Shown here: in pieces, positions 1 to 64,000 of the stretch
Layout of the letters: the number at the start of each line of letters is the position of its first letter
How positions within the stretch are numbered: position 1 is the first letter of the stretch
Assembly (NCBI GenBank): GCA_035569395.1
Contig: DATMNC010000088.1
Coordinates: 69,603 to 133,602 of the forward strand
Length of the DNA: 64,000 nucleotides
Source of the DNA: Thermoanaerobaculia bacterium
GTDB lineage: Bacteria > Acidobacteriota > Thermoanaerobaculia > Gp7-AA8
Direction of reading: 5' to 3'
The notes under the pieces: model-generated
Databases searched by the model: none
What the model was told of the DNA's origin: nothing
The model's input: only the letters and a program-made list of their open reading frames with translations
Program-made: the position numbers and the translations under genes

Positions 1-188
1 TGTTTGGAGGCGCGCTTGCCGACGTAAACGATTTCGGCCGTCGCCGGCACGCGGTCGGCGATCGCGTCCGAGACCAGGGCGTCAATGGCAATGAAATCGG
101 CATGCGCGATCAGCTCCGCGGCGCGGAGCGTGAGGAGGCCGGGATCGCCGGGACCGGCGCCGACGAGAAAGACTTTGCCGGTGCTCAT
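1..188 (-). CDS. cobA: Uroporphyrinogen-III C-methyltransferase (SUMT domain), N-terminal part only; the gene runs off the window
   Basis: Reverse-complement translation from 188 gives MSTGKVFLVGAGPGDPGLLTLRAAELIAHADFIAIDALVSD..., which carries the SUMT VGAGPGD signature. Its ATG overlaps the hemC stop in an ATGA. Confidence 0.7.
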   Translation of the reverse strand, partial: MSTGKVFLVGAGPGDPGLLTLRAAELIAHADFIAIDALVSDAIADRVPATAEIVYVGKRASK

Positions 189-1087
189 GACACCAACTCC
201 ATCACCCCATGTTCGACCAACTCGGAGTGCACCTCGTCGATCACCGCGCCGGCGTCGTGCCTCTTGCACATCACGCGAACCGTTCGATCCCCTTCGATCT
301 CGCCGAAAAAAGCTCGCAGGGTGATCACGCCATCATCAAAGGTCGCGTGAACGGCACAGGCGGAGTAGCAGTCGAGGAGCGTACCGAACTTCTGCAGGAC
401 GCCACGCTCGCAATAGGCGGCCTGGGCGGTCGGGGGGTGGTCGATCGACGCGGCGATGGCGCGGCTGTCGCCGTCTCGCAGCGTCTCGATGGCGACGATG
501 CCCTGGCCGCAGGCGGGAAGCATCTCGGCGATCGAAAAGTACGAGGTGATCTCGCTGGAGCGCCCGAGACGGGTCAGCCCAGCGCTGGCGAGGATCGCGC
601 CGTCGTAGAGGCCGGCGCGAAGCTTGTTGATTCGGGTATCGACATTGCCGCGGATGTCATTGATGCGAAGGCCCGGATAGAGGGCCCGGAGCTGGGCGCG
701 ACGGCGCGGCGCGCTCGTGCCGACGACAGCGCCTTCCGGGAGTAATGCGATCGGCTTCGATTCGAGATTCACCCACGCGTCGCGAGGATCGGCGCGCTCG
801 AGGAACGCCGCCAGAACGAACTCATCCGGGATGATCGACGGGACGTCTTTGAGGCTGTGAACGGCCATGTCGATGTCTCGTCGAAGGAGTGCTTCTTCCA
901 GCTCCTTCACCCACAGACCCTTTCCGCCAATCGATGCCAGCGGCACGTCCTGCCGCTTGTCGGCCGTCGTCTTGTACGGGACGACCGCCGGCCGATAGCC
1001 GTTCTCGGCGAGGCGTTTGGCGACCTCGTTGGCCTGCCAGAGTGCGAGCTGGCTGCCGCGCGTGCCGATGCGGACCGGGCGGCTCAT
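185..1087 (-). CDS. hemC: Porphobilinogen deaminase (hydroxymethylbilane synthase)
   Basis: MSRPVRIGTRGSQLALWQA N-terminus. Start placed at the internal Met (1087), which gives an ATGA overlap with the hemA stop; the 5' extension in the ORF track is rejected. Confidence 0.85.
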   Translation of the reverse strand: MSRPVRIGTRGSQLALWQANEVAKRLAENGYRPAVVPYKTTADKRQDVPLASIGGKGLWVKELEEALLRRDIDMAVHSLKDVPSIIPDEFVLAAFLERADPRDAWVNLESKPIALLPEGAVVGTSAPRRRAQLRALYPGLRINDIRGNVDTRINKLRAGLYDGAILASAGLTRLGRSSEITSYFSIAEMLPACGQGIVAIETLRDGDSRAIAASIDHPPTAQAAYCERGVLQKFGTLLDCYSACAVHATFDDGVITLRAFFGEIEGDRTVRVMCKRHDAGAVIDEVHSELVEHGVMELVS

Positions 1088-2343
1088 CGCAGTCCGAAAA
1101 TCTTCCGAATGGTTTTGCGCAATGTCTCGCGCTCGGCCGGTTCTTCGGCCTCTTTGAGCTGCAGGATCGGGTAGTGAAGGATCTTGTTCACCATCTGCGT
1201 GGTCAGTTGCTCGATCGCGGCGCGCTGATCGGCATTCATCGGCCCGATCTTGCGCAGGCATTTCTCCAGCTCGGCCGTGCGGATAGCCTCCAGCCGCGCT
1301 TGCAGGTCGACGATCGTCGGCACGGCATCCTGCGCGGTCAGACGGCGCCGGAATGCATCGACCTCCCGATCGACGATCTGTTCGGCTTCTCCCGCTCTCT
1401 GCAGACGCAGCTCGCGGTTCGTGTCGGCGACATGCTGGAGATCGTCAATGTTGTAGAGATAGGCACCGTCGATGTCCGCGATGGCCGGCTCTATGTTGCG
1501 TGGAACGCAGAGATCGATGAGAAAGAGATTGCGGCGTCTGCGCGTGGCCAGGGCGCGGCGGACTTGTTTGCTCTCAACCACGAAATGCGGTGCGGCGGTC
1601 GAGGCGATGACGATGTCGCACGTCGCCAGGTACGGCTCGATCCCGTCGAACTTCACCGCCTGACCATGAAAGCGCTCCGCGAGCTCGATGGCTCGGTCGT
1701 ACGAGCGGTTGGCGACGAAGATCTGCTCGAGGCCGAAGGCGGACAGATGCTCGGCCGTCAGCTCGCCCATTTCGCCCGCGCCGAGGAGGAGGACCTGCAG
1801 GCCGTGAAGATCGCCGAAGATTTTCTTCGCCAGCTCGACCGCGGCATACGGCACGGAGACGGCGTGCTCGCCGATGCCTGTGTCGGTGCGTACGCGTTTG
1901 GAGACGCGCATGGTTTGGTCGAAGACTTGCGAGAGGAGCGAATCGAGCGCGCCGCACTCACGGCTGGCCAGAAAGGCGGCGCGCACCTGTCCGCCGATCT
2001 GCGGCTCACCGACGATCATCGAGTCGAGGCCGGAAGCGACGCGGAAGAGGTGCTTGAGCACGTCGCCGTGCCGAAGGATGTAGACGTGTTTCTCCAGCTC
2101 GGAGCGCGCCGTGCCGGCGCGCTGGGTCAGCCAGCCGACGATCGGTTCGATGACATCCTCGCGCGTGGCCGAAACGATCGCCTCGACGCGGTTGCATGTA
2201 GAAAGGACTGCAGCGCCGTCGATACCGTCGATGGCGCGAAGCTCATCAAGCGTCTCCGGCATCTTTGCCGGTGCCACGCTGAGCCGCTCGCGCACGTCGA
2301 CCGGCGCGGTGCGGTGATTCACGCCAACAGCGATCAGAGGCAT
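1084..2343 (-). CDS. hemA: Glutamyl-tRNA reductase
   Basis: MPLIAVGVNHRTAPVDVRERL and full-length similarity to HemA; sits in a heme operon with hemC and cobA. Confidence 0.9.
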   Translation of the reverse strand: MPLIAVGVNHRTAPVDVRERLSVAPAKMPETLDELRAIDGIDGAAVLSTCNRVEAIVSATREDVIEPIVGWLTQRAGTARSELEKHVYILRHGDVLKHLFRVASGLDSMIVGEPQIGGQVRAAFLASRECGALDSLLSQVFDQTMRVSKRVRTDTGIGEHAVSVPYAAVELAKKIFGDLHGLQVLLLGAGEMGELTAEHLSAFGLEQIFVANRSYDRAIELAERFHGQAVKFDGIEPYLATCDIVIASTAAPHFVVESKQVRRALATRRRRNLFLIDLCVPRNIEPAIADIDGAYLYNIDDLQHVADTNRELRLQRAGEAEQIVDREVDAFRRRLTAQDAVPTIVDLQARLEAIRTAELEKCLRKIGPMNADQRAAIEQLTTQMVNKILHYPILQLKEAEEPAERETLRKTIRKIFGLR

Positions 2344-2445
2344 GGGACCCTCGCGGTTGCGGAGCCTCGCGGTTGCGCGGTCTCGCGGTGGGTAATCGCG
2401 GAAACACCGCGCGACCGCAAAACCCCGAGACCGCGCAACCCCGTC
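2344..2445. repeat. Family-1 hairpin (GCGGTTGCGCGGTCTCGCGGTG ... CACCGCGCGACCGCAAAACCCCGAGACCGCGCAACC)
   Basis: Inverted arms between hemA and the CcsA-like gene. Confidence 0.7.
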
Positions 2446-3237
2446 TCACACATGATGAATCCCCAATATCGCCACGATGATGGCTACGAAGGCGCAGGCG
2501 CCGATGATGGCCGTGCGCCGCGTTCGATAGGTATCGTTCACATAAGCCTGCAGCACGACGGCGAACAACACCCAAGCCACGATGGCGCCGACCTGCTTGA
2601 CGCGGAGGTCCATCAGCTCGGCCGACGTACGGTAGGACCAGAGAATCCCGGCCAGGATGCCGAGCGTGTAGATACTGAATCCAATCGAGAGAGCCCGGTA
2701 GCTGACCATCTTGCAGACGTTGAGGCTGGGGATCCAATCCCACAGCGCGCCACGCTGCTTCGACTTCAGGGCCCGGTCCTGTGCCCAGGCAAGGCCGCCG
2801 AAGGCAAGGCCGATCAGCAATCCGGCCACGCCAGTCGTCGTTAGGAGGATGTGCGTGATGAAAAGGCGCGAGATGGCGGCCGGGCTCTTCACGAAAGGCT
2901 CGTGCACAACCGCCGAGACCGTCAGCAGCATCAACACCAGTGGGTAGACGAAGAACGACGCCGCGTGAACCCGATAGCGGATGAAGAGCGCCAGCTCGAC
3001 AGCGAAAATCGTCCAGGCCATGAAGCCGGCCGCCTCAGGCAGGTTCGTCAGCGGAGGATGGTGCGTCCGCACGCAGATCGTTCCAATCCACACCGTGTGC
3101 GCCACAAAGCCGGCGATCATCAGGCCGAGCGCGATGTGCTGGGGCCTCTTCTCGCGAGTGAAGAGCGTCGCCAGCGCCACGATGGTTCCGGCGGCGTAGA
3201 GGACGAGCGCGGCGTAAAGGGTGAGGTTCGGGCTCAT
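2446..3237 (-). CDS. Cytochrome c assembly family membrane protein (CcsA/HemX-like)
   Basis: 263 aa polytopic membrane protein immediately upstream of hemA, the usual position of ccsA-like genes. Confidence 0.5.
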   Translation of the reverse strand: MSPNLTLYAALVLYAAGTIVALATLFTREKRPQHIALGLMIAGFVAHTVWIGTICVRTHHPPLTNLPEAAGFMAWTIFAVELALFIRYRVHAASFFVYPLVLMLLTVSAVVHEPFVKSPAAISRLFITHILLTTTGVAGLLIGLAFGGLAWAQDRALKSKQRGALWDWIPSLNVCKMVSYRALSIGFSIYTLGILAGILWSYRTSAELMDLRVKQVGAIVAWVLFAVVLQAYVNDTYRTRRTAIIGACAFVAIIVAILGIHHV

Positions 3238-3238
3238 G

Positions 3239-3733
3239 TCAGCCTGGCGTCAGCTTCTTGCAATAGACGACTTTATCGTCTTCGATCCGGTAAAAATCCT
3301 TGATTCGCGAGATCTCGTCGTACCCGCTGCGTTCGTAGAACCGCAGCGTCGGCGCATAGCTTTCCTTCGACGACGTCTCGATCAGGAGCATGCGCCCGCG
3401 CTGGCGCCGGACCTCATTCTCGACGAAACGGAGCAGCAGTTGCCCGATGCCCTGACCCTGCTGCTTGGGATCGACGGCGATCCAGTACAAGTCGAATACC
3501 CCGTCCGTGTGGGGCGTGGGGCCGTAGCAGACATAGCCCTGCACGAGCTTTTTCGGCCCGCTGTCGGGGTCCTCGAGCACGTGGACGATGTACTCGCCCT
3601 TTTCAGGGTGTTCCTGAGCGGAATCGACCAGATCCATCGCACCGTGCACTTCGTCTTCCGTGAAGCGCGCGGTGGCGACGAGAATCTCGTGGATGCGCCG
3701 TCGATCGCGCGGCTCGGCAGAACGGATTTTCAT
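3239..3733 (-). CDS. GNAT family N-acetyltransferase
   Basis: Acetyl-CoA binding motif QGQGIGQLLL and an RFYERSGY tail. Start placed at the internal Met (MKIRSAEPRDRRRIHEIL). Confidence 0.65.
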   Translation of the reverse strand: MKIRSAEPRDRRRIHEILVATARFTEDEVHGAMDLVDSAQEHPEKGEYIVHVLEDPDSGPKKLVQGYVCYGPTPHTDGVFDLYWIAVDPKQQGQGIGQLLLRFVENEVRRQRGRMLLIETSSKESYAPTLRFYERSGYDEISRIKDFYRIEDDKVVYCKKLTPG

Positions 3734-3939
3734 GAGCGCTGTCGCGTGTCGGTGGCCGACATGATAAGCGCGTTCGGTTTGGTCTCGGCGATTCACAGTT
3801 GGTTCCGTTTCCGATGCCAGACAGTACGAATACGGCGCGAAACAAGACGTTTGCAATGTCACGCCGCGATGTGTCACTGATCACATGACGGTTTCGATCG
3901 CGCCCCTGGGAGCCTGCGCAGCCGAACGATGGAGCGAAG

Positions 3940-3992
3940 ATGGCGGCCGAGCCTTGGGCAACCAGCACAGCCGGCCGTGCCGGCCTCAGCTG
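3940..3992. repeat. Family-3 element (GGCCGAGCCTTGGGCAACCAGC..GCCGGCCGTGCCGGCCT) overlapping the hflX stop codon
   Basis: Near-identical to the copy at 22796-22852. Both sit at the 3' end of minus-strand genes in the same orientation. Confidence 0.65.
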
Positions 3993-5239
3993 ACCTTGGC
4001 CGGCTTCAACAACCCCGTTGCCGCGTACGCTTCGAACAGGTGGAGGGCGTCCCGCGGAATCCAGGCGGTAAGGATCATGGCCCGGTCGGTGACGCGCTGC
4101 TCGTAAACCTGTGCAACGTCATGCAGCTTCGCGATCACCCGCGCATCGTTGTGCGGAATCTCGAGCTGGATGACCTCGCCGTTCTCGAGCTCGCGCTCCC
4201 GGATGATGTCGATGAGGCGGTCGATGTTGCGGCCGGTCAGAGCGGAGACGGTCGCGCGGTTTTTGGCGAGACTCCGCAACCCTTCTTCCGTCAAATCCGC
4301 CTTGTTGTACACCTCGATCACCCGATCCAACTGGACGCCGAGGTCTCGCAGCACCTCCTCGCCGACGGCTCGCTGGTCTTCGAATTGCGGGTGGCTGGAG
4401 TCGATGACGTGCAAAACGAGATCGGCGGCGACGGCCTCTTCCATCGTCGAGCGGAAGGAGGCAACGAGGTGGTGGGGCAGCTTGCGAATGAACCCGACGG
4501 TATCGATGACCACGGTCTCGCGTGGCATCTCGAAGGCGGCGCGCGCCGACTTGGCGTCGAGGGTGGCGAACAGTTTGTCGGCCATTTCCGCCGAGCCGCT
4601 GGTGAGGCGATTGAAGAGCGTCGACTTACCGGCATTGGTGTAGCCGACCAGCGCGACCGAAAAAACGGCGTTGCGCGACTTGCGCTGCGTCTCGCGTGTC
4701 CGCTCGATCTTCGTCAGCTCCTCTTTCAGCCGGGCGATGCGGTTGCGGATGATGCGGCGGTCGAGCTCGAGCTGCGTTTCGCCGACGCCGCGCGTCCCGA
4801 TTCCGCCAGCCTGGCGCTCGAGGTGCGTCCATGCCCGCGTCAGGCGCGGCAGCATGTATTCGAGCTGCGCCAACTCCACCTGCGTACGCGCTTCGCGGCT
4901 TCGCGCGCGGCCGGCGAAGATGTCCAGAATGAGTCCGCTCCGGTCGATCACCTTGACCTCTGTGATCTTTTCGAGATTGCGCGCCTGGGCCGGCGAGAGG
5001 TCGTCATCGAAGACGATCAATTTCGCCCCCGTCTTCGCCACCAGGGCCTTGATCTGCTCGGCTTTGCCGCTGCCGACGTAGGTCGCCGGATCGGGACGCG
5101 GCCGTTTGGCGAGAACCCGGTCGACGACGGTGCCGCCAGCGGTCTCGATGAGTTTTTCCAGCTCGGCGAGGTGTTCTTCGGCGACGCCGCGGGTGAGGTC
5201 AGGAAGAATCAGAGCAACTGCGATGACGTTTTCGGGCAC
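3986..5239 (-). CDS. hflX: GTPase HflX
   Basis: HflX N-domain followed by G-motifs GYTNAGKSTLFN and DTVGF. Confidence 0.85.
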   Translation of the reverse strand: MPENVIAVALILPDLTRGVAEEHLAELEKLIETAGGTVVDRVLAKRPRPDPATYVGSGKAEQIKALVAKTGAKLIVFDDDLSPAQARNLEKITEVKVIDRSGLILDIFAGRARSREARTQVELAQLEYMLPRLTRAWTHLERQAGGIGTRGVGETQLELDRRIIRNRIARLKEELTKIERTRETQRKSRNAVFSVALVGYTNAGKSTLFNRLTSGSAEMADKLFATLDAKSARAAFEMPRETVVIDTVGFIRKLPHHLVASFRSTMEEAVAADLVLHVIDSSHPQFEDQRAVGEEVLRDLGVQLDRVIEVYNKADLTEEGLRSLAKNRATVSALTGRNIDRLIDIIRERELENGEVIQLEIPHNDARVIAKLHDVAQVYEQRVTDRAMILTAWIPRDALHLFEAYAATGLLKPAKVS

Positions 5240-5277
5240 GTTTGATTTGGGATGCGAATGATACGAGCCTTTCCCTG

Positions 5278-5307
5278 GAAATGAAAAGGCGCCGCGGTTG
5301 CGGCGCC
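5278..5307 (-). terminator. Rho-independent terminator after the TM2-domain gene
   Basis: Perfect 8-bp stem GGCGCCGC-ggtt-GCGGCGCC, followed on the minus strand by a T-run (TTTTCATTTCC). Confidence 0.6.
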
Positions 5308-5328
5308 TTCGCTATCGATGCAATGGAC

Positions 5329-5688
5329 TCAGGCGTGCTTGTCGAAGAACGTCCACTCCCCGAGTGGCAGACCGTTCTTGAGATGCTGTGCCTGCAGATA
5401 GCCGTCGATCGCCGCGACGATCGACACGAGACCGGAAACGATGCCGCATGTGAATAGCCCCAGGCCCCAGGCGATCACAGCCACGATCCCCTTCATCTTC
5501 TGTCCCATCATGAAGTAGCCGAGACAGCCGGCCACGATGAGATTCAGAACGGCGATGAGGACGGGATCCTTCGGCGGCTGCTGGGGATAGATGATGGCGC
5601 CACCCGGGGCGGCTGGCGTGCCGCCATCCGGTGACGGTGGTGGAGGTGGTGGTGGTGTGTAGGAACCGGAACCGCCAGGCGTGTCCAT
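5329..5688 (-). CDS. TM2-domain small membrane protein with polyproline N-terminus
   Basis: SYTPPPPPPPSP N-terminus, then a TM2-like core (LGYFMMGQKMKGI) and two TM helices. Confidence 0.5.
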   Translation of the reverse strand: MDTPGGSGSYTPPPPPPPSPDGGTPAAPGGAIIYPQQPPKDPVLIAVLNLIVAGCLGYFMMGQKMKGIVAVIAWGLGLFTCGIVSGLVSIVAAIDGYLQAQHLKNGLPLGEWTFFDKHA

Positions 5689-5704
5689 CGAGATCTCCTT
5701 TTGA

Positions 5705-6127
5705 CTACATCTTCTCAGCGAAGTCGGTGACGACCGGGATGCGGAAGCGCTCGCCCTTGACCGCTTTCATGATGCATACGATCGAGAGCGCCAGGAAACC
5801 GAGCCAGACCGCGCAGAAGATCACCGCCAATCCGCATCCGAGGAAGGGGATGCGAACAAAAATCAGCATGATCCTGACGATGAAGATGATGACTTCCACG
5901 CCGAACAACGCTGTGCCGTTCTTCGCGTGCCACTGAACCTCGGGATCGTCTTTCTTCACCAGCAGCGGGATGAGGCAGAGGATGCCGAGATAGGACAGCA
6001 CCAGCATGATAGTCCGGTCACTGTTCGGAGCGGCCCCACCCGGAGGCGGAGGAGGCGGCGGCGTGTAACTTCCACCTGGAGGAGGTGGGGGCGGAGGCGG
6101 CGTGTACGAAGTAGGTGTGTCGCTCAT
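5705..6127 (-). CDS. DUF4870-like small membrane protein with polyproline N-terminus
   Basis: N-terminus has SYTPPPPPPPPGGSYTPPPPPPPGG; the QWHAKNGTALFG motif resembles the DUF4870 HAKQ motif. Confidence 0.5.
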   Translation of the reverse strand: MSDTPTSYTPPPPPPPPGGSYTPPPPPPPGGAAPNSDRTIMLVLSYLGILCLIPLLVKKDDPEVQWHAKNGTALFGVEVIIFIVRIMLIFVRIPFLGCGLAVIFCAVWLGFLALSIVCIMKAVKGERFRIPVVTDFAEKM

Positions 6128-6169
6128 GGCTTCTCCTCTGATAACCGAATTGTTGGTTTCGCCGCGATT

Positions 6170-7837
6170 CTAACGACTTTCCGCAAGCGCGGTTAAACGT
6201 TTTTCGGCGGCCATGAGAGGAAACACGCAGAGTGCAATCGAGAGTGTGACCGCAATCACCAGCGGGATGAGATCGGCGGCCAGAGCTTCGCTTTCCAGCC
6301 CGAAGAATCGCGAAAAGAAGTAGCGGGTGACGGGCTTCGTCATCAACATCATCACGCCGCCGACGTACGCGAGCGCCGCCGCCATGTAGACAAAGCCTCC
6401 GAGCGAGAGACCGACCTGCAGCGGATTCTCGGCCGCAAAGTCCGGCGACAACGCACCCAGCCCGACTCCCATGCTTACCAGCGTCACACCGAGCATCGAG
6501 GCGCCGAAAAGCGTGAAGAGCCAAACCACGCGGTTGGCGTCGAGCAACACGTCCGCGAACACCGTGAGCAGAATGGAGAGGATCGTCAGCGGAGCGCCGT
6601 AGACGAGCACTTTGACGAGGAGCAGCCGCCGGTACGACACCGGCGCGCTCTGCAACATCCAGAACGCCTTCCCCTCCGAAGAGATCGACGGATAGGCGAA
6701 ACGCAGACAGATGGCGGCCACCACGAAACCGGCCATGCCGAGGTTCGCGTAGGCGACGATCGTGGCCCGGGCGTCGCCGCCTAGGGGCAGCATGCGGATG
6801 TTGTAGAGATAGAGAAAAACGAGCGCGAGCATTAAGAACAACTGCGACCACTGGGCGACGTCGCGTGTAAGCGTCCGTACTTCCTTACCGATCATCGCGC
6901 GCGTCGGCGGCGAGAAGGGGACGAGCAGGCGATCGGCGATGCGCGTCAGACCGCTCGCGCCAAGCGCGGCCGGAGCCATGCTTTCGCGCGCCCGGACGAA
7001 GGCTGTGAAATAGGTGCGCCGCGCCACAAGAACGAACATCGCGAACAGCGCCAGAGCAGTGACGGCAATCCTCGGCGGCAGCACGGATGACGGACGCCCC
7101 TCCGCCATGGCCACCATCGAGTCGGCCAGGGCCGTGCCAGGATAGCGGTCGAGCGAGGGGAGCTCGATCGAGCGGATCACGCGCGTCACATCGTCCGTGT
7201 TGATGCTGGTAAAGAGCCGTTCCGGGCGGCTCATGCGGAAGGCGACGACGGCGACAGTGAGAACGAGGATGGCGATGGTAGCCACGATCTGGCTCACGCG
7301 CTGAATCGGGAAGAAGCGGACGAGAATGATGATGACCATCGCGCCGAGCGTCACCGGGATGGTCAGCAGCAGCGCCAGATTCACGAGCGCGATCGGATAC
7401 AGCCGTGCCGGCGTGTGGTAGCGCTGTGCGAAGGCGATGAACAGCGGCGCGAGGAAGATATAGATCATCGTGGCGCTTTGCGCGAACGTCTTCCCCCAGC
7501 GCGCGATGACGAGGCGCGTTTTCGACAGCGGCGCGGCGTGATACGTGTCGAGATCCAGATCGCTGAAGAAGGATCCAATCGCCGCAGTCATGGCTGACGA
7601 GAAAAGCATGACGAAGGCCGCCAGGAAGACCAGCGCCAGGAGATTGCGTAAAAGCCCGAGCGCGAGAAACGGCGACGCCTCCTCGACCTTCGCCATCGCC
7701 GCGAAGAGCCGCCGGAAGAGGGCAAAGTCACCGTAGAGAAACAACGCAAACAATGCGATGACGATCGACGTACGCGTGATCGTCGCCGCGTTGAAGGGGC
7801 GGAGTTTAGATGCGGTGATTCGTATGGGCCAGAACAT
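6170..7837 (-). CDS. Polytopic integral membrane protein (possible ABC-2-like permease)
   Basis: 555 aa with at least 12 predicted hydrophobic helices and no recognisable catalytic motif. Confidence 0.55.
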   Translation of the reverse strand: MFWPIRITASKLRPFNAATITRTSIVIALFALFLYGDFALFRRLFAAMAKVEEASPFLALGLLRNLLALVFLAAFVMLFSSAMTAAIGSFFSDLDLDTYHAAPLSKTRLVIARWGKTFAQSATMIYIFLAPLFIAFAQRYHTPARLYPIALVNLALLLTIPVTLGAMVIIILVRFFPIQRVSQIVATIAILVLTVAVVAFRMSRPERLFTSINTDDVTRVIRSIELPSLDRYPGTALADSMVAMAEGRPSSVLPPRIAVTALALFAMFVLVARRTYFTAFVRARESMAPAALGASGLTRIADRLLVPFSPPTRAMIGKEVRTLTRDVAQWSQLFLMLALVFLYLYNIRMLPLGGDARATIVAYANLGMAGFVVAAICLRFAYPSISSEGKAFWMLQSAPVSYRRLLLVKVLVYGAPLTILSILLTVFADVLLDANRVVWLFTLFGASMLGVTLVSMGVGLGALSPDFAAENPLQVGLSLGGFVYMAAALAYVGGVMMLMTKPVTRYFFSRFFGLESEALAADLIPLVIAVTLSIALCVFPLMAAEKRLTALAESR

Positions 7838-7990
7838 GCGGTTGCGAGGTCGCGAGGTTACGCGGTCTCGCGGTTGCTTGGCTACTGGGTTACTGGGTTA
7901 CTTTTGGTAGGCGTGCTTAAATTGATCGGCAACCCTGCAACCAAGCAACCATCCACCGCGAGACCGCGCAACCCCGAGACCGCGCTGCCG
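7838..7990. repeat. Family-1 compound hairpin repeat (GCGGTCTCGCGGTTGC ... GCAACCCCGAGACCGCGC with nested GGGTTACTGGGTTAC / GCAACCAAGCAACC)
   Basis: Long inverted-repeat arms fill the gap between the membrane protein and ddl. The same arms recur at eight other loci. Confidence 0.7.
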
Positions 7991-9076
7991 CTACACGATC
8001 CCCTTCACCTCATCGAACCACTTCATCGCACTCTCATGCCGCGATGCTCTCGCATGCGAGCGCTCAATCCCGAGCTCGATCAGTTTCTCGATCAACCTCG
8101 AGTACTTGATCTCCGTGGCTTCCCACAGTTTCGGGTACATGGAGATGTTCGTGAAGCCGGGGATTGTGTTGATCTCGTTGACGTAAAGACGGTTTTTGCC
8201 GCGCTCGAGGAAAAAGTCGACGCGTGCGTACCCTGCGGCACCGATCGCTTTGAACGCGGCGATGGCCAGCCGGCGAAACTCGTCCGTTTTTTCCTTCGGC
8301 AACTTCGCAGGGATGACGAGCTGTGTCTTGTCGTCGACGTACTTATCCTCGTAATCGTAAAACTCGCGGCCGGCGATGATCTCGCCCGGCAGGCTGGCTT
8401 TCGGATCGTCGTTGCCGAGAACGGCCACCTCGATCTCACGAGCATCGATGCCGCGCTCCACGAGCGCCTTTTCGTCAAAACGGAACGCCTTCTCGATCGC
8501 GGCGGCGAGGTCGTCGTCACTCTTGACTTTCGTCACGCCCACCGAAGAGCCGCCATTCGCGGGCTTCACGAAGTACGGAAGGCGCAGGGCGTTGTTGACC
8601 GAGCGAATGATCCGTTCGCGCTCGTTGCGCCAATCGTTCTCCTGCACTTGAACGAAGTCGACCAATGGCAGTTTGGCGGCGGCGAAGGCATGCTTCATGT
8701 GTCCTTTGTCCATACCGATCGCCGACGCCGTAACCCCGCTACCAACGTAGGGAAGCCCGAGGATTTCGAGATAGCCCTGCAACGTCCCGTCCTCGCCGTC
8801 TGTGCCATGGATCAAAGGGAAAACACAATCGGGTCCGTTATCGCGCGCCCACAACTCCATCGAAAAACCGTCATCGCCGCGGTCGCTCTTGTCGTTGGCG
8901 TCCAGAATCCGCGCGCTTCGTTCAGGGGATACGAAGCGGCCGTCTTTCGCGATACAGATCGGGACGATATCGATGTTCGGCTTCGGCGCGGCATTGGCCA
9001 CCGATCGCGCGGAAAGGATCGATACCTCGTGCTCCGCGCTCCGGCCGCCGAAGAGAAGAATGGTGCGGATGGGCAT
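7991..9076 (-). CDS. ddl: D-alanine--D-alanine ligase
   Basis: ATP-grasp protein with Ddl motifs (LLFGGRSAEHEVS, EINTIPGFT). Confidence 0.9.
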   Translation of the reverse strand: MPIRTILLFGGRSAEHEVSILSARSVANAAPKPNIDIVPICIAKDGRFVSPERSARILDANDKSDRGDDGFSMELWARDNGPDCVFPLIHGTDGEDGTLQGYLEILGLPYVGSGVTASAIGMDKGHMKHAFAAAKLPLVDFVQVQENDWRNERERIIRSVNNALRLPYFVKPANGGSSVGVTKVKSDDDLAAAIEKAFRFDEKALVERGIDAREIEVAVLGNDDPKASLPGEIIAGREFYDYEDKYVDDKTQLVIPAKLPKEKTDEFRRLAIAAFKAIGAAGYARVDFFLERGKNRLYVNEINTIPGFTNISMYPKLWEATEIKYSRLIEKLIELGIERSHARASRHESAMKWFDEVKGIV

Positions 9077-9094
9077 GGGCGGAGAGTGTAACTG

Positions 9095-9358
9095 TCATCG
9101 CCACAATCCCCGCATCACCACGTGCCCGAACGATTCCATCAACTGCGCGGGCAGGACATTCAGCGCTCTCGCCAGCTTGAGGACGACCGTCAGGCTCGGC
9201 ACCTTGTCGCCGCGCTCGACCTGACCGACGTAGGTCGTCGTCAAGCCGGATCGCTCGGCGAGATCCTCCTGGGTCCACGCGTACTCTTTGCGGACACGGC
9301 GGACCACCTCTCCGAAGATTGCTGCCTCTTGCGCTCTCGGCACACGTGGAAGTAACAA
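9095..9358 (-). CDS. XRE-family HTH transcriptional regulator
   Basis: AWTQEDLAERSGLTTTYVGQVERG helix-turn-helix. Confidence 0.7.
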   Translation of the reverse strand: MLLPRVPRAQEAAIFGEVVRRVRKEYAWTQEDLAERSGLTTTYVGQVERGDKVPSLTVVLKLARALNVLPAQLMESFGHVVMRGLWR

Positions 9359-9475
9359 TTGCTACTGACTTCTTGTCCAGTAACCGCAGTTACCTACTGC
9401 CATAAGGCGCGCGCATCCTCGGTTCGCCCGACCGCGGTCAAGGGAGGTTCTCCACCAATGGTGGAGTCGCGTTTC

Positions 9476-10243
9476 TCAGACGAGAATCAGGTCGCCCGCG
9501 CTCACCGCGATGATCTCGGCGCCGCTGCGGAGCAGTGCGTGTCCGTGTTCGTCGATGCCGTTCCACGTTCCCTCGATATTCCGCTCACCGACGATGCATT
9601 GGATGCGATCGCCGGGCTCGTGTATCGAGTAGCTGCGCCATTCATCCAGCACCGCATCGCGTTCGAGCTTGCCCCCAAGGCGCTGATCAACATGCTCGAT
9701 GAAAGCCTCCGTGGCTACATCGATCCCGTGAAACGCACGCGGCGAGACGTCGGCGATCGACGTCGCGTTCGGCCGCAGATCGTCCTGTACCGATTCGACG
9801 TTGATACCCGTTCCGATGAGCACGAAGGCGCGTTCCTCGTTCATCCGTGCCTCGATCAGGATGCCGGCGATCTTCCGCCCGCCGGCAAGAACGTCGTTCG
9901 GCCATTTGACTCGCGCGTCAATGGCAAACACCTCGCGCAAATACGACGCCACGATGTTCGCCATCTGCAGCGGCAGCAGAGACAGCTCGCTCGCCGGAAT
10001 GGGCAGAAGCGTCGTCGCGTAAATGCCCTTACCTGGCGGCGACGACCACTGCCGCGCGTTGCGGCCTTGGCCGGCAAACTGCTCGCCGGCGATGATCATG
10101 GCCTTCGGCAGCGGCTCCTCGTTCTCGATGCACTCATTCACGATCCGCCGCGCCACCAGATTTGTCGAGGCCACGCGAGGAATGACCGCGATCGATTCGA
10201 GCGTGGTCAGGCGGGAGACGATGCGGCGGGTGTCGATGGTCAT
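9476..10243 (-). CDS. birA: Biotin--[acetyl-CoA-carboxylase] ligase
   Basis: GRxGRxW-like motif QGRNARQW, KWPNDV and GILIE motifs. Confidence 0.8.
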   Translation of the reverse strand: MTIDTRRIVSRLTTLESIAVIPRVASTNLVARRIVNECIENEEPLPKAMIIAGEQFAGQGRNARQWSSPPGKGIYATTLLPIPASELSLLPLQMANIVASYLREVFAIDARVKWPNDVLAGGRKIAGILIEARMNEERAFVLIGTGINVESVQDDLRPNATSIADVSPRAFHGIDVATEAFIEHVDQRLGGKLERDAVLDEWRSYSIHEPGDRIQCIVGERNIEGTWNGIDEHGHALLRSGAEIIAVSAGDLILV

Positions 10244-10370
10244 GGGCTGGTTTGCTTCGTGCTGCGTTTCCCGCGTTGTCGTTGTCGGTCATCAGTTATC
10301 AATTCCGGATTCCAAGTCGCTACTAATCATCAACTGACAACCGATAACCGACAACGCGGCGAAGCCGCAG
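10244..10370. repeat. Family-2 hairpin repeat (GACAACGCGGCGAAGCCGCAG core)
   Basis: CGTTGTCGTTGTCGG on one side and CAACCGATAACCGACAACGCGGCGAAGCCGCAG on the other form inverted arms. The same core occurs at 18118 and 30838/30920. Confidence 0.65.
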
Positions 10371-13004
10371 TCATTGATTCTGCAACAGCTTCTCAATCCT
10401 CGCCCGCAGTTCCGCCTGACGCGCCCGGGCGCCCTCCACGATGGCCGGAGGGGCGTTCTTCACGAACTGCTCGTTGACCAGCTTGGCGTCGAGCGACTCG
10501 AGCTCCGTGCGGCTCTTTTCCAGCTCACGCTGCCCACGCTCCTGCTGCTCTTTGGTAACCACCTTCTCCGGAAACTCGATGGCGATGGCAAAGCCTTCGA
10601 CGACGTCGTAATGCGCTCCCGCCGGGGGGTCGCCATTGACGATGACCTCCGTCAGGCGGGCCAAATCGACCAGGAGGTAGGCGTAGTCGGCGAAGAACGC
10701 CGAATCGCGCCCTGAGCAGCGAACGTAGAGTTTGAAGCGATCCTTTGGTGTAAAACTCCGCTCCGCCCGGGCGTTGCGCACTGAGGTGATCATCGCCTGG
10801 ACCGCGCGAACCATCCGCTCGGCCTCGGTGTCTTCGAACATCTCCTCGGCCGCGGGATAGAGGGCCACCATGATCGATGGCTCGACCCCGCCGAGCTTCT
10901 GCCAGATCTCCTCGGTGATGAACGGCATAAAGGGATGGAGCAGCCGCAGCGACCGGTCCAGCACTTCGAGAAGGACGCGTTTGGCTCGCTGCTGATCGGC
11001 CTCGGAGCCGTGCCTCCCGAGGAGCACCGGCTTGACCATCTCGATGTACCAGTCACAGAACTCGTGCCAGAAGAATTGATAGATCGCGTTCGACGCCTCA
11101 TCGTACCGGTAGTCGGAGAGCGCCCTGTTGACCGACTTCGTCGTCTCGTTGAGGCGCGACAGAATCCAGCGCTCGATGCTCTTCAACTCATCGCGGTCGA
11201 TGGCTTTCGCCGACGACAATTTTGTGTCGATATGCATCATCGCGAAGCGCGACGCGTTCCAGATCTTGTTCGCAAATGCCGCGTAACCCTGCGTGCGCGA
11301 CTTCGCCAGCGGGATGTCCCGGCCCGAGGCGAAGATGGCCAGGGTGAAACGAAGGGCATCGGCGCCGAACTCGTCGATCACATCGAGCGGGTCGATTACG
11401 TTCCCCTTCGTCTTTGACATCTTCTCTCCGTACTCGTCTCGAACGAGTCCGTTCAGAAACACCTGGCTGAAGGGTGCTTTGCCGGTGAAGCGCAGGCCGA
11501 ACATGATCATCCGCGCCACCCAGAAAAAGAGGATGTCGAAGCCGGTGATCAGGACGTCGGTCGGATAGAAGATTCGGAGATCCTCCGTCTCGTCCGGCCA
11601 TCCCATCGTCGAAAACGGCCAGAGTCCCGCGGAGAACCAGGTGTCGAGTACGTCGGTCTCCTGCCTGATCTCCGCCGAGCCGCACTGTGGGCAGGCTTGC
11701 GGATCATCGACCGCCACCGTCAGATGGCCGTTGGCGCAATAGAACGCCGGGATCCGGTGGCCCCACCAGATCTGCCGGGAGATCGTCCAGTCGTGGATGT
11801 TCTCCATCCAGTTGAAGTACGTCGCTTCCCAACTCTGGGGAAGGATCTTGATGGTGCCGCTGCGCACGGCGTCGATCGCTGGTTTCGCCAGTGGTTCGAT
11901 CTTCACGAACCACTGCCGCGAGATCATCGGCTCGATCACGTTCTCGCATTTGCCGTGGATGCCAATCGAGTGGGTGTATTCCTTGACGTCGCGCAGGGCG
12001 CCCGAATCACGCAGCAGGCCCACGACCTTCTTCCGCGCGTCGAAACGATCGAGCCCGGCGAACTCCGCGCCCGCGGCCTCGGTCATCCTGCCGCCCTCGT
12101 CGATCACCTGCATTTGCACGAGGTTGTTGCGCTTGCCGGCCTCGTAGTCGTTCTTGTCATGCGCCGGAGTAACTTTGACGACACCGGTACCAAACTCGCG
12201 ATCGACGAGGATCGGATCGGCGATGATGGGGATGCGCCGGTTGGCGATCGGCAGAATCGCTTCGCGGCCGATGACGTCCCGGTATCGCTCATCGTCGGGA
12301 TGCACGGCCAGCGCGGTATCGCCGAGCATCGTCTCCGGACGGGTAGTGGCAATCGTCAATACGCGGCCGGAATCAGCGACCGGATAGTCGATGTGGTACA
12401 GCTTCGATGCGCGCTCCTCGTACTCGACTTCCACGTCGGAAATCGCCGTGCGGCAGTGCGGGCACCAGTTGACCATGGCGATCCCGCGATAGATCAGGCC
12501 GTCGTCGTGGAGCTTTACGAAGGCCGTGCGGACAGCGCGCGCCAGCCCCTCATCGAGCGTGAAGCGCAGGCGTGACCAGTCGGCGGAAGCGCCGAGACGT
12601 TTGAGCTGATCGATGATCTGGTGTCCGTACGACTCTTTCCACTCCCACACGCGTTCCACGAATTTCTCGCGCCCGAGGTCGAAACGGGAGATGCCCTCTT
12701 TGGCGAGCTCGCGGTCGACGATCATCTGCGTGGCAATGCCGGCGTGATCGGTACCGGGAAGCCAGAGCGTGTTGAACCCGCACATCCGCTTCCAGCGCAC
12801 GACGATGTCCTGCAGCGTATTCACGAGCGCGTGGCCGATGTGCAGCCGTCCGGTGACGTTCGGCGGAGGGATGACGATCGAGAACTTCGGCCGCTCGGCA
12901 TCGAGCAGCGGAGTGAAGAATTCACCCTTCTCCCAGAATTCGTAGAGTCGCCGTTCGATTTCTTTCGGCTCGTATCGCTTGCCCAGCTCTTCGTTCGTCG
13001 CCAT
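10371..13004 (-). CDS. valS: Valine--tRNA ligase
   Basis: PPNVTGRLHIGHAL (HIGH) and KMSKTKGN (KMSKS) motifs. Start placed at MATNEELGKRY. Confidence 0.9.
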   Translation of the reverse strand: MATNEELGKRYEPKEIERRLYEFWEKGEFFTPLLDAERPKFSIVIPPPNVTGRLHIGHALVNTLQDIVVRWKRMCGFNTLWLPGTDHAGIATQMIVDRELAKEGISRFDLGREKFVERVWEWKESYGHQIIDQLKRLGASADWSRLRFTLDEGLARAVRTAFVKLHDDGLIYRGIAMVNWCPHCRTAISDVEVEYEERASKLYHIDYPVADSGRVLTIATTRPETMLGDTALAVHPDDERYRDVIGREAILPIANRRIPIIADPILVDREFGTGVVKVTPAHDKNDYEAGKRNNLVQMQVIDEGGRMTEAAGAEFAGLDRFDARKKVVGLLRDSGALRDVKEYTHSIGIHGKCENVIEPMISRQWFVKIEPLAKPAIDAVRSGTIKILPQSWEATYFNWMENIHDWTISRQIWWGHRIPAFYCANGHLTVAVDDPQACPQCGSAEIRQETDVLDTWFSAGLWPFSTMGWPDETEDLRIFYPTDVLITGFDILFFWVARMIMFGLRFTGKAPFSQVFLNGLVRDEYGEKMSKTKGNVIDPLDVIDEFGADALRFTLAIFASGRDIPLAKSRTQGYAAFANKIWNASRFAMMHIDTKLSSAKAIDRDELKSIERWILSRLNETTKSVNRALSDYRYDEASNAIYQFFWHEFCDWYIEMVKPVLLGRHGSEADQQRAKRVLLEVLDRSLRLLHPFMPFITEEIWQKLGGVEPSIMVALYPAAEEMFEDTEAERMVRAVQAMITSVRNARAERSFTPKDRFKLYVRCSGRDSAFFADYAYLLVDLARLTEVIVNGDPPAGAHYDVVEGFAIAIEFPEKVVTKEQQERGQRELEKSRTELESLDAKLVNEQFVKNAPPAIVEGARARQAELRARIEKLLQNQ

Positions 13005-13062
13005 CGGAGCGCGGATTATAAAGGTTGGTCGCTGAGTTGCTGGGTTGCTGAGTTGCCCAACC
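13005..13062. repeat. Family-1 short hairpin (GGTTGGTCGCTGAGTTGCTGGGTTGCTGAGTTGCCCAACC)
   Basis: GTTGCT-based palindromic element in the divergent valS/tsaD promoter gap. Confidence 0.6.
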
Positions 13063-14085
13063 ATGATCCTCGCCATCGAAACCTCCTGCGACGAAACCTC
13101 GGTCGCCGTTCTCAGCGGCGACGGGAGCGTGCGCGTGAATCTCATCGCCTCCCAGATCGAGCGGCATCAGCCATTCGGCGGCGTCGTGCCCGAGATTGCT
13201 TCGCGTGAACATCTGCAGCACCTATTTCCACTCATCACGCGCGCCCTACAGGATGCGAAGCTCGACTGGAGCAATATCGATTGCATCGCAGTCACCGCCG
13301 GGCCCGGTCTCATCGGCGCGCTTCTCGTCGGTGTCGCTGGTGCGCAGGGACTGGCCTATGGGCTCGGCATTCCGCTCGTCCCCGTCAATCACCTCGAAGG
13401 ACACATCTACTCGGCCTACCTGCAGCGCGAAGGGCCAGCGATGCCGCTGCCGGAGCGCTTTCTCAGCCTCGTCATCTCAGGCGGCCATTCGTCAATCTAC
13501 GACGTACACGATGGCGTCATCACCATGCTCAACCGGACGCGCGACGACGCCATCGGCGAGACCTTCGACAAGGTCGCCAAGTTCATCGGCTTGCCGTATC
13601 CGGGCGGCCCGCAGATCGAAAAGCATGCGAACCAGGGACACGCCGACCGCAAGCGATTCCACTTTCCAATGCCGCAGTTCAACGATAAGTCGATCGATTT
13701 CTCCTACTCAGGTATCAAGGCTGGAGCCATTCGTCTGGCGCGCGAGCACGGCATCCGTGCGACCGGCGACCTCCGCCTGCTGGCTGATTTCTGCGCCACC
13801 TTTCAGGATGCCCTTATCGATCAGCTCTTCGACCGGCTCGACGCGGTCTGGACACGACTCGGTGAACCAAAACCTGATGAGGTTGTTCTGGCCGGCGGAG
13901 TCGCCGCAAACGGTAGCCTGCGCGACCGGATCGCCGGATGGGGCCGCCAGCATGGCGTAATCGTGCGCGTCCCCGAGAAGCGCTACTGCACCGACAACGC
14001 CGCCATGATCGCCTTCGCCGCTACCCGGAAACGCGACGGAGCAACGGATCCGAAGAGAGTTTCCGCGCGTTCACGGGTCCAGTGA
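13063..14085 (+). CDS. tsaD: tRNA N6-adenosine threonylcarbamoyltransferase
   Basis: MILAIETSCDETSVAV start and the Kae1/Gcp family fold. Confidence 0.9.
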   Translation: MILAIETSCDETSVAVLSGDGSVRVNLIASQIERHQPFGGVVPEIASREHLQHLFPLITRALQDAKLDWSNIDCIAVTAGPGLIGALLVGVAGAQGLAYGLGIPLVPVNHLEGHIYSAYLQREGPAMPLPERFLSLVISGGHSSIYDVHDGVITMLNRTRDDAIGETFDKVAKFIGLPYPGGPQIEKHANQGHADRKRFHFPMPQFNDKSIDFSYSGIKAGAIRLAREHGIRATGDLRLLADFCATFQDALIDQLFDRLDAVWTRLGEPKPDEVVLAGGVAANGSLRDRIAGWGRQHGVIVRVPEKRYCTDNAAMIAFAATRKRDGATDPKRVSARSRVQ

Positions 14086-14160
14086 AACCTTTCTTCGGAC
14101 GCGCCGTCCAACCTAGTGAGCGCAGACACGAACCCTGATCTCCTACCCCTCTCCTCGATT

Positions 14161-14198
14161 CGCCCCGCCCTCGCTCAGGCGGGGCGAAACCTTTTTTG
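14161..14198 (+). terminator. Rho-independent terminator downstream of tsaD
   Basis: CGCCCCGCC-ctcgctcag-GCGGGGCG stem followed by AAACCTTTTTTGG. Confidence 0.6.
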
Positions 14199-14214
14199 GT
14201 AGCACAATGACCGG

Positions 14215-15120
14215 ATGAAGATCGTCGTCGCCGGAGGTAGCGGGTTCATCGGTGAGCCGCTCGTCCGCCGGTTGACGTCGCGTGGAGATGAGGTCGCCGT
14301 CCTGACCCGCAACCCGTCGAATGTCCACGCAGGCCAGGCTTTGCTCTGGAATCCGCCTTACGAGGGAAGCTGGACTGAGGAAGTAGCGTGCGCCGATGTC
14401 GTCATCAACCTGGCTGGCGAGAACGTCGGAGGTGGTCGCTGGACGGAAGCGCGAAAGAAAGGCGTCATGGTGAGTCGCGTAACAGCCACGAGCGCACTCG
14501 TCGCCGCGATGTCACAAAAACCTGACAACCACCGCGCGTTCATCAGCGCGTCTGCGATCGGCATCTACGGCAGTCGGGGCGATGAACAACTCGACGAGAG
14601 CGCTGATGCTGGAACTGGTTTTCTTACAGAAGTCACCCAGCGGTGGGAGGAACTGGCCCGCACTGCCAAACCGTTCGCCCGCCTGGTCATCCTCCGCCTC
14701 GGAATCGTCCTTGCCGCCAACGGCGGCGCCCTCGCCAAACTGCTCGTTCCCTTCCGGCTCGGCGCGGGCGGCCCCATGGGCACCGGACGCCAATGGATGT
14801 CGTGGATCGATCGCGAGGACGTTCTCCGGATGATCGAGTGGTCGATCGAACAAGTTTCCGCCCGCGGCATCTACAACGTCACAGCCCCCAACCCCGTGAC
14901 CAACCGCGACTTCGCTCACGCCCTTGGACGCTCCCTGCACCGTCCGTCCATCCTCCCCACGCCCGCTTTCGCCCTCCGCCTGGCACTCGGCTCCGAGATG
15001 GCAGACGAGATGCTCCTCGGCGGGCAACGCGTCCTGCCCAATCGGGCAATCGCCGAAGGGTTCGAGTTTACCTACCCACGGCTCGACGAAGCACTGAGAC
15101 ACGCGCTCTGTGTAGAATGA
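14215..15120 (+). CDS. TIGR01777/YfcH-type NAD-dependent epimerase (SDR superfamily)
   Basis: MKIVVAGGSGFIGEPLV Rossmann start, about 300 aa. Confidence 0.7.
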   Translation: MKIVVAGGSGFIGEPLVRRLTSRGDEVAVLTRNPSNVHAGQALLWNPPYEGSWTEEVACADVVINLAGENVGGGRWTEARKKGVMVSRVTATSALVAAMSQKPDNHRAFISASAIGIYGSRGDEQLDESADAGTGFLTEVTQRWEELARTAKPFARLVILRLGIVLAANGGALAKLLVPFRLGAGGPMGTGRQWMSWIDREDVLRMIEWSIEQVSARGIYNVTAPNPVTNRDFAHALGRSLHRPSILPTPAFALRLALGSEMADEMLLGGQRVLPNRAIAEGFEFTYPRLDEALRHALCVE

Positions 15121-15125
15121 CGCGC

Positions 15126-15332
15126 ATGCCAGAACAAGGAATCGTGAAGTGGTACAACGAGGCCAAAGGCTACGGCTTCATCGTCCGCGAGCAGGGCCCC
15201 GACGTCTTCGTCCATCACGCCTCAATCATCGCCGAAGGATTCCGAACCCTGAACGAAGGCGACCGGGTTTCTTTCGATGTGATCGAAGGGCCAAAGGGGC
15301 TGCAGGCGAAGAATGTGGTGAAGATCTCGTAG
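15126..15332 (+). CDS. cspA: Cold-shock protein (CspA family)
   Basis: GIVKWYNEAKGYGFI RNP-1 motif and VFVHHSAI-like RNP-2. Confidence 0.9.
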   Translation: MPEQGIVKWYNEAKGYGFIVREQGPDVFVHHASIIAEGFRTLNEGDRVSFDVIEGPKGLQAKNVVKIS

Positions 15333-15406
15333 AGAATGAACTGAGCGCCTCTGCGGCTACTCGCGCCTGAGCTTTCACGACGCTCGTATCTTCCGCCAAC
15401 TTACGC

Positions 15407-15435
15407 TTGACTTTCGCTTCGTTACCGCCTATATT
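15407..15435 (+). promoter_or_regulatory. Sigma70-type promoter for lexA (TTGACT-17 bp-TATATT) overlapped by an imperfect inverted repeat CGTTAC-N14-GCAACG
   Basis: Near-consensus hexamers with 17-bp spacing, 18 bp upstream of the lexA ATG. The palindrome overlaps the -10 box and is a candidate LexA operator. Confidence 0.5.
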
Positions 15436-15453
15436 GATCGCAACGAGGCGGAA

Positions 15454-16101
15454 ATGACGTATTTGACTGAGCGTCAGCGAGACATCCTGCAGTTCATTCG
15501 CGACTTTCAGAAGGAGCGTGGGGTCACTCCGACGCACCGCGAGATCTGCGACCACTTCGGGTTCTCGTCCTACGGGACGGTCTACAAACACCTCTCACTG
15601 CTCCAGAAGAAGGGGTTGATCCGGCGCGACTGGAACCAGAAGCGTGGAGTGGAGGTCATTGAGCAGAACGCTCAGAACGGTCAGAGCGCACAGAACGCGA
15701 GGCCAGGCGCCGTAGCGCCGGCCGGTGTGCTCGAGCTGCCGCTCTTCGGCTACATCGCCGCCGGCCAGCCTCTGGCGGTTGAGATCTCTAATGAGACGAT
15801 CACGGTACCGGAGCGGCTCACCAGCCGCGGCGAAAACTATGTGCTCAAGGTACGCGGGGACTCGATGATCGATGACGGAATCATGGATGGTGACTACGTC
15901 ATCATCGCGCGCCGCGACCGCGCCGAGAACGGCGAGATGGTCGTTGCCAACGTCAGCGGCGAAGTAACCCTCAAGCGTCTCTACAAAGAAGGCGAAAAAG
16001 TTCGTCTTCAGCCAGCAAACTCGATGATGCATCCGATCTACGCCTTTGCCAGCGACGTCGCCGTGCAGGGAGTGGTTGTCGGTCTGATGCGCCGTTTCTG
16101 A
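15454..16101 (+). CDS. lexA: LexA repressor
   Basis: LTERQRDILQFI wing-helix N-terminus, then the Ala-Gly cleavage site (YIAAGQP) and the S24 peptidase motif KVRGDSM. Confidence 0.9.
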   Translation: MTYLTERQRDILQFIRDFQKERGVTPTHREICDHFGFSSYGTVYKHLSLLQKKGLIRRDWNQKRGVEVIEQNAQNGQSAQNARPGAVAPAGVLELPLFGYIAAGQPLAVEISNETITVPERLTSRGENYVLKVRGDSMIDDGIMDGDYVIIARRDRAENGEMVVANVSGEVTLKRLYKEGEKVRLQPANSMMHPIYAFASDVAVQGVVVGLMRRF

Positions 16102-16122
16102 TCGCGAAAGTGAGGACTCAAC

Positions 16123-16545
16123 ATGGATCTCGTACTCAAACTTCGTGAAATCCGTCGGATCAAAGGGCTGAGCCAGAAAGATGCTGCACGCCTTTCGGGT
16201 GTCGGCGAAAAGACGATCAGCTCGTTCGAAACCGGTGAGCGGGTCGGCTCCATGAAGCTCTCGCAGCTGAAACGGCTTCTGGCCGTTTACGACATGACCG
16301 AAGCCGACTTCTTCGGCGGGGGGGTGGAAAAACAGATCGCTCCCTGGGAGTTGGACCAGGAAGAGTTCGCCACGGCGCGCCTGCTCGACGAGCTCCACTC
16401 GCTCCCCAAACATTCCCAACGCAATCTCCTGGCGAAGTTTCAGCTCATGATCGAAACGCTCTCCGAGGTTCACCAACCGAAAGAGAAGCGGCCCCGTTAT
16501 CTGCGCGACGATCCCGACTGGCAGATGCTCGCTTCGAGGAATTGA
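16123..16545 (+). CDS. XRE-family HTH protein co-transcribed with lexA
   Basis: IRRIKGLSQKDAARLSGVGEKTISSFETGE helix-turn-helix. Lies 21 bp after the lexA stop. Confidence 0.6.
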   Translation: MDLVLKLREIRRIKGLSQKDAARLSGVGEKTISSFETGERVGSMKLSQLKRLLAVYDMTEADFFGGGVEKQIAPWELDQEEFATARLLDELHSLPKHSQRNLLAKFQLMIETLSEVHQPKEKRPRYLRDDPDWQMLASRN

Positions 16546-16643
16546 AACTACCCCACACCGCGAGACCGAACCTCGCGACTCGCAAACGCAATCTTCAATC
16601 TCGTCTGTTATCCTTCGGGCCAATCCAATCTCGGAGGACGACA

Positions 16644-18041
16644 ATGCGCAGATTCCTTTTCGTTGCCGCGGTTTGCACGCTCGCCGCGCTCCCGCTGGCC
16701 GCCCAGAACACCGACATTGAATCTCTCTCCGGCCTGCAGTTCAACTTCGGCAATCCCGGCGCCCGATCGCTCGGTATGGGCGGTGCCTTCCTCGGCTTGG
16801 CCGACGACGCTTCTGCAGCCGAGGCGAATCCGGCTGGACTGACGATCCTGAGGAAGCCCGAGATCACGGTCGAAGGGCGCAACTATCAGGAACAGCAGGT
16901 CTTCACCACCAGCGGCACCTTCCCTGATCTCCAACGCACCGCATTCAGTCATTACAGCCAACGCATCGATGCCACTTTCGCCAGCGTCGTTTATCCAACC
17001 AAGTACGTCACCATCGGCGCCTACTACCACGAGCCGCTTCGCAACGAAGGGACGGGGCAGGTCGTGCCGATCCGTAACAGCTTCACCGGGGAGATCAAGA
17101 CCGACGTTCCCAACTTCTTTCTCCCGGTCGATGCCAACGGCAACCCGACCGGCGGCCCGATCTCGTCGGCGGCATGCAATCAACTTCGGCAGACGAACCC
17201 GTTCGCCTGTATCGAATACGCGGTTCTGCCGTTCCTCAGCTCGGTAAAGATTCAGGAAAGGACCTTCGGCCTGGCGATGGCCTTCAAGGTCGGTAACTTT
17301 TCCTTCGGTGCCACGGCGCGGTCACAGCGTTTCAATGAAACCGCCTTCACCTTCCGTGTGACGCCGACGGGGGACTTCTCGAGCATTTCCGTCCAGGCGA
17401 CGAGCGACATCCGCAACAACAACGACGTTGCCAAGGACAAGACTGACCTGACCTTCTCCGGCGGCTTCAAGTGGGCGCCCTCCGACAAGTTCTCGCTCGG
17501 CGGCGTCTACAAGCAGGGAGCGAAGTTCGCGGCGCCGACGTTCGCGGCGAACGAGGCCACCAACTTCGAGTTCGTCAAAGCGGCCGACACCACGTTCCAC
17601 ATCCCCGATGTCTACGGCGCCGGCGTCTCTTTCCGTCCCATCCCGGTGCTGACGATCAACGCCGATGCGGTACGAGTCAAGTACTCGAATCTCGTCGACA
17701 ACTTCGTCTCCATCAACGCCACCGTCCGGGCGATCGACAAGGCCTACAAGGCCGCCGACGCCACAGAGATTCACCTCGGCGGCGAGTACTTCTTCTCGAC
17801 CAAGATTCCGTTCGCTGTGCGCGCCGGCGCATGGCGCGATCCCCAACACAGCATCACCTATACCGGCCCACTCAAGAACTCCGACGAAGTCGCTGCCGCG
17901 GTGCTCTTCCCGAAGACGAAGTCGCTCACCCACGTATCGATAGGCGCCGGCCTGGCCTGGCCTCGCTTCCAGATTGACGCCGCGTATGACCGGTCGGATC
18001 TGTTCAAAGTCGGGTCGATCTCGATGGTCACGAGGTTCTGA
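16644..18041 (+). CDS. Outer membrane transport protein, FadL/OmpP1/TodX family
   Basis: Signal peptide MRRFLFVAAVCTLAALPLAAQ, then the family N-terminal hatch GARSLGMGGAFLGLADDASAAEANPAGL. Confidence 0.65.
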   Translation: MRRFLFVAAVCTLAALPLAAQNTDIESLSGLQFNFGNPGARSLGMGGAFLGLADDASAAEANPAGLTILRKPEITVEGRNYQEQQVFTTSGTFPDLQRTAFSHYSQRIDATFASVVYPTKYVTIGAYYHEPLRNEGTGQVVPIRNSFTGEIKTDVPNFFLPVDANGNPTGGPISSAACNQLRQTNPFACIEYAVLPFLSSVKIQERTFGLAMAFKVGNFSFGATARSQRFNETAFTFRVTPTGDFSSISVQATSDIRNNNDVAKDKTDLTFSGGFKWAPSDKFSLGGVYKQGAKFAAPTFAANEATNFEFVKAADTTFHIPDVYGAGVSFRPIPVLTINADAVRVKYSNLVDNFVSINATVRAIDKAYKAADATEIHLGGEYFFSTKIPFAVRAGAWRDPQHSITYTGPLKNSDEVAAAVLFPKTKSLTHVSIGAGLAWPRFQIDAAYDRSDLFKVGSISMVTRF

Positions 18042-18150
18042 GCTGCGGCTTCGCCGCGTAGTCTGCGTGTTGCATGCAGAGTTGAGCCGACAACGCGCGA
18101 AGCGCAGCTAACCGACAACGCGGCGAAGCCGCAGACAACGCGCTACGCAG
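18042..18150. repeat. Family-2 hairpin repeat
   Basis: GCTGCGGCTTCGCCGCGTAG ... CGACAACGCGGCGAAGCCGCAGACAACGCGC inverted arms between convergent genes. Confidence 0.65.
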
Positions 18151-18789
18151 TTACTCCAGCGGCAGGTCCAGCAACTCGAACTTCTCCCATCCGCGAAAAT
18201 CGAAATGCCACCATTCGGATGGCAACGGGTCGAAACCATGGCCTTTCATAACCTCGCGGAGCCGGGCACGATTGACGAGCGCGTCGTGCGGCAAGTCGTT
18301 GAAATCCTGCCGCGCACGCGGCGTGAAGTCGTCGTAGCCGGTCGGCATGGGCAGTTCGCGGCCGCTGCGCAGATCGATGAGCGTGAGATCGACCGCGGCA
18401 CCCCGATTGTGCCGCGAGCCCTTAGCCGGGTCGGCAACGAAATCGGGATTGTGGATCGGTTTCCACATCCGCACCGTCACGCGATACGGCCGGTAGCCGT
18501 CGAAGATCTTCAAGCCCAGCCCGTCTCGCGCCAACTCACGCTCCACCTCATGCAGCGCGATCGCGGCCGGACGGCGCAGGAAGACTTTCGATACGGGGTA
18601 CAGCTTCACATGCATGAAATTGTCGGTCGTGGCGTAGCGGACGTCGCGCGGGATGTCGGTGATCTCGACCAGCCGTTTGTCGGGATCGGCAGCGACGAGC
18701 CTGTCGTACTCGGCCGTGCTACGCACGACCGGCGGATGCGTGGATGCACATGCCGCGGCAATCAACAGCATCGCGATAAGTCTTCTCAT
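18151..18789 (-). CDS. ddpX: D-alanyl-D-alanine dipeptidase (M15, VanX/DdpX family)
   Basis: SRHNRGAAVDLTL and EWWHFDF zinc-site motifs, with a signal peptide. Confidence 0.8.
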   Translation of the reverse strand: MRRLIAMLLIAAACASTHPPVVRSTAEYDRLVAADPDKRLVEITDIPRDVRYATTDNFMHVKLYPVSKVFLRRPAAIALHEVERELARDGLGLKIFDGYRPYRVTVRMWKPIHNPDFVADPAKGSRHNRGAAVDLTLIDLRSGRELPMPTGYDDFTPRARQDFNDLPHDALVNRARLREVMKGHGFDPLPSEWWHFDFRGWEKFELLDLPLE

Positions 18790-19973
18790 GCGATCGACGG
18801 CGCCACCTTCGTCATGAAGTCGTCCATATTCTTCATCACCCGCTTCGAGTCGTGGTTGTTGAAGTCAAACCAGAGCATAAGGCGATCGTCGGGATGGAAG
18901 CGCGCGGCGATCTGCCGTGCGATCATCTCCGCGTTGCCGATGAGAGCGTTGTCGGTAGCCCTGCGCACTTTCTCCTCATCGAGCGTTCCTTCCAGCGCGC
19001 GCCAGTAGTTCGTCAGCGCCGCCCGCGCCTCGTCGGCCGCGCGCGCCGGATCGTCATTGATGAAGACCAGAACCGTGCGAGGCATGAGCCGCCGCTGCCA
19101 CCCGCCGCCGTCGGGGTGATATCCCGTTGCCATCCGTTCGTTCGTCTTCTGAATCTCATCCCCGGGCGTAATCGACAGATTGAACACGCCGACCGGCAGG
19201 ATGGTATTTGCGAAAAGCTGCGTCGCCGCATCGTGCGAGCCGATCGACAGGCGCAGCAGTTCCATCCGCGACTCCTGCGGCACGATTTTCAGATTCGGAA
19301 ACACCCAGCGCGGCGCCAGCGGCACCGCGTCGACGTTCTGGCCGTACTCATCGATGACGCGCTGCCAGTCCGCCTCGGAGCGGAAGTCCTTCCTCTGCAG
19401 CGGCCGGTGCGCGATCATCGACGAGTTAAGAGTCTCCCCTCGCAACAGTCGGAGAAAGATCTCTGTCGCCTCCTCGAAAATCCTGTTCTTCACCACTGGC
19501 CATGCCGCTTCTTCGACCGGCGTACGGGGCACGATGCCGTACGGAATGTTGATGAATGGGAAGCGCCCCGCGGCAAAGCCGACCGTCAGCAGCCGCCGTT
19601 CCCCGGGATCAAGCCCATGCAGCGCAAGAAACGTCCGCACCCGCTCGGCCGCCGCGATCGGCCCGCCGTTGCAGAGGATGTTCATGATCGCTGACCCCAC
19701 GCCGATCCGCGTCGTCCTCGCGAAGATCCGATGACCTACTTGCAGGATGTCGGTATTCAGCCCGATCTCGCCAATGAAATGCGGGATGACCGCCCCCGGA
19801 TTGCTTTTCTGCACTTCGGTGCTCAGATGGCTCTCCGCCACCCAAGCCGTCCCGAACCCGAGCCGGTCGGCAAGAACGACCTGTTCGAAAAAGTTCTCGA
19901 ACATGACCCGCTCCGACGGCATATAGCCATCGACCTCGGTCTGCGAGATGGAGAAGAAGATGTCGAGCTCCAT
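18786..19973 (-). CDS. Luciferase-like (LLM class) flavin-dependent oxidoreductase
   Basis: MELDIFFSISQTEVDGYMPSERV...LADRLGFGTAWVAESHLS. Start placed at the internal Met; the 137-aa upstream extension is rejected. Confidence 0.75.
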   Translation of the reverse strand: MELDIFFSISQTEVDGYMPSERVMFENFFEQVVLADRLGFGTAWVAESHLSTEVQKSNPGAVIPHFIGEIGLNTDILQVGHRIFARTTRIGVGSAIMNILCNGGPIAAAERVRTFLALHGLDPGERRLLTVGFAAGRFPFINIPYGIVPRTPVEEAAWPVVKNRIFEEATEIFLRLLRGETLNSSMIAHRPLQRKDFRSEADWQRVIDEYGQNVDAVPLAPRWVFPNLKIVPQESRMELLRLSIGSHDAATQLFANTILPVGVFNLSITPGDEIQKTNERMATGYHPDGGGWQRRLMPRTVLVFINDDPARAADEARAALTNYWRALEGTLDEEKVRRATDNALIGNAEMIARQIAARFHPDDRLMLWFDFNNHDSKRVMKNMDDFMTKVAPSIA

Positions 19974-20066
19974 GCAGGAGTGATCGTATAGCGAGACTAG
20001 GGTTGGGGGGCGGGGATCGCAACTCCGACTCCCGACTACCGACTGGCGAATACCTATAATCCCCTC

Positions 20067-21131
20067 GTGCCCTTCAACGAGAACCTCCCCGTCAACTTCG
20101 CGCGGGCGATGCCGAACTGGCAACCGCTCGTCGAGTACCGGAGAAACGGCGTCGCCGAGAACACCATCCACGGCGCGGTCTCGTGGGTTTCCGGCAGGAA
20201 CGTCATCTACTCGTTTGGAGGAAACGTCGAGGTCTACGGACGCTCGATGGTCAAGCCGATCATGATGAAAGTCTTCACGCGCGAGTTTGCGCGTGCTCTG
20301 ACGGGCGAACAGAAAGCCATCTCCGTTGCCTCGCACAACGGCGATACCGAACATGTGCGCGTGGCCCGGTCCATTCTCCTGCAAGGCGAATGGGGCCTAA
20401 TGCAAGCTCCGCTCGACGTTCCTCTTGTGCAATTCGGCCGGCAGGTTCGGCGCCCGAGACGCTGGTATCACTGTTGTTCGGGCGAGCACGCCGCCATCCT
20501 GCGCGGATGCAAGCTGAAAGGGTGGTCGCGCGTCGGCTACGTGTGGCCACACCACCCGTTTTTCCAGCAATACCTCGACTACATCCGCCACGTTCTCGGC
20601 AACGAATGGAAGCAAGGCATCATCGTCAAGGACGGCTGCGGACTGCCTACGGTGTCGATGACCGTGACCGATCTGGCCAGGCTCTTCGCCAATCTCGTCA
20701 CCGAGAAGGACGACGACTGGATCTGGCAGTCGATGATTGAGCATCCCGACCTCATCGGCGGCTTCAACCGCCTCGACTCGACGATCCTCAAAGCCTGCCA
20801 CGGCCGCGTGCTGGCCAAAGAGGGCGCCGACGGTCTCCTCGGTCTTGCCATCGAGCATCCCGAATACCCCGAAGGTCTCGGCGTAGTCGTCAAGATCGCC
20901 CACGGCTGGAACCCGCAGGCGACCTGGTACATCGCCCGCTATATCCTCGGCGTGCTCGGATTCGAGTTCCGCAATCCTTACAAACTGCGCCGCCAGAAGG
21001 CCTTCATCGTCCCTGAGGCCATTCCACCGGCTCTGAGGGATCGGATGGCGGCGATCGTGCCGTGGGATTCATGGGATCCGGACATCGACAAATGGGAGTT
21101 CGAGCCGGAGGAGTTCCTTGCAAGTCGGTAA
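20067..21131 (+). CDS. Asparaginase II family protein (PF06089-like)
   Basis: Ordered family motifs: ASHNGDTEHV, CCSGEHAAIL, HPFFQ, KDGCGLPTV, KEGADGLLG. Confidence 0.6.
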   Translation: MPFNENLPVNFARAMPNWQPLVEYRRNGVAENTIHGAVSWVSGRNVIYSFGGNVEVYGRSMVKPIMMKVFTREFARALTGEQKAISVASHNGDTEHVRVARSILLQGEWGLMQAPLDVPLVQFGRQVRRPRRWYHCCSGEHAAILRGCKLKGWSRVGYVWPHHPFFQQYLDYIRHVLGNEWKQGIIVKDGCGLPTVSMTVTDLARLFANLVTEKDDDWIWQSMIEHPDLIGGFNRLDSTILKACHGRVLAKEGADGLLGLAIEHPEYPEGLGVVVKIAHGWNPQATWYIARYILGVLGFEFRNPYKLRRQKAFIVPEAIPPALRDRMAAIVPWDSWDPDIDKWEFEPEEFLASR

Positions 21132-22551
21132 CTTCATCGGCGGTGCATTCGCCCCGCCGCGTTCAGGCGCTTACTTCGACGACGTCAACCCCGCCACCAC
21201 CGAGATCATCGCGCGGATTCCGGATAGCGACGAAGACGATGTCGATGACGCCGTGAGCGCGGCGAAGGGAGCATTTCCGGCGTGGTCGCGCATGCCGGCG
21301 GCCGAGCGAAGCCGTCTTCTGCTGAAGCTCGCCGATCTGATCGAGCAAAACCTCGACGAGCTGGCCCGCTGCGAATCGATCGACAGCGGCAAAACGCTCG
21401 CTCTGGCGAAGAGGCTCGACATCCCTCGCGCCGTGGCCAACTTCCGTTTCTTCGCCACGGCAATCCTCCACCAGTCCACCGAGGCTCACGTGACCGACGT
21501 GGCCGCGTTGAACTACACGCTACGACAGCCGCTGGGCGTGGTCGGATTGATCTCGCCATGGAACCTGCCGCTATATCTTCTTTCCTGGAAGATCGCCCCG
21601 GCCATCGCGGCGGGAAACACCTGCGTCGCCAAACCGAGCGAGCTGACGCCGCTGACCGCGAACCGGCTGGCCGAGCTGTCGCTCGAGGCGGGCATCCCGC
21701 CGGGCGTCATCAACATCGTTCACGGCTACGGCAATAAAGCGGGACGTGCACTGACGTGCCATGACGACATCGCCGCAATCTCCTTCACCGGCGGCACTGT
21801 CACCGGCGCGGCTGTGGCGGCGAATGCTGCGCCGCGGTTCAAGAAGCTGTCTTTAGAGCTGGGGGGCAAGAACCCGAACCTGATCTTCGCTGACGCCGAT
21901 CTCACCGCAGACAACGGGGCCATTGCCACATCGATCCGCTCCAGCTTCTGGAACCAGGGCGAGATCTGCCTCTGCGGATCACGGATCTTCGTCGAGCGCT
22001 CCATCTACGACGAGTTCGTGGAACGCTTCGCCGCGGCCACGAAGAAGCTGCGCATCGGTGATCCGCTCGATGATGCCACCGACATCGGCGCGCTGATCAG
22101 CGAAGACCATCTGCTGAAGATTACCGGCTACATCGATCTGGCCGTGAAGGAAGGCGGCACCATCGTCGCCGGCGGCCATCGCCTCGAACGCGACGGCTAT
22201 TTCGTCGAGCCGACCATCATCACTGGACTGGGATGCCAATGCCGCACCTTGCAGGAAGAGATCTTCGGTCCCGTGGTCACGGTCACGCCTTTTGACGACG
22301 AAAACGAATCCGTCGCTTTCGCCAACTCCACCCGCTATGGCCTCTCCGCCACCGTCTGGACGCGCGACCTCGCCCGCGGGCACAGAGTCGCGGCCGCCCT
22401 CGACGCCGGTACCATCTGGATCAACTGCTGGCTCCTCCGTGATCTCCGCGTCCCCTTCGGCGGCATGAAAGAGAGCGGGGTGGGCCGGGAGGGGGGATTC
22501 GAGTCGCTGAACTTCTTCACCGAAGCGAAGAATGTGTGCGTGAAGATCTAG
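21118..22551 (+). CDS. NAD-dependent aldehyde dehydrogenase (2-aminomuconate/2-hydroxymuconate semialdehyde dehydrogenase-like)
   Basis: ELGGKNP and catalytic-Cys region EICLCGSRIF; 477 aa. Overlaps the upstream gene by 14 bp. Confidence 0.85.
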   Translation: MQVGNFIGGAFAPPRSGAYFDDVNPATTEIIARIPDSDEDDVDDAVSAAKGAFPAWSRMPAAERSRLLLKLADLIEQNLDELARCESIDSGKTLALAKRLDIPRAVANFRFFATAILHQSTEAHVTDVAALNYTLRQPLGVVGLISPWNLPLYLLSWKIAPAIAAGNTCVAKPSELTPLTANRLAELSLEAGIPPGVINIVHGYGNKAGRALTCHDDIAAISFTGGTVTGAAVAANAAPRFKKLSLELGGKNPNLIFADADLTADNGAIATSIRSSFWNQGEICLCGSRIFVERSIYDEFVERFAAATKKLRIGDPLDDATDIGALISEDHLLKITGYIDLAVKEGGTIVAGGHRLERDGYFVEPTIITGLGCQCRTLQEEIFGPVVTVTPFDDENESVAFANSTRYGLSATVWTRDLARGHRVAAALDAGTIWINCWLLRDLRVPFGGMKESGVGREGGFESLNFFTEAKNVCVKI

Positions 22552-22795
22552 TAAGGACGCGCTTGATTCGCGCTCGGCGGTGAGTATCATTCGCGGTGGA
22601 GCGGTGACCACGGGTCCAAATTCCGGCTTCGAGATCCTTGTGCCGGGGCGTCAGGACTGCTCTCAGAGCTTAATCCCGTTATCGGGAGCGCCAATCTCAA
22701 TTGTCGGCCCGCTCCACTTTTCATTCCTGCAAACACGAGGGTTCGGCTCAGCGCAATCTAGGAGTCTGCGCGGCAGAACGATTGATCCGAGATGG

Positions 22796-22852
22796 GTGGC
22801 CGAGCCTTGGGCAACCAGCGCCGCCGGCCGTGCCGGCCTAGGGCGTCTTCGG
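22796..22852. repeat. Family-3 element (GGCCGAGCCTTGGGCAACCAGC..GCCGGCCGTGCCGGCCT) abutting the stop of the lipoprotein gene
   Basis: About 40 bp near-identical to 3944-3990; contains the GCCGGC-CGT-GCCGGC hairpin. Confidence 0.65.
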
Positions 22853-23974
22853 CACCAGTACCCAATCCGTCTTCGCCTTCGTGCTCTCATTCCCGCTCTT
22901 ATCGACGGACACCACCTCGTAGTAGTACGAGATCCCCGGGTTGACGCCGGTGTCGCGATAGTTGGTGGCGGTGAGGAGTTGCGCGGTCAGCGGGATCGTA
23001 CCGACCGGGCGCAGTTGCTCGATGCCGGTGCCCTCCGTGCGGTAGACCTTGTAACCGGCCAGGTCGGGCGCGTCGACCGGATCCCAGACCAGACGGACGG
23101 CGCCGGTCTCGACGAGCGCGGTCAGACCAGCGGGCGGCGGTGGTGCGACGAGGTCCTTGAAATTTGCGCCGGCGATCGGCGAAGGCTCGCTCTCAATCCG
23201 CGGCAGGCCGGATGTGCCGAGCGCGGTGACAAAGTAGTCGTGCTCTCCGTACGGCGGGTTGTCGGTAAACGTCGTCGTGGTCACTGGTGACGTGTTGGCT
23301 GGTGCCGCGAACTCGTCGGCATGTTGGCCGTGCGGGAAGCGGTAGATGTTGTATCCGGCGATGATCGGATTCTTCGTACCGCTGATCGTGGCATCGGATG
23401 CCGTCCAGGTCAGGACGACGCCCTCGCGACGCGCGATTGCGGTGAGCGCCGGCGGCGCGGCCGGTACATCTAGCGGCACGATAGAGACGAGGTTCGAGAG
23501 GTCGCTATTTGCCGACTCTCCCTCGGTGACGACCGCGTACGTCAAGCGAACCGGGCGCCCGTCGGTTGTGTGGAGCGGCGGAGTATCTTCGTATGTCAGA
23601 CGCGCGCCGGCCGTCGCGGCAGGCAGCTTGGCGCCTTCTATGCTGTCTACCCGCGTCCGAACCTTCAGAAATTTGACGGGGATCAACGCGGGAACCTTGG
23701 CGAAGAGTTGGATGGGTGATTCCGGGTTGCCGGTAGAGGGCCCAGCGGGCGGCTCTTCAACGGTTCGCCAGACGGCGACGCGTTTGATGCCGGTCATGCT
23801 CTTGCCTGCGGTCGTCAGAGACGGGTACCCCCACGACAGGAGAACTTTGGGACCCCGCTGTGCTACAAGAAGATCGGTCGTCGATTTCGGGATGACCGGG
23901 ATGGGCGGATGTGGATCGCCGCGTTTGCCGCAGGCCACCAGAGCGAACAGAAGCAACACCGCGATTTTTCTCAC
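22838..23974 (-). CDS. Lipoprotein with fibronectin type III-like repeats
   Basis: Lipobox LVAC, then repeated Fn3-like segments (GYNIYR, GYKVYRT, YYYEVVSVDKSGNES). Confidence 0.5.
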   Translation of the reverse strand: MRKIAVLLLFALVACGKRGDPHPPIPVIPKSTTDLLVAQRGPKVLLSWGYPSLTTAGKSMTGIKRVAVWRTVEEPPAGPSTGNPESPIQLFAKVPALIPVKFLKVRTRVDSIEGAKLPAATAGARLTYEDTPPLHTTDGRPVRLTYAVVTEGESANSDLSNLVSIVPLDVPAAPPALTAIARREGVVLTWTASDATISGTKNPIIAGYNIYRFPHGQHADEFAAPANTSPVTTTTFTDNPPYGEHDYFVTALGTSGLPRIESEPSPIAGANFKDLVAPPPPAGLTALVETGAVRLVWDPVDAPDLAGYKVYRTEGTGIEQLRPVGTIPLTAQLLTATNYRDTGVNPGISYYYEVVSVDKSGNESTKAKTDWVLVPKTP

Positions 23975-24005
23975 CGGCGCGGAATTCTAACGGACAGGAA
24001 GCCTC

Positions 24006-25841
24006 ATGTGCGGAATCATCGGATATGCCGGCACGCGTGATGTCGTGCCGGTCCTCATCGGCGGACTCAAAAAACTCGAATACCGCGGCTATGACAGCGC
24101 CGGCATCGCCATCATCGACGACGACGGAGTCCAGGTCGTCCGCGCCGAGGGGAAGCTGTCGAACCTCGAGGCGAAGCTGAATGAACGGCCGCTCCACGGC
24201 ACGTTCGGCATGGGCCACACCCGATGGGCCACCCACGGCAAACCGAACGAGAACAACGCCCATCCGCACCGCGACTGCAGCGGGCAGATCGTGGTCATCC
24301 ACAACGGCATCATCGAGAACTTTCTCCCCATCAAGCAGCGGCTGCAGAAAACGGGACACCAGTTCAAGACCGAGACGGACACCGAGGTCGTGGCTCATCT
24401 CATCGAAGAAAACATGAACGATGGGACGAAGTTCGTCGATGCCGTCCGCAAGACCCTCAAGGAGCTCGAAGGTCACTACGCGCTGGTGATGATCGACGGC
24501 GGCGATCCAGGCACGATCGTGGCCGCCAAGCAGGGACCCCCGCTAGTGGTCGGCCTCGGCGACAACGAGAACTTCATTGCCTCCGACGTCGCTCCGCTTC
24601 TCGCCTACACACGGGACGTCATCTACCTCGAGGATGGCGAGTACGCCGTCGTCGATCAGCACCACGTGTCCGTTTTCGATCAGCGCGATCAGCGAATCGA
24701 CCGCGAGCCGAAGCGGATTCTCTGGGACGCCGTGATGGCCGAGAAAGAAGGCTACCGGCATTACATGCTCAAGGAGATCCACGAGCAGTCGCGCGCCGTT
24801 CGCGACACATTCACCGGCCGGATGTTCGAGGAGTCAGGGGAGATTTTCTTCAACGACCTGCAGCTAACGCCGGACGATTGGGCGAAGATCCGCAAGGTTC
24901 ATATCGTCGCCTGCGGCACGTCATGGCATTCCGGTCTGGTCGGCAAGTTCCTGCTCGAGGAGGCGGCGCGCATCCCCATCGAAGTCGACTACGGCTCGGA
25001 GTACCGCTACCGCAATCCGATCATCGACGAGAACACTCTCGTCATCGGCGTTACGCAATCGGGCGAGACCGCCGACACCATCGCTGGAATGCAGGAGGCC
25101 AAACGGCGCGGGGCGAAACTCATCACGATCTGCAACGTCATCGGCTCCGCGGCCACGCGCATGTCGGACGGTGTGATCTACACCAATGCCGGGCCGGAGA
25201 TCGGCGTGGCCTCAACGAAGGCCTTCACGACGCAGCTCACCGCCTTCTATCTTCTGGCGCTCTATATCCGCCAGCTCCGCGGCGATAACGTAGGCGATCG
25301 CCGCAAGGCTATGCACGAGCTGAGCTTGATCCCGCACAAGATCGAAGACATCCTGGCCAAGCAGGAGAAGAACATCGAGGCGCTGGCGCACAAGTACTAC
25401 AAGTCGCAGGACTTCCTCTTCCTCGGTCGAGGCGTGCATTACCCGATCGCCCTGGAAGGAGCGCTCAAGCTCAAGGAGATCTCCTACATCCACGCCGAGG
25501 GCTATCCTGCCGGGGAGATGAAACACGGACCGATCGCGCTCATCGACGAGAACCTGCCGGTAGTCGCCATCGCCACGCACACATCGGTGTACGACAAGGT
25601 CGTTTCCAACCTGCAGGAAGTGAAAGCGCGTGACGGCAAACTGATCGTGATCTGTGACGAAGGCGACGAAGCGATGCGCAACTTCGCCGACGACGTGATC
25701 GAGATACCCTGGACCATCGAGCCGCTCCAGCCAATTCTTTCGGTCATCCCGACGCAGCTCCTCGCCTACTACATCGCCTTGCGGCGGGGATGCGATGTCG
25801 ATCAGCCAAGGAATCTGGCGAAGAGCGTGACGGTGGAGTAG
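24006..25841 (+). CDS. glmS: Glutamine--fructose-6-phosphate aminotransferase
   Basis: MCGIIGY N-terminal nucleophile, SIS domains, C-terminal ...VDQPRNLAKSVTVE. Confidence 0.95.
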   Translation: MCGIIGYAGTRDVVPVLIGGLKKLEYRGYDSAGIAIIDDDGVQVVRAEGKLSNLEAKLNERPLHGTFGMGHTRWATHGKPNENNAHPHRDCSGQIVVIHNGIIENFLPIKQRLQKTGHQFKTETDTEVVAHLIEENMNDGTKFVDAVRKTLKELEGHYALVMIDGGDPGTIVAAKQGPPLVVGLGDNENFIASDVAPLLAYTRDVIYLEDGEYAVVDQHHVSVFDQRDQRIDREPKRILWDAVMAEKEGYRHYMLKEIHEQSRAVRDTFTGRMFEESGEIFFNDLQLTPDDWAKIRKVHIVACGTSWHSGLVGKFLLEEAARIPIEVDYGSEYRYRNPIIDENTLVIGVTQSGETADTIAGMQEAKRRGAKLITICNVIGSAATRMSDGVIYTNAGPEIGVASTKAFTTQLTAFYLLALYIRQLRGDNVGDRRKAMHELSLIPHKIEDILAKQEKNIEALAHKYYKSQDFLFLGRGVHYPIALEGALKLKEISYIHAEGYPAGEMKHGPIALIDENLPVVAIATHTSVYDKVVSNLQEVKARDGKLIVICDEGDEAMRNFADDVIEIPWTIEPLQPILSVIPTQLLAYYIALRRGCDVDQPRNLAKSVTVE

Positions 25842-25948
25842 CGCGGTTGCGTGGTCTGGGGGTTGCGCGGTCTCGCAGTGGTTCGATTTCAGCGGCGGCG
25901 TTTCGTTCACACACCGCGAGACCGCGCAACCCCGAGACCCCGAGACCC
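25842..25948. repeat. Family-1 hairpin repeat (GGTTGCGCGGTCTCGC ... CGCGAGACCGCGCAACCCCGAGACC)
   Basis: Inverted arms between glmS and alkA. Confidence 0.7.
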
Positions 25949-26710
25949 ATGACTGACATGACCGCACTTGCCTACACCCCTCCCTACGACTGGGAAGCCA
26001 TCCTTGCCTTCCTCCGCCCGCGCGCCTTCGCCGGTGTCGAGTTAGTCAGCGCCGATGCGTACGAGCGCGAGGGAGTGCGCGTTACGCATGATCCTGGAAG
26101 GAACGCGGTGATCGTCAGCAACCCTTCGAAGGCAGAGCACGTGCGGGCCATGTTCGACATCGACGCCGACATCATCGCGATCGAGAAACGTTTCGCGCGC
26201 GACCCGATGCTCGGGCCACTCATCCGCGCGCATCCAGGCATTCGCGTGCCCGGCACGTGGGATCCGTTCGAGATGGCCCTCCGGGCCATGGTCGGGCAGC
26301 AGATCAGCGTGGCCGGCGCGACGACGATCATGGCCCGCATCGCCTCGCGTCACGGCATCACGCCCGAGTCGCTCATGCGCGCGCGGAAGAATCCCGGGAT
26401 GCCGCAGATCCGCTGGGATTCCATTCGCAGTCTGGCCCGCGCGGTGGCGCGCGGCGAGGTGACGTTCGAACGAGGAGCGACCCTGGATGAGTCGATCGCC
26501 AGGCTGACCGCGCTGCCGGGCATCGGTCCGTGGACGGCACACTACGTCGCCATGCGCGCCCTCCGCGAGCCTGACGCATTTCCGCACGGCGATCTCGTTC
26601 TCCGCAAGGCGGCGGGCATGATCAGCGACCGCGAGCTCCTGGTGCGCGCCGAGGTGTGGCGGCCGTACCGGGCCTATGCGACGATGTTGCTGTGGAAAAG
26701 CCTGGCCTGA
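25949..26710 (+). CDS. alkA: DNA-3-methyladenine glycosylase II (AlkA, HhH-GPD)
   Basis: HhH-GPD motif LTALPGIGPWTAHYVAMRAL followed by the catalytic Asp region. Start placed at MTDMTALAY. Confidence 0.7.
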   Translation: MTDMTALAYTPPYDWEAILAFLRPRAFAGVELVSADAYEREGVRVTHDPGRNAVIVSNPSKAEHVRAMFDIDADIIAIEKRFARDPMLGPLIRAHPGIRVPGTWDPFEMALRAMVGQQISVAGATTIMARIASRHGITPESLMRARKNPGMPQIRWDSIRSLARAVARGEVTFERGATLDESIARLTALPGIGPWTAHYVAMRALREPDAFPHGDLVLRKAAGMISDRELLVRAEVWRPYRAYATMLLWKSLA

Positions 26711-27183
26711 AGTACAGCTACGTCGACACCCCTGTCGGTGCGATTCTCATCGCCGGCGACGGCGCTTCCGTCATCGAGACCTACTTCGCCGGCGCGAAGC
26801 CGAAGCCGGACTGGATTCGCGATGACGAAGCTTTCACCGAAGCCTCCACTCAGTTGCGCGCGTACTTCGCCGGCGATCTCAAGGCGTTCCATCTCCCGCT
26901 TGCACCGCGTGGCACGGAGTTCCAGCAGTCTGTCTGGAGCGCGCTCCTGGAGATTCCGTATGGCCAGACGACAACCTATTCAGCGATCGCCGAAAAGATC
27001 AGCCGCCCGGCCGCGGTGCGGGCGGTCGGAGCCGCGAACGGAGCCAACCCGATACCGATCATCATCCCGTGTCATCGCGTCATCGGAGCGAACGGATCGC
27101 TGACCGGATTCGGCGGAGGACTTGACGTCAAGCGACGGCTACTCATGCTCGAGGCCCGCGGCGCGGGGCAGACTCTGTTTTGA
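26656..27183 (+). CDS. ogt: Methylated-DNA--protein-cysteine methyltransferase
   Basis: IPCHRVIGANGSLTGFGGGL active site. Overlaps the alkA 3' end; the true start may be a downstream GTG/CTG near 26690. Confidence 0.8.
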   Translation: MAAVPGLCDDVAVEKPGLKYSYVDTPVGAILIAGDGASVIETYFAGAKPKPDWIRDDEAFTEASTQLRAYFAGDLKAFHLPLAPRGTEFQQSVWSALLEIPYGQTTTYSAIAEKISRPAAVRAVGAANGANPIPIIIPCHRVIGANGSLTGFGGGLDVKRRLLMLEARGAGQTLF

Positions 27184-27280
27184 CTGACACGAGCTCGCCC
27201 TCTTGACACGCTATTGCATCAGAAAGCTCTCACCACAATCGGGACAGTCCGTCCAACCCTCACGACAAACCACGTGGCTT

Positions 27281-27610
27281 TCGCGATTACACGCTGTGTT
27301 GTAGCGATTGCACGCCGTACGGTCGCGGTTACACGACGTGCTATCGCGATTACACGACGTACTGTCGCGGTTACACGACGTGCAATCGCGATTACACGAC
27401 GTGTTGTCGCGATTGCATGCCGTACGGTCGCGATTGCACGCCGTGCTGTCGCGGTTACACACCGTGAGTCGCGATTGCACGCCGTGAGGTCGCGATTGCA
27501 TGACGTGCTGTCGCGGTTACACACCGTGTTGTCGCGATTATTCGCCGTTTTGTCGCGGTTACACGACGTTTGTCGTGATTGCACGACGTCTTGTCGCGGT
27601 TATCCACTGG
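27281..27610. repeat. Direct tandem array, about 16 copies of a 21-bp unit (consensus CGCGRTTRCACGMCGTGNTGT)
   Basis: Units phased at 27282, 27303, 27324, 27345, 27366, 27387, 27408, 27429, 27450, 27470, 27491, 27512, 27533, 27554, 27574 and 27595. No spacers. The array sits in the ogt/mnmA convergent gap. Confidence 0.9.
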
Positions 27611-27666
27611 TTGGTGGCGACAAACCGTCGCGAGCTAACTTACTGATTCTGCTGAATAACTCAAGG

Positions 27667-28746
27667 CTAACCCTTGGTTATCCACCCACCTCCCAAACAC
27701 AGGTCCCCGTCGTAGAACACGACCGCCTGACCGGGCGCGACAGCCCGTAGTTTCTGCGCGAACTGCACTCGGGCGCGGCCGTCGGCCATCGGCGCAACGG
27801 TCGCGGCGACGTCCGCCGAGCGGGAGCGGACACGCGCCTGGATCTCGATTGGGCCGAATGGCGGCTCGCCGATCCAGTGGACGCGCTCGGCGATCAGCTC
27901 GCCGCGCTCCAGATCGGAGGCCTCGCCGACCACGACACGCTTCGTGAAGGGGTTCACGTCGACCACATACATCCGCTCTGCCGTTCCGCCGATGTCAAGA
28001 CCGCGGCGCTGGCCGATCGTGAAGTGGTAGTAGCCGTCGTGCGTTCCAACAACGTTTCCGCCCACGTCGACGATCTCCCCGGCCCCGTCGCCGGGCGACA
28101 ACGCCGCCTCGCGCTCGACGATGGCGGCGTAACTGTCCTTTTGTGGCACGAAGCAGATCTCGTACGACTCCTTCTTCCGCGCCACGACCAGCCCCGCCTC
28201 CTCGGCGACGTCACGAACCTCCGGCTTGGTCATCTCGCCGAGCGGGAAGAGCGCGCCGCCGAGTTGCTCCTGCGTCAGCTCGAAGAGGAAGTACGACTGA
28301 TCCTTTGCCAGATGCAGCGCCTTGCGCAGCTCGAAGCGGCCGGCGGCATCGCGCGTAATGCGGGCGTAGTGGCCGGTGGCGATCTTCTCCGCACCGATGG
28401 CCCGCGCCTTCTCGTGAAAAAGGTCGAACTTCACGTGAGTGTTGCAGAGGACGCAGGGGCTCGGGGTCAGGCCGCTCAGATACGATTGCACGAACGGCGC
28501 GATCACCTTTTCATGAAAATTCTGTTCGAGGTTCAGCGTGAAGTGGGGAATGTCCAGCTTCCAGGCCACGCGGCGGGCGTCGGCGAGGTCGTCGATCGTG
28601 CAGCATCCGCCGTAGGCCGTATCGGCGTTGGCGAGGTTGTCGTACATCTGCATCGACAGACCGACGACCTCATGTCCGGCAGACTTGAGGATGTACGCGG
28701 CGGTCGACGAATCGACCCCGCCCGACATGGCTACGGCGACTTTCAC
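27667..28746 (-). CDS. mnmA: tRNA-specific 2-thiouridylase
   Basis: MKVAVAMSGGVDSS PP-loop and catalytic Cys motifs. Confidence 0.9.
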   Translation of the reverse strand: MKVAVAMSGGVDSSTAAYILKSAGHEVVGLSMQMYDNLANADTAYGGCCTIDDLADARRVAWKLDIPHFTLNLEQNFHEKVIAPFVQSYLSGLTPSPCVLCNTHVKFDLFHEKARAIGAEKIATGHYARITRDAAGRFELRKALHLAKDQSYFLFELTQEQLGGALFPLGEMTKPEVRDVAEEAGLVVARKKESYEICFVPQKDSYAAIVEREAALSPGDGAGEIVDVGGNVVGTHDGYYHFTIGQRRGLDIGGTAERMYVVDVNPFTKRVVVGEASDLERGELIAERVHWIGEPPFGPIEIQARVRSRSADVAATVAPMADGRARVQFAQKLRAVAPGQAVVFYDGDLCLGGGWITKG

Positions 28747-28837
28747 GGCCTTGCCAGAAGCACCCGTGGAGAGTGTGATATTCCGTCAAGGCATCTGTTG
28801 TGCATGTCTCCGTTCCGTGGTCCAAACCGGTGAAGAC

Positions 28838-29275
28838 GTGGCGAACGAACCTCCCTATTGTGTATTGGTCGTCGATGACGACCCCAGCATCCGCCGTATG
28901 ATCGTGGCGGCACTCAAGCGAGACGGCTACGTCTTCCATGAGGCACCCAACGGGAAGGAAGCGCTCGACCTGATGCGGCGCGAGCACCCCAACGTAGTCG
29001 TTCTCGACCTGATGATGCCCGTCCTCTCCGGATGGGACGTACTCCAGGCTCGCGAGCTCGAGCCCGATCTGAAGAAGATCCCGGTCATCATCATCAGCGC
29101 CAATCGCGCGCCCGAGGTGGCTACGGCGGTGGACAAAGGCATCTGCGCCTTCCTGCCGAAGCCGTTCGACATCGGTGCACTGAGCGCGCTGGTGCGAAGC
29201 TGTCTCCCCCTGAACAGCCCGGCGCGTACCACCGTCCCTTCCCCGTCTGACGAGGCAAAAGCGCCCGTCTGCTGA
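28838..29275 (+). CDS. Single-domain response regulator (CheY-like receiver)
   Basis: VLVVDDD...VLDLMMP...K receiver motifs. Start is uncertain; the GTG at 28838 is used. Confidence 0.6.
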   Translation: MANEPPYCVLVVDDDPSIRRMIVAALKRDGYVFHEAPNGKEALDLMRREHPNVVVLDLMMPVLSGWDVLQARELEPDLKKIPVIIISANRAPEVATAVDKGICAFLPKPFDIGALSALVRSCLPLNSPARTTVPSPSDEAKAPVC

Positions 29276-29295
29276 GGCCTGCTACCATTCACGCC

Positions 29296-29787
29296 ATGTG
29301 GGTGTGCATCATCATCGGCAGCGATTCCGATGCCGAGGTCATGACGCAGGCGTGCGCGGCACTCGATGAGATGGGTGTGGCGTACGAGATGAAAGTCGCC
29401 TCGGCGCACCGGAGTCCCGAGCGGACCAGGCATGTCATCACGGACGCCGAGCGCGACGGCGCGGGAGTATTCATCGCAGGCGCCGGAATGGCGGCGCATC
29501 TGCCGGGCGTGGTTGCATCATTCACCACAAAACCGGTCATCGGCGTACCGCTGGCCGGAGGGGCGCTGCAAGGTATCGACGCGCTGTTCGCCGTCGTGCA
29601 GATGCCTCCGGGGATTCCCGTGGCGACGGTCGCGGTCGGCGGCGCCCGAAACGCCGGCATTCTCGCGGCGCAGATCATCGCACTGACAGACGAGAGCCTC
29701 GCGGCGCGGTTGCGCGAACAGCGAGTCTCGATGGCGGAGACGGTGGCGCAGAAGTCGAAGAAGGTCGAGCGGTCGACGAGGCCGTAG
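29296..29787 (+). CDS. purE: 5-(carboxyamino)imidazole ribonucleotide mutase
   Basis: IIIGSDSD and AGMAAHLPG motifs. Confidence 0.9.
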   Translation: MWVCIIIGSDSDAEVMTQACAALDEMGVAYEMKVASAHRSPERTRHVITDAERDGAGVFIAGAGMAAHLPGVVASFTTKPVIGVPLAGGALQGIDALFAVVQMPPGIPVATVAVGGARNAGILAAQIIALTDESLAARLREQRVSMAETVAQKSKKVERSTRP

Positions 29788-29794
29788 GTGAACG

Positions 29795-29878
29795 TGGATT
29801 GGTAGATTAGTAGATCAGGCTGGCGGTAGGTTGCTTCTGATCTACTCATCCACTAATCCACTAATCTACTGATCCACT
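29795..29878. promoter_or_regulatory. AT-rich imperfect palindrome upstream of the CDF transporter gene
   Basis: GTGGATTGGTAGATTAGTAGATCAG / CTGATCTACTCATCCACTAATCCAC arms match at 20 of 25 positions with a 19-bp spacer, plus TAATCTACTGATCCAC. Low GC relative to the surrounding sequence. Confidence 0.45.
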
Positions 29879-29883
29879 TCTTC

Positions 29884-30804
29884 ATGTCCGACCACCACCA
29901 TCATCACGAGCCCGGCAGCGCGGTCGTATCGCGCAAGCTGATCATCGCTTCGACTGCCACCGCGGTCTTCGTCGCGGTCGAAGTAACCGTCGGCATTCGC
30001 GCCAACTCTCTAGCCCTCATCGGCGACGCGCTGCACAACGTCACCGACACGCTGGCGCTTCTGCTGGCGCTGTTTGCGGTCCGCGTTGAGCGGCGGCCGG
30101 CCACGAGCGCGAAATCGTACGGATGGCATCGCGCCGGCGTTCTGGCCGCCTTCATCAACGCCGGCGCGCTGGCGGCGTTCACGATCTTTCTTTTCGTGGA
30201 GGCGGCGGAGCGGCTGCGCGCTCCTGCCAGCGTGAACAGCAAAGCCATGCTCATCACGGCCGCCGCGGCACTGGTTCTCAACGGCTCGATCACACTCTGG
30301 CTTCGCAGCCATGGCCGGCACGATCTCAACATCCGCGGCGCAGTGCTTCATATGCTCGGAGACGCGCTCTCCTCGGTGGGCATCATGGGCGCGGCAATTC
30401 TGATCGCTGTCACGGGCAGACAGTTCTGGGACCCGGCCGTCTCGATCGCCATCGGTGTGCTGATCCTCTGGAGCAGTTGGGGGATTCTGCGCGAAGCGAT
30501 CAACTTGTTGCTCGAGGGCACCCCCGCCGGAATCGACCCGGACGATGTGACCCGTGCGATTGCAGCGCTTGAAGGCGTCGACGGCGTCCATCACCTTCAC
30601 ATCTGGGCCCTCGGTCCATCCCGGCCGGCGTTGTCGTGTCACCTCATGGTCGGCGACATCCCGGTGCGATCGACAGGCAACGTCCTGGCCCAGGTCAACG
30701 AGTTGCTGGCACACGAGTACGGCATCGCCCACACGACGATCCAGTTCGAATTCGCCAATTGCGACACCGACGATCCGTACTGCGTACCGTACGGAGAGGC
30801 GTAG
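29884..30804 (+). CDS. czcD: Cation diffusion facilitator family metal efflux transporter
   Basis: His-rich N-terminus MSDHHHHHE, six TM helices, and the CDF signature HxxxD (HMLGDALSS). Confidence 0.85.
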   Translation: MSDHHHHHEPGSAVVSRKLIIASTATAVFVAVEVTVGIRANSLALIGDALHNVTDTLALLLALFAVRVERRPATSAKSYGWHRAGVLAAFINAGALAAFTIFLFVEAAERLRAPASVNSKAMLITAAAALVLNGSITLWLRSHGRHDLNIRGAVLHMLGDALSSVGIMGAAILIAVTGRQFWDPAVSIAIGVLILWSSWGILREAINLLLEGTPAGIDPDDVTRAIAALEGVDGVHHLHIWALGPSRPALSCHLMVGDIPVRSTGNVLAQVNELLAHEYGIAHTTIQFEFANCDTDDPYCVPYGEA

Positions 30805-30957
30805 CGCTGCGCCTGCGGCGCGTTCTCTGCGGCTTCGCCGCGTTGTCGGTTGTCTGCGCGCCGCGCGTGGTCTGTTGTTCACTCTTCGGTCTTGACCACG
30901 CGCGAAGCGCAATCAACTGACAACGCGGCGAAGCCGCAGACAACGCGCGCAGCGCAG
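30805..30957. repeat. Family-2 hairpin repeat (two CTGCGGCTTCGCCGCGTTGTC / GACAACGCGGCGAAGCCGCAG arms)
   Basis: Inverted arms at about 30835-30860 and 30915-30945, between convergent czcD and the mglA-like gene. Confidence 0.7.
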
Positions 30958-31938
30958 TTACATTTTCGCGCGCAAGGCAGCTTCATGCGCACGCGCACGA
31001 TCGAGCGCCTTTTCGAGGTCGCGGACGACTTCGCTCGCGGAGGCCAGCAGCGATTGCAGTTCGACGCGCTCGGCGACGGCGTCGTGGTCTTCCGTGGCCC
31101 TGGCAGCGAAGGGATCTTCCAGGTGGGCCGGCTCGACTTCGACGGCCACGATGGCGCCGAACGGATCTTCCTCTTCCGCCGCGGTGGCGGCGTCGATCGG
31201 CTCGACATCGAATGGCGACACGGTCACCGTCTCGTCGGCATCGAACGTCGATTTCATCGACAGCTTCGGGGTTCCCGCCGACGACGCCGTGACGCCCGAC
31301 TTTGCGGTCATGTCCGGCGCACCGAGCGCCGGCTCTTCGTGCAGCGTTGTGTCGACGTTGTTCCTCAGATTGTCGAGGATGCGCGCCACGGCGGCGCGGA
31401 GCGTGGCCGTGACACCGGCACCGTTGATCGCTGACGCCTCGACGGTCGGGATACCGTTCGGATTCAAGTACTCGTTCATCGCCTCGACCGAGTCGACGTT
31501 CGGCAGATCGCGCTTGTTGTACTGGTAGACCAGCGCCACCTTCCCCGGATCGATGCGGTTGATGCGGAGATTCGCCTTCAGATTGTCCAGGCTGTCGAGA
31601 TTGGAGTCGCGCATCGACGACTGGGAGTCGGCCACGAATACGACGCCGTCCGCGCCGCGCAGCACCAGCTTGCGCGTGGCGTCATAGAAGACCTGACCCG
31701 GCACGGTGTAGAGCTGTACGCGCACCTTCTGGCCACCGATGGTGCCGAGCTCCATCGGCATGAAGTCGAAGAAGAGAGTGCGGTCCGTCTCCGTCGACAT
31801 CGAGATCATCTTGCCCTTGTTATCGAGCTTCGGATTCCCGTAGATCTTCTCCAGATTGGTCGTTTTGCCGCAGAGTCCAGGCCCGTAGTAAACGAGCTTG
31901 ACCGTCACCTCGTTGATCGCCTTGTTGATAAGGACCAT
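30958..31938 (-). CDS. MglA-family Ras-like small GTPase with a roughly 130-aa acidic C-terminal extension
   Basis: VKLVYYGPGLCGKTTNLEKIY P-loop, TETDRTLFFDF switch, LYTVPGQVFYDATRKLVLRGADGVVFVADSQ. Start placed at MVLINKAIN. No mglB/roadblock gene is adjacent. Confidence 0.7.
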   Translation of the reverse strand: MVLINKAINEVTVKLVYYGPGLCGKTTNLEKIYGNPKLDNKGKMISMSTETDRTLFFDFMPMELGTIGGQKVRVQLYTVPGQVFYDATRKLVLRGADGVVFVADSQSSMRDSNLDSLDNLKANLRINRIDPGKVALVYQYNKRDLPNVDSVEAMNEYLNPNGIPTVEASAINGAGVTATLRAAVARILDNLRNNVDTTLHEEPALGAPDMTAKSGVTASSAGTPKLSMKSTFDADETVTVSPFDVEPIDAATAAEEEDPFGAIVAVEVEPAHLEDPFAARATEDHDAVAERVELQSLLASASEVVRDLEKALDRARAHEAALRAKM

Positions 31939-32146
31939 GGGGATCGTTAGCTTACTACGAGGTTGCGGGGTCTCGGGGTTGCGCGGTCTCGCGGGTGGAT
32001 CGGTTGCTGGGTTGCTGCGGTGGGAGATCCTATCGGTTCCCAATTACTGCCCGAAGCACTGAGCAACCCAGAAACCCAGCAACCACACACCGCGAAACCC
32101 GCGCAACCTCGAGACCCCGCAACCCCATCCGCGATATCCTTTCCCC
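31939..32146. repeat. Family-1 compound nested hairpin repeat (outer GGTTGCGGGGTCTCGGGGTTGCGCGGTCTCGCGGG..., inner GGTTGCTGGGTTGCTGCGG ... CTGAGCAACCCAGAAACCCAGCAACC)
   Basis: About 200 bp of nested inverted repeats in the divergent gap between the mglA-like gene and the aldolase gene. Confidence 0.7.
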
Positions 32147-32824
32147 ATGTCCCGCAAAGAACTGTTCGAAAAAGTGTCGATGGAGCAGATCATCGGCGTC
32201 GTGCGCGAGGAAAGCGTCGAGGCCGCGGAGTCGGTCGCCGAGGCGTATGCGCGAAATGGGATACGCATCCTCGAGGTGACGTTGACGACTCCTGACGCCT
32301 TCGACCTCATCTCCCGATTCGCGCAGACGTACGCGGCCCTCGACGTCGTCATCGCAGCGGGGACAGTGCGAAACGGGAACGATGCCGCGCAGGCGCGGCG
32401 CGCAGGCGCGCAGATCATCGTCTCTCCGCACACCGACGTTCGCGTGATCGAGTACGCCACGGAAAACGAGCTCCTCTGCATCGCCGGTGCCGGTACCGCC
32501 ACCGAGATCATTCGCGCCTGGGAAGCCGGATGCGACATCGTCAAGGTCTTTCCCGCGCTCTACCTCGGCGGGCCCGACTACATCCGCACGCTCCGCGGCC
32601 CGATCCGGGATGTGGCCATGTTGGCCGGCGGCCCCGTGCCGCTCGACACGATCGAAAGCTATCTCGATGCCGGTTGCATCGCCGTGAATCTCGGCGCGTC
32701 GCTGGCTGTGCCCGACCTGGTGAAGAGCGAGCAGTGGGACGAGATCGGCCGACGTGCCCTGCTGGCAACATCGATCGTGCAGTCGCGCAATGCTGACGTC
32801 GAGTCAGACGTCTACGTCCACTGA
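32147..32824 (+). CDS. eda: KDPG/KHG aldolase family (2-dehydro-3-deoxyphosphogluconate or 4-hydroxy-2-oxoglutarate aldolase)
   Basis: GIRILEVTLTTP, catalytic-Lys region IVKVFPA, about 225 aa. Confidence 0.8.
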   Translation: MSRKELFEKVSMEQIIGVVREESVEAAESVAEAYARNGIRILEVTLTTPDAFDLISRFAQTYAALDVVIAAGTVRNGNDAAQARRAGAQIIVSPHTDVRVIEYATENELLCIAGAGTATEIIRAWEAGCDIVKVFPALYLGGPDYIRTLRGPIRDVAMLAGGPVPLDTIESYLDAGCIAVNLGASLAVPDLVKSEQWDEIGRRALLATSIVQSRNADVESDVYVH

Positions 32825-32826
32825 TC

Positions 32827-34167
32827 GTGAGCGGGCTGATTCAGAAGGCGTACCTCGTTCCGGGGCAACCGCACATTCTGCTCGCGCCCGACCGCAACCC
32901 CGGCTGGGCGTCGCTCAAGCAGAGCTACGAGGCCATCGGCCGTGAAATCGAGCGCTCCGGCGCCGAATTGATGCTGCTCTATTCGACGCAGTGGTTCTCC
33001 GTCATCGGTCATCTTTTTCAGACTGCCGCGAATCCTCAATGGACGCTCGTCGACCAGAACTGGTACGAGCTGGGAGAGATCCCGTACTCGTTCCGCGTCG
33101 ATCCCGAGTTCGGAAAACTCTACGCCGGCGTCTGCAAGGACCTCGGCATGCAGACGGCGACCGTCGACTATCACGGCTTTCCGATCGATACCGGTACCGT
33201 GGTGGCGTTAAAGCTCCTCAACCCGAACGACGCGGTCCCCGCGTCGATGGTGTCGTGCAACATCTACGCGGAGCGCGATGAGACTCGCGCCCTCGGCCGC
33301 GCCGCCCGAGCCGCCATCGACCGCTACGGCAAGAAGACGATCGTCGTGGTGGTCTCAAACCTCTCCAACCGCTATGAGGTCGGCGAGATCGATCCCGCGC
33401 ACGACCACATCTCGTCGTCGAAAGACGACGAGTGGAACCGCAAGATCCTGGAGATGCTCGGCGAAGGGCGGCTCGAGGATGTAGCGCAGGTGGCTCGCGA
33501 GTTCGGCCGCGAGGCCAATGCGGACATGGGCTTCAAAGCCATTTGGTGGCTGGCCGCGCTGGCCGGCGAGAATAACAAGTACGACGGCAAGGTCTGGGAC
33601 TACCAGCCGGTCTGGGGCACGGGAAACGCTCTCGTCGAGCTGACGCCCAACCCGCACAAAGAGCTCGACTTTGAGAAGGAATTCGACGAAGGGCCGGTCG
33701 AGGCAGGCACGGGACTCGAGTCTCACAACGTTGCCGAAGCCGGCCCCGCCAGCGAGATGTCATCACAGGAAGAGTGGCCGGAGGACCGAGCGGTACCGAT
33801 CATGGCCGCAGGTGCCGCATCCCCTGTCGGTGCCTATCCACACGCCCGCCGCGTCGGCGATCTGCTGTTCCTTTCCGGCATCGGGCCGCGGCGGCCGGTC
33901 ACGAATGAGATCCCGGCCGGAATCGAGGCCCAGACCCTGGCCACGATCGACAATGTCCGGGCGATTCTCGAAGCCTCGGGCAGCTCGCTGGAGAAAATTC
34001 TCGATGTGACTGTCTATCTCACAGACATGAAAGGCGACTTCGAGCGGTTCAACCGCGTCTACGCCGAGGTCCTGGGGAAAATTCAACCGACGCGGACGAC
34101 CGTTGGTGTCGACTCGCTGCCCACACCGATCTCAGTCGAGATGAAGATCATCGCCTCCGCACGATGA
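32827..34167 (+). CDS. Fusion protein: LigB-type class III extradiol ring-cleavage dioxygenase (N-terminal) plus RidA/YjgF deaminase (C-terminal)
   Basis: N-terminal about 280 aa starts KAYLVPGQPHILL and has LigB-family His motifs. C-terminal about 125 aa reads AYPHARRVGDLLFLSGIG...TVYLTDMKGDFERFNRVYAEV...VGVDSLP, which is RidA. Confidence 0.65.
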   Translation: MSGLIQKAYLVPGQPHILLAPDRNPGWASLKQSYEAIGREIERSGAELMLLYSTQWFSVIGHLFQTAANPQWTLVDQNWYELGEIPYSFRVDPEFGKLYAGVCKDLGMQTATVDYHGFPIDTGTVVALKLLNPNDAVPASMVSCNIYAERDETRALGRAARAAIDRYGKKTIVVVVSNLSNRYEVGEIDPAHDHISSSKDDEWNRKILEMLGEGRLEDVAQVAREFGREANADMGFKAIWWLAALAGENNKYDGKVWDYQPVWGTGNALVELTPNPHKELDFEKEFDEGPVEAGTGLESHNVAEAGPASEMSSQEEWPEDRAVPIMAAGAASPVGAYPHARRVGDLLFLSGIGPRRPVTNEIPAGIEAQTLATIDNVRAILEASGSSLEKILDVTVYLTDMKGDFERFNRVYAEVLGKIQPTRTTVGVDSLPTPISVEMKIIASAR

Positions 34168-34793
34168 CCCTCATCGACATCTCGCCTCTCATCGACGCCA
34201 CCATCAATGTCTGGCCGGGCGATACACCGTTCGTGCGAACGGTCAACACCGACATGCACACCGGCGCGAACCTGACGCTCAGCGACGTCCGCATGACGCT
34301 GCACGTCGGCGCGCATGCCGATGCGCCGAGCCACTACATCACCGACGGTCCCGACATTGCCTCGCAATGCCTCGATCTCTATCTCGGCCGCTGCGTCGTG
34401 GTCCATGTCGACGTCGCCCGCGGCGACCGGATCCTGCCCGATCATGTCGCCGACAAGGTCGAGGCACTCTCCGCCCCGCGTATCCTTTTCCACACCGGCA
34501 CGTTTCCCGATCACAACCGCTGGAACAACGACTTCGCCAGCCTTTCGCCCGAGCTGGTCGACGATCTCTACCACCACGGTGTGCGTCTGATCGGCATCGA
34601 CACCCCCTCGGTCGATCTATTCGACTCGAAGAGCCTCGAAGCACATCACGCATTCGCCTGGAACAACATGGCCATGCTCGAAGGGCTCATGCTCGAGGGC
34701 GTCGAAGAAGGGGAGTACGAGCTGATCGCGCTACCGCTGCGGATCAGGTGCGCCGATGCAAGCCCGGTGCGAGCGGTGCTAAGGACGTTGTGA
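34164..34793 (+). CDS. kynB: Kynurenine formamidase / cyclase-family arylformamidase
   Basis: VWPGDTPF and HVGAHADAPSHY metal-binding motifs. 4-bp overlap with the upstream gene. Confidence 0.75.
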   Translation: MTLIDISPLIDATINVWPGDTPFVRTVNTDMHTGANLTLSDVRMTLHVGAHADAPSHYITDGPDIASQCLDLYLGRCVVVHVDVARGDRILPDHVADKVEALSAPRILFHTGTFPDHNRWNNDFASLSPELVDDLYHHGVRLIGIDTPSVDLFDSKSLEAHHAFAWNNMAMLEGLMLEGVEEGEYELIALPLRIRCADASPVRAVLRTL

Positions 34794-34798
34794 GGCTG

Positions 34799-35875
34799 TT
34801 ACCGCCGGCTCGGAGATGAGAGTTGTCCGTAGACACCGATCAACCTCTCCGCGGCCTGCTCATACCCAAAACGCTCCGACTGCTCGTACGTCCGGCGACG
34901 CAGCTCCACGATGTCACCGCGCGATACGGCGACCACCTTCGAGGCGGCCGCGTCAGGAGTCCCTGCATCCGCGATCAATGACGGCGCGAGATCGCCGAGC
35001 AGCGCTGTCATCCCCTCGATCGGGAACGTAACCGGTATGACGCCGCAGGCCATCGCCTCGAGCACGGCGCGGTGCCCCTCGTCGGAGCCGCGGGCGGTAA
35101 AAAGAAGGACGTCCGCGGCGCGGTAATGTTCGGCGAGCTCGTCCTCTTGATAGCCGGCCCAGATCACGTCGATGGCCAGATCGCGCGCGAGCACTTCGAG
35201 TGCCGAGCGATGCTCGCCGTGACCAACGATCATCAGACGCGCGTTGGCGATCTCCCGCCGTACGGCCGCGTAGGTTCGCAGCACCTCTTCGAAGCCACGG
35301 CCTTTCGAGAGCTTGCCGATGGCCAGCAATAGCAAGACGTCGGACCCGACGCCGTAGTGGGCGCGGACATCACGTCCGGCGGGGGTGAATTGACGCTGAT
35401 CGATCGGGGGCGGCGTAAACACCGGCGTGCGGTCTCGGATTGGCGAAGCATCGACGAACGAGTCGTTGACGACGCAGATGCCGTCCGCTCGGGCGATCAG
35501 CCATCGCGTGAGCGGATCGCCGCGCAGCACGCGCCGTGCGTGAAACGTTCGCACGATCGCGCTCCTCGTTCCCCGCACAGCGAATTGCGCCAGCCAATGA
35601 TCGTAAGTGAGATGGGCGTGGACGATGTCGAAGCGGTGATGGTCGATGAGCCGGCCGAGCGTGTCGATCGTGCGGGCAAAGGACAGGGGGTTCTGCGCTT
35701 TGGCGATGATGGGGTGCGTGAAGTCAAGGCGATCGATCTTCTTCTGCAGCTTATAGCCGCCGACATAGGCGTAATGTGCATCGATGCCCGCTTGGCGAAG
35801 CGCTTCGGCTTCGGCGAAGGCGAGAGCGGCGGCGCCGGTCCATCGGTTGCCGGCTGCAAGGTGAAGAACTTTCAT
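34799..35875 (-). CDS. Glycosyltransferase family 4 (GT-B)
   Basis: C-terminal EGHRAVLEAMACGVPV motif (E-X7-E region), 358 aa. Confidence 0.75.
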   Translation of the reverse strand: MKVLHLAAGNRWTGAAALAFAEAEALRQAGIDAHYAYVGGYKLQKKIDRLDFTHPIIAKAQNPLSFARTIDTLGRLIDHHRFDIVHAHLTYDHWLAQFAVRGTRSAIVRTFHARRVLRGDPLTRWLIARADGICVVNDSFVDASPIRDRTPVFTPPPIDQRQFTPAGRDVRAHYGVGSDVLLLLAIGKLSKGRGFEEVLRTYAAVRREIANARLMIVGHGEHRSALEVLARDLAIDVIWAGYQEDELAEHYRAADVLLFTARGSDEGHRAVLEAMACGVIPVTFPIEGMTALLGDLAPSLIADAGTPDAAASKVVAVSRGDIVELRRRTYEQSERFGYEQAAERLIGVYGQLSSPSRR

Positions 35876-35967
35876 GAGGTGTCGTGATTGGGCGTACCCG
35901 CGGCCGCGGAGTCGATGACCGCACCACCTCGCAACCGCGAGACCGCGATGTTACACTCCGCGCCGTC
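35876..35967. repeat. Family-1 partial element (CCTCGCAACCGCGAGACCGCG)
   Basis: GCAACCGCGAGACCGCG arm in the divergent gap. Confidence 0.5.
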
Positions 35968-36207
35968 ATGGCACTCCAGCCCCAACTCCTCGAGATCCTG
36001 GCCTGCCCGATCTGCAAAGAGGAGGTCCGGCCCGTACCTCTTTCGGAAGCGCGGCGAGTCACCGTGCGCGACAAATTCCGCGACAAGATGCGCGGCGAGG
36101 AGTTGGGCGTCGAAGAAGGTTTGCAGTGCGTGAAGTGTCACCGCGTCTATCCCATCGTCAGCGACATCCCGGTGATGCTCGTCGACGAAGCCTTCGAAGA
36201 AGCGTGA
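35968..36207 (+). CDS. Trm112 family protein (DUF343)
   Basis: LLEILACPICK...LQCVKCHRVYPIVSDIPVML zinc-ribbon-like Trm112 signature. Start placed at MALQPQLLEIL. Confidence 0.65.
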   Translation: MALQPQLLEILACPICKEEVRPVPLSEARRVTVRDKFRDKMRGEELGVEEGLQCVKCHRVYPIVSDIPVMLVDEAFEEA

Positions 36208-36216
36208 CGCCTGCCC

Positions 36217-37431
36217 GTGTTCCTCGCCCGACGTCTCGGCCTTCCTGAAGAGACGCCCCAGCCGATCGCGCTGGCGGTGCTCTTCTACGTCGGCCATCTC
36301 TTCTGCGCCGGCTGGGTCGCCTCGTCCGAGATCTTCGCGGTTTCGACGATTGCCACCGTCGGCTATCTCCTCTACCGGCGCGTGTTCACGGCGTCCTTTC
36401 ACATCCTCTACATTCCGCTGGCGCTCTACGGCCTCGACTCCACCATCTCGGCATTTGTTGCAGGCCGGCATATTCACTCGTTCGGCGAGGGAGCACTGTG
36501 GGGGAAAATACTGCTCTTTCCCGCGGCGCTGATCCTCTTCCGCAACGTCCCACGAAGCCGCGACGCGGCCATCAAGATGCTTCTCATCTTCGGCGTCTTC
36601 TCATCCGTGTATGGCTTTGTGCAGTATTTTGCGCTCACATCACATCACGATCTCGAGCATCGGATCACCGGCCCTTCGGCCCACGTGATGACTCTTTCCG
36701 GCCTGCTGCTACCGGTAGCTTTGGTTTTTCTCGTGCTCTGGATCTACGACATGCGCAATATATTGCTCGCGATCGGGGTCGTAACGACCCATTTCGCGCT
36801 GCTGCTCACGTTCACGCGCAGCATATGGCTCGGCTGGATCGTGGGGGTGGCGGTCCTCCTGGCGCTGAAATGGCCGAAGGCGCTGGCCTGGGCGGTCCCG
36901 GTGGGGATTCTCGTAATCAGTTTCGCGCCGCTGCCGTTTTTCAGCAGGGTCATTTCCAGCTTCGACGTCCGGCAATCGTCCAATCTCGATCGCATCCGAA
37001 TGGCCCAGGCCGGCATCGAGATCATCAAGGACTACCCGTTGTTCGGTGTGGGGCCGGCCAACGTCAAAGAGTTCTACCCGCTTTACCGCAAGCACGACGC
37101 ACCGCGCTTTCGTATCCCCCATCTTCACAACAACTTCATCCAGCTCTGGGCGGAGCGCGGCGTGCTTGCGCTTGTCGCCTACGTCTTCCTCCAAATCCTT
37201 TTCCTGCGTCAGTGTGGGCGGGCGTGGGGGGGGCCGGCGACAAAGTTCGCCGAGATCGGGGTCGCCGTCGCGGTCGGGTTGGCCTCCGCGGGACTGTTCG
37301 AGTTCAATTTCGGCGACACCGAGGTCTTCTGGATGTTGCTGGACGTGTTCGCCATCGTCACTGCCTTCATCGAACGGCCTCAGGCGTCGAATGAACCTCT
37401 CCCGGAGCCTGTTCTCGAAACAGGTCCGTAA
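36217..37431 (+). CDS. O-antigen ligase / Wzy_C family membrane protein
   Basis: About 10 TM helices; TFTRSIWLGW and HLHNNFIQLWAERG motifs. Confidence 0.65.
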   Translation: MFLARRLGLPEETPQPIALAVLFYVGHLFCAGWVASSEIFAVSTIATVGYLLYRRVFTASFHILYIPLALYGLDSTISAFVAGRHIHSFGEGALWGKILLFPAALILFRNVPRSRDAAIKMLLIFGVFSSVYGFVQYFALTSHHDLEHRITGPSAHVMTLSGLLLPVALVFLVLWIYDMRNILLAIGVVTTHFALLLTFTRSIWLGWIVGVAVLLALKWPKALAWAVPVGILVISFAPLPFFSRVISSFDVRQSSNLDRIRMAQAGIEIIKDYPLFGVGPANVKEFYPLYRKHDAPRFRIPHLHNNFIQLWAERGVLALVAYVFLQILFLRQCGRAWGGPATKFAEIGVAVAVGLASAGLFEFNFGDTEVFWMLLDVFAIVTAFIERPQASNEPLPEPVLETGP

Positions 37432-37441
37432 CCTTTCCAGA

Positions 37442-38053
37442 ATGCCTGCGTCGAATGAGCGAGATCGGGAGATGAAACACCTGGGCGATCAGGAGTTGAT
37501 GAGTATCGTTCAGGCCGGTGATTTCACTCCCGCGTCTGAGATTTACGATCGTTATTCGAGTCGAATCTACAACTTCGCGTACCGCTTCCTGAGAAACAGC
37601 GAGGCGGCTGAAGACGCGACGCAGGAAGTCTTCGTGAAGATGCTCAGACATGCAAACCAGTTTCATGGCGGAGCCAAACTGTCGACATGGCTTTTCTCCA
37701 TCACGGCCAACCATTGCCGTGATTACCTGAGGAAGTCCGAGAACAAGTCGAAGGAAGGCGAGGATGTACTGATCACTCTTCCGGCGCCGGCCGAGCTCTC
37801 ACCGGAGCGTCATCTGGAACGGCGCGAGGACGAAAAACGAATTCAAAAAGCGCTGGCGCTGCTCTCACACGACCAGCGCGAAGCGATTGTCCTTTCCCGC
37901 TACCAAGGGCTGTCGTACGCCGAGATCGCACAGATCGCCGGCTGCTCGGAGGGAGCGGTAAAGACAAGGGTGTTTCGCGCCATGGAAGTGCTCAAGAAAG
38001 CGCTCACCGGCGATTCCCGTGGAGGTGACCGATGTTTGACTGCGATGCCATGA
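37442..38053 (+). CDS. ECF-type RNA polymerase sigma factor
   Basis: Region 2 (ATQEVFVKMLR) and region 4 (LSYAEIAQIAGCSEGAVKTRVFRA). Start is 37442 or 37472. Confidence 0.8.
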   Translation: MPASNERDREMKHLGDQELMSIVQAGDFTPASEIYDRYSSRIYNFAYRFLRNSEAAEDATQEVFVKMLRHANQFHGGAKLSTWLFSITANHCRDYLRKSENKSKEGEDVLITLPAPAELSPERHLERREDEKRIQKALALLSHDQREAIVLSRYQGLSYAEIAQIAGCSEGAVKTRVFRAMEVLKKALTGDSRGGDRCLTAMP

Positions 38054-39045
38054 GAGAAAACATGCCGCTGCTGCTGACCGAGTCGCTCGACCCGGTGCAG
38101 CGCGAGCAAACGCATCAGCACATTGAAACGTGCCCGATCTGCGTCGCCGAATGGAACGCATACAAAGAGACCTGGCTGATTCTCGATACGCTGCCCGAGG
38201 TTGCGGTACCGCCGCGGGTGAAGCAGCGCTTCCTGGCCGAGGTTTCCCCGGCCATGGTGAAGACAAACGTCGTCCCGTTCCGGCGCGGCCGTACCGCGCG
38301 CTGGCTGGCGCAGGCCGCGGCCGTCGTGGTCGTAGGGAGCAGCGCCTTCTACGCCGGCCACCGCGTCGCACCACGCACGCAATTGATTCCGACGGAGGCC
38401 CAGGTGACGGCGATCCAGCCCGCCGCTCCGTACTACTCGATCGCCGAATCGCGCGTTCTTCCGGCCGCGTCGATCAGCCCGCAGATCGAAGGGCGGCCTG
38501 ACATCCAGAACGTGCAGTTCAGCGATGCTTCGCCGTTGAACCAGCAGATCGGCGTCTCCTTCGACATCACTTCACACGTGACGGTCACCGGGCGGCCGAC
38601 GGACAAGAGCATGGTCCGCTTGCTGCGCTACGTCCTCGAGAACGAAGATCGCGAATCGCCGTCCCGTTCCCGGGCCATCGACTGGGTCCGCGCCACCTAC
38701 GCGCACGTCGGCAATCCCGACCCCGAGATCACCGAGGCGCTGGCGAATGTCCTGCGCAACGATCAGCACCAGGGCGTGCGTATCAAGGCCGCCGATACGC
38801 TTCAATCGTTGCAGTCGACGATGACCGACGGTACGCGCGATGCGCTCGTCGAAGCACTGAAGAACGATCCCAATCCGGCCGTCCGCATCAAGGCGGTCGA
38901 GGCTCTGGCCAAGCTCGCCCGCAGCGGCGTGGCCCTTGATCCCGACATGGTCGACACGCTTCGCAGGAAAGCGTCGCAGAACGACGAAAACGTATACGTC
39001 CGCGTCAAGGCGGCGGAGGCACTGAGCAGCATTCAGCCTCGATGA
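38050..39045 (+). CDS. Zinc-finger anti-sigma factor with C-terminal HEAT/PBS-lyase-like repeats
   Basis: ATGA overlap with the sigma stop. HQHIETCPICVAEW ZAS-type motif, one TM helix, then repeated VRIKAADTL / AVRIKAVEAL / VYVRVKAAEAL. Confidence 0.6.
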   Translation: MRENMPLLLTESLDPVQREQTHQHIETCPICVAEWNAYKETWLILDTLPEVAVPPRVKQRFLAEVSPAMVKTNVVPFRRGRTARWLAQAAAVVVVGSSAFYAGHRVAPRTQLIPTEAQVTAIQPAAPYYSIAESRVLPAASISPQIEGRPDIQNVQFSDASPLNQQIGVSFDITSHVTVTGRPTDKSMVRLLRYVLENEDRESPSRSRAIDWVRATYAHVGNPDPEITEALANVLRNDQHQGVRIKAADTLQSLQSTMTDGTRDALVEALKNDPNPAVRIKAVEALAKLARSGVALDPDMVDTLRRKASQNDENVYVRVKAAEALSSIQPR

Positions 39046-39052
39046 GATCCCG

Positions 39053-40615
39053 ATGAGACCGATGCTTCGAATTTCACTCGCCGCCGTGGCGCTGCTCTCC
39101 GCGATGCAGCTCTTCGGCGCCAGCTTTGCCACGAGCACCCGTGTCGTGCGCGAGTTTCCAATCGATCCTGCTGGATCGGTATGGATCGACAACCCCTTCG
39201 GCAGCGTCGATGTGATCGGCGGAGAAGGGAACATGGTCTCCGTCACCGTCGATCGTGTGATCACGGCTCCTGACGCGACATCGATGAAAGAGGCATCGGA
39301 CAACATCGGGCTGAGCTTCGAAGGCGACCCGAAGGTCCGTCTCATGCGTACGCTGCTGCCGCCGGGGCGCAACGCGCGCTGGACCGTCGCGGTCAACTAC
39401 GTCGTCCGCATTCCTCGCAGCGTGAACGTCAAGATCGGCTCGAAACTGGCCGAGCATATCCGCGTAGCCCACGTCAACGGCAGCGTGACCGTCAACGGAT
39501 TCAGCGGAACGCTGATCATGGAGGGCGTCAACGGAGCCTCCGCGGTCAACATGGTCAACGGCCGCATCATTTACGACTACGCGCAGCAGCCTGTCTCCAA
39601 GGCACAAGTGCAGGCGGTGAATGCCGACATTGACATCTATCTGCCTCCCGCCTCGAACTTCTCCTGGGTGGCGAATACGCTCAACGGCGACATCCTGACG
39701 ACATTCAACGTTCGCCTGCCTCGTTTCTCCGGGACGATTTTCCACGGCGCGATTGGCAAGGGCGGTCCGACGATCAACACCGAGACGATGATGGGGCGCG
39801 TGCTTGTCCTGTCGAAGGGCTCGAATGCGAGTCAGGCTCAGTCGATGCGTCAGAACAGCGCGAATCACCAACCGGTGCCAAGCGACGTGATGCTGCAACC
39901 TAAACAGATTATTCAACTGCCCTACTTCATCGGGGACTTCACCTCGGTCGCATCCATAGCCGACGTTACGGTCGGTGAAGTCCGCGGCAACGCACGGATC
40001 GAGACCGGAGCCGGTGAGGTGGAGCTGGGAGCGGTGTTCGGTCAGTGCAATGTGACGTCGCTGGGCGGTCCCCTCAATCTCGGTGACATCATGGGTGCGC
40101 TCTTTGCGCACACCGGCGCCGGCGACATCATCGTACGAGCAGCACGGATGGGGGGGCAGGTGACGACTGATGGCGGCCTCATTCGCGTCATCGTCGCCGG
40201 CGGACCGATGACGCTGCGCTCCGGCGGCGGCGACATCATCGTCCGTCAGTTCGCTGCCGCGATGGACGCGGAGACCACCTCGGGCGACATCACGCTCACC
40301 GGCGATCCGCATCAGAGAACGCTGAAGGTCACTGCCCGTACGCTGCAGGGGAACATCATCCTGAACGTCAGTCCGCGCTTCGGGGCGGATATCGATGCCA
40401 CGATCCTGACGACTGATCCCGAGGTGAACGAGCTCACCACCGACTTCAACGGCCTGACGGTGCGCCGCGAGCAGGTCGGCAACAAGACGCGCATCCACGC
40501 CACCGGCAAGATCAACGGCGGCGGCGAGCGGGTCGAGCTCTACGCGGAAGAAGGCGACATCCAGATCTCATCGCAGAACATCACCCCGATCAAGTTGGCG
40601 ACGCCGAAGCAGTAG
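39053..40615 (+). CDS. DUF4097-family beta-helical (putative adhesin-like) protein
   Basis: Signal peptide, then repetitive GxITL/GDIxV beta-strand repeats (GDIIVRA, GDIIVRQ, GDITLTG, GNIILNV). Typically found downstream of ECF/anti-sigma pairs. Confidence 0.55.
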   Translation: MRPMLRISLAAVALLSAMQLFGASFATSTRVVREFPIDPAGSVWIDNPFGSVDVIGGEGNMVSVTVDRVITAPDATSMKEASDNIGLSFEGDPKVRLMRTLLPPGRNARWTVAVNYVVRIPRSVNVKIGSKLAEHIRVAHVNGSVTVNGFSGTLIMEGVNGASAVNMVNGRIIYDYAQQPVSKAQVQAVNADIDIYLPPASNFSWVANTLNGDILTTFNVRLPRFSGTIFHGAIGKGGPTINTETMMGRVLVLSKGSNASQAQSMRQNSANHQPVPSDVMLQPKQIIQLPYFIGDFTSVASIADVTVGEVRGNARIETGAGEVELGAVFGQCNVTSLGGPLNLGDIMGALFAHTGAGDIIVRAARMGGQVTTDGGLIRVIVAGGPMTLRSGGGDIIVRQFAAAMDAETTSGDITLTGDPHQRTLKVTARTLQGNIILNVSPRFGADIDATILTTDPEVNELTTDFNGLTVRREQVGNKTRIHATGKINGGGERVELYAEEGDIQISSQNITPIKLATPKQ

Positions 40616-40626
40616 GGGATACGGAC

Positions 40627-42483
40627 CTACGCCTTGTTCGCTGTACGCCGCCGTTTCGCATGCAGTCTGTCGATGAGCTTGGTCGTCGATCGGATCTGCT
40701 CGAGGATCTTCTCTTCCAGGCCGGCGCCCTTACCCTTGAAGCTCTTCGCTTTGCGGAAGACGACGCGGGCGCGTTCTTTCTGACCGCTTTCGAGAAGAGC
40801 CATGCCGAGGTGCATGAGGTTCGTGGCGGTCGGTCCGAGATCGGCTGACTTCGTGAGGAAATCGACGGCGTTGCCGAACTCGCGGCGCTTGAAATACACC
40901 CAACCGAGGGCTGCGAGAGGAAACTGCTTCAGCTCCTTCGGCGAATAGCGGAGCGCAAGCTGCGCCGATTCGAGGGCCTCATCAAGGTTCTCTTCCATCT
41001 CGGCGAGGTTGTACGCCTTCTCGTAATAGGCGATGGACTTAGCGTAGTTCGAGGTGTAGTCGTGCAACATCTCTTCGAGCGCGCGGTTGGCGTCTTTGAA
41101 GTTCCCCTCGGCGCGAAGCGCTTCGACGAGCGTCGTGTACGCGGCGGCTGCGACGACGTCGGTCGGCCGCTGCCGCAGCACGCGGCGAGCCGCGGCGATC
41201 GCTTCCGTGTTCATGTCGAGGTGCGAACAGAGCAGCGCGTACGGCATCAGGATACTGATGTTCTCCGGATCGACGGCCGAGGCACGCCGATAGTGATCGA
41301 GCGCCTCGATGTAGTTGCCGCTCGTCGCCAGGCTCTCGGCGTGCTTGAACTCCTCGGCGGCCGGACCTTCCAGCGGGATGTGGCCGGAGATCCCTTCATA
41401 GATCTTCACCGCCTGCTGGTACTCGATCTTGTTGGGATTGAGCTCCAGCGCTTCCTGGAAACAGTCGATCGCTTTGCGGTTCCAGTTACGGTCGAGGTAG
41501 CAGAGCCCGAGGTGGTAGATCGCTTCCTCATATTCCGGATCGAGTTTCAGCGCGGACTGGAACGCTTTGATGGCGCGCTCGAGCTGGCCCTTGTCGTAGA
41601 AGATCGTGCCGAGCAGGTAGTACGCCTGCGGCAACTGTTCGATCTGGATGGCCTTCTCCAGAAACTTCTGCGCGCGCAGCAGCTTTCCCTTGCGCGCATA
41701 GATCGCGCCGAGGGAGAAGTACGGCAGGAACGACTCCTGCGAAATCTGGATGGCGCGGCGGAGCCAGCGCTCGGCGCCTTTGAGATCCTGCCGTTCATGC
41801 AGCAACACGCCGTAGAAGACCGCGGCGTCGAAATGATCGGGCTGCACCTCGAGCGTGCGTTCGAGATAGTGCTTGGCGCGATCGAGATTGCCGTCGTTGA
41901 AGAACATCTCGCCGAGGAAGAAGGAGAGCTCGTAGTTGTCGCGGTCGAGCTTGAAGGCTTCTTCGAGCGCCTTGATGCCGCGATCAGGATCGAATGCATC
42001 GATGGCCGATTCGGCCTCGGAAAGGAGCTGCAGGAATCGCTCCCGCCGCTCCCCGCGGAAGAGCGACATGATCCGGTCTTTGCGCTCGGTGAAGCGCTGT
42101 TTCTTTTCGAGCGCGAGCATCTGCTCGCCCATCTTCGATTCCCAGAGCTCGACCAGCTCGTCGGAGGAAACGACGTTCTTCCGTTCAAGAAGCTCTTTCA
42201 CGGAAAGGAGACCGGTCTGGTTGATGAAGATCGCCCGCTCGTGTTTCTGCACGGCATCGACGACGCTGCGAATCGCCTCGGCGCTGCGCTTGACGATCTC
42301 CTCGAGGCCGGAGACACGCTCGAGCAGATGTTCGTCGAGCGATACGTCGCCTTCCTCGTCGTACTCTTCGACCTCGTCCTCTTCGAACGAGCTCACTCCC
42401 GAGAGGACGAGAAGCTTCGCCTGGCAGCGGAAGCAATACTCGCGCTCGTCATCATTCAACGCACTGCAGGTCTGGCAAAGCAT
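40627..42483 (-). CDS. TPR-repeat protein with N-terminal zinc-ribbon (CxxC...CxxC)
   Basis: MLCQTCSALNDDEREYCFRCQ, then a coiled coil and many TPR units (AYYLLGTIFYDKGQLERAIKAFQSALKLDP and similar). Confidence 0.7.
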   Translation of the reverse strand: MLCQTCSALNDDEREYCFRCQAKLLVLSGVSSFEEDEVEEYDEEGDVSLDEHLLERVSGLEEIVKRSAEAIRSVVDAVQKHERAIFINQTGLLSVKELLERKNVVSSDELVELWESKMGEQMLALEKKQRFTERKDRIMSLFRGERRERFLQLLSEAESAIDAFDPDRGIKALEEAFKLDRDNYELSFFLGEMFFNDGNLDRAKHYLERTLEVQPDHFDAAVFYGVLLHERQDLKGAERWLRRAIQISQESFLPYFSLGAIYARKGKLLRAQKFLEKAIQIEQLPQAYYLLGTIFYDKGQLERAIKAFQSALKLDPEYEEAIYHLGLCYLDRNWNRKAIDCFQEALELNPNKIEYQQAVKIYEGISGHIPLEGPAAEEFKHAESLATSGNYIEALDHYRRASAVDPENISILMPYALLCSHLDMNTEAIAAARRVLRQRPTDVVAAAAYTTLVEALRAEGNFKDANRALEEMLHDYTSNYAKSIAYYEKAYNLAEMEENLDEALESAQLALRYSPKELKQFPLAALGWVYFKRREFGNAVDFLTKSADLGPTATNLMHLGMALLESGQKERARVVFRKAKSFKGKGAGLEEKILEQIRSTTKLIDRLHAKRRRTANKA

Positions 42484-42531
42484 GTGTGGCCGATTAGAAC
42501 ACCACGGACGCCCTGCGTCATCCCCGAGATT

Positions 42532-43383
42532 TCAGGGCTTCCTATAGTCGTAAAACCCGCGTTCGCTCTTGCGGCCAAGCCATCCGGCATCGACCATCTT
42601 CACGAGGAGCGGACACGGACGGTATTTCGGATCGCCGAATCCTTCTTCGAGCACCCGAAGAATGGCCAGACAAACATCAAGTCCGATGAAGTCGGCGAGC
42701 GTGAGTGGTCCCATCGGATGGTTCATGCCGAGCTTCATCACGCTGTCGATCGACTCCGGCGTGGCCACACCCTCGAACAGCGCGAAGATCGCTTCGTTGA
42801 TCATCGGCATCAACACGCGGTTGGAGATGAATCCGGGGTAGTCGTTGACCTCGATGGCCGTCTTCCCCATCCGCGCCGACAGCGCCGCGACGCGCGCATA
42901 GGTCTCGTCGCTGGTGGCAATGCCCCGGATGACTTCGACGAGCGTCATGACCGGCACGGGATTCATGAAGTGCATGCCGATCACTTTGTCGGGACGCCTG
43001 GTCGCCGCAGCGATTTTCGTGATGGAGATCGACGACGTGTTCGAGGCGAGGATGCAATCGGAGCCGGTCAGCGAGTCGAGCTTCGCGAAGAGCTGCGTCT
43101 TGGCGGCGAGATTCTCGACGATGGCCTCGATCACGATATCGGCCTTTGCCGCGGCAGAGACGTCACTGGTCGGGCGGATCCGCCCGAGAACCTGCTGTTT
43201 GTCCTGCGCGGTCATCTTCCCTTTGTCGACGCCGCGCTGCAGGTTCTTCGCAATCGTCGACATGCCGCGCTCGAGGAACGCTTCGGCGACGTCGATGAGG
43301 GTGACGTCGAAGCCGGACGCCGCCGCGGTGTGGGCGATCCCGTTGCCCATGGTGCCGGCGCCGATTACGACGATCTGTTTCAT
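42532..43383 (-). CDS. hbd: 3-hydroxybutyryl-CoA / 3-hydroxyacyl-CoA dehydrogenase
   Basis: [17 protein letters not shown] Rossmann start and the HFMNPVPVM motif. Confidence 0.85.
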
Positions 43384-43458
43384 GGGGACCCCTCCAGACG
43401 GCGGCGAAGCCTATCACGTTGCAGCAGCACGAGAAGCGGGCGTAAGATCGTCCGTCCA

Positions 43459-44706
43459 ATGGCCTCCAAGTGCTTCATGTGCGGTGTGGCGATCAACCGG
43501 GGAATCCTCTGCGAGAAGTGCGACAAGCCGAGAAAACCGAAGGTAGAGGCGAAAGCAACCGACGCTCCACCACCCACGGCGCCTCCGGCTCCGCCGGCAC
43601 TCCCTCCTCCAAAATCAGTTGGCGAGAGCACCGCCACACGGCGTTCCGCCGGCCCGGCCACCGCGGCCGCCACCGCGCCCACCCCGGAACCGGAACCGTT
43701 CCCCAAGGCACCGTTGCTGGCATTTCCGGTCGAGTCGGCCTCACCTGCCATCACCAGCGTCGCCAACGTGATCATGGCCGCCGGCGCCCCGGCGATCGTG
43801 CTCGGTACTGACCGCACCGTGAAATTCATCACCGAGGAGGCGAAAAAACTCTTCGGCGTTCCCCAGGCCGACCTCGCCTCGGTCAGACAGATCGAAGCGC
43901 TGAGCGGCGCACGCATCGGCGAGCTTTCGGTTCCGACCTCCACCGCGTTGCGCATCCGCAATCGCAACATTCTCTTCACACTCGTCCCGATCTCGGGCGG
44001 TGCGATGGGAGCGGTGCTGATGTTCCGTGAAGCCGACACGATGAATCCGTCCCACGCCTCGTTCGTGGCATTCGTGAAGGAAACGGTCTTCACGCCGCTG
44101 CGATCGCTGCGCGAGTCGGTGCTGGCATCGTCGCGCACGCGCCAGCGCGATCCGCTGCTCGAAGACTGGGCGGCAACGATCGACCAGATTCTCTCGTCGC
44201 TGGAGATGGCCCCCGAGGTGGAAGAGCCGGCGCCCGCGGCAAGGACTCCGAGAGTCGTCGACCTCCTTCACTCGGTGGCCAACCGCTTCGGTCCGTTTGC
44301 GGACTTGAAGAGCATCCATCTGCAGATCGATGTGCCGGAGCTGGACGAGCGGTTCCGTAACCACGAGCAGCTCACCGATGCCCTCGGCGTGCTGATGGAC
44401 AACTCTCTCCACTACGTTCCGCCCGGCGGTCAGGTGGTCATCGGCGTCCGCTGGATGGAGCACAAGGGCAAGCCGCTGCTGCTTTTCTTCGTGATGGACA
44501 ATGGTCCAGTCGTACCCGAGCCGCTCCGTCAGGCCATCTTCGAGCCGGGCTTCGCTTGGAATCCGCAGGCACCCGAACGCACCGGACGGAGCCTGTTCAA
44601 AGTCCGCGAGTTCGCCGCCGCGCACGCCGGTTCGGTTTGGGTGGAATCGAAGACGGGGAAGGCGTGCACGTTCTTCTTGCGGGTAAGGCCCGACGGCGCG
44701 CGGTAA
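43459..44706 (+). CDS. Zinc-ribbon plus GHKL (HATPase_c) sensor-kinase-like protein with a degenerate His box
   Basis: MASKCFMCGV...LCEKCDK zinc ribbon and a Pro/Ala-rich linker. H-box-like VKETVFTPLRSL has Glu where the phosphoacceptor His should be. N-box LMDNSLHY, G1 VMDNGPVVPEP, G2 GRSLFKVREF. Confidence 0.55.
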   Translation: MASKCFMCGVAINRGILCEKCDKPRKPKVEAKATDAPPPTAPPAPPALPPPKSVGESTATRRSAGPATAAATAPTPEPEPFPKAPLLAFPVESASPAITSVANVIMAAGAPAIVLGTDRTVKFITEEAKKLFGVPQADLASVRQIEALSGARIGELSVPTSTALRIRNRNILFTLVPISGGAMGAVLMFREADTMNPSHASFVAFVKETVFTPLRSLRESVLASSRTRQRDPLLEDWAATIDQILSSLEMAPEVEEPAPAARTPRVVDLLHSVANRFGPFADLKSIHLQIDVPELDERFRNHEQLTDALGVLMDNSLHYVPPGGQVVIGVRWMEHKGKPLLLFFVMDNGPVVPEPLRQAIFEPGFAWNPQAPERTGRSLFKVREFAAAHAGSVWVESKTGKACTFFLRVRPDGAR

Positions 44707-44722
44707 GCTGCGTTGTCGCCCG

Positions 44723-45109
44723 CTACGGACGCGGCGTTGATCCGCGGTCGCGGTGCCTCGCTCCGATGCGCATCCGAAGCGCCTCGAACTTCGTGCGCTG
44801 CTCCGCGGTGAGGATGCTCTCGATCTCCTTGTTCGTGGCGTCTATCTCCTGGCGCACCTGTGGGCGGACGCTGCTCATGGCGGCATCGATCTTCGCGCGG
44901 TGGCGTTCGATGATCTGCTGCACCTGGCTCTTCTGCTGTGGCGAGAGTTGTAGCTCGCGGCCAAGGTTGTCGGCCATCCTATCGGCGGCAAAGCGCCCGT
45001 CCCGGCGGGGAAAGAGCCGGCCGTTGCGAATCAGGTAGAGATGATCACCGGCCACCCCGACGAGGATTCCGGCGACAAACGCGACGACGACGACCACGAC
45101 GGCCGCCAT
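44723..45109 (-). CDS. Spy/CpxP/ZraP-family periplasmic LTXXQ protein
   Basis: TM/signal segment AAVVVVVVAFVAG; LSPQQKSQVQQI and LTAEQRTKFEAL LTXXQ motifs. Confidence 0.55.
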   Translation of the reverse strand: MAAVVVVVVAFVAGILVGVAGDHLYLIRNGRLFPRRDGRFAADRMADNLGRELQLSPQQKSQVQQIIERHRAKIDAAMSSVRPQVRQEIDATNKEIESILTAEQRTKFEALRMRIGARHRDRGSTPRP

Positions 45110-45116
45110 GCGGGTG

Positions 45117-45440
45117 TTACTCGACACTGAATGTGTCCCCTCCGACCGAGATATCGACTGTCTGAGTGCTCGAGAGCGCATCGAGCGACGTGACCGGTAC
45201 GTCGCGGGATTGTTCGAGCCACTGTACGCCCAACGCTGCCACGAGGGCGAGGGTTGCCAGGGAGACGACTACAGGACGAAACCAGCGCGCCAGGACCTGG
45301 GCGATACCGGCCTGCGACTCCGCCGCGATCCGCTCGCGGACGCGGGCGGCGATGCGGGTGGCCATCATCTCGTCGGGCTCGAAGCGAAGTTGCCGTGCTT
45401 CGGGGCGAAGACGTTCCAGAAAGTCGTCGTTCTCAATCAT
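45117..45440 (-). CDS. Putative anti-sigma factor (small single-pass membrane protein)
   Basis: Overlaps the 3' end of the ECF sigma gene by 8 bp; single TM helix VVVSLATLALVAALGV. Confidence 0.45.
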   Translation of the reverse strand: MIENDDFLERLRPEARQLRFEPDEMMATRIAARVRERIAAESQAGIAQVLARWFRPVVVSLATLALVAALGVQWLEQSRDVPVTSLDALSSTQTVDISVGGDTFSVE

Positions 45441-46092
45441 TGCTGCCCCCGTGAAGGTCTGCCAGTTTTTCCTTCAGTTTTCCACGAGCGAGCGACAGAT
45501 GCGAGCGCACCGTCCCCTCGCTCAATCCCGTCATCACTGCAATCTCAGAGTGTCCGAATTCGTCGACCAGATACAAGCGTGCCACGATTCGCTGCATCTC
45601 AGGAAGCGATTGGATGCCTCGGTCGATCCGTTGGGCCAGCTCGTTCGCGATGGCCGGCAGGTCGGCCCGGTCGCGCCGCGCCGCCGGAGCGGCATCAGTA
45701 ATCTCCTCGTGCCGGAACCGTTTGCGATGTTTCATGACGTCGAGCGCCAGATTCGTCACGATACGGTAGATCCACGGTCCGAACGGCTCCCCGGTCTTGA
45801 ACCGCCCTACGTTCTCGAAGGCTTTGACGAACGCCTCCTGAGCCAGATCTTCGGCATCGGCGGCATTGCGAACCACTCCCCAGGCGATCGAGATGACCCG
45901 CTTGATGTACTTCGAAACCAGGTAGTCGTAGGACGAGGCATCACCGCTTTTGACGGCGGCGATGGCACGCGCTTCGATCGGGTCTTCGTTTATTGCGCTT
46001 CTCGTCTGCGCCCTCTTTGGTGAGAAAACCAGACGATCGAGCGCGAGGGAGCCGGTAGCGGATCCCTCGAACATCGACGTGGCGTCCATCAT
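45433..46092 (-). CDS. ECF-type RNA polymerase sigma factor
   Basis: Region 2 (AEDLAQEAFVKAF) and region 4 (GHSEIAVMTGLSEGTVRSHLSLARGKLK). Confidence 0.8.
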   Translation of the reverse strand: MMDATSMFEGSATGSLALDRLVFSPKRAQTRSAINEDPIEARAIAAVKSGDASSYDYLVSKYIKRVISIAWGVVRNAADAEDLAQEAFVKAFENVGRFKTGEPFGPWIYRIVTNLALDVMKHRKRFRHEEITDAAPAARRDRADLPAIANELAQRIDRGIQSLPEMQRIVARLYLVDEFGHSEIAVMTGLSEGTVRSHLSLARGKLKEKLADLHGGSND

Positions 46093-46096
46093 CTTC

Positions 46097-46579
46097 CTAC
46101 TTGTCGGCGCGCTTGGCCATCCGCTGTTGCAGGAAGTTTGACGCCTTGGATCGCTGTTCAGGCGTCAGCACGCTGAGGGCCTTCGACGCAGCCGTGAGCG
46201 CGTTCGCCTTGATCTGCCGCTCCGCGTCCGTTTGCTTGTCGAGCAGGGCCTGGGCCGCGGCCACGTCGTTCGGATTGGCAAGCAGCGCCTGCGCGATGGC
46301 CTGCCGCCCGTCACGAAGTGAGGCGCGATACGGCGCATTCAGCGCGCGCAGGTCGGTGAAGATCTTCTTGAGGTCGGCAGCCTGCTGGTCGGAAAGGCCG
46401 AGGGCGGCTTTGGCGCCGCGCAAATGACCGAACATCATCATGTCGCTTCCACCGCCGTGCATGCAGCCGCCCGCAAAGCCCGCGCCGCGCATGTGCATGT
46501 GCTGCGCAACCGCAAACGGAACGGCGAGCACGACGATGAGAATAGCCGCCGCCGAAAAAATGAGTGTGCGCTTCTTCAT
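46097..46579 (-). CDS. Spy/CpxP-family periplasmic LTXXQ protein (paralog)
   Basis: Signal peptide MKKRTLIFSAAAILIVVLAVPFAVAQ, Met/His-rich segment HMHMRGAGFAGGCMHGGGSDMMMFGH, then LSDQQAADLKKI and LTPEQRSKASNF. Confidence 0.55.
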   Translation of the reverse strand: MKKRTLIFSAAAILIVVLAVPFAVAQHMHMRGAGFAGGCMHGGGSDMMMFGHLRGAKAALGLSDQQAADLKKIFTDLRALNAPYRASLRDGRQAIAQALLANPNDVAAAQALLDKQTDAERQIKANALTAASKALSVLTPEQRSKASNFLQQRMAKRADK

Positions 46580-46673
46580 GGGGTCTCCCTTGTTTGTGTT
46601 GCTGTTGACGAAGAGGTTACGACGATACGGAGGGAACGTTGAACATATAATCAGGGTAACTCGATCCGCTCCT

Positions 46674-47960
46674 ATGCGCCCCATTCTCGCAGCCATGGCT
46701 ATCGCGTTCGCGAGCCTCAGCCCCGCGTTCGCGCAGTCGCTTGTCTGCCCTCCGGTGGCCGCCGTCGCCGGCCGTCCCTGTGAGACATTCCACTATCACG
46801 TGCAGCTGTTCCGGCCGGATACACGCGAGTTCTTCGAGCTCTACGGAATCAACCAATTCGCATCGATGGGAGCCTGCGAACGCGCCCGCGACACCCAATT
46901 CAAACGTAATATGGCCGTCGTCGAGTTCATGCGCACGCAGCGTCGTGATTGGTGGCAGGCAGATAAATTCGGGCCGTGTCATTGCGACATGACCATCGAG
47001 CGGGCCAGCCCGAATGCGCTGACCGACGCCGCCCGGGCGCTGCAGGTTCATGACGCTGAAGAGATCCGCCAGCGCGTCCGCGAGCGCCTTCTGGACGCAA
47101 AGGCTCTGCCGGACAGCGAAGTCGTTCGCAATCTCGCACCGCCGCTCAGCACCACGCCACTGATCGGCGGACCAAAGCTCGTCCCGCTGCCGCCGCCGGC
47201 TGCGGTCACGACGGTCTCGAATTCTCCCGACGATCTGCGAATCACGAAGGCGGTCGACACGACGTCTCCGTCGATGACGTCTCTCGACCTTCCTCTGGTC
47301 GATGTCCCGCTGCCGGGTATCACAGCGCCTGCCGAGGTTGTTGCCCCGACACCGGCGGCAACCGTGCCGCAAGCTGCCGCTCCGGCACCAGCACCTGCGC
47401 CTGCACCCGCGCCCGAAACGCTGCCAGCACCGCGACCAGCGCCCACTCCTGTTCCCACGGAGCAGGTCGCGGTCCTCGCTGACGAGCCTGAGCTTCCTTC
47501 GCCGGAAGACGTTGCCGACGCCTTCGTCAGCTACGAATCGCAGCGCATCCAGAACGTGCTGAAAGTCAGCAGCAACATCGGCGACGAGTCGGTCAAGGCC
47601 CAGGTTCTCGACGCCTGTACGCAGCGGATCCAGCTTCTCTCGAATCTTCGATCGATCATCGTCGGCTCCGGCGCGAGGAGCCGCCTGGTGGCCGCCGCGA
47701 ACATGGCCAGGAAAGAGAACGAGCGGCTGGCTGTCGTGGCGAAGCTGTTTGGCAGCGATGTGCCGCCGCATTGGGCGCCCAAGGATGCCGCCGACGTAAT
47801 CTTCGATCCAGGCGTTACCGATGCCGAGCAGGTGTTGCGGGACAATCGCTCCTCCGAGCAACAGAAGCGGCACGCGCTCTATGCGCTGCTGGCGACGTCA
47901 TCGCCGACCGAGCAGCAGCAGTTGTGGCTGAACTCCGTGATCGAGGGACTGTTGAAATGA
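46674..47960 (+). CDS. Secreted hypothetical protein with Pro/Ala-rich linker
   Basis: Signal peptide MRPILAAMAIAFASLSPAFAQ and a central PAPAPAPAPAPETLPAPRPAPTPVP linker. No known domain recognised. Confidence 0.5.
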   Translation: MRPILAAMAIAFASLSPAFAQSLVCPPVAAVAGRPCETFHYHVQLFRPDTREFFELYGINQFASMGACERARDTQFKRNMAVVEFMRTQRRDWWQADKFGPCHCDMTIERASPNALTDAARALQVHDAEEIRQRVRERLLDAKALPDSEVVRNLAPPLSTTPLIGGPKLVPLPPPAAVTTVSNSPDDLRITKAVDTTSPSMTSLDLPLVDVPLPGITAPAEVVAPTPAATVPQAAAPAPAPAPAPAPETLPAPRPAPTPVPTEQVAVLADEPELPSPEDVADAFVSYESQRIQNVLKVSSNIGDESVKAQVLDACTQRIQLLSNLRSIIVGSGARSRLVAAANMARKENERLAVVAKLFGSDVPPHWAPKDAADVIFDPGVTDAEQVLRDNRSSEQQKRHALYALLATSSPTEQQQLWLNSVIEGLLK

Positions 47961-49672
47961 AAGCAGAAGGCAGAAGGCGGAAGGCAGAGGTGGGAATCGC
48001 GATCGCGGCTAACTTCTGCCTTCTGCTTTCCGCCGTCTGCCTTTCGGCGCAGACACCCGCACCGGCTCCGCAACCAGTCGCCGCCTCGGCGGCGATGCCG
48101 CCGAGCGAGGAATTCGTGAAGGCCGTCTACTTCGGAAAAAAGTTCGCCGACATGAAGGACTATGCCGCCGCCTATCAGCAGTTCGCGAAGGCGGATGCGC
48201 TGCAACCCGACGTGCAGGGTGTGCTCTACAACATGGGCGTGCTTCTGGCCCGCGCCGGCCGCTTTTCCGAGGCACAGGCGAAAGTCGATCGTTACAACCA
48301 GCTCTTTCCCGCAGGGGCGGAGAAGCCGCTCGTCACCAAGCTGCAGCTCGACCTGGAGTTCGAAAGCGAGTTGCAGAAGAAGAGGCAGGCGGACGAGGAG
48401 TACACCGCCATCTTCACGCGCGGCCGTTTTCTGTATGGCAAAGGCGATCTCGTCGCCGCGCTGAAGCTCTTTCAGGATGCCGAACAGCAGCGCCCCACCG
48501 ATCCGGCCGCCGTCTTCAACCAGGGGGTCGTCTACGAGAAGCTTGGCGATCTGACCAAGGCATCGGAGCGCTTTCATCGTTACGAGGAGCTGGAGCCCGA
48601 GGCGAACGCGAAGTCCTCCATCGACCAGCGCATCCTTGGCATCGAAAGCGAGATGTCGGACATGAAGACGAAGATCGTCTGCCCATTCTGCGGTTGGCGT
48701 CTGCCGATCGGAGCGATCTGGTGTCCTCACTGCTGGCACGGTCCATATCTCACGTCATCCTCGCTCTGGAATTCGCGCCCGTGTACCGACGGATCGACCG
48801 CGACGCGGGCGACGTACTACGCCGACAACCGTTTCGCGAAGAACGAATCGCTACCGTGTCTCTTCAACGGCACGATGATCGAAGCGCTCCGCTACACGCC
48901 GGCGCGGCAGCGGCAGGTGCAGGAGGCACGCAAAGCCGAGGGCTGGACGTACAGCGGAGATGTCATCCAGTCATGGCACGACCGGCAGGGCAACGAGATC
49001 CGCTACGTTCAGGGCGCCGACTATCTCGAAAAGATCGTTTCATCGAGCGGCGGCGACGTTCTCCTCTTCGCGGCGCACCGTGCGCCTGACGGCGCCATCT
49101 GGCTCCTCGATCGGGAAGACATGGTCATCGACGGGCAGAAGTACACCTCGCACTACGCGTTCGACACCCAGAACCGCATCGCCCAGCAAGAGGTCGTCTA
49201 TCAGAACGCCAACGGCTGCAACGACGTCATCTCCATGACCGCCGTGCCGATGTACGCGAGCGATCTCCTCATTGGAATGAAACTGCGCGGCGGCTATAGC
49301 GGCACCGTGGTTGAGGGATCGCCGCGCGTCGATTGGGAAGCGAATGTCGTCTACACCTACGACGCCGACGCGCGCCAGACGAAGGAAGAGCTGGCCCTCA
49401 GCTCGATGACGAAGACCTACACGGATAAGCCCTACGGCTTCGAGCGCCAGGAGATTGCGATGCTCTATCCGGACATGCGCGTCCGCAAGCCGATCGAGAA
49501 AGTCCTGAGCATGGGAGACCGCTGCGGCCTCGCCGGCACGACGGTCCTCAGCAACCCCGTCGATCTCCGCCCGATCTACGCCTTCTCTCCAAATCTGGCG
49601 ATCGCTCTCTCAAGCGGCGTCACCCGCGCGACGGTGAGCTTCACCTATCCGGATTCGTACAAGGTTCGCTAA
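47957..49672 (+). CDS. Secreted protein with N-terminal TPR-like repeats, an internal zinc-ribbon (CPFCGW...CPHCWHG) and an unknown C-terminal domain
   Basis: ATGA overlap with the upstream gene; signal peptide MKAEGRRRKAEVGIAIAANFCLLLSAVCLSAQ. Confidence 0.5.
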   Translation: MKAEGRRRKAEVGIAIAANFCLLLSAVCLSAQTPAPAPQPVAASAAMPPSEEFVKAVYFGKKFADMKDYAAAYQQFAKADALQPDVQGVLYNMGVLLARAGRFSEAQAKVDRYNQLFPAGAEKPLVTKLQLDLEFESELQKKRQADEEYTAIFTRGRFLYGKGDLVAALKLFQDAEQQRPTDPAAVFNQGVVYEKLGDLTKASERFHRYEELEPEANAKSSIDQRILGIESEMSDMKTKIVCPFCGWRLPIGAIWCPHCWHGPYLTSSSLWNSRPCTDGSTATRATYYADNRFAKNESLPCLFNGTMIEALRYTPARQRQVQEARKAEGWTYSGDVIQSWHDRQGNEIRYVQGADYLEKIVSSSGGDVLLFAAHRAPDGAIWLLDREDMVIDGQKYTSHYAFDTQNRIAQQEVVYQNANGCNDVISMTAVPMYASDLLIGMKLRGGYSGTVVEGSPRVDWEANVVYTYDADARQTKEELALSSMTKTYTDKPYGFERQEIAMLYPDMRVRKPIEKVLSMGDRCGLAGTTVLSNPVDLRPIYAFSPNLAIALSSGVTRATVSFTYPDSYKVR

Positions 49673-49685
49673 CGCGCGGTTATCA

Positions 49686-50399
49686 ATGACCTGGTATCGG
49701 GAATGGTTCGGCGAGGAGTACCTCGAGCTCTACGCGCATCGCGACGAGCATGAGGCTCGGCATCAGGTGGCGTTCTTCCGCGAGCGCTTTGGCGACGTCG
49801 ATGGCGTCATCCTCGACCTTGCCTGCGGTACAGGGCGTCATCTCACGGAGTTGAACGGCGAAGGGTTTGCCGCGGCCGGCTGCGATCTTTCCTTTACCCT
49901 TCTCCGCACCGGTATCGACGAATACGGTCCGCTGCCTGTGGCGCGCGCTGACATGCGCTCGCTTCCGTTCTGCAGCAATAGCTTCGGCGGACTGGTCAAC
50001 TTCTTCACGAGCTTCGGCTACTTCGCCACGGAGGAGGAGAACCTTGATGTCGTGCGCGAGATGGCGCGTGTGCTGCGTCCCGGCGGCGTTTTCCTCTTCG
50101 ACTATCTCAATGTCGATCGGGAGCTCGACAAGCTCGTGGAGCGCGAGGCGCTGGAAACGCCTCGCGGTCGCGTGGAGATCGAGCGGTGGTTCGATCCACG
50201 TGACCGTTCGTTCAACAAACGGATCACGATCGGTCAAAAACGTTTTCTGGAGCGCGTTCGCGGATACGATCTCAACGAGATCTCGACGATGTTCAACTCT
50301 TCCGGCCTTTCGATCGACCAAGCGTTCGGCGACTTTCAGGGGGCACCCTTCGACGTTGCCTCACCGCGCCTCATCCTCGTCGGGAGCCGGACACGATGA
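49686..50399 (+). CDS. Class I SAM-dependent methyltransferase (Methyltransf_11-like); candidate bacillithiol N-methyltransferase
   Basis: VILDLACGTGRH motif I, then LRPGGVFLFD. Its stop overlaps the bshC start by 4 bp. Confidence 0.75.
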   Translation: MTWYREWFGEEYLELYAHRDEHEARHQVAFFRERFGDVDGVILDLACGTGRHLTELNGEGFAAAGCDLSFTLLRTGIDEYGPLPVARADMRSLPFCSNSFGGLVNFFTSFGYFATEEENLDVVREMARVLRPGGVFLFDYLNVDRELDKLVEREALETPRGRVEIERWFDPRDRSFNKRITIGQKRFLERVRGYDLNEISTMFNSSGLSIDQAFGDFQGAPFDVASPRLILVGSRTR

Positions 50400-51922
50400 C
50401 CAGCGTCACATCCGAGGCCGCCTGTCTGCGCATTCCGCTTGCGACCTACGGCCTGAACCGATTCACGCTCGACTGGATCGCAGGCGATCCCAATGCAACG
50501 CAGTTCCTTCCACGCAACAACGAAGCGCGGACTCTCCGCCCGGACCCCCACGACAATTCTCTCGCGGATGCCCTGATCGCCTCGAATCACCAATGGGGCC
50601 GCGACGTCGTTGATGAAGTTCGCCGCTGGTCGCGTGGCGAGACGTTCACGGTCATCGCCGGACAACAGGTTGGCTTCGCCGGAGGGCCGATTTACACACT
50701 GGCCAAGCTGGCGGGCATGCTGAAGCTGAAGCGCGACAACGAAGCGCGAGGCATCCCGACGACGGTTTTCTTTTGGCTGGCCACGGAAGACCACGACTTC
50801 GCCGAGGTGGCCACGCTGGCGCTGCCGAAGCGCGATGCCAAACAGCAGCTTGATCTCACGACTTTCCTCGACCGGCGCCCCGGTTCGAAGATGGCCGTTG
50901 GCGCTCTGCCAATCCCCGAGGAGCTGACACACGCGCTCATCGAATACCTCAGCATCCCGCGTCCAAACTGGCTGCGCGAGGGGATCACGTTTCGTGATTC
51001 GTTCGCGGAGTTGATCACGGCCGCGGTGGATGGGAAGTTCATCCTGGTCGACGCCCTCCTTCCGGAGCTGCGCCGCGCAGGAGCGCCATTGTTCGACAGC
51101 ATCCTCACGAACTGGGACGGCATCCAGCGCGAGCTCGATCTCCGAGCGGCTTCGCTGATGAGCGCCGGTTACGAGCCGCAGGTCGTTCCGCGTCCGGGCG
51201 AGCCGCATACCTTGCTGTTCGAGCTCGACGAGCAGGGACGCCGACACCTGATCGAGACCCCGCGGCCGCTGGCATCACCGGAACGAACGTCGACGTCGGC
51301 GCTGACGCGCCCGCTGCTCCAGGATTTCGTGCTCCGGCCCGACCTCTTTGTCGGCGGTCCCTCCGAGGTCGCGTATTACGCGCAGATCGCGCCGCTCCAC
51401 GATCTCCTCGGCGTTGCCATGCCGCGCGTGGCGCTGCGAGCACACGAGATGCTCGCGCCGAAGCGCGTCGTGCGAACCGTAAGCCGCTACGACATCAAGC
51501 CGGAGGAGATCTTCGCCGGCACCGACGCGCTGCTGGCTACGCGCGAGCCGGCAGGCGTCGCCGAGGTACAGACGATTGCCGGGAACGCACGCCGGGAGTT
51601 GACGGAACAGATCACCAGCATCGGCGAGCTTGCACTCCCCGCCGAGCATGCGTTGGCGCGCGCCATCAATCGCTCGATCGGCCATATCGAATACCACTTC
51701 GAGAAACTGACCGCGCGCGCCATCCGCGGATTGGTCCGTAAGGACCGCGAGCGCTACGCAGCCGTCCGCGAGCTCGTCTCCACGCTGGTCCCCGACGGCT
51801 CGCCCCAGGATCGCGTGACCGGCTGGTTCGGATATTGGCAGGAGTATGGACAACATCTCATCGATCGCATGATCGAGGAAGCGGAGCAGGATGAGGATGT
51901 GTGCAAGGTGGTGAGCTTGTGA
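50396..51922 (+). CDS. bshC: Putative bacillithiol biosynthesis cysteine-adding enzyme BshC
   Basis: 508 aa, no signal peptide or TM. Translationally coupled to bshB and bshA downstream. The family call rests mainly on context, not motif certainty. Confidence 0.5.
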   Translation: MTSVTSEAACLRIPLATYGLNRFTLDWIAGDPNATQFLPRNNEARTLRPDPHDNSLADALIASNHQWGRDVVDEVRRWSRGETFTVIAGQQVGFAGGPIYTLAKLAGMLKLKRDNEARGIPTTVFFWLATEDHDFAEVATLALPKRDAKQQLDLTTFLDRRPGSKMAVGALPIPEELTHALIEYLSIPRPNWLREGITFRDSFAELITAAVDGKFILVDALLPELRRAGAPLFDSILTNWDGIQRELDLRAASLMSAGYEPQVVPRPGEPHTLLFELDEQGRRHLIETPRPLASPERTSTSALTRPLLQDFVLRPDLFVGGPSEVAYYAQIAPLHDLLGVAMPRVALRAHEMLAPKRVVRTVSRYDIKPEEIFAGTDALLATREPAGVAEVQTIAGNARRELTEQITSIGELALPAEHALARAINRSIGHIEYHFEKLTARAIRGLVRKDRERYAAVRELVSTLVPDGSPQDRVTGWFGYWQEYGQHLIDRMIEEAEQDEDVCKVVSL

Positions 51923-52650
51923 TCGCGGGACTGGAACCGGTCGACCTGATTTTCTTCGGCGCGCATCCCGATGACATCGAGCTGTCGTGCGGTGGCACAA
52001 TCGTGAAGGCGGTCAAAGACGGCCTGCGCGTAGGAATCATCGAACTGACGCGCGGCGAGCTGGGGACTCGGGGCACGCCGAAGGTCCGGCGCCGCGAGGC
52101 GCTCAAAGCCGCGGGCATCCTGGGGGCGCGTTTCCGCGTGCAGCTCGACTTCGGTGATGGCAACATGCGTACGGGCCGCGAGGAGGAACTGCAGCTCATC
52201 GAGATCGTCCGCCGTTGCCGTCCTCATCTCGTCTTCAGCATGTGGCCCGATGACCGGCATCCCGATCACATCCGTACGGGCAAGCTGGTGACGGAAGCGT
52301 CGTTTTACTCCGGTTTGCGGGCGCTCGAGACCGGGCTGCCGGCCCACCGGCCGCAGGCGACAATCTATTACCCGCAGAACTATCTCGTGACACCGAGTTT
52401 TGTCGTCGACGTGACAAAAACGTGGAAGACGAAAATGCGCGCCATCGCCGCGTTCAAGTCGCAGTTCTACGATCCGAAGTCGAAAGAGCCGCCGACGTTC
52501 ATCGCGGACAAGAAGTTCCTCGAGATGATCGAAGCGCGCGGTCGTCACTTCGGCGCCCTGATCGGCGTCGAGTACGGCGAAGCCTTCATGACCAAACAGC
52601 CGCCGAAGGTCGACGACATGATCGCGGCGTATAGCGGGAGAGAGCCTTGA
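51901..52650 (+). CDS. bshB: N-acetyl-alpha-D-glucosaminyl L-malate deacetylase (PIG-L/LmbE family)
   Basis: LIFFGAHPDDIELSCGGTI zinc-site motif; HPDH second motif. A GTG at 51919 is an alternative start. Confidence 0.75.
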   Translation: MQGGELVIAGLEPVDLIFFGAHPDDIELSCGGTIVKAVKDGLRVGIIELTRGELGTRGTPKVRRREALKAAGILGARFRVQLDFGDGNMRTGREEELQLIEIVRRCRPHLVFSMWPDDRHPDHIRTGKLVTEASFYSGLRALETGLPAHRPQATIYYPQNYLVTPSFVVDVTKTWKTKMRAIAAFKSQFYDPKSKEPPTFIADKKFLEMIEARGRHFGALIGVEYGEAFMTKQPPKVDDMIAAYSGREP

Positions 52651-52725
52651 AGGAGGTTGCTGGGTTGCTGAGTTGCTAGGTTGCTCAGCAACCCAGCGAC
52701 CTGGCAACCTAGCAACTTAGCAACC
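52651..52725. repeat. Family-1 hairpin (GGTTGCTGGGTTGCTGAGTTGCTAGGTTGCTCAGCAACCCAGCGACCTGGCAACCTAGCAACTTAGCAACC)
   Basis: GTTGCT/AGCAAC inverted arms fill the bshB-bshA gap. Confidence 0.7.
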
Positions 52726-53844
52726 ATGAGAATCGGCATCACCTGCTACCCCACCTTCGGCGGCTCCGGCGTCGTGGCCACGGAGCTCGGTGTCGCGCTT
52801 GCGCGCGCCGGGGACGATGTTCATTTCATCAGTTACGCGATGCCGTCACGACTCAATGTCCTGCACGAACGCGTCCGTTTTCACGAGGTTACCGTTACGC
52901 CGTATCCACTCTTCGATCCGTATCCGCCGTACACACTGGCGCTGGCAACGAAGATGGCCGAGGTGGCTGTATACGAGAAGCTCGACATCCTCCACGTCCA
53001 CTACGCCATCCCGCACGCCATCAGCGCCCATCTGGCGCGCGAGATCGTCGGATCGAAGGACCTTCGGTTCATCACGACACTCCATGGCACCGACATCACT
53101 CTCGTCGGACGCGATCCCAGCTATCTGCCGATCACCAGGTTCGGCATCGAAGTCTCTGACGGCGTGACGGCGGTGTCGCAGTGGCTGCGCGACGAGACGG
53201 CGAAGAACTTCGCGACCAAGAAAGAGATCGACGTCATTCCCAACTTCGTCGACCCCACGCGCTTTCGCAAGCACCAAAGCCCCCTCTCGAATCTGTTTTT
53301 CTCATCCGGCGAAAAGCTGCTCTGCCATGTGTCGAACTTCCGGCCGGTGAAGCGGATCATGGACGTGCTTGCGGTTTTCGAACGCGTGTCACGCGTGGTG
53401 CCGAGCCGCCTGGTCATGATCGGCGACGGTCCCGATCGCTCCGTCGCTGAGGCCTTCTGCCGCGACCACCACCTGCGCGAGCAGGTCTTTTTCCTCGGCA
53501 ACGTCCCGAACCTCGAGGAAGTCGTCGGCGCCGCCGATGTCTTCCTCCTCCCTTCCGATGCCGAATCCTTCGGCATGTCCGCCCTCGAGGCGATGGCCTC
53601 GGAAGTCCCCGTCATCGGTACCCGTGCCGGCGGATTGCCCGAAGTCGTCGTCGAAGGAGAAACCGGCTACCTTCTGCCGGTCGGCGACGTAGAAGGGATG
53701 GCCGAGCGCGCGATCGAAATCCTCTCAAACCCCGACCTCCAACGCCGCCTCGGCCGAAACGGACGTGACCTCGCGGAGGGGAAGTTCAACGTGAATCGGG
53801 TGGTACCGAAGTATCGGGAGTTCTACGAGAGGGTGATTGGATAG
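52726..53844 (+). CDS. bshA: N-acetyl-alpha-D-glucosaminyl L-malate synthase (GT4)
   Basis: MRIGITCYPTFGGSGVVATELG N-terminus is characteristic of BshA; C-terminal GT4 E-X7-E region (SFGMSALEAMASEVPVIGT). Confidence 0.8.
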   Translation: MRIGITCYPTFGGSGVVATELGVALARAGDDVHFISYAMPSRLNVLHERVRFHEVTVTPYPLFDPYPPYTLALATKMAEVAVYEKLDILHVHYAIPHAISAHLAREIVGSKDLRFITTLHGTDITLVGRDPSYLPITRFGIEVSDGVTAVSQWLRDETAKNFATKKEIDVIPNFVDPTRFRKHQSPLSNLFFSSGEKLLCHVSNFRPVKRIMDVLAVFERVSRVVPSRLVMIGDGPDRSVAEAFCRDHHLREQVFFLGNVPNLEEVVGAADVFLLPSDAESFGMSALEAMASEVPVIGTRAGGLPEVVVEGETGYLLPVGDVEGMAERAIEILSNPDLQRRLGRNGRDLAEGKFNVNRVVPKYREFYERVIG

Positions 53845-53888
53845 GTGGGAACGACCAATGGCGCCGCAGGGTTAGAATAGACACGATC

Positions 53889-54104
53889 ATGTCCGGCAAA
53901 GTCATCATCACCACTCCGTTTCCGACTCCTGAGCAGGTGGCTGCGTATTACAAAATTCCTGCGAAGCGTGTTGCCGAGCTGCGGCAAATGATGGATGACA
54001 TTCGCGCGGAGGAAGCGTCGAAGGGAAACCGCAAGAAGAACGGCCGGCAAGGCTCTAGCAGAAAATCTTCGGCTCGGCGCAAAGTCACCAGCTCAAAGCG
54101 GTGA
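53889..54104 (+). CDS. Small hypothetical protein with basic C-terminus
   Basis: 71-aa ORF with acceptable codon bias. No homolog recognised. Confidence 0.3.
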   Translation: MSGKVIITTPFPTPEQVAAYYKIPAKRVAELRQMMDDIRAEEASKGNRKKNGRQGSSRKSSARRKVTSSKR

Positions 54105-54487
54105 AGTCGTACAACGGTGGCCGCAGCAACACCGGAGCCGCCGATCGCCTTCATCAACGTTCCCTATTCAAAACGATACGAGTGCGTATACCTCGCCTTC
54201 ATCGCGGGCGTTTCAGCGTACGGACTCGTTCCTGCGGCAGCTGTTCGCGATCCATCGAGCCGCTTTCAACTCGAACGTATCTACGAGCTGATCGCGGCGG
54301 CGAAGTATTCATTTCACGACCTCTCATCTACTCACTCGATCTCTTCGACACGAAGCCGTTCGCCGAATTGATGTTTGTCGCCAGCGAAGCATCACGGCGC
54401 TACCTGCCATCGCTCGCCCAGTAGCCTGCTCGGCTCAGGCTGAAAATCCCGCCGCTTGCACTCGTGGCAAAGGAGTGACTACGAGTT

Positions 54488-54937
54488 TCACGATTCCTCC
54501 CTCGCCAACGTCCCCGAGAAAATCGCTTGAGGAGCTCGCTTGAGAATCTCGTTCCTGGCGATGGCATAGCCGAGAATAGCGTCCACCAGCATCCGCCGTC
54601 CGTCGTGGGAGAAGAGGATCAGCACCTTTCGCTTGATCTCGCGGACCTCGACGATGTCTTCCCATCGCATCCATTTGCCGCGACGGCCGAACTGCTTCAG
54701 AACCCAGTTCTCGTACATCAGGCCGTCGTCGCTTAAGTAGATGTGATCGCCGTACTGCACGGCGGCAGCGGCGAGCGTGCCGAGGAAAAGAAGAATGAGC
54801 GCTACGATGGGCAGCGCCTCGATCTCTTTTTCACCTTTCGAGAGGTAGTCAAACAACAGCGCCGCCGAAGCAAACGAAGCCGCGCAGGAGATCAGCCGCG
54901 CCACCGGTGTGCGGTCGAATTTGAGGATGCGTGACAT
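54488..54937 (-). CDS. Membrane protein with bacterial PH-like (YdbT/DUF304-like) domain
   Basis: Two TM helices then a soluble domain (WMRWEDIVEVREIKRKVLILFSHDGRRM). Start placed at MSRILKFDR. Confidence 0.45.
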   Translation of the reverse strand: MSRILKFDRTPVARLISCAASFASAALLFDYLSKGEKEIEALPIVALILLFLGTLAAAAVQYGDHIYLSDDGLMYENWVLKQFGRRGKWMRWEDIVEVREIKRKVLILFSHDGRRMLVDAILGYAIARNEILKRAPQAIFSGTLAREES

Positions 54938-55062
54938 GGGGGAAGTATAGGTTTCGCGGTCTCGGGTTGGGGTTTCAGGGTTGCCAACCTTGCAACCTTG
55001 CAACCAGCACCGCAACACACCGAGCGACCCCGACCCGCAACCTCGATTACAATCCCCGCCCC
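54938..55062. repeat. Family-1 hairpin (GGTTTCGCGGTCTCGGGTTGGGGTTTCAGGGTTGCCAACCTTGCAACC...CCCGACCCGCAACC)
   Basis: GGTTGC-core inverted arms in the divergent gap upstream of proS. Confidence 0.6.
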
Positions 55063-56775
55063 ATGCGCTGGAGCCAATACTTCATCAATACGTTGCGCGA
55101 AGTTCCCGCCGACGCCGACGTCATCAGTCAGAAACTGATGATGCGCGCCGGCATGATCCGCAAGGTCGCGGCCGGCATCTACACGTACCTGCCCCTCGGC
55201 CTTCGCTCGATGCAGAAACTCGAAGCGATCGTGCGCGAGGAGATGGGCCGCGCCGGGGCGGTCGAGTTGTCGATGCCGACGATCCAGCCGGCAGAACTGT
55301 GGATGGAATCGAAGCGCTGGGAGCGCTACGGCAGGGAGTTGCTGCGCGTCAAAGACCGGCATGAGCGCGACTTTGTCTACGCCCCAACCGCCGAGGAAGT
55401 CATCACCGACACCGTCCGCGACGCCATCAACTCCTATCGCCTCCTGCCTGTGAATCTCTATCAGATCCAGACGAAGTTCCGCGACGAAGTGCGGCCGCGC
55501 TTCGGCCTCATGCGCGGGCGCGAGTTCGTCATGAAGGATGCCTACTCGTTCCACGCCACGCGCGAGTCGCTCGATGAGACGTACGAGAAGATGCGTGTGG
55601 CCTACACCGCTATTTTCAACCGCTGCGCGCTCGAGCACGTCGCGGTCGACGCCGATACCGGCAACATCGGCGGCTCCGCGTCACACGAGTTCATGGTGCT
55701 GGCGCAGTCGGGCGAGGACGCCGTGGTGTCGTGCCCGAACTGCAGCTACGGCGCGAACATCGAGAAGGCGACGTCGAAGTTCTTTCTCGACGAGATCGAA
55801 CCTGCATTGATGACCGAGCTCGCGCCGATCCACACGCCGGGCACACAGTCGATCGACGATGTTGGCAAGTTCCTCGGCAAACCGACCTCGGAGTTGGTCA
55901 AGACACTCGTCTTCGATACGGACGACGGCTGCGTGATGGTGCTCGTACGCGGCGACCGCGAAGGGAACGAGGTCAAGATCAAGAACCACCTCGGCGCGCA
56001 GTTCCTGGAGATGATGCCGGACACCCGTTTCGAAGACGCTACCGGCGGTCCGGTCGGTTACTGCGGTCCTGTCGGCACGAAGGCCAAGCGCGTTCTCGCC
56101 GATATCTCGCTCAAGGGACAGGTGAACTGGGTCGTCGGCGGCAACAAGCGCGACACGCATCTCACCGGAGCGAATCCCGGCCGCGATTTCCCGGAGCCGG
56201 AGTATGGCGATTTCACCACCGTCTTCGCCGGTGACCCCTGCCCGCGCTGCGCGACAAGTCTTCAAATCCACCGCGGCATCGAAGTCGGCCACGTCTTCAA
56301 GCTCGGAACGAAATACTCAGACCCGATGAATTGCACGTTTCTCGATGAGAAGGGATCCCGCCAGCCGATGATCATGGGCTGCTACGGCCTCGGCATCGGA
56401 CGCACCGTCGCCGCCGCAATCGAGCAGAGCCATGACGACGACGGCATCATCTGGCCGATGCCGATCGCGCCGTTCGAGGTCGTTGTGACACAGATCGGGA
56501 AGGAAGAGATCGTCCGCACAACCGCCGACGACATCTACCGGCAGCTACGCGACGCCGGCATCGACGCAATCCTCGACGATCGCGACGAACGCCCGGGCGT
56601 AAAGTTCAAGGACGCCGACCTGATCGGCTTCCCCCTCCGTATCGGCATCGGCGCCAAGAGCCTCGCCAACGGCCAGATCGAGTGGAGCTTTCGCAAGGAT
56701 CGAGCGAAACAGCTCGGTGCGGCAGCGGAAGTAGTTGCGCGGGTGATCGACGAAGTGCGCAAGGCACGGGTGTAG
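55063..56775 (+). CDS. proS: Proline--tRNA ligase (bacterial type with editing domain)
   Basis: MRWSQYFINTLREVPADAD start, class II motifs, about 570 aa. Confidence 0.9.
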   Translation: MRWSQYFINTLREVPADADVISQKLMMRAGMIRKVAAGIYTYLPLGLRSMQKLEAIVREEMGRAGAVELSMPTIQPAELWMESKRWERYGRELLRVKDRHERDFVYAPTAEEVITDTVRDAINSYRLLPVNLYQIQTKFRDEVRPRFGLMRGREFVMKDAYSFHATRESLDETYEKMRVAYTAIFNRCALEHVAVDADTGNIGGSASHEFMVLAQSGEDAVVSCPNCSYGANIEKATSKFFLDEIEPALMTELAPIHTPGTQSIDDVGKFLGKPTSELVKTLVFDTDDGCVMVLVRGDREGNEVKIKNHLGAQFLEMMPDTRFEDATGGPVGYCGPVGTKAKRVLADISLKGQVNWVVGGNKRDTHLTGANPGRDFPEPEYGDFTTVFAGDPCPRCATSLQIHRGIEVGHVFKLGTKYSDPMNCTFLDEKGSRQPMIMGCYGLGIGRTVAAAIEQSHDDDGIIWPMPIAPFEVVVTQIGKEEIVRTTADDIYRQLRDAGIDAILDDRDERPGVKFKDADLIGFPLRIGIGAKSLANGQIEWSFRKDRAKQLGAAAEVVARVIDEVRKARV

Positions 56776-56821
56776 TGTCCGGGGGCTCCCCCCCCCCCAC
56801 GAACACCACACCTTCATAGCC

Positions 56822-59215
<2,394 letters not shown>

Positions 59216-59346
59216 TTGTTTTCTTTAGGATCCTTGGGTTACTGAGTTGCTGATGTTGCTGAGTTGCTAAACAAGGCACTGATTGGCTGAGCAACCGATG
59301 AAACCCAGCAACCCAGCAACCCTGAAACTCAGCAACCCCTAAACCG
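59216..59346. repeat. Family-1 hairpin (GGGTTACTGAGTTGCTGATGTTGCTGAGTTGCT ... AGCAACCGATGAAACCCAGCAACCCAGCAACCCTGAAACTCAGCAACC)
   Basis: Inverted GTTGCT/AGCAAC arms between lon and clpX. Confidence 0.7.
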
Positions 59347-60597
59347 CTATCCCGCTTTCCGGTACATCGTGATCGGCTGGCTGCGGTTGATGACGACCTC
59401 ACGGGTGATGACACATTCGCTGATCGCGTCCTGCGACGGGATCGTGTACATGATCTCGAGCATCAACTCTTCGATGATGATCTTGAGGCCGCGTGCGCCG
59501 ACGTTGCGCTTCAGCGCTTCCTCGGCTATGGCTTCGAGGGCGTCGTCGTGGAACTTGAGCGTCACGTTCTCGAAACCCATGATGGTCTGGTACTGACGAA
59601 CGAGCGAGTTCTTCGGCTCGCGCAGAATCTCGATCAGCGTGCCTTTGTCGAGCTCATTGAGCGTGGCCACGACCGGCAGGCGTCCGACAAACTCGGGGAT
59701 CAGGCCGAACTTGATGAGGTCCTCGGGATGAACCTGCGCCAGCAACTCGCCGGTGCGCTTCTCTTTCTTCGTAGCGATCTTCGCGCCGAAACCCATCGAG
59801 GTCGATGACAGCCGCCTTTCGATGACGTTCTCAAGCCCGACGAATGCGCCGCCGCAGATGAAGAGGATGTTCGTCGTATCGATCTGGATGAATTCCTGGT
59901 GCGGATGCTTCCGTCCACCCTGCGGCGGAACGTTGGCAACTGTTCCTTCGAGGATCTTGAGAAGCGCCTGCTGGACGCCTTCGCCGCTCACGTCGCGCGT
60001 GATCGAGGGGTTGTCGCCTTTGCGGCAGATCTTGTCGACCTCGTCGATGTAGACGATGCCGCGCTGGGTCTTGTCTTTGTCGTTGCCGGCGGCCTGGTAG
60101 AGCTTGAGGATGATGTTCTCGACGTCCTCGCCAACGTAGCCGGCCTCGGTGAGGGTGGTGGCATCGACGATGGTGAAGGGAACGCTGAGCATGCGCGCCA
60201 GCGTCTGCGCCAGAAGGGTCTTGCCGGTCCCGGTCGGCCCAATGAGGAGGATGTTCGACTTCTGCAGCTCGACGTCCTGCCGGTTGTTGCGCGTGTGATA
60301 GTCGATGCGCTTGTAGTGGTTGTAGACGGCCACGGCCAGCTTCTTCTTGGCGCGTTCCTGGCCGATGACGTAGAGGTCGAGGAACTCTTTGATCTCTTTC
60401 GGTTTCGGCAACTGGCCGGAACCTTCCATCGTACCCGGCTCGTCTTTGCGATCTTCAGCAATGATGTCGAGACAGATGTCGACGCACTCGTCACAGATGT
60501 AGACGGTCGGGCCCGCGATCAGCTTCTTGACGTCGCGCTGGCTCTTGTTACAGAAACTGCAACGGAGGACGTCGCCGCTGTTCCCCTTCTTCGACAT
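59347..60597 (-). CDS. clpX: ATP-dependent Clp protease ATP-binding subunit ClpX
   Basis: Zinc-finger CSFCNKS...CDEC and Walker A GPTGTGKT. Confidence 0.95.
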
Positions 60598-60713
60598 GGG
60601 TGGCTTGGATCCTTTACGAGGTCGTTAGATTCTACGCCGCGCTTTCGTGAACGTGAAGCCGTCGCGAGAGCATTCCTATACTTTCCGTAACAAACTCTTA
60701 TTTCACGTCTTAC

Positions 60714-61301
60714 TCACTCCCGTTTTGCGATGACCTGATCGACCAGACCGTATTCGACCGCTTCCGGAGCCTGCAGGATGTAGTCGCGGTCGGTGTCGCG
60801 ATCGACCTTCTCGAACGGCTGGCCGGTGTGGTTGGCCAGGATCTGACTCATCCGCGCTTTCATCCTCATGATGTCCTTGGCGTGGATGTCGATCTCCGAC
60901 GCCTGCCCGCCGAGCCCATGCATGAGCGGCTGGTGGATTAGGACGCGCGAGTTCGGCAATGCGAAACGCTTCCCCTTCTTTCCCGCCGCGAGCAGGACCG
61001 CCGCCATCGACGCCGCCTGGCCGATGCAGATGGTCTGGATGTCGGGCTTCACGTACTGCATCGTGTCGTAGATCGCCAGACCGGCGGTGATCGAGCCGCC
61101 TGGCGAGTTGATGTAGACCGAGATGTCCTTCTCCGGGTTCTCCGCTTCGAGGAAGAGGAGCTGGGCAATGATCAGGTTCGAGACGGTGTCGTCGATCGTC
61201 TGACCGAGAAAAACCACGTTGTCTTTCAAAAGGCGGGAGTAGATGTCGTAGGCGCGCTCGCCGCGACTCGTCTGCTCGACCACCATGGGGATGAGAACCA
61301 T
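60714..61301 (-). CDS. clpP: ATP-dependent Clp protease proteolytic subunit
   Basis: Catalytic triad context GQAASMAA...H...D. Confidence 0.95.
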
Positions 61302-61387
61302 TCGGTTATGTCTCCTGGAGCCGCTTCAATGCCCGGAGTCTAGCGCCTAATTCCTCGGCGCATCCTGACCGTTTGGGTAGGGATTTT

Positions 61388-62251
61388 TCACGGCGCGACG
61401 ATGCGCAGCCGTTCACGCGCCAGCGAGAACTCCACCGGCGTCTCCGTGATGCGCTCGCCATCGGCGTAGACGTCCATCGGCCGCTCGGACGCAAATGTGA
61501 ATGACGTTCCATGGCCGGTCTCGACAAACGGGCTCTTCACATGCGCTCCGGTGTAGGCCCGGGGCAGGGTCTTCAGGAGTTGGAAACGGGACGTCCGATG
61601 GACGACGCAGAGGTTGAGTCGGCCATCATCGATCAGCGCCTCCGGCACGATGCGGATGCCACCGCCGTATTGCCGCGAGTTGCCGACCGTCGCGAACATG
61701 ATCTCTTCGTTGCGAACACCGTCGATCGTTACGCGGTGCGGCGTAAACCGAGGGAGGACCCGAAGGATGGCGTAGAGATAGACGAGCGAGCCCCGAAGAA
61801 ATTTGACGTTGTCGTTCGCATAGCGCGCGACCTCGGAATCGAACCCGAGTCCAGCGACACCGAGGTAGCGGATCCCGTTGGCAACCGCGACGTCGACTTC
61901 GCGCGCCGTCCCACGCAAGGCCAGCTCGCAAGCGTCGCCGAGATTGCGAGGGAGGCCGAGGACCTTGGCGAAGTCATCGCCGGAACCCTGCGGAACGAGC
62001 GACAGCGTACCGCCGGCCAGATCAAACTCACGGACCGCAAGGTGGAGCGTCCCGTCTCCGCCGGAGACGATGACGCGGTCATAGCCGCCTCGCGACGCCT
62101 CGGCTGCCGCCCGCGTCAGATCCGCCGGACTACTGCTGGCGTGCGCATCGACGTCGGCCCCAAGCGCGCGCAGATGCCGCTCCGCCTCGGCATGATGCCG
62201 CGACGCGCGCCCCCGCCCCGCGGCGGGGTTGTAGATGAATTTGACTCTCAC
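61388..62251 (-). CDS. Diacylglycerol kinase catalytic-domain family lipid kinase (YegS/DagK-like)
   Basis: VIVSGGDGTL motif. Confidence 0.8.
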   Translation of the reverse strand: MRVKFIYNPAAGRGRASRHHAEAERHLRALGADVDAHASSSPADLTRAAAEASRGGYDRVIVSGGDGTLHLAVREFDLAGGTLSLVPQGSGDDFAKVLGLPRNLGDACELALRGTAREVDVAVANGIRYLGVAGLGFDSEVARYANDNVKFLRGSLVYLYAILRVLPRFTPHRVTIDGVRNEEIMFATVGNSRQYGGGIRIVPEALIDDGRLNLCVVHRTSRFQLLKTLPRAYTGAHVKSPFVETGHGTSFTFASERPMDVYADGERITETPVEFSLARERLRIVAP

Positions 62252-62367
62252 GGATAGGCGTCAGTGTAGCCAATTCTGCTGGGTACGGATTAACGGAACA
62301 CCGAGGTATCCTCGGGAACGGACGCAGTTCAGACCGCGCGGCGAGGTACGCGCACCAGATATTCAGC

Positions 62368-63177
62368 ATGAGCAAACCGAAAGATCCTGTTGATGAGGAT
62401 GACGACATTCTGCCCGAGTACGACTTCAGCAACGGCGTTCGTGGCAAGTACTACAAGCCTGGAAGATCTCCAATCCGGGTGACGATCGAGAACGATGTAG
62501 CTCGCTACTACTCGTCGCCAGAGCTCGTCAATGCTGCCCTCCGCGAGCTGATCACCGAAGGCCGCGCGCCGGCCCGCTCGGCCCACGACGCGACGCTGCG
62601 GATTTCGTGGGATCCCGTCAAGGCGGTGGAGAACTTCAAGAAACACGGCGTATCTTTTGACGAGGCGCGAGAGATATTCAAGGACCCGTTCCGGGCGACC
62701 GAGGACGATGTCACCCACTCAGACCACGAAGATCGATACATCAGTTTCGGCTCGACCGCGTCTGGCCGGGTGTTGTTTGTTTGCTACACGTTGCGAGATG
62801 TGGGCGTGCATCTGATCAGCGCACGTCTGGCAACAAGGTCTGAAAGGAGATCGTACATGGACGAAGATCAGATGATTTATGACGAGCCGATCGAACGCGT
62901 CGATGACGAAGCCAAGCACTTCGATTGGAGTAAAGCCGTGCGCGGTCTCCACTACATTCCGTGGGTGAAAGGCACGGCAATTCTGGACGAGGACGTCTAC
63001 AGCATCTTCCGCACATCGGAAGAGGTGAACAACGCGCTTCGGTTGCTCATACAAGAAGGCCGGATTCCGCACTTTCCTCTCCAACGAGCAGAGGGACGCC
63101 AGACAAAAGACGTCAAGGAAGAATTAGCGTCCCCTCCCGCCCGGCCAGCGCGTCGCGGAGGTGCTCGACGTCGGTGA
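62368..63177 (+). CDS. Single-polypeptide fusion: BrnA-like (DUF4415) domain, then BrnT-family (DUF497) toxin domain, then a second BrnA-like domain
   Basis: aa about 15-65: EYDFSNGVRGKYY...VTIENDVARYY...VNAALRELI. aa about 75-170: WDPVKAVENFKKHGVSFDEAREIFKDP...RYISFG...RVLFVCYTLR...HLISARLATRSERRSY. aa about 180-250: HFDWSKAVRGLHY...AILDEDVYSIFRT...VNNALRLLI. Confidence 0.6.
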   Translation: MSKPKDPVDEDDDILPEYDFSNGVRGKYYKPGRSPIRVTIENDVARYYSSPELVNAALRELITEGRAPARSAHDATLRISWDPVKAVENFKKHGVSFDEAREIFKDPFRATEDDVTHSDHEDRYISFGSTASGRVLFVCYTLRDVGVHLISARLATRSERRSYMDEDQMIYDEPIERVDDEAKHFDWSKAVRGLHYIPWVKGTAILDEDVYSIFRTSEEVNNALRLLIQEGRIPHFPLQRAEGRQTKDVKEELASPPARPARRGGARRR

Positions 63178-64000
63178 TCAGAACCTGCTTGCCGCCGCGG
63201 GTGACGAACTGGATGGCGGCTTCGATCTTCGGGCCCATCGATCCGGCGGGAAACTGTCCCTCGGCCAGATGACGCTGCGCCTCGGCGACGGTGAGGCGGT
63301 CGACCGTTCTCTGTGACGGTTTCTCGAAATCAAGGGCCACCTTCGCTACCCCCGTGAGGACGACATACAGCTCGGCCTTCAGTTCCGAGGCCAGGAGCGA
63401 CGATGAGAAGTCCTTGTCGATTACCGCTTCGACCCCTCGCCACTGGCTGTCGCGGCCGCGGACGACCGGGATGCCGCCACCGCCCGCGGCGATCACCACC
63501 GCGGCGCTTTCGAGCATGTGCACGATCGTCTCGATGTTCAGGATGCGCAGAGGGCGCGGCGAGGGAACGACATGGCGCCATCCGCGTCCCGCATCCTCGC
63601 GCATCGTCCACCCGAGGTCGCGCTCGAGCGCCTCGGCGCGATAGCGGGTGAAAAACGGGCCGATCGGTTTGGTCGGCCGCTTGAACGCGGGATCGGCTGG
63701 ATCGACCTCCACCTCCGTCAGAATCGTAGCAACGTCGCCGCCGATGCCGATGCTGTCGAGCCGGTTGCGAATGGCCTGTTGCAGCAAAAAGCCCATCGAC
63801 CCCTCAGTCTGCGCCACGCAGACGTCGAGCGACTGCGGCGGGATCTTCGTCGACGCTTCTTCCGCCTGCACCAGGATGTTGCCAACCTGTGGCCCGTTGC
63901 CGTGGACAACGATCAGTTTGTAGCCGTGGCGGACGATCTCGGCCAGCCAGCGCGCGGCCTGCCTGGCGCGGGCAATCTGTTCTTCCTGCGTACCGCGGTC
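63113..64000 (-). CDS. arcC: Carbamate kinase (C-terminal about 295 aa; N-terminus beyond the window end)
   Basis: Manual translation of 64000-63872 continues the ORF (...IVRHGYKLIVVHGNGPQVGN). HGNGPQVG is the carbamate kinase signature. Confidence 0.8.
   Translation of the reverse strand, partial: DRGTQEEQIARARQAARWLAEIVRHGYKLIVVHGNGPQVGNILVQAEEASTKIPPQSLDVCVAQTEGSMGFLLQQAIRNRLDSIGIGGDVATILTEVEVDPADPAFKRPTKPIGPFFTRYRAEALERDLGWTMREDAGRGWRHVVPSPRPLRILNIETIVHMLESAAVVIAAGGGGIPVVRGRDSQWRGVEAVIDKDFSSSLLASELKAELYVVLTGVAKVALDFEKPSQRTVDRLTVAEAQRHLAEGQFPAGSMGPKIEAAIQFVTRGGKQVLITDVEHLRDALAGREGTLILP

Follow-up and report, generated by a model that had tools for sequence, protein, structure and literature searches.

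A predicted N-methyl-bacillithiol biosynthetic gene cluster, nmbA-bshC-bshB-bshA, in an uncultured bacterium of the class Thermoanaerobaculia

Four intact genes with the order nmbA-bshC-bshB-bshA lie in one direction at positions 49686-53844 (+ strand) of the window, the 64,000-nucleotide stretch of DNA analysed here, which belongs to the metagenome-assembled genome (MAG) of an uncultured Thermoanaerobaculia bacterium (Acidobacteriota). We consider it very probable that this block is a gene cluster for the biosynthesis of the antioxidant thiol N-methyl-bacillithiol (N-Me-BSH). An earlier note on this DNA had proposed a possible N-Me-BSH operon and had predicted N-Me-BSH to be the main thiol of the organism; the operon proposal is supported by the identity of BshC, the match of the methyltransferase to the NmbA of Chlorobaculum tepidum (CtNmbA), the recurrent linkage of the genes across phyla and the existence of natural gene fusions. 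The gene identities were established by profile searches, sequence matches to solved structures and cross-phylum synteny, and from them we infer the enzyme activities and the thiol produced. BshA would join UDP-GlcNAc and L-malate, BshB would take off the acetyl group, BshC would add cysteine to give bacillithiol (BSH), and NmbA would perform the final step, the SAM-dependent methylation of the amino group of the cysteine of bacillithiol; the gene order would be the reverse of this pathway order.

All four open reading frames (ORFs) were found on the + strand where the earlier note had placed them, together with the BshA N-terminus MRIGITCYPTFGGSGVV that it quoted and the FFGAHPDD motif, and its identification of bshB and bshA holds, in that both products score above the curated NCBIfam cut-offs. 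The bshB gene (51901..52650, +) encodes a BshB1-type GlcNAc-malate deacetylase of 249 aa if translation starts at GTG 51901, or of 243 aa from GTG 51919. Its product scored 276.4 bits against the BshB1 model TIGR04001 (cut-off 182.5), matches PF02585 (PIG-L) and carries the metal-site motifs FFGAHPDD (AHPDD) and RHPDH (HPDH). The bshA gene (52726..53844, +) encodes an N-acetyl-alpha-D-glucosaminyl L-malate synthase (GT4) of 372 aa, which scored 515.4 bits against TIGR03999 (cut-off 273.7) and covers model positions 1-374 of 375. The ORF runs from TTG 52681 to position 53844; the model alignment begins at the methionine of MRIGITCY (ATG 52726, ORF residue 16), and the identical contig in ENA likewise carries a gene call of 372 aa.

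The 508-aa ORF at 50396..51922 (+) had been taken for bshC, the gene for the bacillithiol biosynthesis cysteine-adding enzyme, and the profile check confirmed this. TIGR03998 was the sole family matched, with 232.4 bits (E 1.2e-68); this score is slightly below the NCBIfam curated cut-off of 265.8, which is an annotation threshold and not a biochemical feature, and BshC diverges fast. Both domains of the family exceed their gathering thresholds, namely the N-terminal Rossmann-like PF10079 (134.6 bits) and the C-terminal coiled-coil PF24850 (47.9 bits). The sole match in the PDB is the Bacillus subtilis BshC, 4WBD (E 1.9e-26), relative to which the blocks GQQxG..GP.YT, FW.A.EDHD and RPL.Q.F....F..GP.E..Y are kept. 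The identity of the window BshC to the BshC proteins of related loci is only 24-29%.

The first gene of the block, nmbA (49686..50399, +), encodes a class I SAM-dependent methyltransferase of 237 aa that belongs to the NmbA (bacillithiol cysteine-N-methyltransferase) family. The earlier suggestion that this enzyme is NmbA-like was borne out by comparison with CT1040, the CtNmbA protein. In a phmmer search of 177,635 distinct PDB sequences, the best match was CtNmbA (9RI2_A; 104.8 bits, E 4.4e-29), aligned over its full length (query 2-232 against chain 15-258); the second best was DesVI (3BXO; 41.8 bits, E 7.6e-10), so that CtNmbA leads the other solved-structure matches by about 63 bits, or about 20 orders of magnitude. 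Pairwise BLASTP against CT1040 gave 33% identity over residues 3-232 of 237 (97% coverage, E 4e-36), the lengths being 237 aa and 266 aa. NmbA orthologs have been delimited in the literature, relative to CT1040, by E <= 1e-20, identity > 25%, coverage > 80% and similar length; the window methyltransferase lies within these limits, its E-values coming from smaller search spaces than RefSeq. The window enzyme is 33% identical to CtNmbA and 34-39% identical to Paenibacillus orthologs, about as much as those proteins are to one another (33-38%), and BSH is methylated in vitro both by CtNmbA and by the NmbA of Paenibacillus polymyxa (PMC12719100).

Several sequence features are also shared. Motif I reads ILDLACGTG (residues 42-50) and fits the form (V/I)LD(I/L)AxGxG, the AxGxG variant described for NmbA (PMC12719100). 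In an alignment of 62 family members that includes CtNmbA, 16 columns are invariant; among the acidic residues of motifs II and III, D67 is invariant and D89 nearly so. The Tyr-Phe pair that stabilises the adenine of SAM is likewise present, Y112/F113 of the window enzyme (in FTSFGYF) aligning with Y134/F135 of CtNmbA (in SSFGYF). No second CtNmbA-like ORF was found in the window, and bshC, bshB and bshA all follow immediately downstream of nmbA. These similarities support the assignment of the window enzyme as a putative bacillithiol N-methyltransferase of the NmbA family.

Is this gene order peculiar to one genome? We surveyed 72 informative NmbA-family loci from other species; bsh genes lie directly downstream of the methyltransferase gene in 26 of them, and nmbA is directly upstream of bshC in 25. 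The full nmbA-bshC-bshB-bshA order occurs in 11 loci, from Acidobacteriota, Planctomycetota, Chloroflexota (Anaerolineae), Fibrobacterales and 'Hatepunaea', and nmbA-bshC alone is found in 11 loci of Gemmatimonadota. At least six bacterial phyla have nmbA next to bsh genes, and beyond these genes the module has no partner that is conserved from phylum to phylum. NmbA and BshC also occur naturally fused, in three diverged proteins (P0135, P0271 and P0272) that come from three separate data sources and share 68-72% identity with one another. Their gene order agrees with that of the window, and their methyltransferase part is 45% identical to that of the window; in one case (L082) the fusion gene is followed by bshB and bshA. 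In the fusions, the first two genes make up a single polypeptide of 807-820 aa, whereas in the window they encode two proteins with a 4-bp gene overlap. Based on the adjacency in 25 of the 72 loci, the 4-bp overlap that is usually possible at this junction and the three fusions, we tentatively speculate, with considerable reserve, that NmbA and BshC may act as a physical pair. If they do, the methyltransferase might receive bacillithiol straight from BshC, and the coupled or fused enzymes could allow the BshC reaction, including its activated-cysteine donor, to be studied in vitro.

Do the four genes constitute a single operon? They share one strand, overlapping or short junctions and an order conserved elsewhere, and all four are probably carried on one transcript. 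At the nmbA/bshC junction, the ATGA-type 4-bp overlap that had been noted before is indeed seen at 50396-50399, where the start of bshC overlaps the stop of nmbA, and it would couple the translation of the two genes; of the 25 loci in which bshC follows nmbA, 14 allow such an overlap. The bshC/bshB genes overlap as well, by 22 bp with GTG 51901 or, if the in-frame GTG 51919 is used, by a 4-bp GTGA, a type of overlap that is possible in 8 of 13 related loci examined. The 4-bp and 22-bp overlaps reported by the earlier note are present at these two junctions, but there is no overlap of bshB and bshA, between which lies a spacer of 75 nt (52651-52725). AGGAGG at 52651-52656 is located directly 5′ of an intergenic hairpin (52655..52725, +) built of 8-nt units, GGTTGCTN four times and then NAGCAACC four times, which ends one base before the bshA ATG. 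The minimum free energy of the hairpin RNA is -51.6 kcal/mol (z = -7.8; no shuffle equals it), and its unit family is matched 16 times in the window, where chance alone would give 0.15 matches. A 4-bp overlap of bshB and bshA is possible in 6 of 10 related loci having both genes, and the repeat-derived hairpin appears to have been inserted at a junction that allows overlap in most relatives.

It is possible, although we consider it the less likely arrangement, that the genes are as described and yet do not form one four-gene operon. On the downstream side, bshA might be separate behind the stem that reaches its ATG, and the hairpin could attenuate or uncouple bshA expression; however, the stem lacks the downstream T-run of a canonical intrinsic terminator, and a scan for terminators and promoters found no promoter-like or convincing terminator-like site inside the four-gene block. 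On the upstream side, a TPR gene, which itself overlaps a 428-aa gene by ATGA, stops just 13 nt short of nmbA, and therefore the transcription unit may exceed four genes. A relative with 86% identity (L083) retains the same six-gene layout, but its TPR-nmbA spacer is 105 nt long and contains a repeat hairpin, indicating that the TPR-nmbA coupling is not conserved. Furthermore, the four-gene core is conserved, whereas none of the more distant loci has the 428-aa/TPR pair.

A less probable alternative is that a bacillithiol derivative is made but that the methyltransferase of the cluster differs from CtNmbA in substrate or in the atom methylated, for example by methylating an intermediate or the cysteine before ligation, by dimethylation or by S- or O-methylation. 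The window enzyme shares only 33-39% of its residues with the characterised enzymes, both assayed NmbA enzymes come from genomes in which nmbA is unlinked rather than from bshC-linked loci, and tight coupling or fusion to BshC would also suit an enzyme that works at the BshC step or ahead of it. A feature specific to NmbA is the 'molecular basket' topology of its four-stranded beta cap domain. The AlphaFold model of the window NmbA, which is of only moderate confidence (pLDDT 73), has four strands after beta5 and an N-terminal segment of low confidence; in a Foldseek search, 9RI2 ranked first by E-value (1.6e-15), with a TM-score of 0.61 that is no better than those of CypM or CcbJ. The window enzyme and CtNmbA share the structural neighbours CypM, CcbJ, 3D2L and 1WZN, Foldseek does not set NmbA apart from other methyltransferases with a four-strand cap, and AlphaFold has been reported to mispredict the cap domain even for CtNmbA itself (PMC12719100). 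Against a different substrate or atom, the sequence alignment to CtNmbA includes the cap region, the 16 invariant columns are common to bshC-linked and unlinked members alike, and the two kinds of members mix both by score and in the tree and form no separate subfamilies. In addition, N-methyl-cysteine has never been detected in C. tepidum (PMC6282198), and NmbA methylates BSH itself in vitro (PMC12719100). We therefore regard this alternative as improbable.

Least probable of all, and strongly disfavoured, is the reading that an unrelated housekeeping methyltransferase (UbiE/MenG-like or similar) happens to adjoin a plain bshCBA operon. In its favour, only generic methyltransferase models match it in NCBIfam and Pfam, including weak UbiE/MenG hits (21-48 bits, far below the cut-offs), and no NCBIfam family comes near its cut-off; these libraries contain no curated NmbA model. 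The lead of CtNmbA over every other solved methyltransferase, the adjacency and fusions across phyla and the 4-bp junction with bshC all oppose it. The window enzyme does not group with UbiE or ribosomal methyltransferases; its best PDB match is CtNmbA, as given above.

How does the predicted N-Me-BSH cluster compare with known systems? In C. tepidum, the pathway comprises BshA (CT0548), BshB (CT1419), BshC (CT1558) and NmbA (CT1040) (Hiras et al. 2018, PMC6282198; Hammerstad et al. 2025, PMC12719100, PDB 9RI2), the same four enzyme families as in the window. To judge from the locus tags, the four genes are scattered on the chromosome of that green sulfur bacterium, whereas in the high-GC acidobacterium studied here they are contiguous and partly overlapping. 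B. subtilis has orthologs of BshA, BshB1 and BshC, and its bshB and bshA are neighbours, as in the window; however, it has no nmbA, and its bshC, unlike that of the window, is unlinked to bshA and bshB. In that species bshA and bshB1 belong to an mgsA-containing operon and bshC is separate, with panE; for other genomes, only an 'occasional co-localization' of bshC and bshA has been described (PMC5790435). Production of N-Me-BSH was predicted earlier for some Acidobacteria (PMC6282198, PMC12719100), and a RefSeq survey listed four Chloracidobacterium species as predicted producers (PMC12719100); these belong to the same phylum as the window, and the inference from gene content is the same. In contrast, the cultured relative Thermoanaerobaculum aquaticum, the sole surveyed species of the class Thermoanaerobaculia, was listed as BSH-only, without NmbA (PMC12719100). 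In the window lineage and the related MAGs L002, L004, L009 and L083, unlike in T. aquaticum, nmbA is fused into the bsh cluster. Earlier papers have covered the pathway, the enzyme and N-Me-BSH in Acidobacteria, and the finding leaves the pathway itself unchanged; the operon layout, the NmbA-BshC fusions and the extension to Thermoanaerobaculia appear to be undescribed in the literature.

With this cluster, the class Thermoanaerobaculia joins the lineages predicted to use N-Me-BSH, and our surrounding scan extends these lineages to MAGs of Chloroflexota, Fibrobacterota, Hydrogenedentota and Eisenbacteria; the RefSeq-based survey had found no complete pathway in Chloroflexota or Fibrobacterota (PMC12719100). 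The function of the NmbA family has so far rested on two assayed enzymes and one knockout, and the recurrent nmbA-bshC(-bshB-bshA) order, together with the fusions, provides genomic-context evidence that the whole family acts on bacillithiol. The four-gene cassette is compact enough for heterologous expression. Moreover, the addition of cysteine to GlcN-malate has not been reconstituted in vitro for any BshC (PMC5790435), and the NmbA-BshC fusions could be a handle on this reaction.

Which genes make up the cluster at 49686-53844? The earlier note had placed a four-gene block in this interval, and the window sequence confirmed it as four plus-strand ORFs: a methyltransferase gene, nmbA (237 aa, 49686-50399); the bshC ORF (508 aa, 50396-51922); bshB, which has a GTG start and encodes a PIG-L/LmbE protein of 249 aa (51901-52650); and bshA, encoding a GT4 glycosyltransferase, whose start at ATG 52726 follows the family model and whose end is at 53844. 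GC3 ranges from 0.74 to 0.79 across these genes, the codon-position GC is gene-like in all four, and the same gene set, identical, was called on one ENA metagenome contig and one JGI contig. Against the NCBIfam models, BshA scored 515 bits (cut-off 274) and BshB1 276 bits (cut-off 183), and BshC reached 232 bits (E 1.2e-68), slightly below its 266-bit cut-off. The 508-aa protein passes for both BshC-specific Pfam domains, PF10079 and PF24850, and the sole solved structure that it matched is B. subtilis BshC (4WBD, E 1.9e-26), against which the conserved BshC sequence blocks are intact. The profile check suggested for this ORF thus identifies it as bshC.

Because Pfam and NCBIfam both lack an NmbA model, the methyltransferase matched nothing there but generic methyltransferase models. 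When it was compared with all PDB chain sequences, the best match, aligned end to end, was 9RI2 (104.8 bits, E 4.4e-29), the crystal structure of the bacillithiol methyltransferase NmbA (CT1040, here CtNmbA) of Chlorobaculum tepidum (PMC12719100); the second-best match, DesVI, scored 41.8 bits. In BLASTP, the enzyme aligned with CtNmbA over residues 3-232 at 33% identity (E 4e-36), within the limits by which Hammerstad et al. define NmbA orthologs (E <= 1e-20, identity > 25%, coverage > 80%; PMC12719100). Its identity to Paenibacillus orthologs is 34-39%, and CtNmbA and the Paenibacillus orthologs, which represent two validated lineages, share 33-38%, about as much as the window enzyme shares with each. 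Motif I reads ILDLACGTG, the AxGxG variant of the NmbA type, and the enzyme retains the Tyr-Phe pair for which a role in holding the SAM adenine has been proposed; an alignment of 62 diverse family members, CtNmbA included, has 16 invariant columns. No second match to CtNmbA was found in the window. An AlphaFold model, intended as a test of the NmbA cap domain, was moderately confident (pLDDT 73); in a Foldseek search it retrieved 9RI2 first by E-value, yet 9RI2 was structurally no closer than CypM or CcbJ, and the structure therefore adds consistency only and does not discriminate for NmbA. The proposed comparison with CT1040 accordingly places the methyltransferase in the NmbA family, on the basis of the top PDB match and the published ortholog limits.

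Homology to the established pathway (PMC5790435, PMC6282198, PMC12719100) predicts that BshA makes GlcNAc-malate, BshB deacetylates it, BshC adds cysteine, and NmbA, using SAM, N-methylates the cysteine; the gene order nmbA-bshC-bshB-bshA is this reaction order reversed. The ATGA overlap between nmbA and bshC was evident on direct reading of the junction, and the 22-bp overlap between bshC and bshB is present if bshB starts at GTG 51901; the in-frame GTG at 51919 would instead give a 4-bp overlap (GTGA), which is possible in 8 of 13 related loci examined. There is no overlap between bshB and bshA: a 75-nt spacer separates the end of bshB from ATG 52726. The BshA family model begins at the methionine of MRIGITCY, encoded at this ATG, and TTG 52681 was therefore rejected as the bshA start. 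Ten related loci have both genes, and in 6 of them a 4-bp bshB/bshA overlap is possible; the window instead has a hairpin there (52655-52725; -51.6 kcal/mol, z = -7.8), which ends at the bshA start codon.

From the common strand, the overlaps, the absence of terminator-like sites and the conserved order, we infer that the four genes are probably co-transcribed. Two features call for caution: the hairpin just before bshA, and a TPR gene that stops 13 nt before nmbA and, like its 428-aa partner gene, is conserved in near relatives only. Scans of 46000-55200 found no sigma-70 promoters and no more terminator-like sites than in shuffles, although such scans say little for an acidobacterium. Gene identities and conserved gene order together support the predicted N-methyl-bacillithiol (N-Me-BSH) operon.

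How widespread is this arrangement? A family-profile search in which each GTDB species was represented by a single genome returned 80 loci, which were searched with the window BshC, BshB and BshA; the 72 with at least 1.8 kb of downstream sequence were informative. In 26 of these, bsh genes lie immediately downstream of the methyltransferase. The full order nmbA-bshC-bshB-bshA occurs in 11 loci (three Thermoanaerobaculia, three other Acidobacteriota, two Planctomycetota, and one each of Anaerolineae, Fibrobacterales and 'Hatepunaea'), and nmbA-bshC alone in another 11, all Gemmatimonadota/Longimicrobiales. The remainder are nmbA-bshC-bshB (two loci, Hydrogenedentota and an unclassified bacterium), nmbA-bshC-bshA (one, Eisenbacteria) and nmbA-bshA (one, Planctomycetota). 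In the other 46 loci, among them Bacteroidota, Paenibacillus, Holophagae, Ignavibacteria and Ktedonobacter, nmbA is unlinked. Where bshC lies downstream (25 loci), 14 loci have a bshC start codon that would overlap the methyltransferase stop by 4 bp. Linked and unlinked NmbA members are interleaved in the tree, and also when ranked by similarity to CtNmbA. All-against-all BLASTP around 30 linked loci found no fifth conserved gene (a bacilliredoxin or a bacillithiol disulfide reductase, for example); what linked loci share across phyla is limited to the four genes and the antisense shadow ORFs of these, and the extra neighbours conserved in Gemmatimonadota are housekeeping genes. In the two-gene unit of that lineage (L008, L010, L012-L014, L023, L025, L031, L041, L070, L076), which has no bshB or bshA nearby, lpxB, lpxK and a SPOUT methyltransferase gene (PF02590) lie upstream and murJ downstream.

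The closest proteins, at up to 98% identity, come from MAGs named Thermoanaerobaculia bacterium by NCBI, and a distance tree puts the methyltransferase among loci of Thermoanaerobaculia and Acidobacteriota. The remaining window genes are housekeeping (hemA, hflX, ddl, birA, valS, lexA, glmS, mnmA, purE, proS, lon), and an NCBIfam scan of 30 further window proteins found no other bacillithiol-related genes. A GT4 gene at 34799-35875 on the minus strand was rejected as a second bshA (BshA model 58 bits, cut-off 274) and is a generic glycosyltransferase; it adjoins an ORF (36217-37431) with a weak match to the IctB family of putative bicarbonate transporters (49.5 bits, cut-off 366). Upstream of the cluster, 45433-46696 (minus strand, divergent) encodes an ECF sigma factor, small ORFs and two LTXXQ/Metal_resist (Spy/CpxP-like) periplasmic proteins, and 46674-49672 (plus strand, co-directional) encodes the 428-aa protein, which has no family match, and then the TPR protein, which has a CxxC...CxxC zinc-ribbon-like motif. 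This arrangement (45433-49672) is kept in L083, a relative 86% identical to the window operon, and not beyond; the 428-aa and TPR genes, present in near relatives only, were ruled out as members of the conserved module. The 428-aa gene and the start of the TPR gene overlap by ATGA, and the first ~90 nt of the TPR gene (47957-48043) form a heptamer-repeat hairpin, one arm coding for the charged n-region (KAEGRRRKAE) and the other for the hydrophobic h-region (FCLLLSAVCL) of an apparent signal peptide.

Hairpins formed by inverted arrays of short tandem units (7-8 nt) occupy many intergenic spacers of the window (2345-2443, 7838-7991, 10280-10356, 13028-13057, 25845-25947, 29794-29878, 30818-30948, 31958-32126, 47959-48043, 52654-52725 and 59238-59345), and several stop right at a start codon. 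The unit varies by site (GGTTGCTN, GGTCTCGC/GGTTGCGC, GATTAGTA, GAAGGCA, CAACCGA), and the GTTGCT unit family has 16 matches in the window against 0.15 expected by chance. They resemble a REP-like dispersed element family of unusual periodic build. No Rfam family was found in the whole window at gathering thresholds, and therefore no riboswitch or leader explains the spacers. In L083, each spacer of the same cluster holds its own, different inverted-repeat hairpin (TPR-nmbA, 7895-8000; bshC-bshB, 10283-10460; bshB-bshA, 11166-11322). Because the bshB-bshA unit is GGTCTCGC in L083 and GGTTGCTN in the window, the position is conserved and the sequence turns over. A perfect AGGAGG (52651-52656) lies directly 5′ of the window bshB-bshA hairpin, and the bshA ATG directly 3′; we speculate that the two would come to lie side by side once the stem folds, in a structure-assisted Shine-Dalgarno arrangement. 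L083 does not share this AGGAGG. A separate intergenic array at 27277-27602, between a 175-aa ORF and mnmA, repeats a 21-nt unit, GCTGTCGCGATTACACGCCGT, about 15.6 times in tandem and shows a higher-order period of 104 nt; having no spacers, it is not CRISPR-like.

C. tepidum is the organism in which N-Me-BSH and NmbA were first found (PMC6282198), and in view of the published pathway and NmbA surveys the chemistry and the enzyme family are already known. The four genes are dispersed in C. tepidum (PMC12719100), and in B. subtilis bshA and bshB1 share one operon with bshC elsewhere (PMC5790435); in contrast, all are contiguous in the window. Hiras et al. predicted N-Me-BSH in about one third of Acidobacteria positive for bacillithiol (BSH) (PMC6282198). 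The RefSeq survey of Hammerstad et al. recorded NmbA among Acidobacteriota in four Chloracidobacterium species only, listed Thermoanaerobaculum aquaticum as BSH-only, and found no complete pathway in Chloroflexota or Fibrobacterota (PMC12719100). The words 'operon' and 'gene cluster' are not applied to these genes in PMC6282198 or PMC12719100, and we found no published description of nmbA clustered with bsh genes, which, given incomplete literature coverage, is absence of evidence only. Dataset 1 of PMC12719100 lists consecutive RefSeq accessions for NmbA/BshC of Candidatus Palauibacter (WP_419858893/894) and for BshA/B/C of Vulgatibacter (WP_373045413-415); this adjacency is only suggestive that published tables already contain bsh linkage without comment. 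What is new is a member from Thermoanaerobaculia, an operon layout that recurs, a broader spread across lineages among MAGs, and fusions of NmbA to BshC.

An exhaustive search of cluster representatives placed about 440 clusters in the NmbA family at E <= 1e-30. Some members may have other partners or substrates, as is suggested by family representatives outside the window in which the NmbA-family domain is fused to a VTT/DedA membrane domain (P0221, 486 aa) or a HAD phosphatase (P0242, 466 aa), or lies behind a second methyltransferase domain (P0206, 519 aa). One 807-aa protein from these clusters begins with an NmbA-like domain and ends in BshC, and two further such fusions from independent sources are 68-72% identical to it (P0135, P0271 and P0272; 807-820 aa; data from ENA, Logan and JGI). 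One of the three (L082, 83-2506) has bshB and bshA directly behind it. The nearest BshC relatives of these fusions are named Planctomycetes/Planctomycetota. That NmbA and BshC form a functional pair seems to us rather unlikely; if true, the pairing could help to solve the BshC reaction, which is still unreconstituted (PMC5790435).

What the first reader, a model, noticed from the sequence alone, without database searches (positions are those of the whole stretch)
62368..63177. Tripartite BrnA-like / BrnT toxin / BrnA-like fusion in one 269-aa ORF
The central approximately 95 aa match the BrnT (DUF497) ribonuclease toxin family. The key motif is WDP-K-N-KHGVSF-EA-FKDP ... RYISFG ... HLISAR. The toxin domain is flanked on both sides by segments fitting the BrnA/DUF4415 antitoxin pattern: DFS-A-RGKY, then V/I-L-D-DV, then N-ALR-LI. 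Canonical brnT-brnA loci are two separate genes with the toxin first. Here the frame is continuous with no internal stop, and the antitoxin-like module is duplicated around the toxin. This could be a self-neutralised single-chain toxin-antitoxin, an intramolecular-inhibition toxin, or a toxin activated by proteolysis. The Lon/ClpXP genes are 1-5 kb upstream, which may be coincidence. The 3' end overlaps the convergent carbamate kinase gene by about 64 bp, and the ORF's last about 30 aa are low-complexity (ASPPARPARRGGARRR), so the true stop or frame at the 3' end needs checking.
Basis: partly seen in the sequence, partly recalled or inferred. Interest (0 to 1): 0.7.

Follow-up and report, generated by a model that had tools for sequence, protein, structure and literature searches.

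The report
Antitoxin–BrnT toxin–antitoxin single-gene fusion
This is a real, conserved gene in an uncultured Acidobacteriota lineage that joins a BrnT-type RNase toxin to an antitoxin module on each side; two-part BrnT-antitoxin fusions are already published, so the three-part layout is a new variant of a known kind.

Summary
The 269-aa ORF (62368-63177, +) exists as described. Residues 78-163 are a confident BrnT/DUF497 domain by Pfam and by fold, and four of its five mapped RNase residues are kept. Both flanks belong to the antitoxin type encoded just downstream of brnT in many phyla. They are only remote homologues of Pfam BrnA, and the Pfam models themselves do not hit.

The fusion is not an artefact. 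About 20 orthologues (61-87% identity) from independent assemblies share the layout at one syntenic locus, and all three modules show dN/dS of 0.06-0.27.

The N-module is not a copy of the C-module. It resembles the antitoxin module of a paralogous fused gene (T1-A1) found at this locus in related lineages. The locus also occurs as T1-A1, T2-A2, [A1][T2-A2], A1-A2 and [T1-A1][ΔT2-A2].

The last 33 aa are a lineage-specific frameshift and read-through into antisense arcC. They are not selected in their own frame.

Two more conserved features are a 15-nt palindrome upstream (candidate operator) and an internal Shine-Dalgarno plus ATG at Met164.

Cis-neutralisation with RHH-mediated autorepression is inferred, not shown.

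The parts
62301..62315 (+). Perfect 15-nt palindrome CCGAGGTATCCTCGG (6-bp arms, 3-nt centre). Candidate operator for the RHH-type modules, or a 5'-leader RNA hairpin.
   Evidence: Exact or within 1 nt in every related locus, whichever gene comes first and whichever gene lies upstream. Unique in the window. Lies 5-8 nt before the start codon in toxin-first forms and 53-55 nt before it in tripartite forms.
62368..62583 (+). N-module A1 (aa 1-72): acidic N-terminus, EYDFSNGVRGKYY motif, then a strand-helix-helix (RHH-like) unit ending LITEGRAP.
   Evidence: hhalign to free-standing brnT-partner antitoxins: 98.7%, E=3.5e-16. 57-66% identical to the C-terminal module of the paralogous fusions P0039, P0040 and P0043-45. 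dN/dS 0.07-0.23. A separate 77-aa gene in L011. AF2: E36-39, H42-45, H51-63.
62584..62598 (+). Variable linker (aa 73-77). It replaces the former A1 stop codon, the short intergenic gap and the T2 start codon.
   Evidence: In L011 a TAG plus 11 nt and an ATG sit here. Many orthologues keep V or M at the old BrnT start position. pLDDT below 50.
62599..62856 (+). BrnT (DUF497) RNase toxin domain T2 (aa 78-163).
   Evidence: PF04365 E=1e-24 to 1e-25. Foldseek 7vd7_A E=3.9e-8 (TMt 0.82) and 3u97 E=3e-5. D82, K85, R123 and E159 align with B. abortus D6, K9, R41 and E78 (PMC5086665). dN/dS 0.08-0.27.
62842..62859 (+). Internal Shine-Dalgarno GAAAGGAG (62842-62849), 7 nt spacer, then ATG (62857-62859, Met164). 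This is the ancestral antitoxin initiation signal, now in frame.
   Evidence: Both Arg codons here are the rare AGG and AGA (7.9% of Arg codons in the window). The same signal precedes the antitoxin ATG in two-gene loci. Conserved in all tripartite loci examined, plus L011 and L015. Met follows the BrnT end in 73 of 78 fused relatives.
62857..63075 (+). C-module A2 (aa 164-236): conserved acidic linker MDEDQMIYDEP, HFDWSKAVRGLHY motif, and an RHH-like unit ending LIQEGRIPHF.
   Evidence: hhalign to free-standing antitoxins: 97.6%, E=3e-12. dN/dS 0.06-0.25. AF2: E203-206, H208-211, H217-229.
63076..63177 (+). Non-conserved tail (aa 237-269 plus stop): a +1 frameshift after IPHF, then read-through into the antisense of arcC.
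   Evidence: The +1 frame reads LSNEQRDARQKTSRKN*, parallel to LSDEEWYAKHKKSRQD* in L011, L013 and L007. The ancestral TAG (63125-63127) is the reverse complement of an arcC Leu codon. Tail dN/dS above 2 with dS near 0. GC3 0.44 against 0.69 in the modules.
63113..63871 (-). 3' part of the convergent carbamate kinase gene (arcC). It overlaps the ORF by 65 bp (63113-63177).
   Evidence: ORF and translation. AA_kinase followed by ADI in all syntenic loci.

Best explanation
The ORF is a genuine single-gene derivative of a BrnT-type (DUF497) type II toxin-antitoxin locus, with the layout A1-T2-A2.

Shown:
- T2 is a BrnT RNase domain that keeps four of the five mapped catalytic residues.
- A2 is its own downstream antitoxin, fused in frame exactly at the ancestral antitoxin start codon. 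That junction defines a widespread 'E..Y-M' fused subfamily.
- A1 is an orphan antitoxin module left over from a second, paralogous fused gene (T1-A1) that once stood in tandem at this locus. It became joined to T2 when its stop codon was lost.
- All three modules are under purifying selection, and the gene is inherited vertically at a fixed chromosomal site.
- The last 33 residues are an unselected frameshift and read-through.

Inferred:
- The acidic + EYDFS/VRG segments of A1 and A2 hold the RNase inactive in cis. This fixes a 2-antitoxin : 1-toxin ratio, which is the non-toxic, repressing stoichiometry of classical type II systems.
- The two strand-helix-helix units pair like an RHH dimer, within one chain or between chains, and bind the conserved 15-bp palindrome to repress the gene's own transcription.
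- The conserved internal SD + ATG lets extra free A2 be made from the same mRNA.
- The toxin is released when the linkers or antitoxin modules are degraded or displaced.
For: Architecture and reality:
- ORF confirmed; BrnT by Pfam and by fold.
- About 20 orthologues of 242-278 aa, 61-87% identical, from many independent contigs.
- dN/dS 0.06-0.27 in each module, with dS around 1 or more.
- The exact protein is in NCBI as HXA19469.1, 'BrnT family toxin', from a Thermoanaerobaculia MAG.

Antitoxin identity:
- Free-standing relatives lie directly downstream of, and overlap, brnT in cyanobacteria, Chloroflexota, Planctomycetota and other phyla.
- hhalign E=3.5e-16 and 3e-12 to these relatives.
- Those relatives match verified PF14384/PF12441 BrnA at 93% probability, E=2.5e-7.

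Origin:
- The N-module is closest to the A module of the P0039/P0040/P0043-45 fusions.
- L109 has T1-A1 alone between the DAGK and arcC genes. L108 has [T1-A1][truncated T2-A2]. L011 has [A1][T2-A2]. L009 and L015 have T2-A2. L013 has A1-A2.

Catalytic residues: with PMC5086665.

Internal initiation.

Operator.

Two RHH units per chain recur in relatives: T-A-RHH (P0071, P0076), T-RHH-A (P0094), and A+RHH without toxin (P0136, P0205). In the AF2 model of the toxin-less A1-A2 protein P0038, the only two strands (37-40 and 115-118) can only pair with each other.

Tail.
Against: - No functional data exist: toxicity, neutralisation, DNA binding and internal initiation are all untested.
- AF2 confidence for the flanking modules is modest (pLDDT 58-76) and poor for P0038 (mean 50). 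Coordinates could not be inspected, so strand pairing in the tripartite protein itself is unverified.
- Pfam BrnA and RHH models do not reach significance on the modules, and no solved antitoxin matched the module profile.
- The palindrome could be an RNA hairpin rather than an operator. It is almost invariant, so there is no covariation signal either way.
- The P0028-like bipartite lineage has lost the internal SD, so internal initiation is not universal.
- No sigma-70 consensus promoter was found.
- Vertical inheritance at a fixed locus is atypical for a selfish TA module.
Confidence: 0.6

Rival explanations
1. It is an artefact or a decaying pseudogene: an ordinary multi-gene brnTA locus whose stop codons were lost through sequencing or assembly error or recent mutation.
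For: The 3' end really is frameshifted relative to relatives. The locus shows deletions, a split form and tandem duplications. Some published BrnT-BrnA fusions look frameshift-derived.
Against: The same continuous frame occurs in about 20 orthologues from independent samples and assemblers. dN/dS is 0.06-0.27 in all three modules although dS is around 1 or more. The Y-M junction is shared by 73 of 78 fused relatives spread over many 50%-identity clusters.
Confidence: 0.02
2. It is a domesticated regulator rather than a TA module. The gene would be a vertically inherited RNase and/or RHH transcription factor serving host physiology, for example control of the adjacent arginine deiminase/carbamate kinase genes or the lipid kinase gene. 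The flanking modules would act as DNA-binding and regulatory domains, not as antidotes.
For: Fixed syntenic position next to arcC-ADI across a clade spanning 61-87% identity. Purifying selection. A toxin-less A1-A2 form persists with the palindrome. The palindrome sits in the divergent promoter region shared with the DAGK gene. No PADLOC defence-system hit.
Against: Each module type is otherwise found in classic brnT-antitoxin pairs. Catalytic residues are kept. Presence or absence of T1, T2 and A1 varies between close lineages, as in TA loci. GC3 is lower than in neighbouring genes.
Confidence: 0.2
3. It works as an ordinary two-component TA. The main antidote is free A2 translated from the internal SD/ATG at Met164. 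The covalent fusion is a tolerated by-product, and A1 is a passenger orphan antitoxin.
For: SD GAAAGGAG + ATG is conserved through rare AGG/AGA codons and is identical to the initiation signal of two-gene loci. The junction Met is nearly invariant in fused relatives. L096 carries a free C-module ORF starting exactly at that Met.
Against: A1 is under purifying selection as strong as that on T2 and A2. The fused state has been stable across many divergent clusters. The P0028-like lineage lost the SD but keeps the fusion.
Confidence: 0.13
4. It is a fused-TA anti-phage sensor. The flanking modules would autoinhibit the RNase until a phage protein binds them, as reported for other fused toxin-antitoxin defence proteins.
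For: Fused TA genes are proposed to act in phage defence (PMC11980606). The layout is an autoinhibited single chain.
Against: No PADLOC hit. The gene sits among housekeeping genes rather than in a defence island, and its synteny is conserved. No phage or mobile-element genes are nearby in any locus examined.
Confidence: 0.05

Closest known systems
[quoted passage not shown] 2012; PDB 3U97) and the Salmonella Typhimurium toxin-antitoxin complex (PDB 7VD7)
   Same: The toxin domain is a BrnT/DUF497 fold: Pfam 86.8 bits; Foldseek E=3.9e-8 and 3e-5. The equivalents of D6, K9, R41 and E78 are kept. The antitoxin follows the toxin and is an RHH-type protein sharing the EYDFS...strand-helix region.
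   Different: Here there is one polypeptide instead of two genes, and a second antitoxin module sits upstream of the toxin. The modules fail the PF14384 and PF12441 thresholds. The Glu7 equivalent is Pro. The canonical complex is a 2:2 tetramer (PMC5086665), whereas this chain fixes 2 antitoxin modules to 1 toxin.
Bipartite BrnT-BrnA gene fusions (mBio 2025, PMC11980606: 28 prokaryotic and 4 eukaryotic, 141-207 aa)
   Same: Toxin-then-antitoxin in a single ORF with an RHH-type C-terminal domain. The T2-A2 part of this gene is that architecture, and bipartite relatives occupy the same locus.
   Different: None of the listed fusions is tripartite or carries an N-terminal antitoxin module. The subfamily here has the in-frame Y-M junction and the 'EGRxP' module type, and it is vertically conserved. 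Only one 50%-identity cluster among 1.84 billion representatives covers the full three-part profile.
Other fused single-chain toxin-antitoxins: CapRel(SJ46) and EzeT (recalled from memory, not tested here)
   Same: A toxin domain and a cis-acting antitoxin domain sit in one polypeptide, and autoinhibition is the presumed default state.
   Different: The toxin families are unrelated (a RelA/SpoT-like pyrophosphokinase and a zeta kinase). Each has one antitoxin domain, not two, and neither has RHH DNA-binding modules.
Antitoxin2-toxin repressing complexes of conditional cooperativity (Phd/Doc, CcdAB; PMC8138530)
   Same: A toxin flanked or bridged by two antitoxin units is the non-toxic, operator-binding state.
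   Different: There the stoichiometry is reached non-covalently and can shift with the T:A ratio. Here it would be fixed by the peptide chain. This is analogy only.
Single-chain tandem RHH proteins such as F-plasmid TraY (recalled from memory)
   Same: Two strand-helix-helix repeats in one polypeptide could form a pseudo-dimeric RHH DNA-binding unit.
   Different: The only structural hit of the P0038 model was a non-significant match to a chain of the F relaxosome (9f0y_E, E=7.3, probability 0.06), which is not evidence. In the window protein the repeats are separated by an inserted RNase domain.

Membership tests
BrnT toxin (Pfam PF04365 / DUF497 / COG2929) | Sequence match to the family HMM above the curated threshold | tested here: met
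   86.8 bits (whole protein) and 90.4 bits (domain alone) against a cutoff of 34.5; aa 81-159 cover profile positions 1-77 of 77.
BrnT toxin (Pfam PF04365 / DUF497 / COG2929) | BrnT fold: four-stranded antiparallel sheet packed on short helices | tested here: met
   AF2 pLDDT 79-96 over aa 78-160. Foldseek 7vd7_A E=3.9e-8, TMt 0.82, rmsd 1.8; 3u97 E=3.1e-5, TMt 0.78.
BrnT toxin (Pfam PF04365 / DUF497 / COG2929) | Residues needed for RNase activity in B. abortus BrnT (Asp6, Glu7, Lys9, Arg41, Glu78) | tested here: met
   The profile alignment to 3u97 puts D82, K85, R123 and E159 at D6, K9, R41 and E78. The Glu7 position is Pro83, and it is Ala in the solved Salmonella toxin, so it is not conserved across the family (residue list from PMC5086665). 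Four of five are kept.
BrnT toxin (Pfam PF04365 / DUF497 / COG2929) | Ribonuclease activity and growth inhibition | not testable with these tools
   Needs expression and in vitro RNase assays.
BrnA antitoxin (Pfam PF14384 / DUF4415; PF12441 CopG_antitoxin; COG3514/COG5304) | Sequence match to the family HMM above the curated threshold | tested here: not met
   No hit for either window module at E<=1. Free-standing relatives reach only E=0.14-0.16, 12.8 bits against a cutoff of 26.1. Control antitoxins (alignment A4) hit both models, 7 of 7 members.
BrnA antitoxin (Pfam PF14384 / DUF4415; PF12441 CopG_antitoxin; COG3514/COG5304) | Remote homology to verified BrnA by profile-profile comparison | tested here: met
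   Module-type profile A3 against verified BrnA profile A4: hhalign probability 93.4%, E=2.5e-7 over 43 columns (EYDFS motif, strand, first helix). Window N- and C-modules against A3: E=3.5e-16 and 3.1e-12.
BrnA antitoxin (Pfam PF14384 / DUF4415; PF12441 CopG_antitoxin; COG3514/COG5304) | Encoded immediately downstream of (or overlapping) brnT | tested here: met
   Free-standing relatives of the modules overlap or abut the 3' end of brnT in dozens of genomes from many phyla. The C-module begins at that antitoxin's start codon. The N-module lies upstream of the toxin, which is not the canonical position.
BrnA antitoxin (Pfam PF14384 / DUF4415; PF12441 CopG_antitoxin; COG3514/COG5304) | C-terminal ribbon-helix-helix fold | tested here: inconclusive
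   AF2 predicts strand-helix-helix in both modules, but at pLDDT 58-76. There is a weak VapB_antitoxin match (E=0.0015, below cutoff). No solved RHH protein was found by profile or fold search.
BrnA antitoxin (Pfam PF14384 / DUF4415; PF12441 CopG_antitoxin; COG3514/COG5304) | Neutralises BrnT and represses its own promoter | not testable with these tools
   Only a conserved palindrome upstream is seen.
Fused (single-gene) type II toxin-antitoxin | Toxin and antitoxin domains in one uninterrupted ORF that is conserved among homologues | tested here: met
Fused (single-gene) type II toxin-antitoxin | Antitoxin domain inhibits the toxin domain in cis | not testable with these tools
   The AF2 monomer gives low confidence for the module-toxin contacts.
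Tandem/single-chain RHH DNA-binding proteins | Two homologous strand-helix-helix repeats in one chain | tested here: met
   Internal repeat E=2e-12. The predicted secondary structure repeats. Relatives have two units in other orders.
Tandem/single-chain RHH DNA-binding proteins | The two strands pair to form the DNA-reading ribbon | tested here: inconclusive
   In the P0038 model the only two strands (37-40, 115-118) can only pair with each other, but mean pLDDT is 50 and pTM 0.42. Coordinates of the tripartite model could not be inspected.

The most novel reading that the evidence does not exclude
A vertically inherited, domesticated single-chain 'caged RNase'. Two non-identical RHH half-domains of different evolutionary origin (A1 from a lost paralogue, A2 cognate) would flank a BrnT toxin. 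They would pair within the molecule into a pseudo-dimeric RHH that both clamps the RNase shut and reads the 15-bp palindrome, so that repression and neutralisation are fixed at 2 antitoxin : 1 toxin. A nested internal start would supply free A2 as a tunable buffer. The natural series at one locus (T1-A1, T2-A2, [A1][T2-A2], A1-T2-A2, A1-A2) would then record how a tandem TA pair collapses into one regulatory protein.
Probability: 0.25. Interest if true: 0.65.

Novelty: new variant of a known kind. Interest (0 to 1): 0.5.

Why it matters
Type II toxin-antitoxin systems are defined by two separate proteins whose ratio controls both toxicity and transcription. Bipartite BrnT-BrnA fusions were catalogued only in 2025, and nobody has tested how they work.

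This locus adds a three-part form in which an orphan antitoxin from a lost paralogue has been kept under selection and joined to the front of a fused toxin-antitoxin. Close relatives carry every intermediate form at the same chromosomal site. That gives a ready-made comparative series for three questions:
- Is a covalently fixed 2:1 antitoxin:toxin ratio self-neutralising and self-repressing?
- Can two RHH half-sites in one chain replace dimerisation?
- Do nested internal starts keep supplying free antitoxin?

The case also gives a practical warning for annotation. The gene is labelled only 'BrnT family toxin', and its last 33 codons are an artefact of overlap with arcC.

Tried and rejected
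- Pfam and NCBIfam on the flanks: no BrnA, DUF4415 or CopG hit. There was only a sub-threshold VapB_antitoxin match, and the NCBIfam hits were noise.
- PDB sequence search with the module profile (A3): it hit only designed helical repeat proteins, which is spurious helix similarity.
- Foldseek of the whole AF2 model: only the BrnT domain matched.
- AF2 and Foldseek of the toxin-less A1-A2 protein P0038: low confidence, and one non-significant hit.
It did supply 80 canonical brnT-antitoxin loci that proved useful.
- Metagenome-contig scan: only 12 loci, about 5 of them new.
- Sigma-70 promoter and terminator scan: nothing. A weak -35 TAGCCA / 16 nt / -10 AAnTAA arrangement seen by eye upstream of the palindrome is unverified.
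- Rfam on the whole window: no hits.
- RNA fold of the leader: z = -1.74, not decisive.
- PADLOC: no hit.
- The Heaton 2012 paper and the paper behind 7VD7 are not held, so BrnA-BrnT contact details could not be checked.
- Rejected idea, recent internal duplication of the antitoxin module: the N-module is closer to the modules of paralogous fusions.
- Rejected idea, functional link to Lon/ClpXP: that neighbourhood is absent in L011 and L108.
- Rejected idea, the Arg-rich tail is a functional RNA-binding or degron tail: its substitution pattern follows the arcC frame.
Full report
**1. Observation**

All quoted motifs are present. Pfam assigns aa 81-159 to BrnT_toxin (PF04365) at E=1.2e-24, 86.8 bits against a cutoff of 34.5. 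The two flanks are related to each other: BLASTP 38% identity over 63 aa, E=2e-12. The convergent carbamate kinase ORF ends at 63113, so the overlap is 65 bp. One claim failed as stated. Neither flank hits BrnA_antitoxin (PF14384) or any other antitoxin model above threshold. The only match is a sub-threshold VapB_antitoxin hit at aa 52-67.

**2. The fusion is real and conserved**

A search of 5.8 billion proteins returned about 20 proteins of 242-278 aa that are 61-87% identical and cover all three parts. It also returned many 165-195 aa proteins that cover BrnT plus the C-module.

The exact window protein is in NCBI as HXA19469.1, 'BrnT family toxin [Thermoanaerobaculia bacterium]', from a MAG.

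The gene sits at one syntenic site in independent assemblies: lon-clpX-clpP-DAGK(YegS-like) on the minus strand, the fusion gene on the plus strand, then arcC-ADI on the minus strand.

Pairwise Nei-Gojobori estimates on seven distinct loci gave:
- N-module: dN/dS 0.07-0.23
- BrnT: dN/dS 0.08-0.27
- C-module: dN/dS 0.06-0.25
- dS mostly around 1 or higher

All three parts are therefore functional coding sequence. A sequencing artefact or a pseudogene is excluded.

**3. What the flanks are**

Eighty brnT loci from GTDB genomes show the ordinary two-gene arrangement. In most of them the gene overlapping the 3' end of brnT encodes a 70-100 aa protein with the pattern: acidic N-terminus, (P)EYDFSGGVRGKY, a strand (NVVVLDPDV), then F.DS.AVN.ALR.L. 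The window modules match this type:
- N-module against that family (alignment A3): hhalign 98.7%, E=3.5e-16
- C-module against A3: 97.6%, E=3.1e-12

A second partner type in the same loci (alignment A4) is verified BrnA, since 7 of 7 members hit both PF14384 and PF12441. A3 against A4 gives hhalign 93.4%, E=2.5e-7 over the EYDFS motif, strand and first helix.

So the flanks are BrnT-partner antitoxin modules and remote homologues of BrnA. They are not members of the Pfam family as currently modelled.

AF2 predicts strand-helix-helix in both modules (E36-39/H42-45/H51-63 and E203-206/H208-211/H217-229) at modest confidence. The BrnT domain is confident and superposes on the Salmonella toxin 7VD7_A and on B. 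abortus BrnT 3U97.

Profile alignment to 3U97 places D82, K85, R123 and E159 at the positions of Asp6, Lys9, Arg41 and Glu78, which are required for RNase activity in Brucella. The Glu7 position is Pro (PMC5086665).

**4. Origin**

The N-module is not a copy of the C-module. It is 57-66% identical to the C-terminal module of a paralogous group of bipartite fusions (P0039, P0040, P0043-45), but only 38% identical to its own C-module.

Those paralogues occur at the same locus, which exists in the following forms:

| Locus | Arrangement |
|---|---|
| L109 | T1-A1 alone, between DAGK and arcC |
| L108 | [T1-A1] followed 8 nt later by an N-terminally truncated T2-A2, then arcC |
| L011 | [A1, a separate 77-aa gene] - TAG + 11 nt - [T2-A2] |
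| L009, L015 | T2-A2 only, start 8 nt after the palindrome |
| L013 | A1-A2 with the toxin deleted |
| L097 | tripartite gene plus a second T2-A2 copy in tandem, with duplicated arcC and DAGK fragments |

The simplest history is a tandem pair of fused genes, [T1-A1][T2-A2], followed by differential loss. The window form arose when T1 was deleted and the A1 stop codon was lost. Many tripartite orthologues still carry V or M at the old T2 start position.

**5. The T2-A2 junction**

In two-gene loci the antitoxin ATG overlaps the Tyr-Glu codons at the end of brnT. It is preceded by an SD built from the conserved Glu-Arg-Arg/Lys codons, for example GAAAGGAGAagctATG.

The window has GAAAGGAG (62842-62849), 7 nt, then ATG (Met164), now in frame. 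The two Arg codons are AGG and AGA, which together make up 7.9% of Arg codons in this window. They are conserved in every tripartite locus examined and in L011 and L015, while a neighbouring Arg codon varies freely. The P0028-like bipartite lineage has lost them.

Met follows the BrnT end in 73 of 78 fused relatives. Glu follows it in 50 of 73 unfused relatives.

I infer that free A2 can still be initiated internally. This is not shown.

**6. The 3' end**

After IPHF (aa 233-236) the window and L001 carry a one-base insertion relative to L011, L013 and L007. In the ancestral frame the window would read LSNEQRDARQKTSRKN*, stopping at TAG 63125-63127, which is the reverse complement of an arcC Leu codon. 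Whether other lineages stop there depends on arcC's codon choice at that position.

Residues 248-269 show dN/dS above 2 with dS near 0 and GC3 of 0.44. Their conservation therefore reflects the arcC frame, not their own. The functional protein is most likely aa 1-236.

**7. Cis element**

A perfect 15-nt palindrome, CCGAGGTATCCTCGG (62301-62315), is unique in the window. It is exact or within 1 nt in every related locus, including loci with different upstream genes and different first modules. It lies 5-8 nt before the start codon in toxin-first forms and 53-55 nt before it in tripartite forms.

It is a good candidate operator for RHH modules. An RNA hairpin reading cannot be excluded. No consensus promoter or Rfam family was found.

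**8. Distribution and literature**

Against 1.84 billion 50%-identity representatives, only one cluster (P0006) covers the whole three-part profile. Dozens of clusters are bipartite T-A fusions of this type.

Other multi-module relatives exist:
- T-A-RHH: P0071, P0076
- T-RHH-A: P0094
- T-A-T-A: P0070
- A+RHH without toxin: P0136, P0205

Two strand-helix-helix units per chain is therefore a recurring solution.

In the AF2 model of the toxin-less A1-A2 protein P0038, the only two strands can only pair with each other, but confidence is low.

The 2025 mBio survey (PMC11980606) lists 28 prokaryotic and 4 eukaryotic BrnT-BrnA fusions. All are bipartite, 141-207 aa, and none has an N-terminal antitoxin module. 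Literature searches for an antitoxin-toxin-antitoxin fusion found only the non-covalent A-T-A chains of conditional cooperativity.

**9. Mechanism and verdict**

Shown: the A1-T2-A2 architecture, its conservation, its selection, its origin, and the nature of the tail.

Inferred:
- cis-neutralisation of an active RNase by two antitoxin segments (a fixed 2:1 ratio)
- pairing of the two RHH-like units to bind the palindrome and repress the gene's own transcription
- a nested start that supplies free A2
- release of the toxin by degradation or displacement of the modules

The Lon/ClpXP proximity is shared synteny and is absent in L011 and L108. PADLOC gives no defence-system hit.

This is a new variant of a known kind, namely fused BrnT-BrnA. 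It is moderately interesting, mainly because the natural series of intermediates at one locus makes the evolution and logic of single-chain TA modules directly testable.

Noticed in passing
L097:1201-2702 (Ga0247668_1000045): A tandem arrangement: the tripartite gene, then about 120 bp of duplicated arcC 3' end, about 20 bp of duplicated DAGK 5' end, a second copy of the promoter region and palindrome, then a bipartite T2-A2 gene and the full arcC. The arcC-to-DAGK junction is novel, which suggests a real tandem duplication rather than a strain-merge misassembly.
   Followed up: partly
L096:1127-1447: Downstream of a tripartite gene and an arcC fragment lies a free C-module ORF (106 aa). It starts exactly at the codon equivalent to the internal Met164. 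It appears to be a deletion derivative of a second gene copy.
   Followed up: partly
L108:3001-3823: A paralogous fused gene T1-A1 (P0043, 167 aa) is followed 8 nt later by an N-terminally truncated T2-A2, then convergent arcC. This is the predicted tandem ancestor of the tripartite form, here with T2 decaying instead of T1.
   Followed up: yes
proteins P0070, P0071, P0076, P0094, P0136, P0205, P0132, P0144: Other multi-module relatives: T-A-T-A in one 374-aa chain; T-A-RHH and T-RHH-A (211-229 aa); A+RHH without toxin; and BrnT proteins with a short N-terminal 'EYDL' antitoxin-like motif but no RHH unit.
   Followed up: partly
window 63113-63177 and the homologous sites in L001-L015: Whether the fusion gene stops near arcC or reads 45-65 bp into it depends on which codon arcC uses for the Leu/Val four residues before its own stop. 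CTA gives TAG on the opposite strand. This is a clear case of one gene's synonymous choice setting the length of its convergent neighbour.
   Followed up: yes
window 62252-62300: The stretch between the DAGK start (GTG at 62249-62251, minus strand) and the palindrome contains the conserved block CAGTGTAGCCAAT and an A/T-rich hexamer (ATTAAC / AATTAA) 7-8 nt before the palindrome. It may be a divergent promoter. The consensus scan did not call it.
   Followed up: partly
window 62368-63075 versus its neighbours: The fusion gene has lower GC (57%) and GC3 (0.66-0.69) than clpP, DAGK and arcC (GC3 0.78-0.86), even though it is an old resident of the locus.
   Followed up: no
window 1-64000: No Rfam family reaches its gathering score anywhere in the 64-kb window. 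There is also no second BrnT or antitoxin-module copy elsewhere in the window (tblastn).
   Followed up: yes
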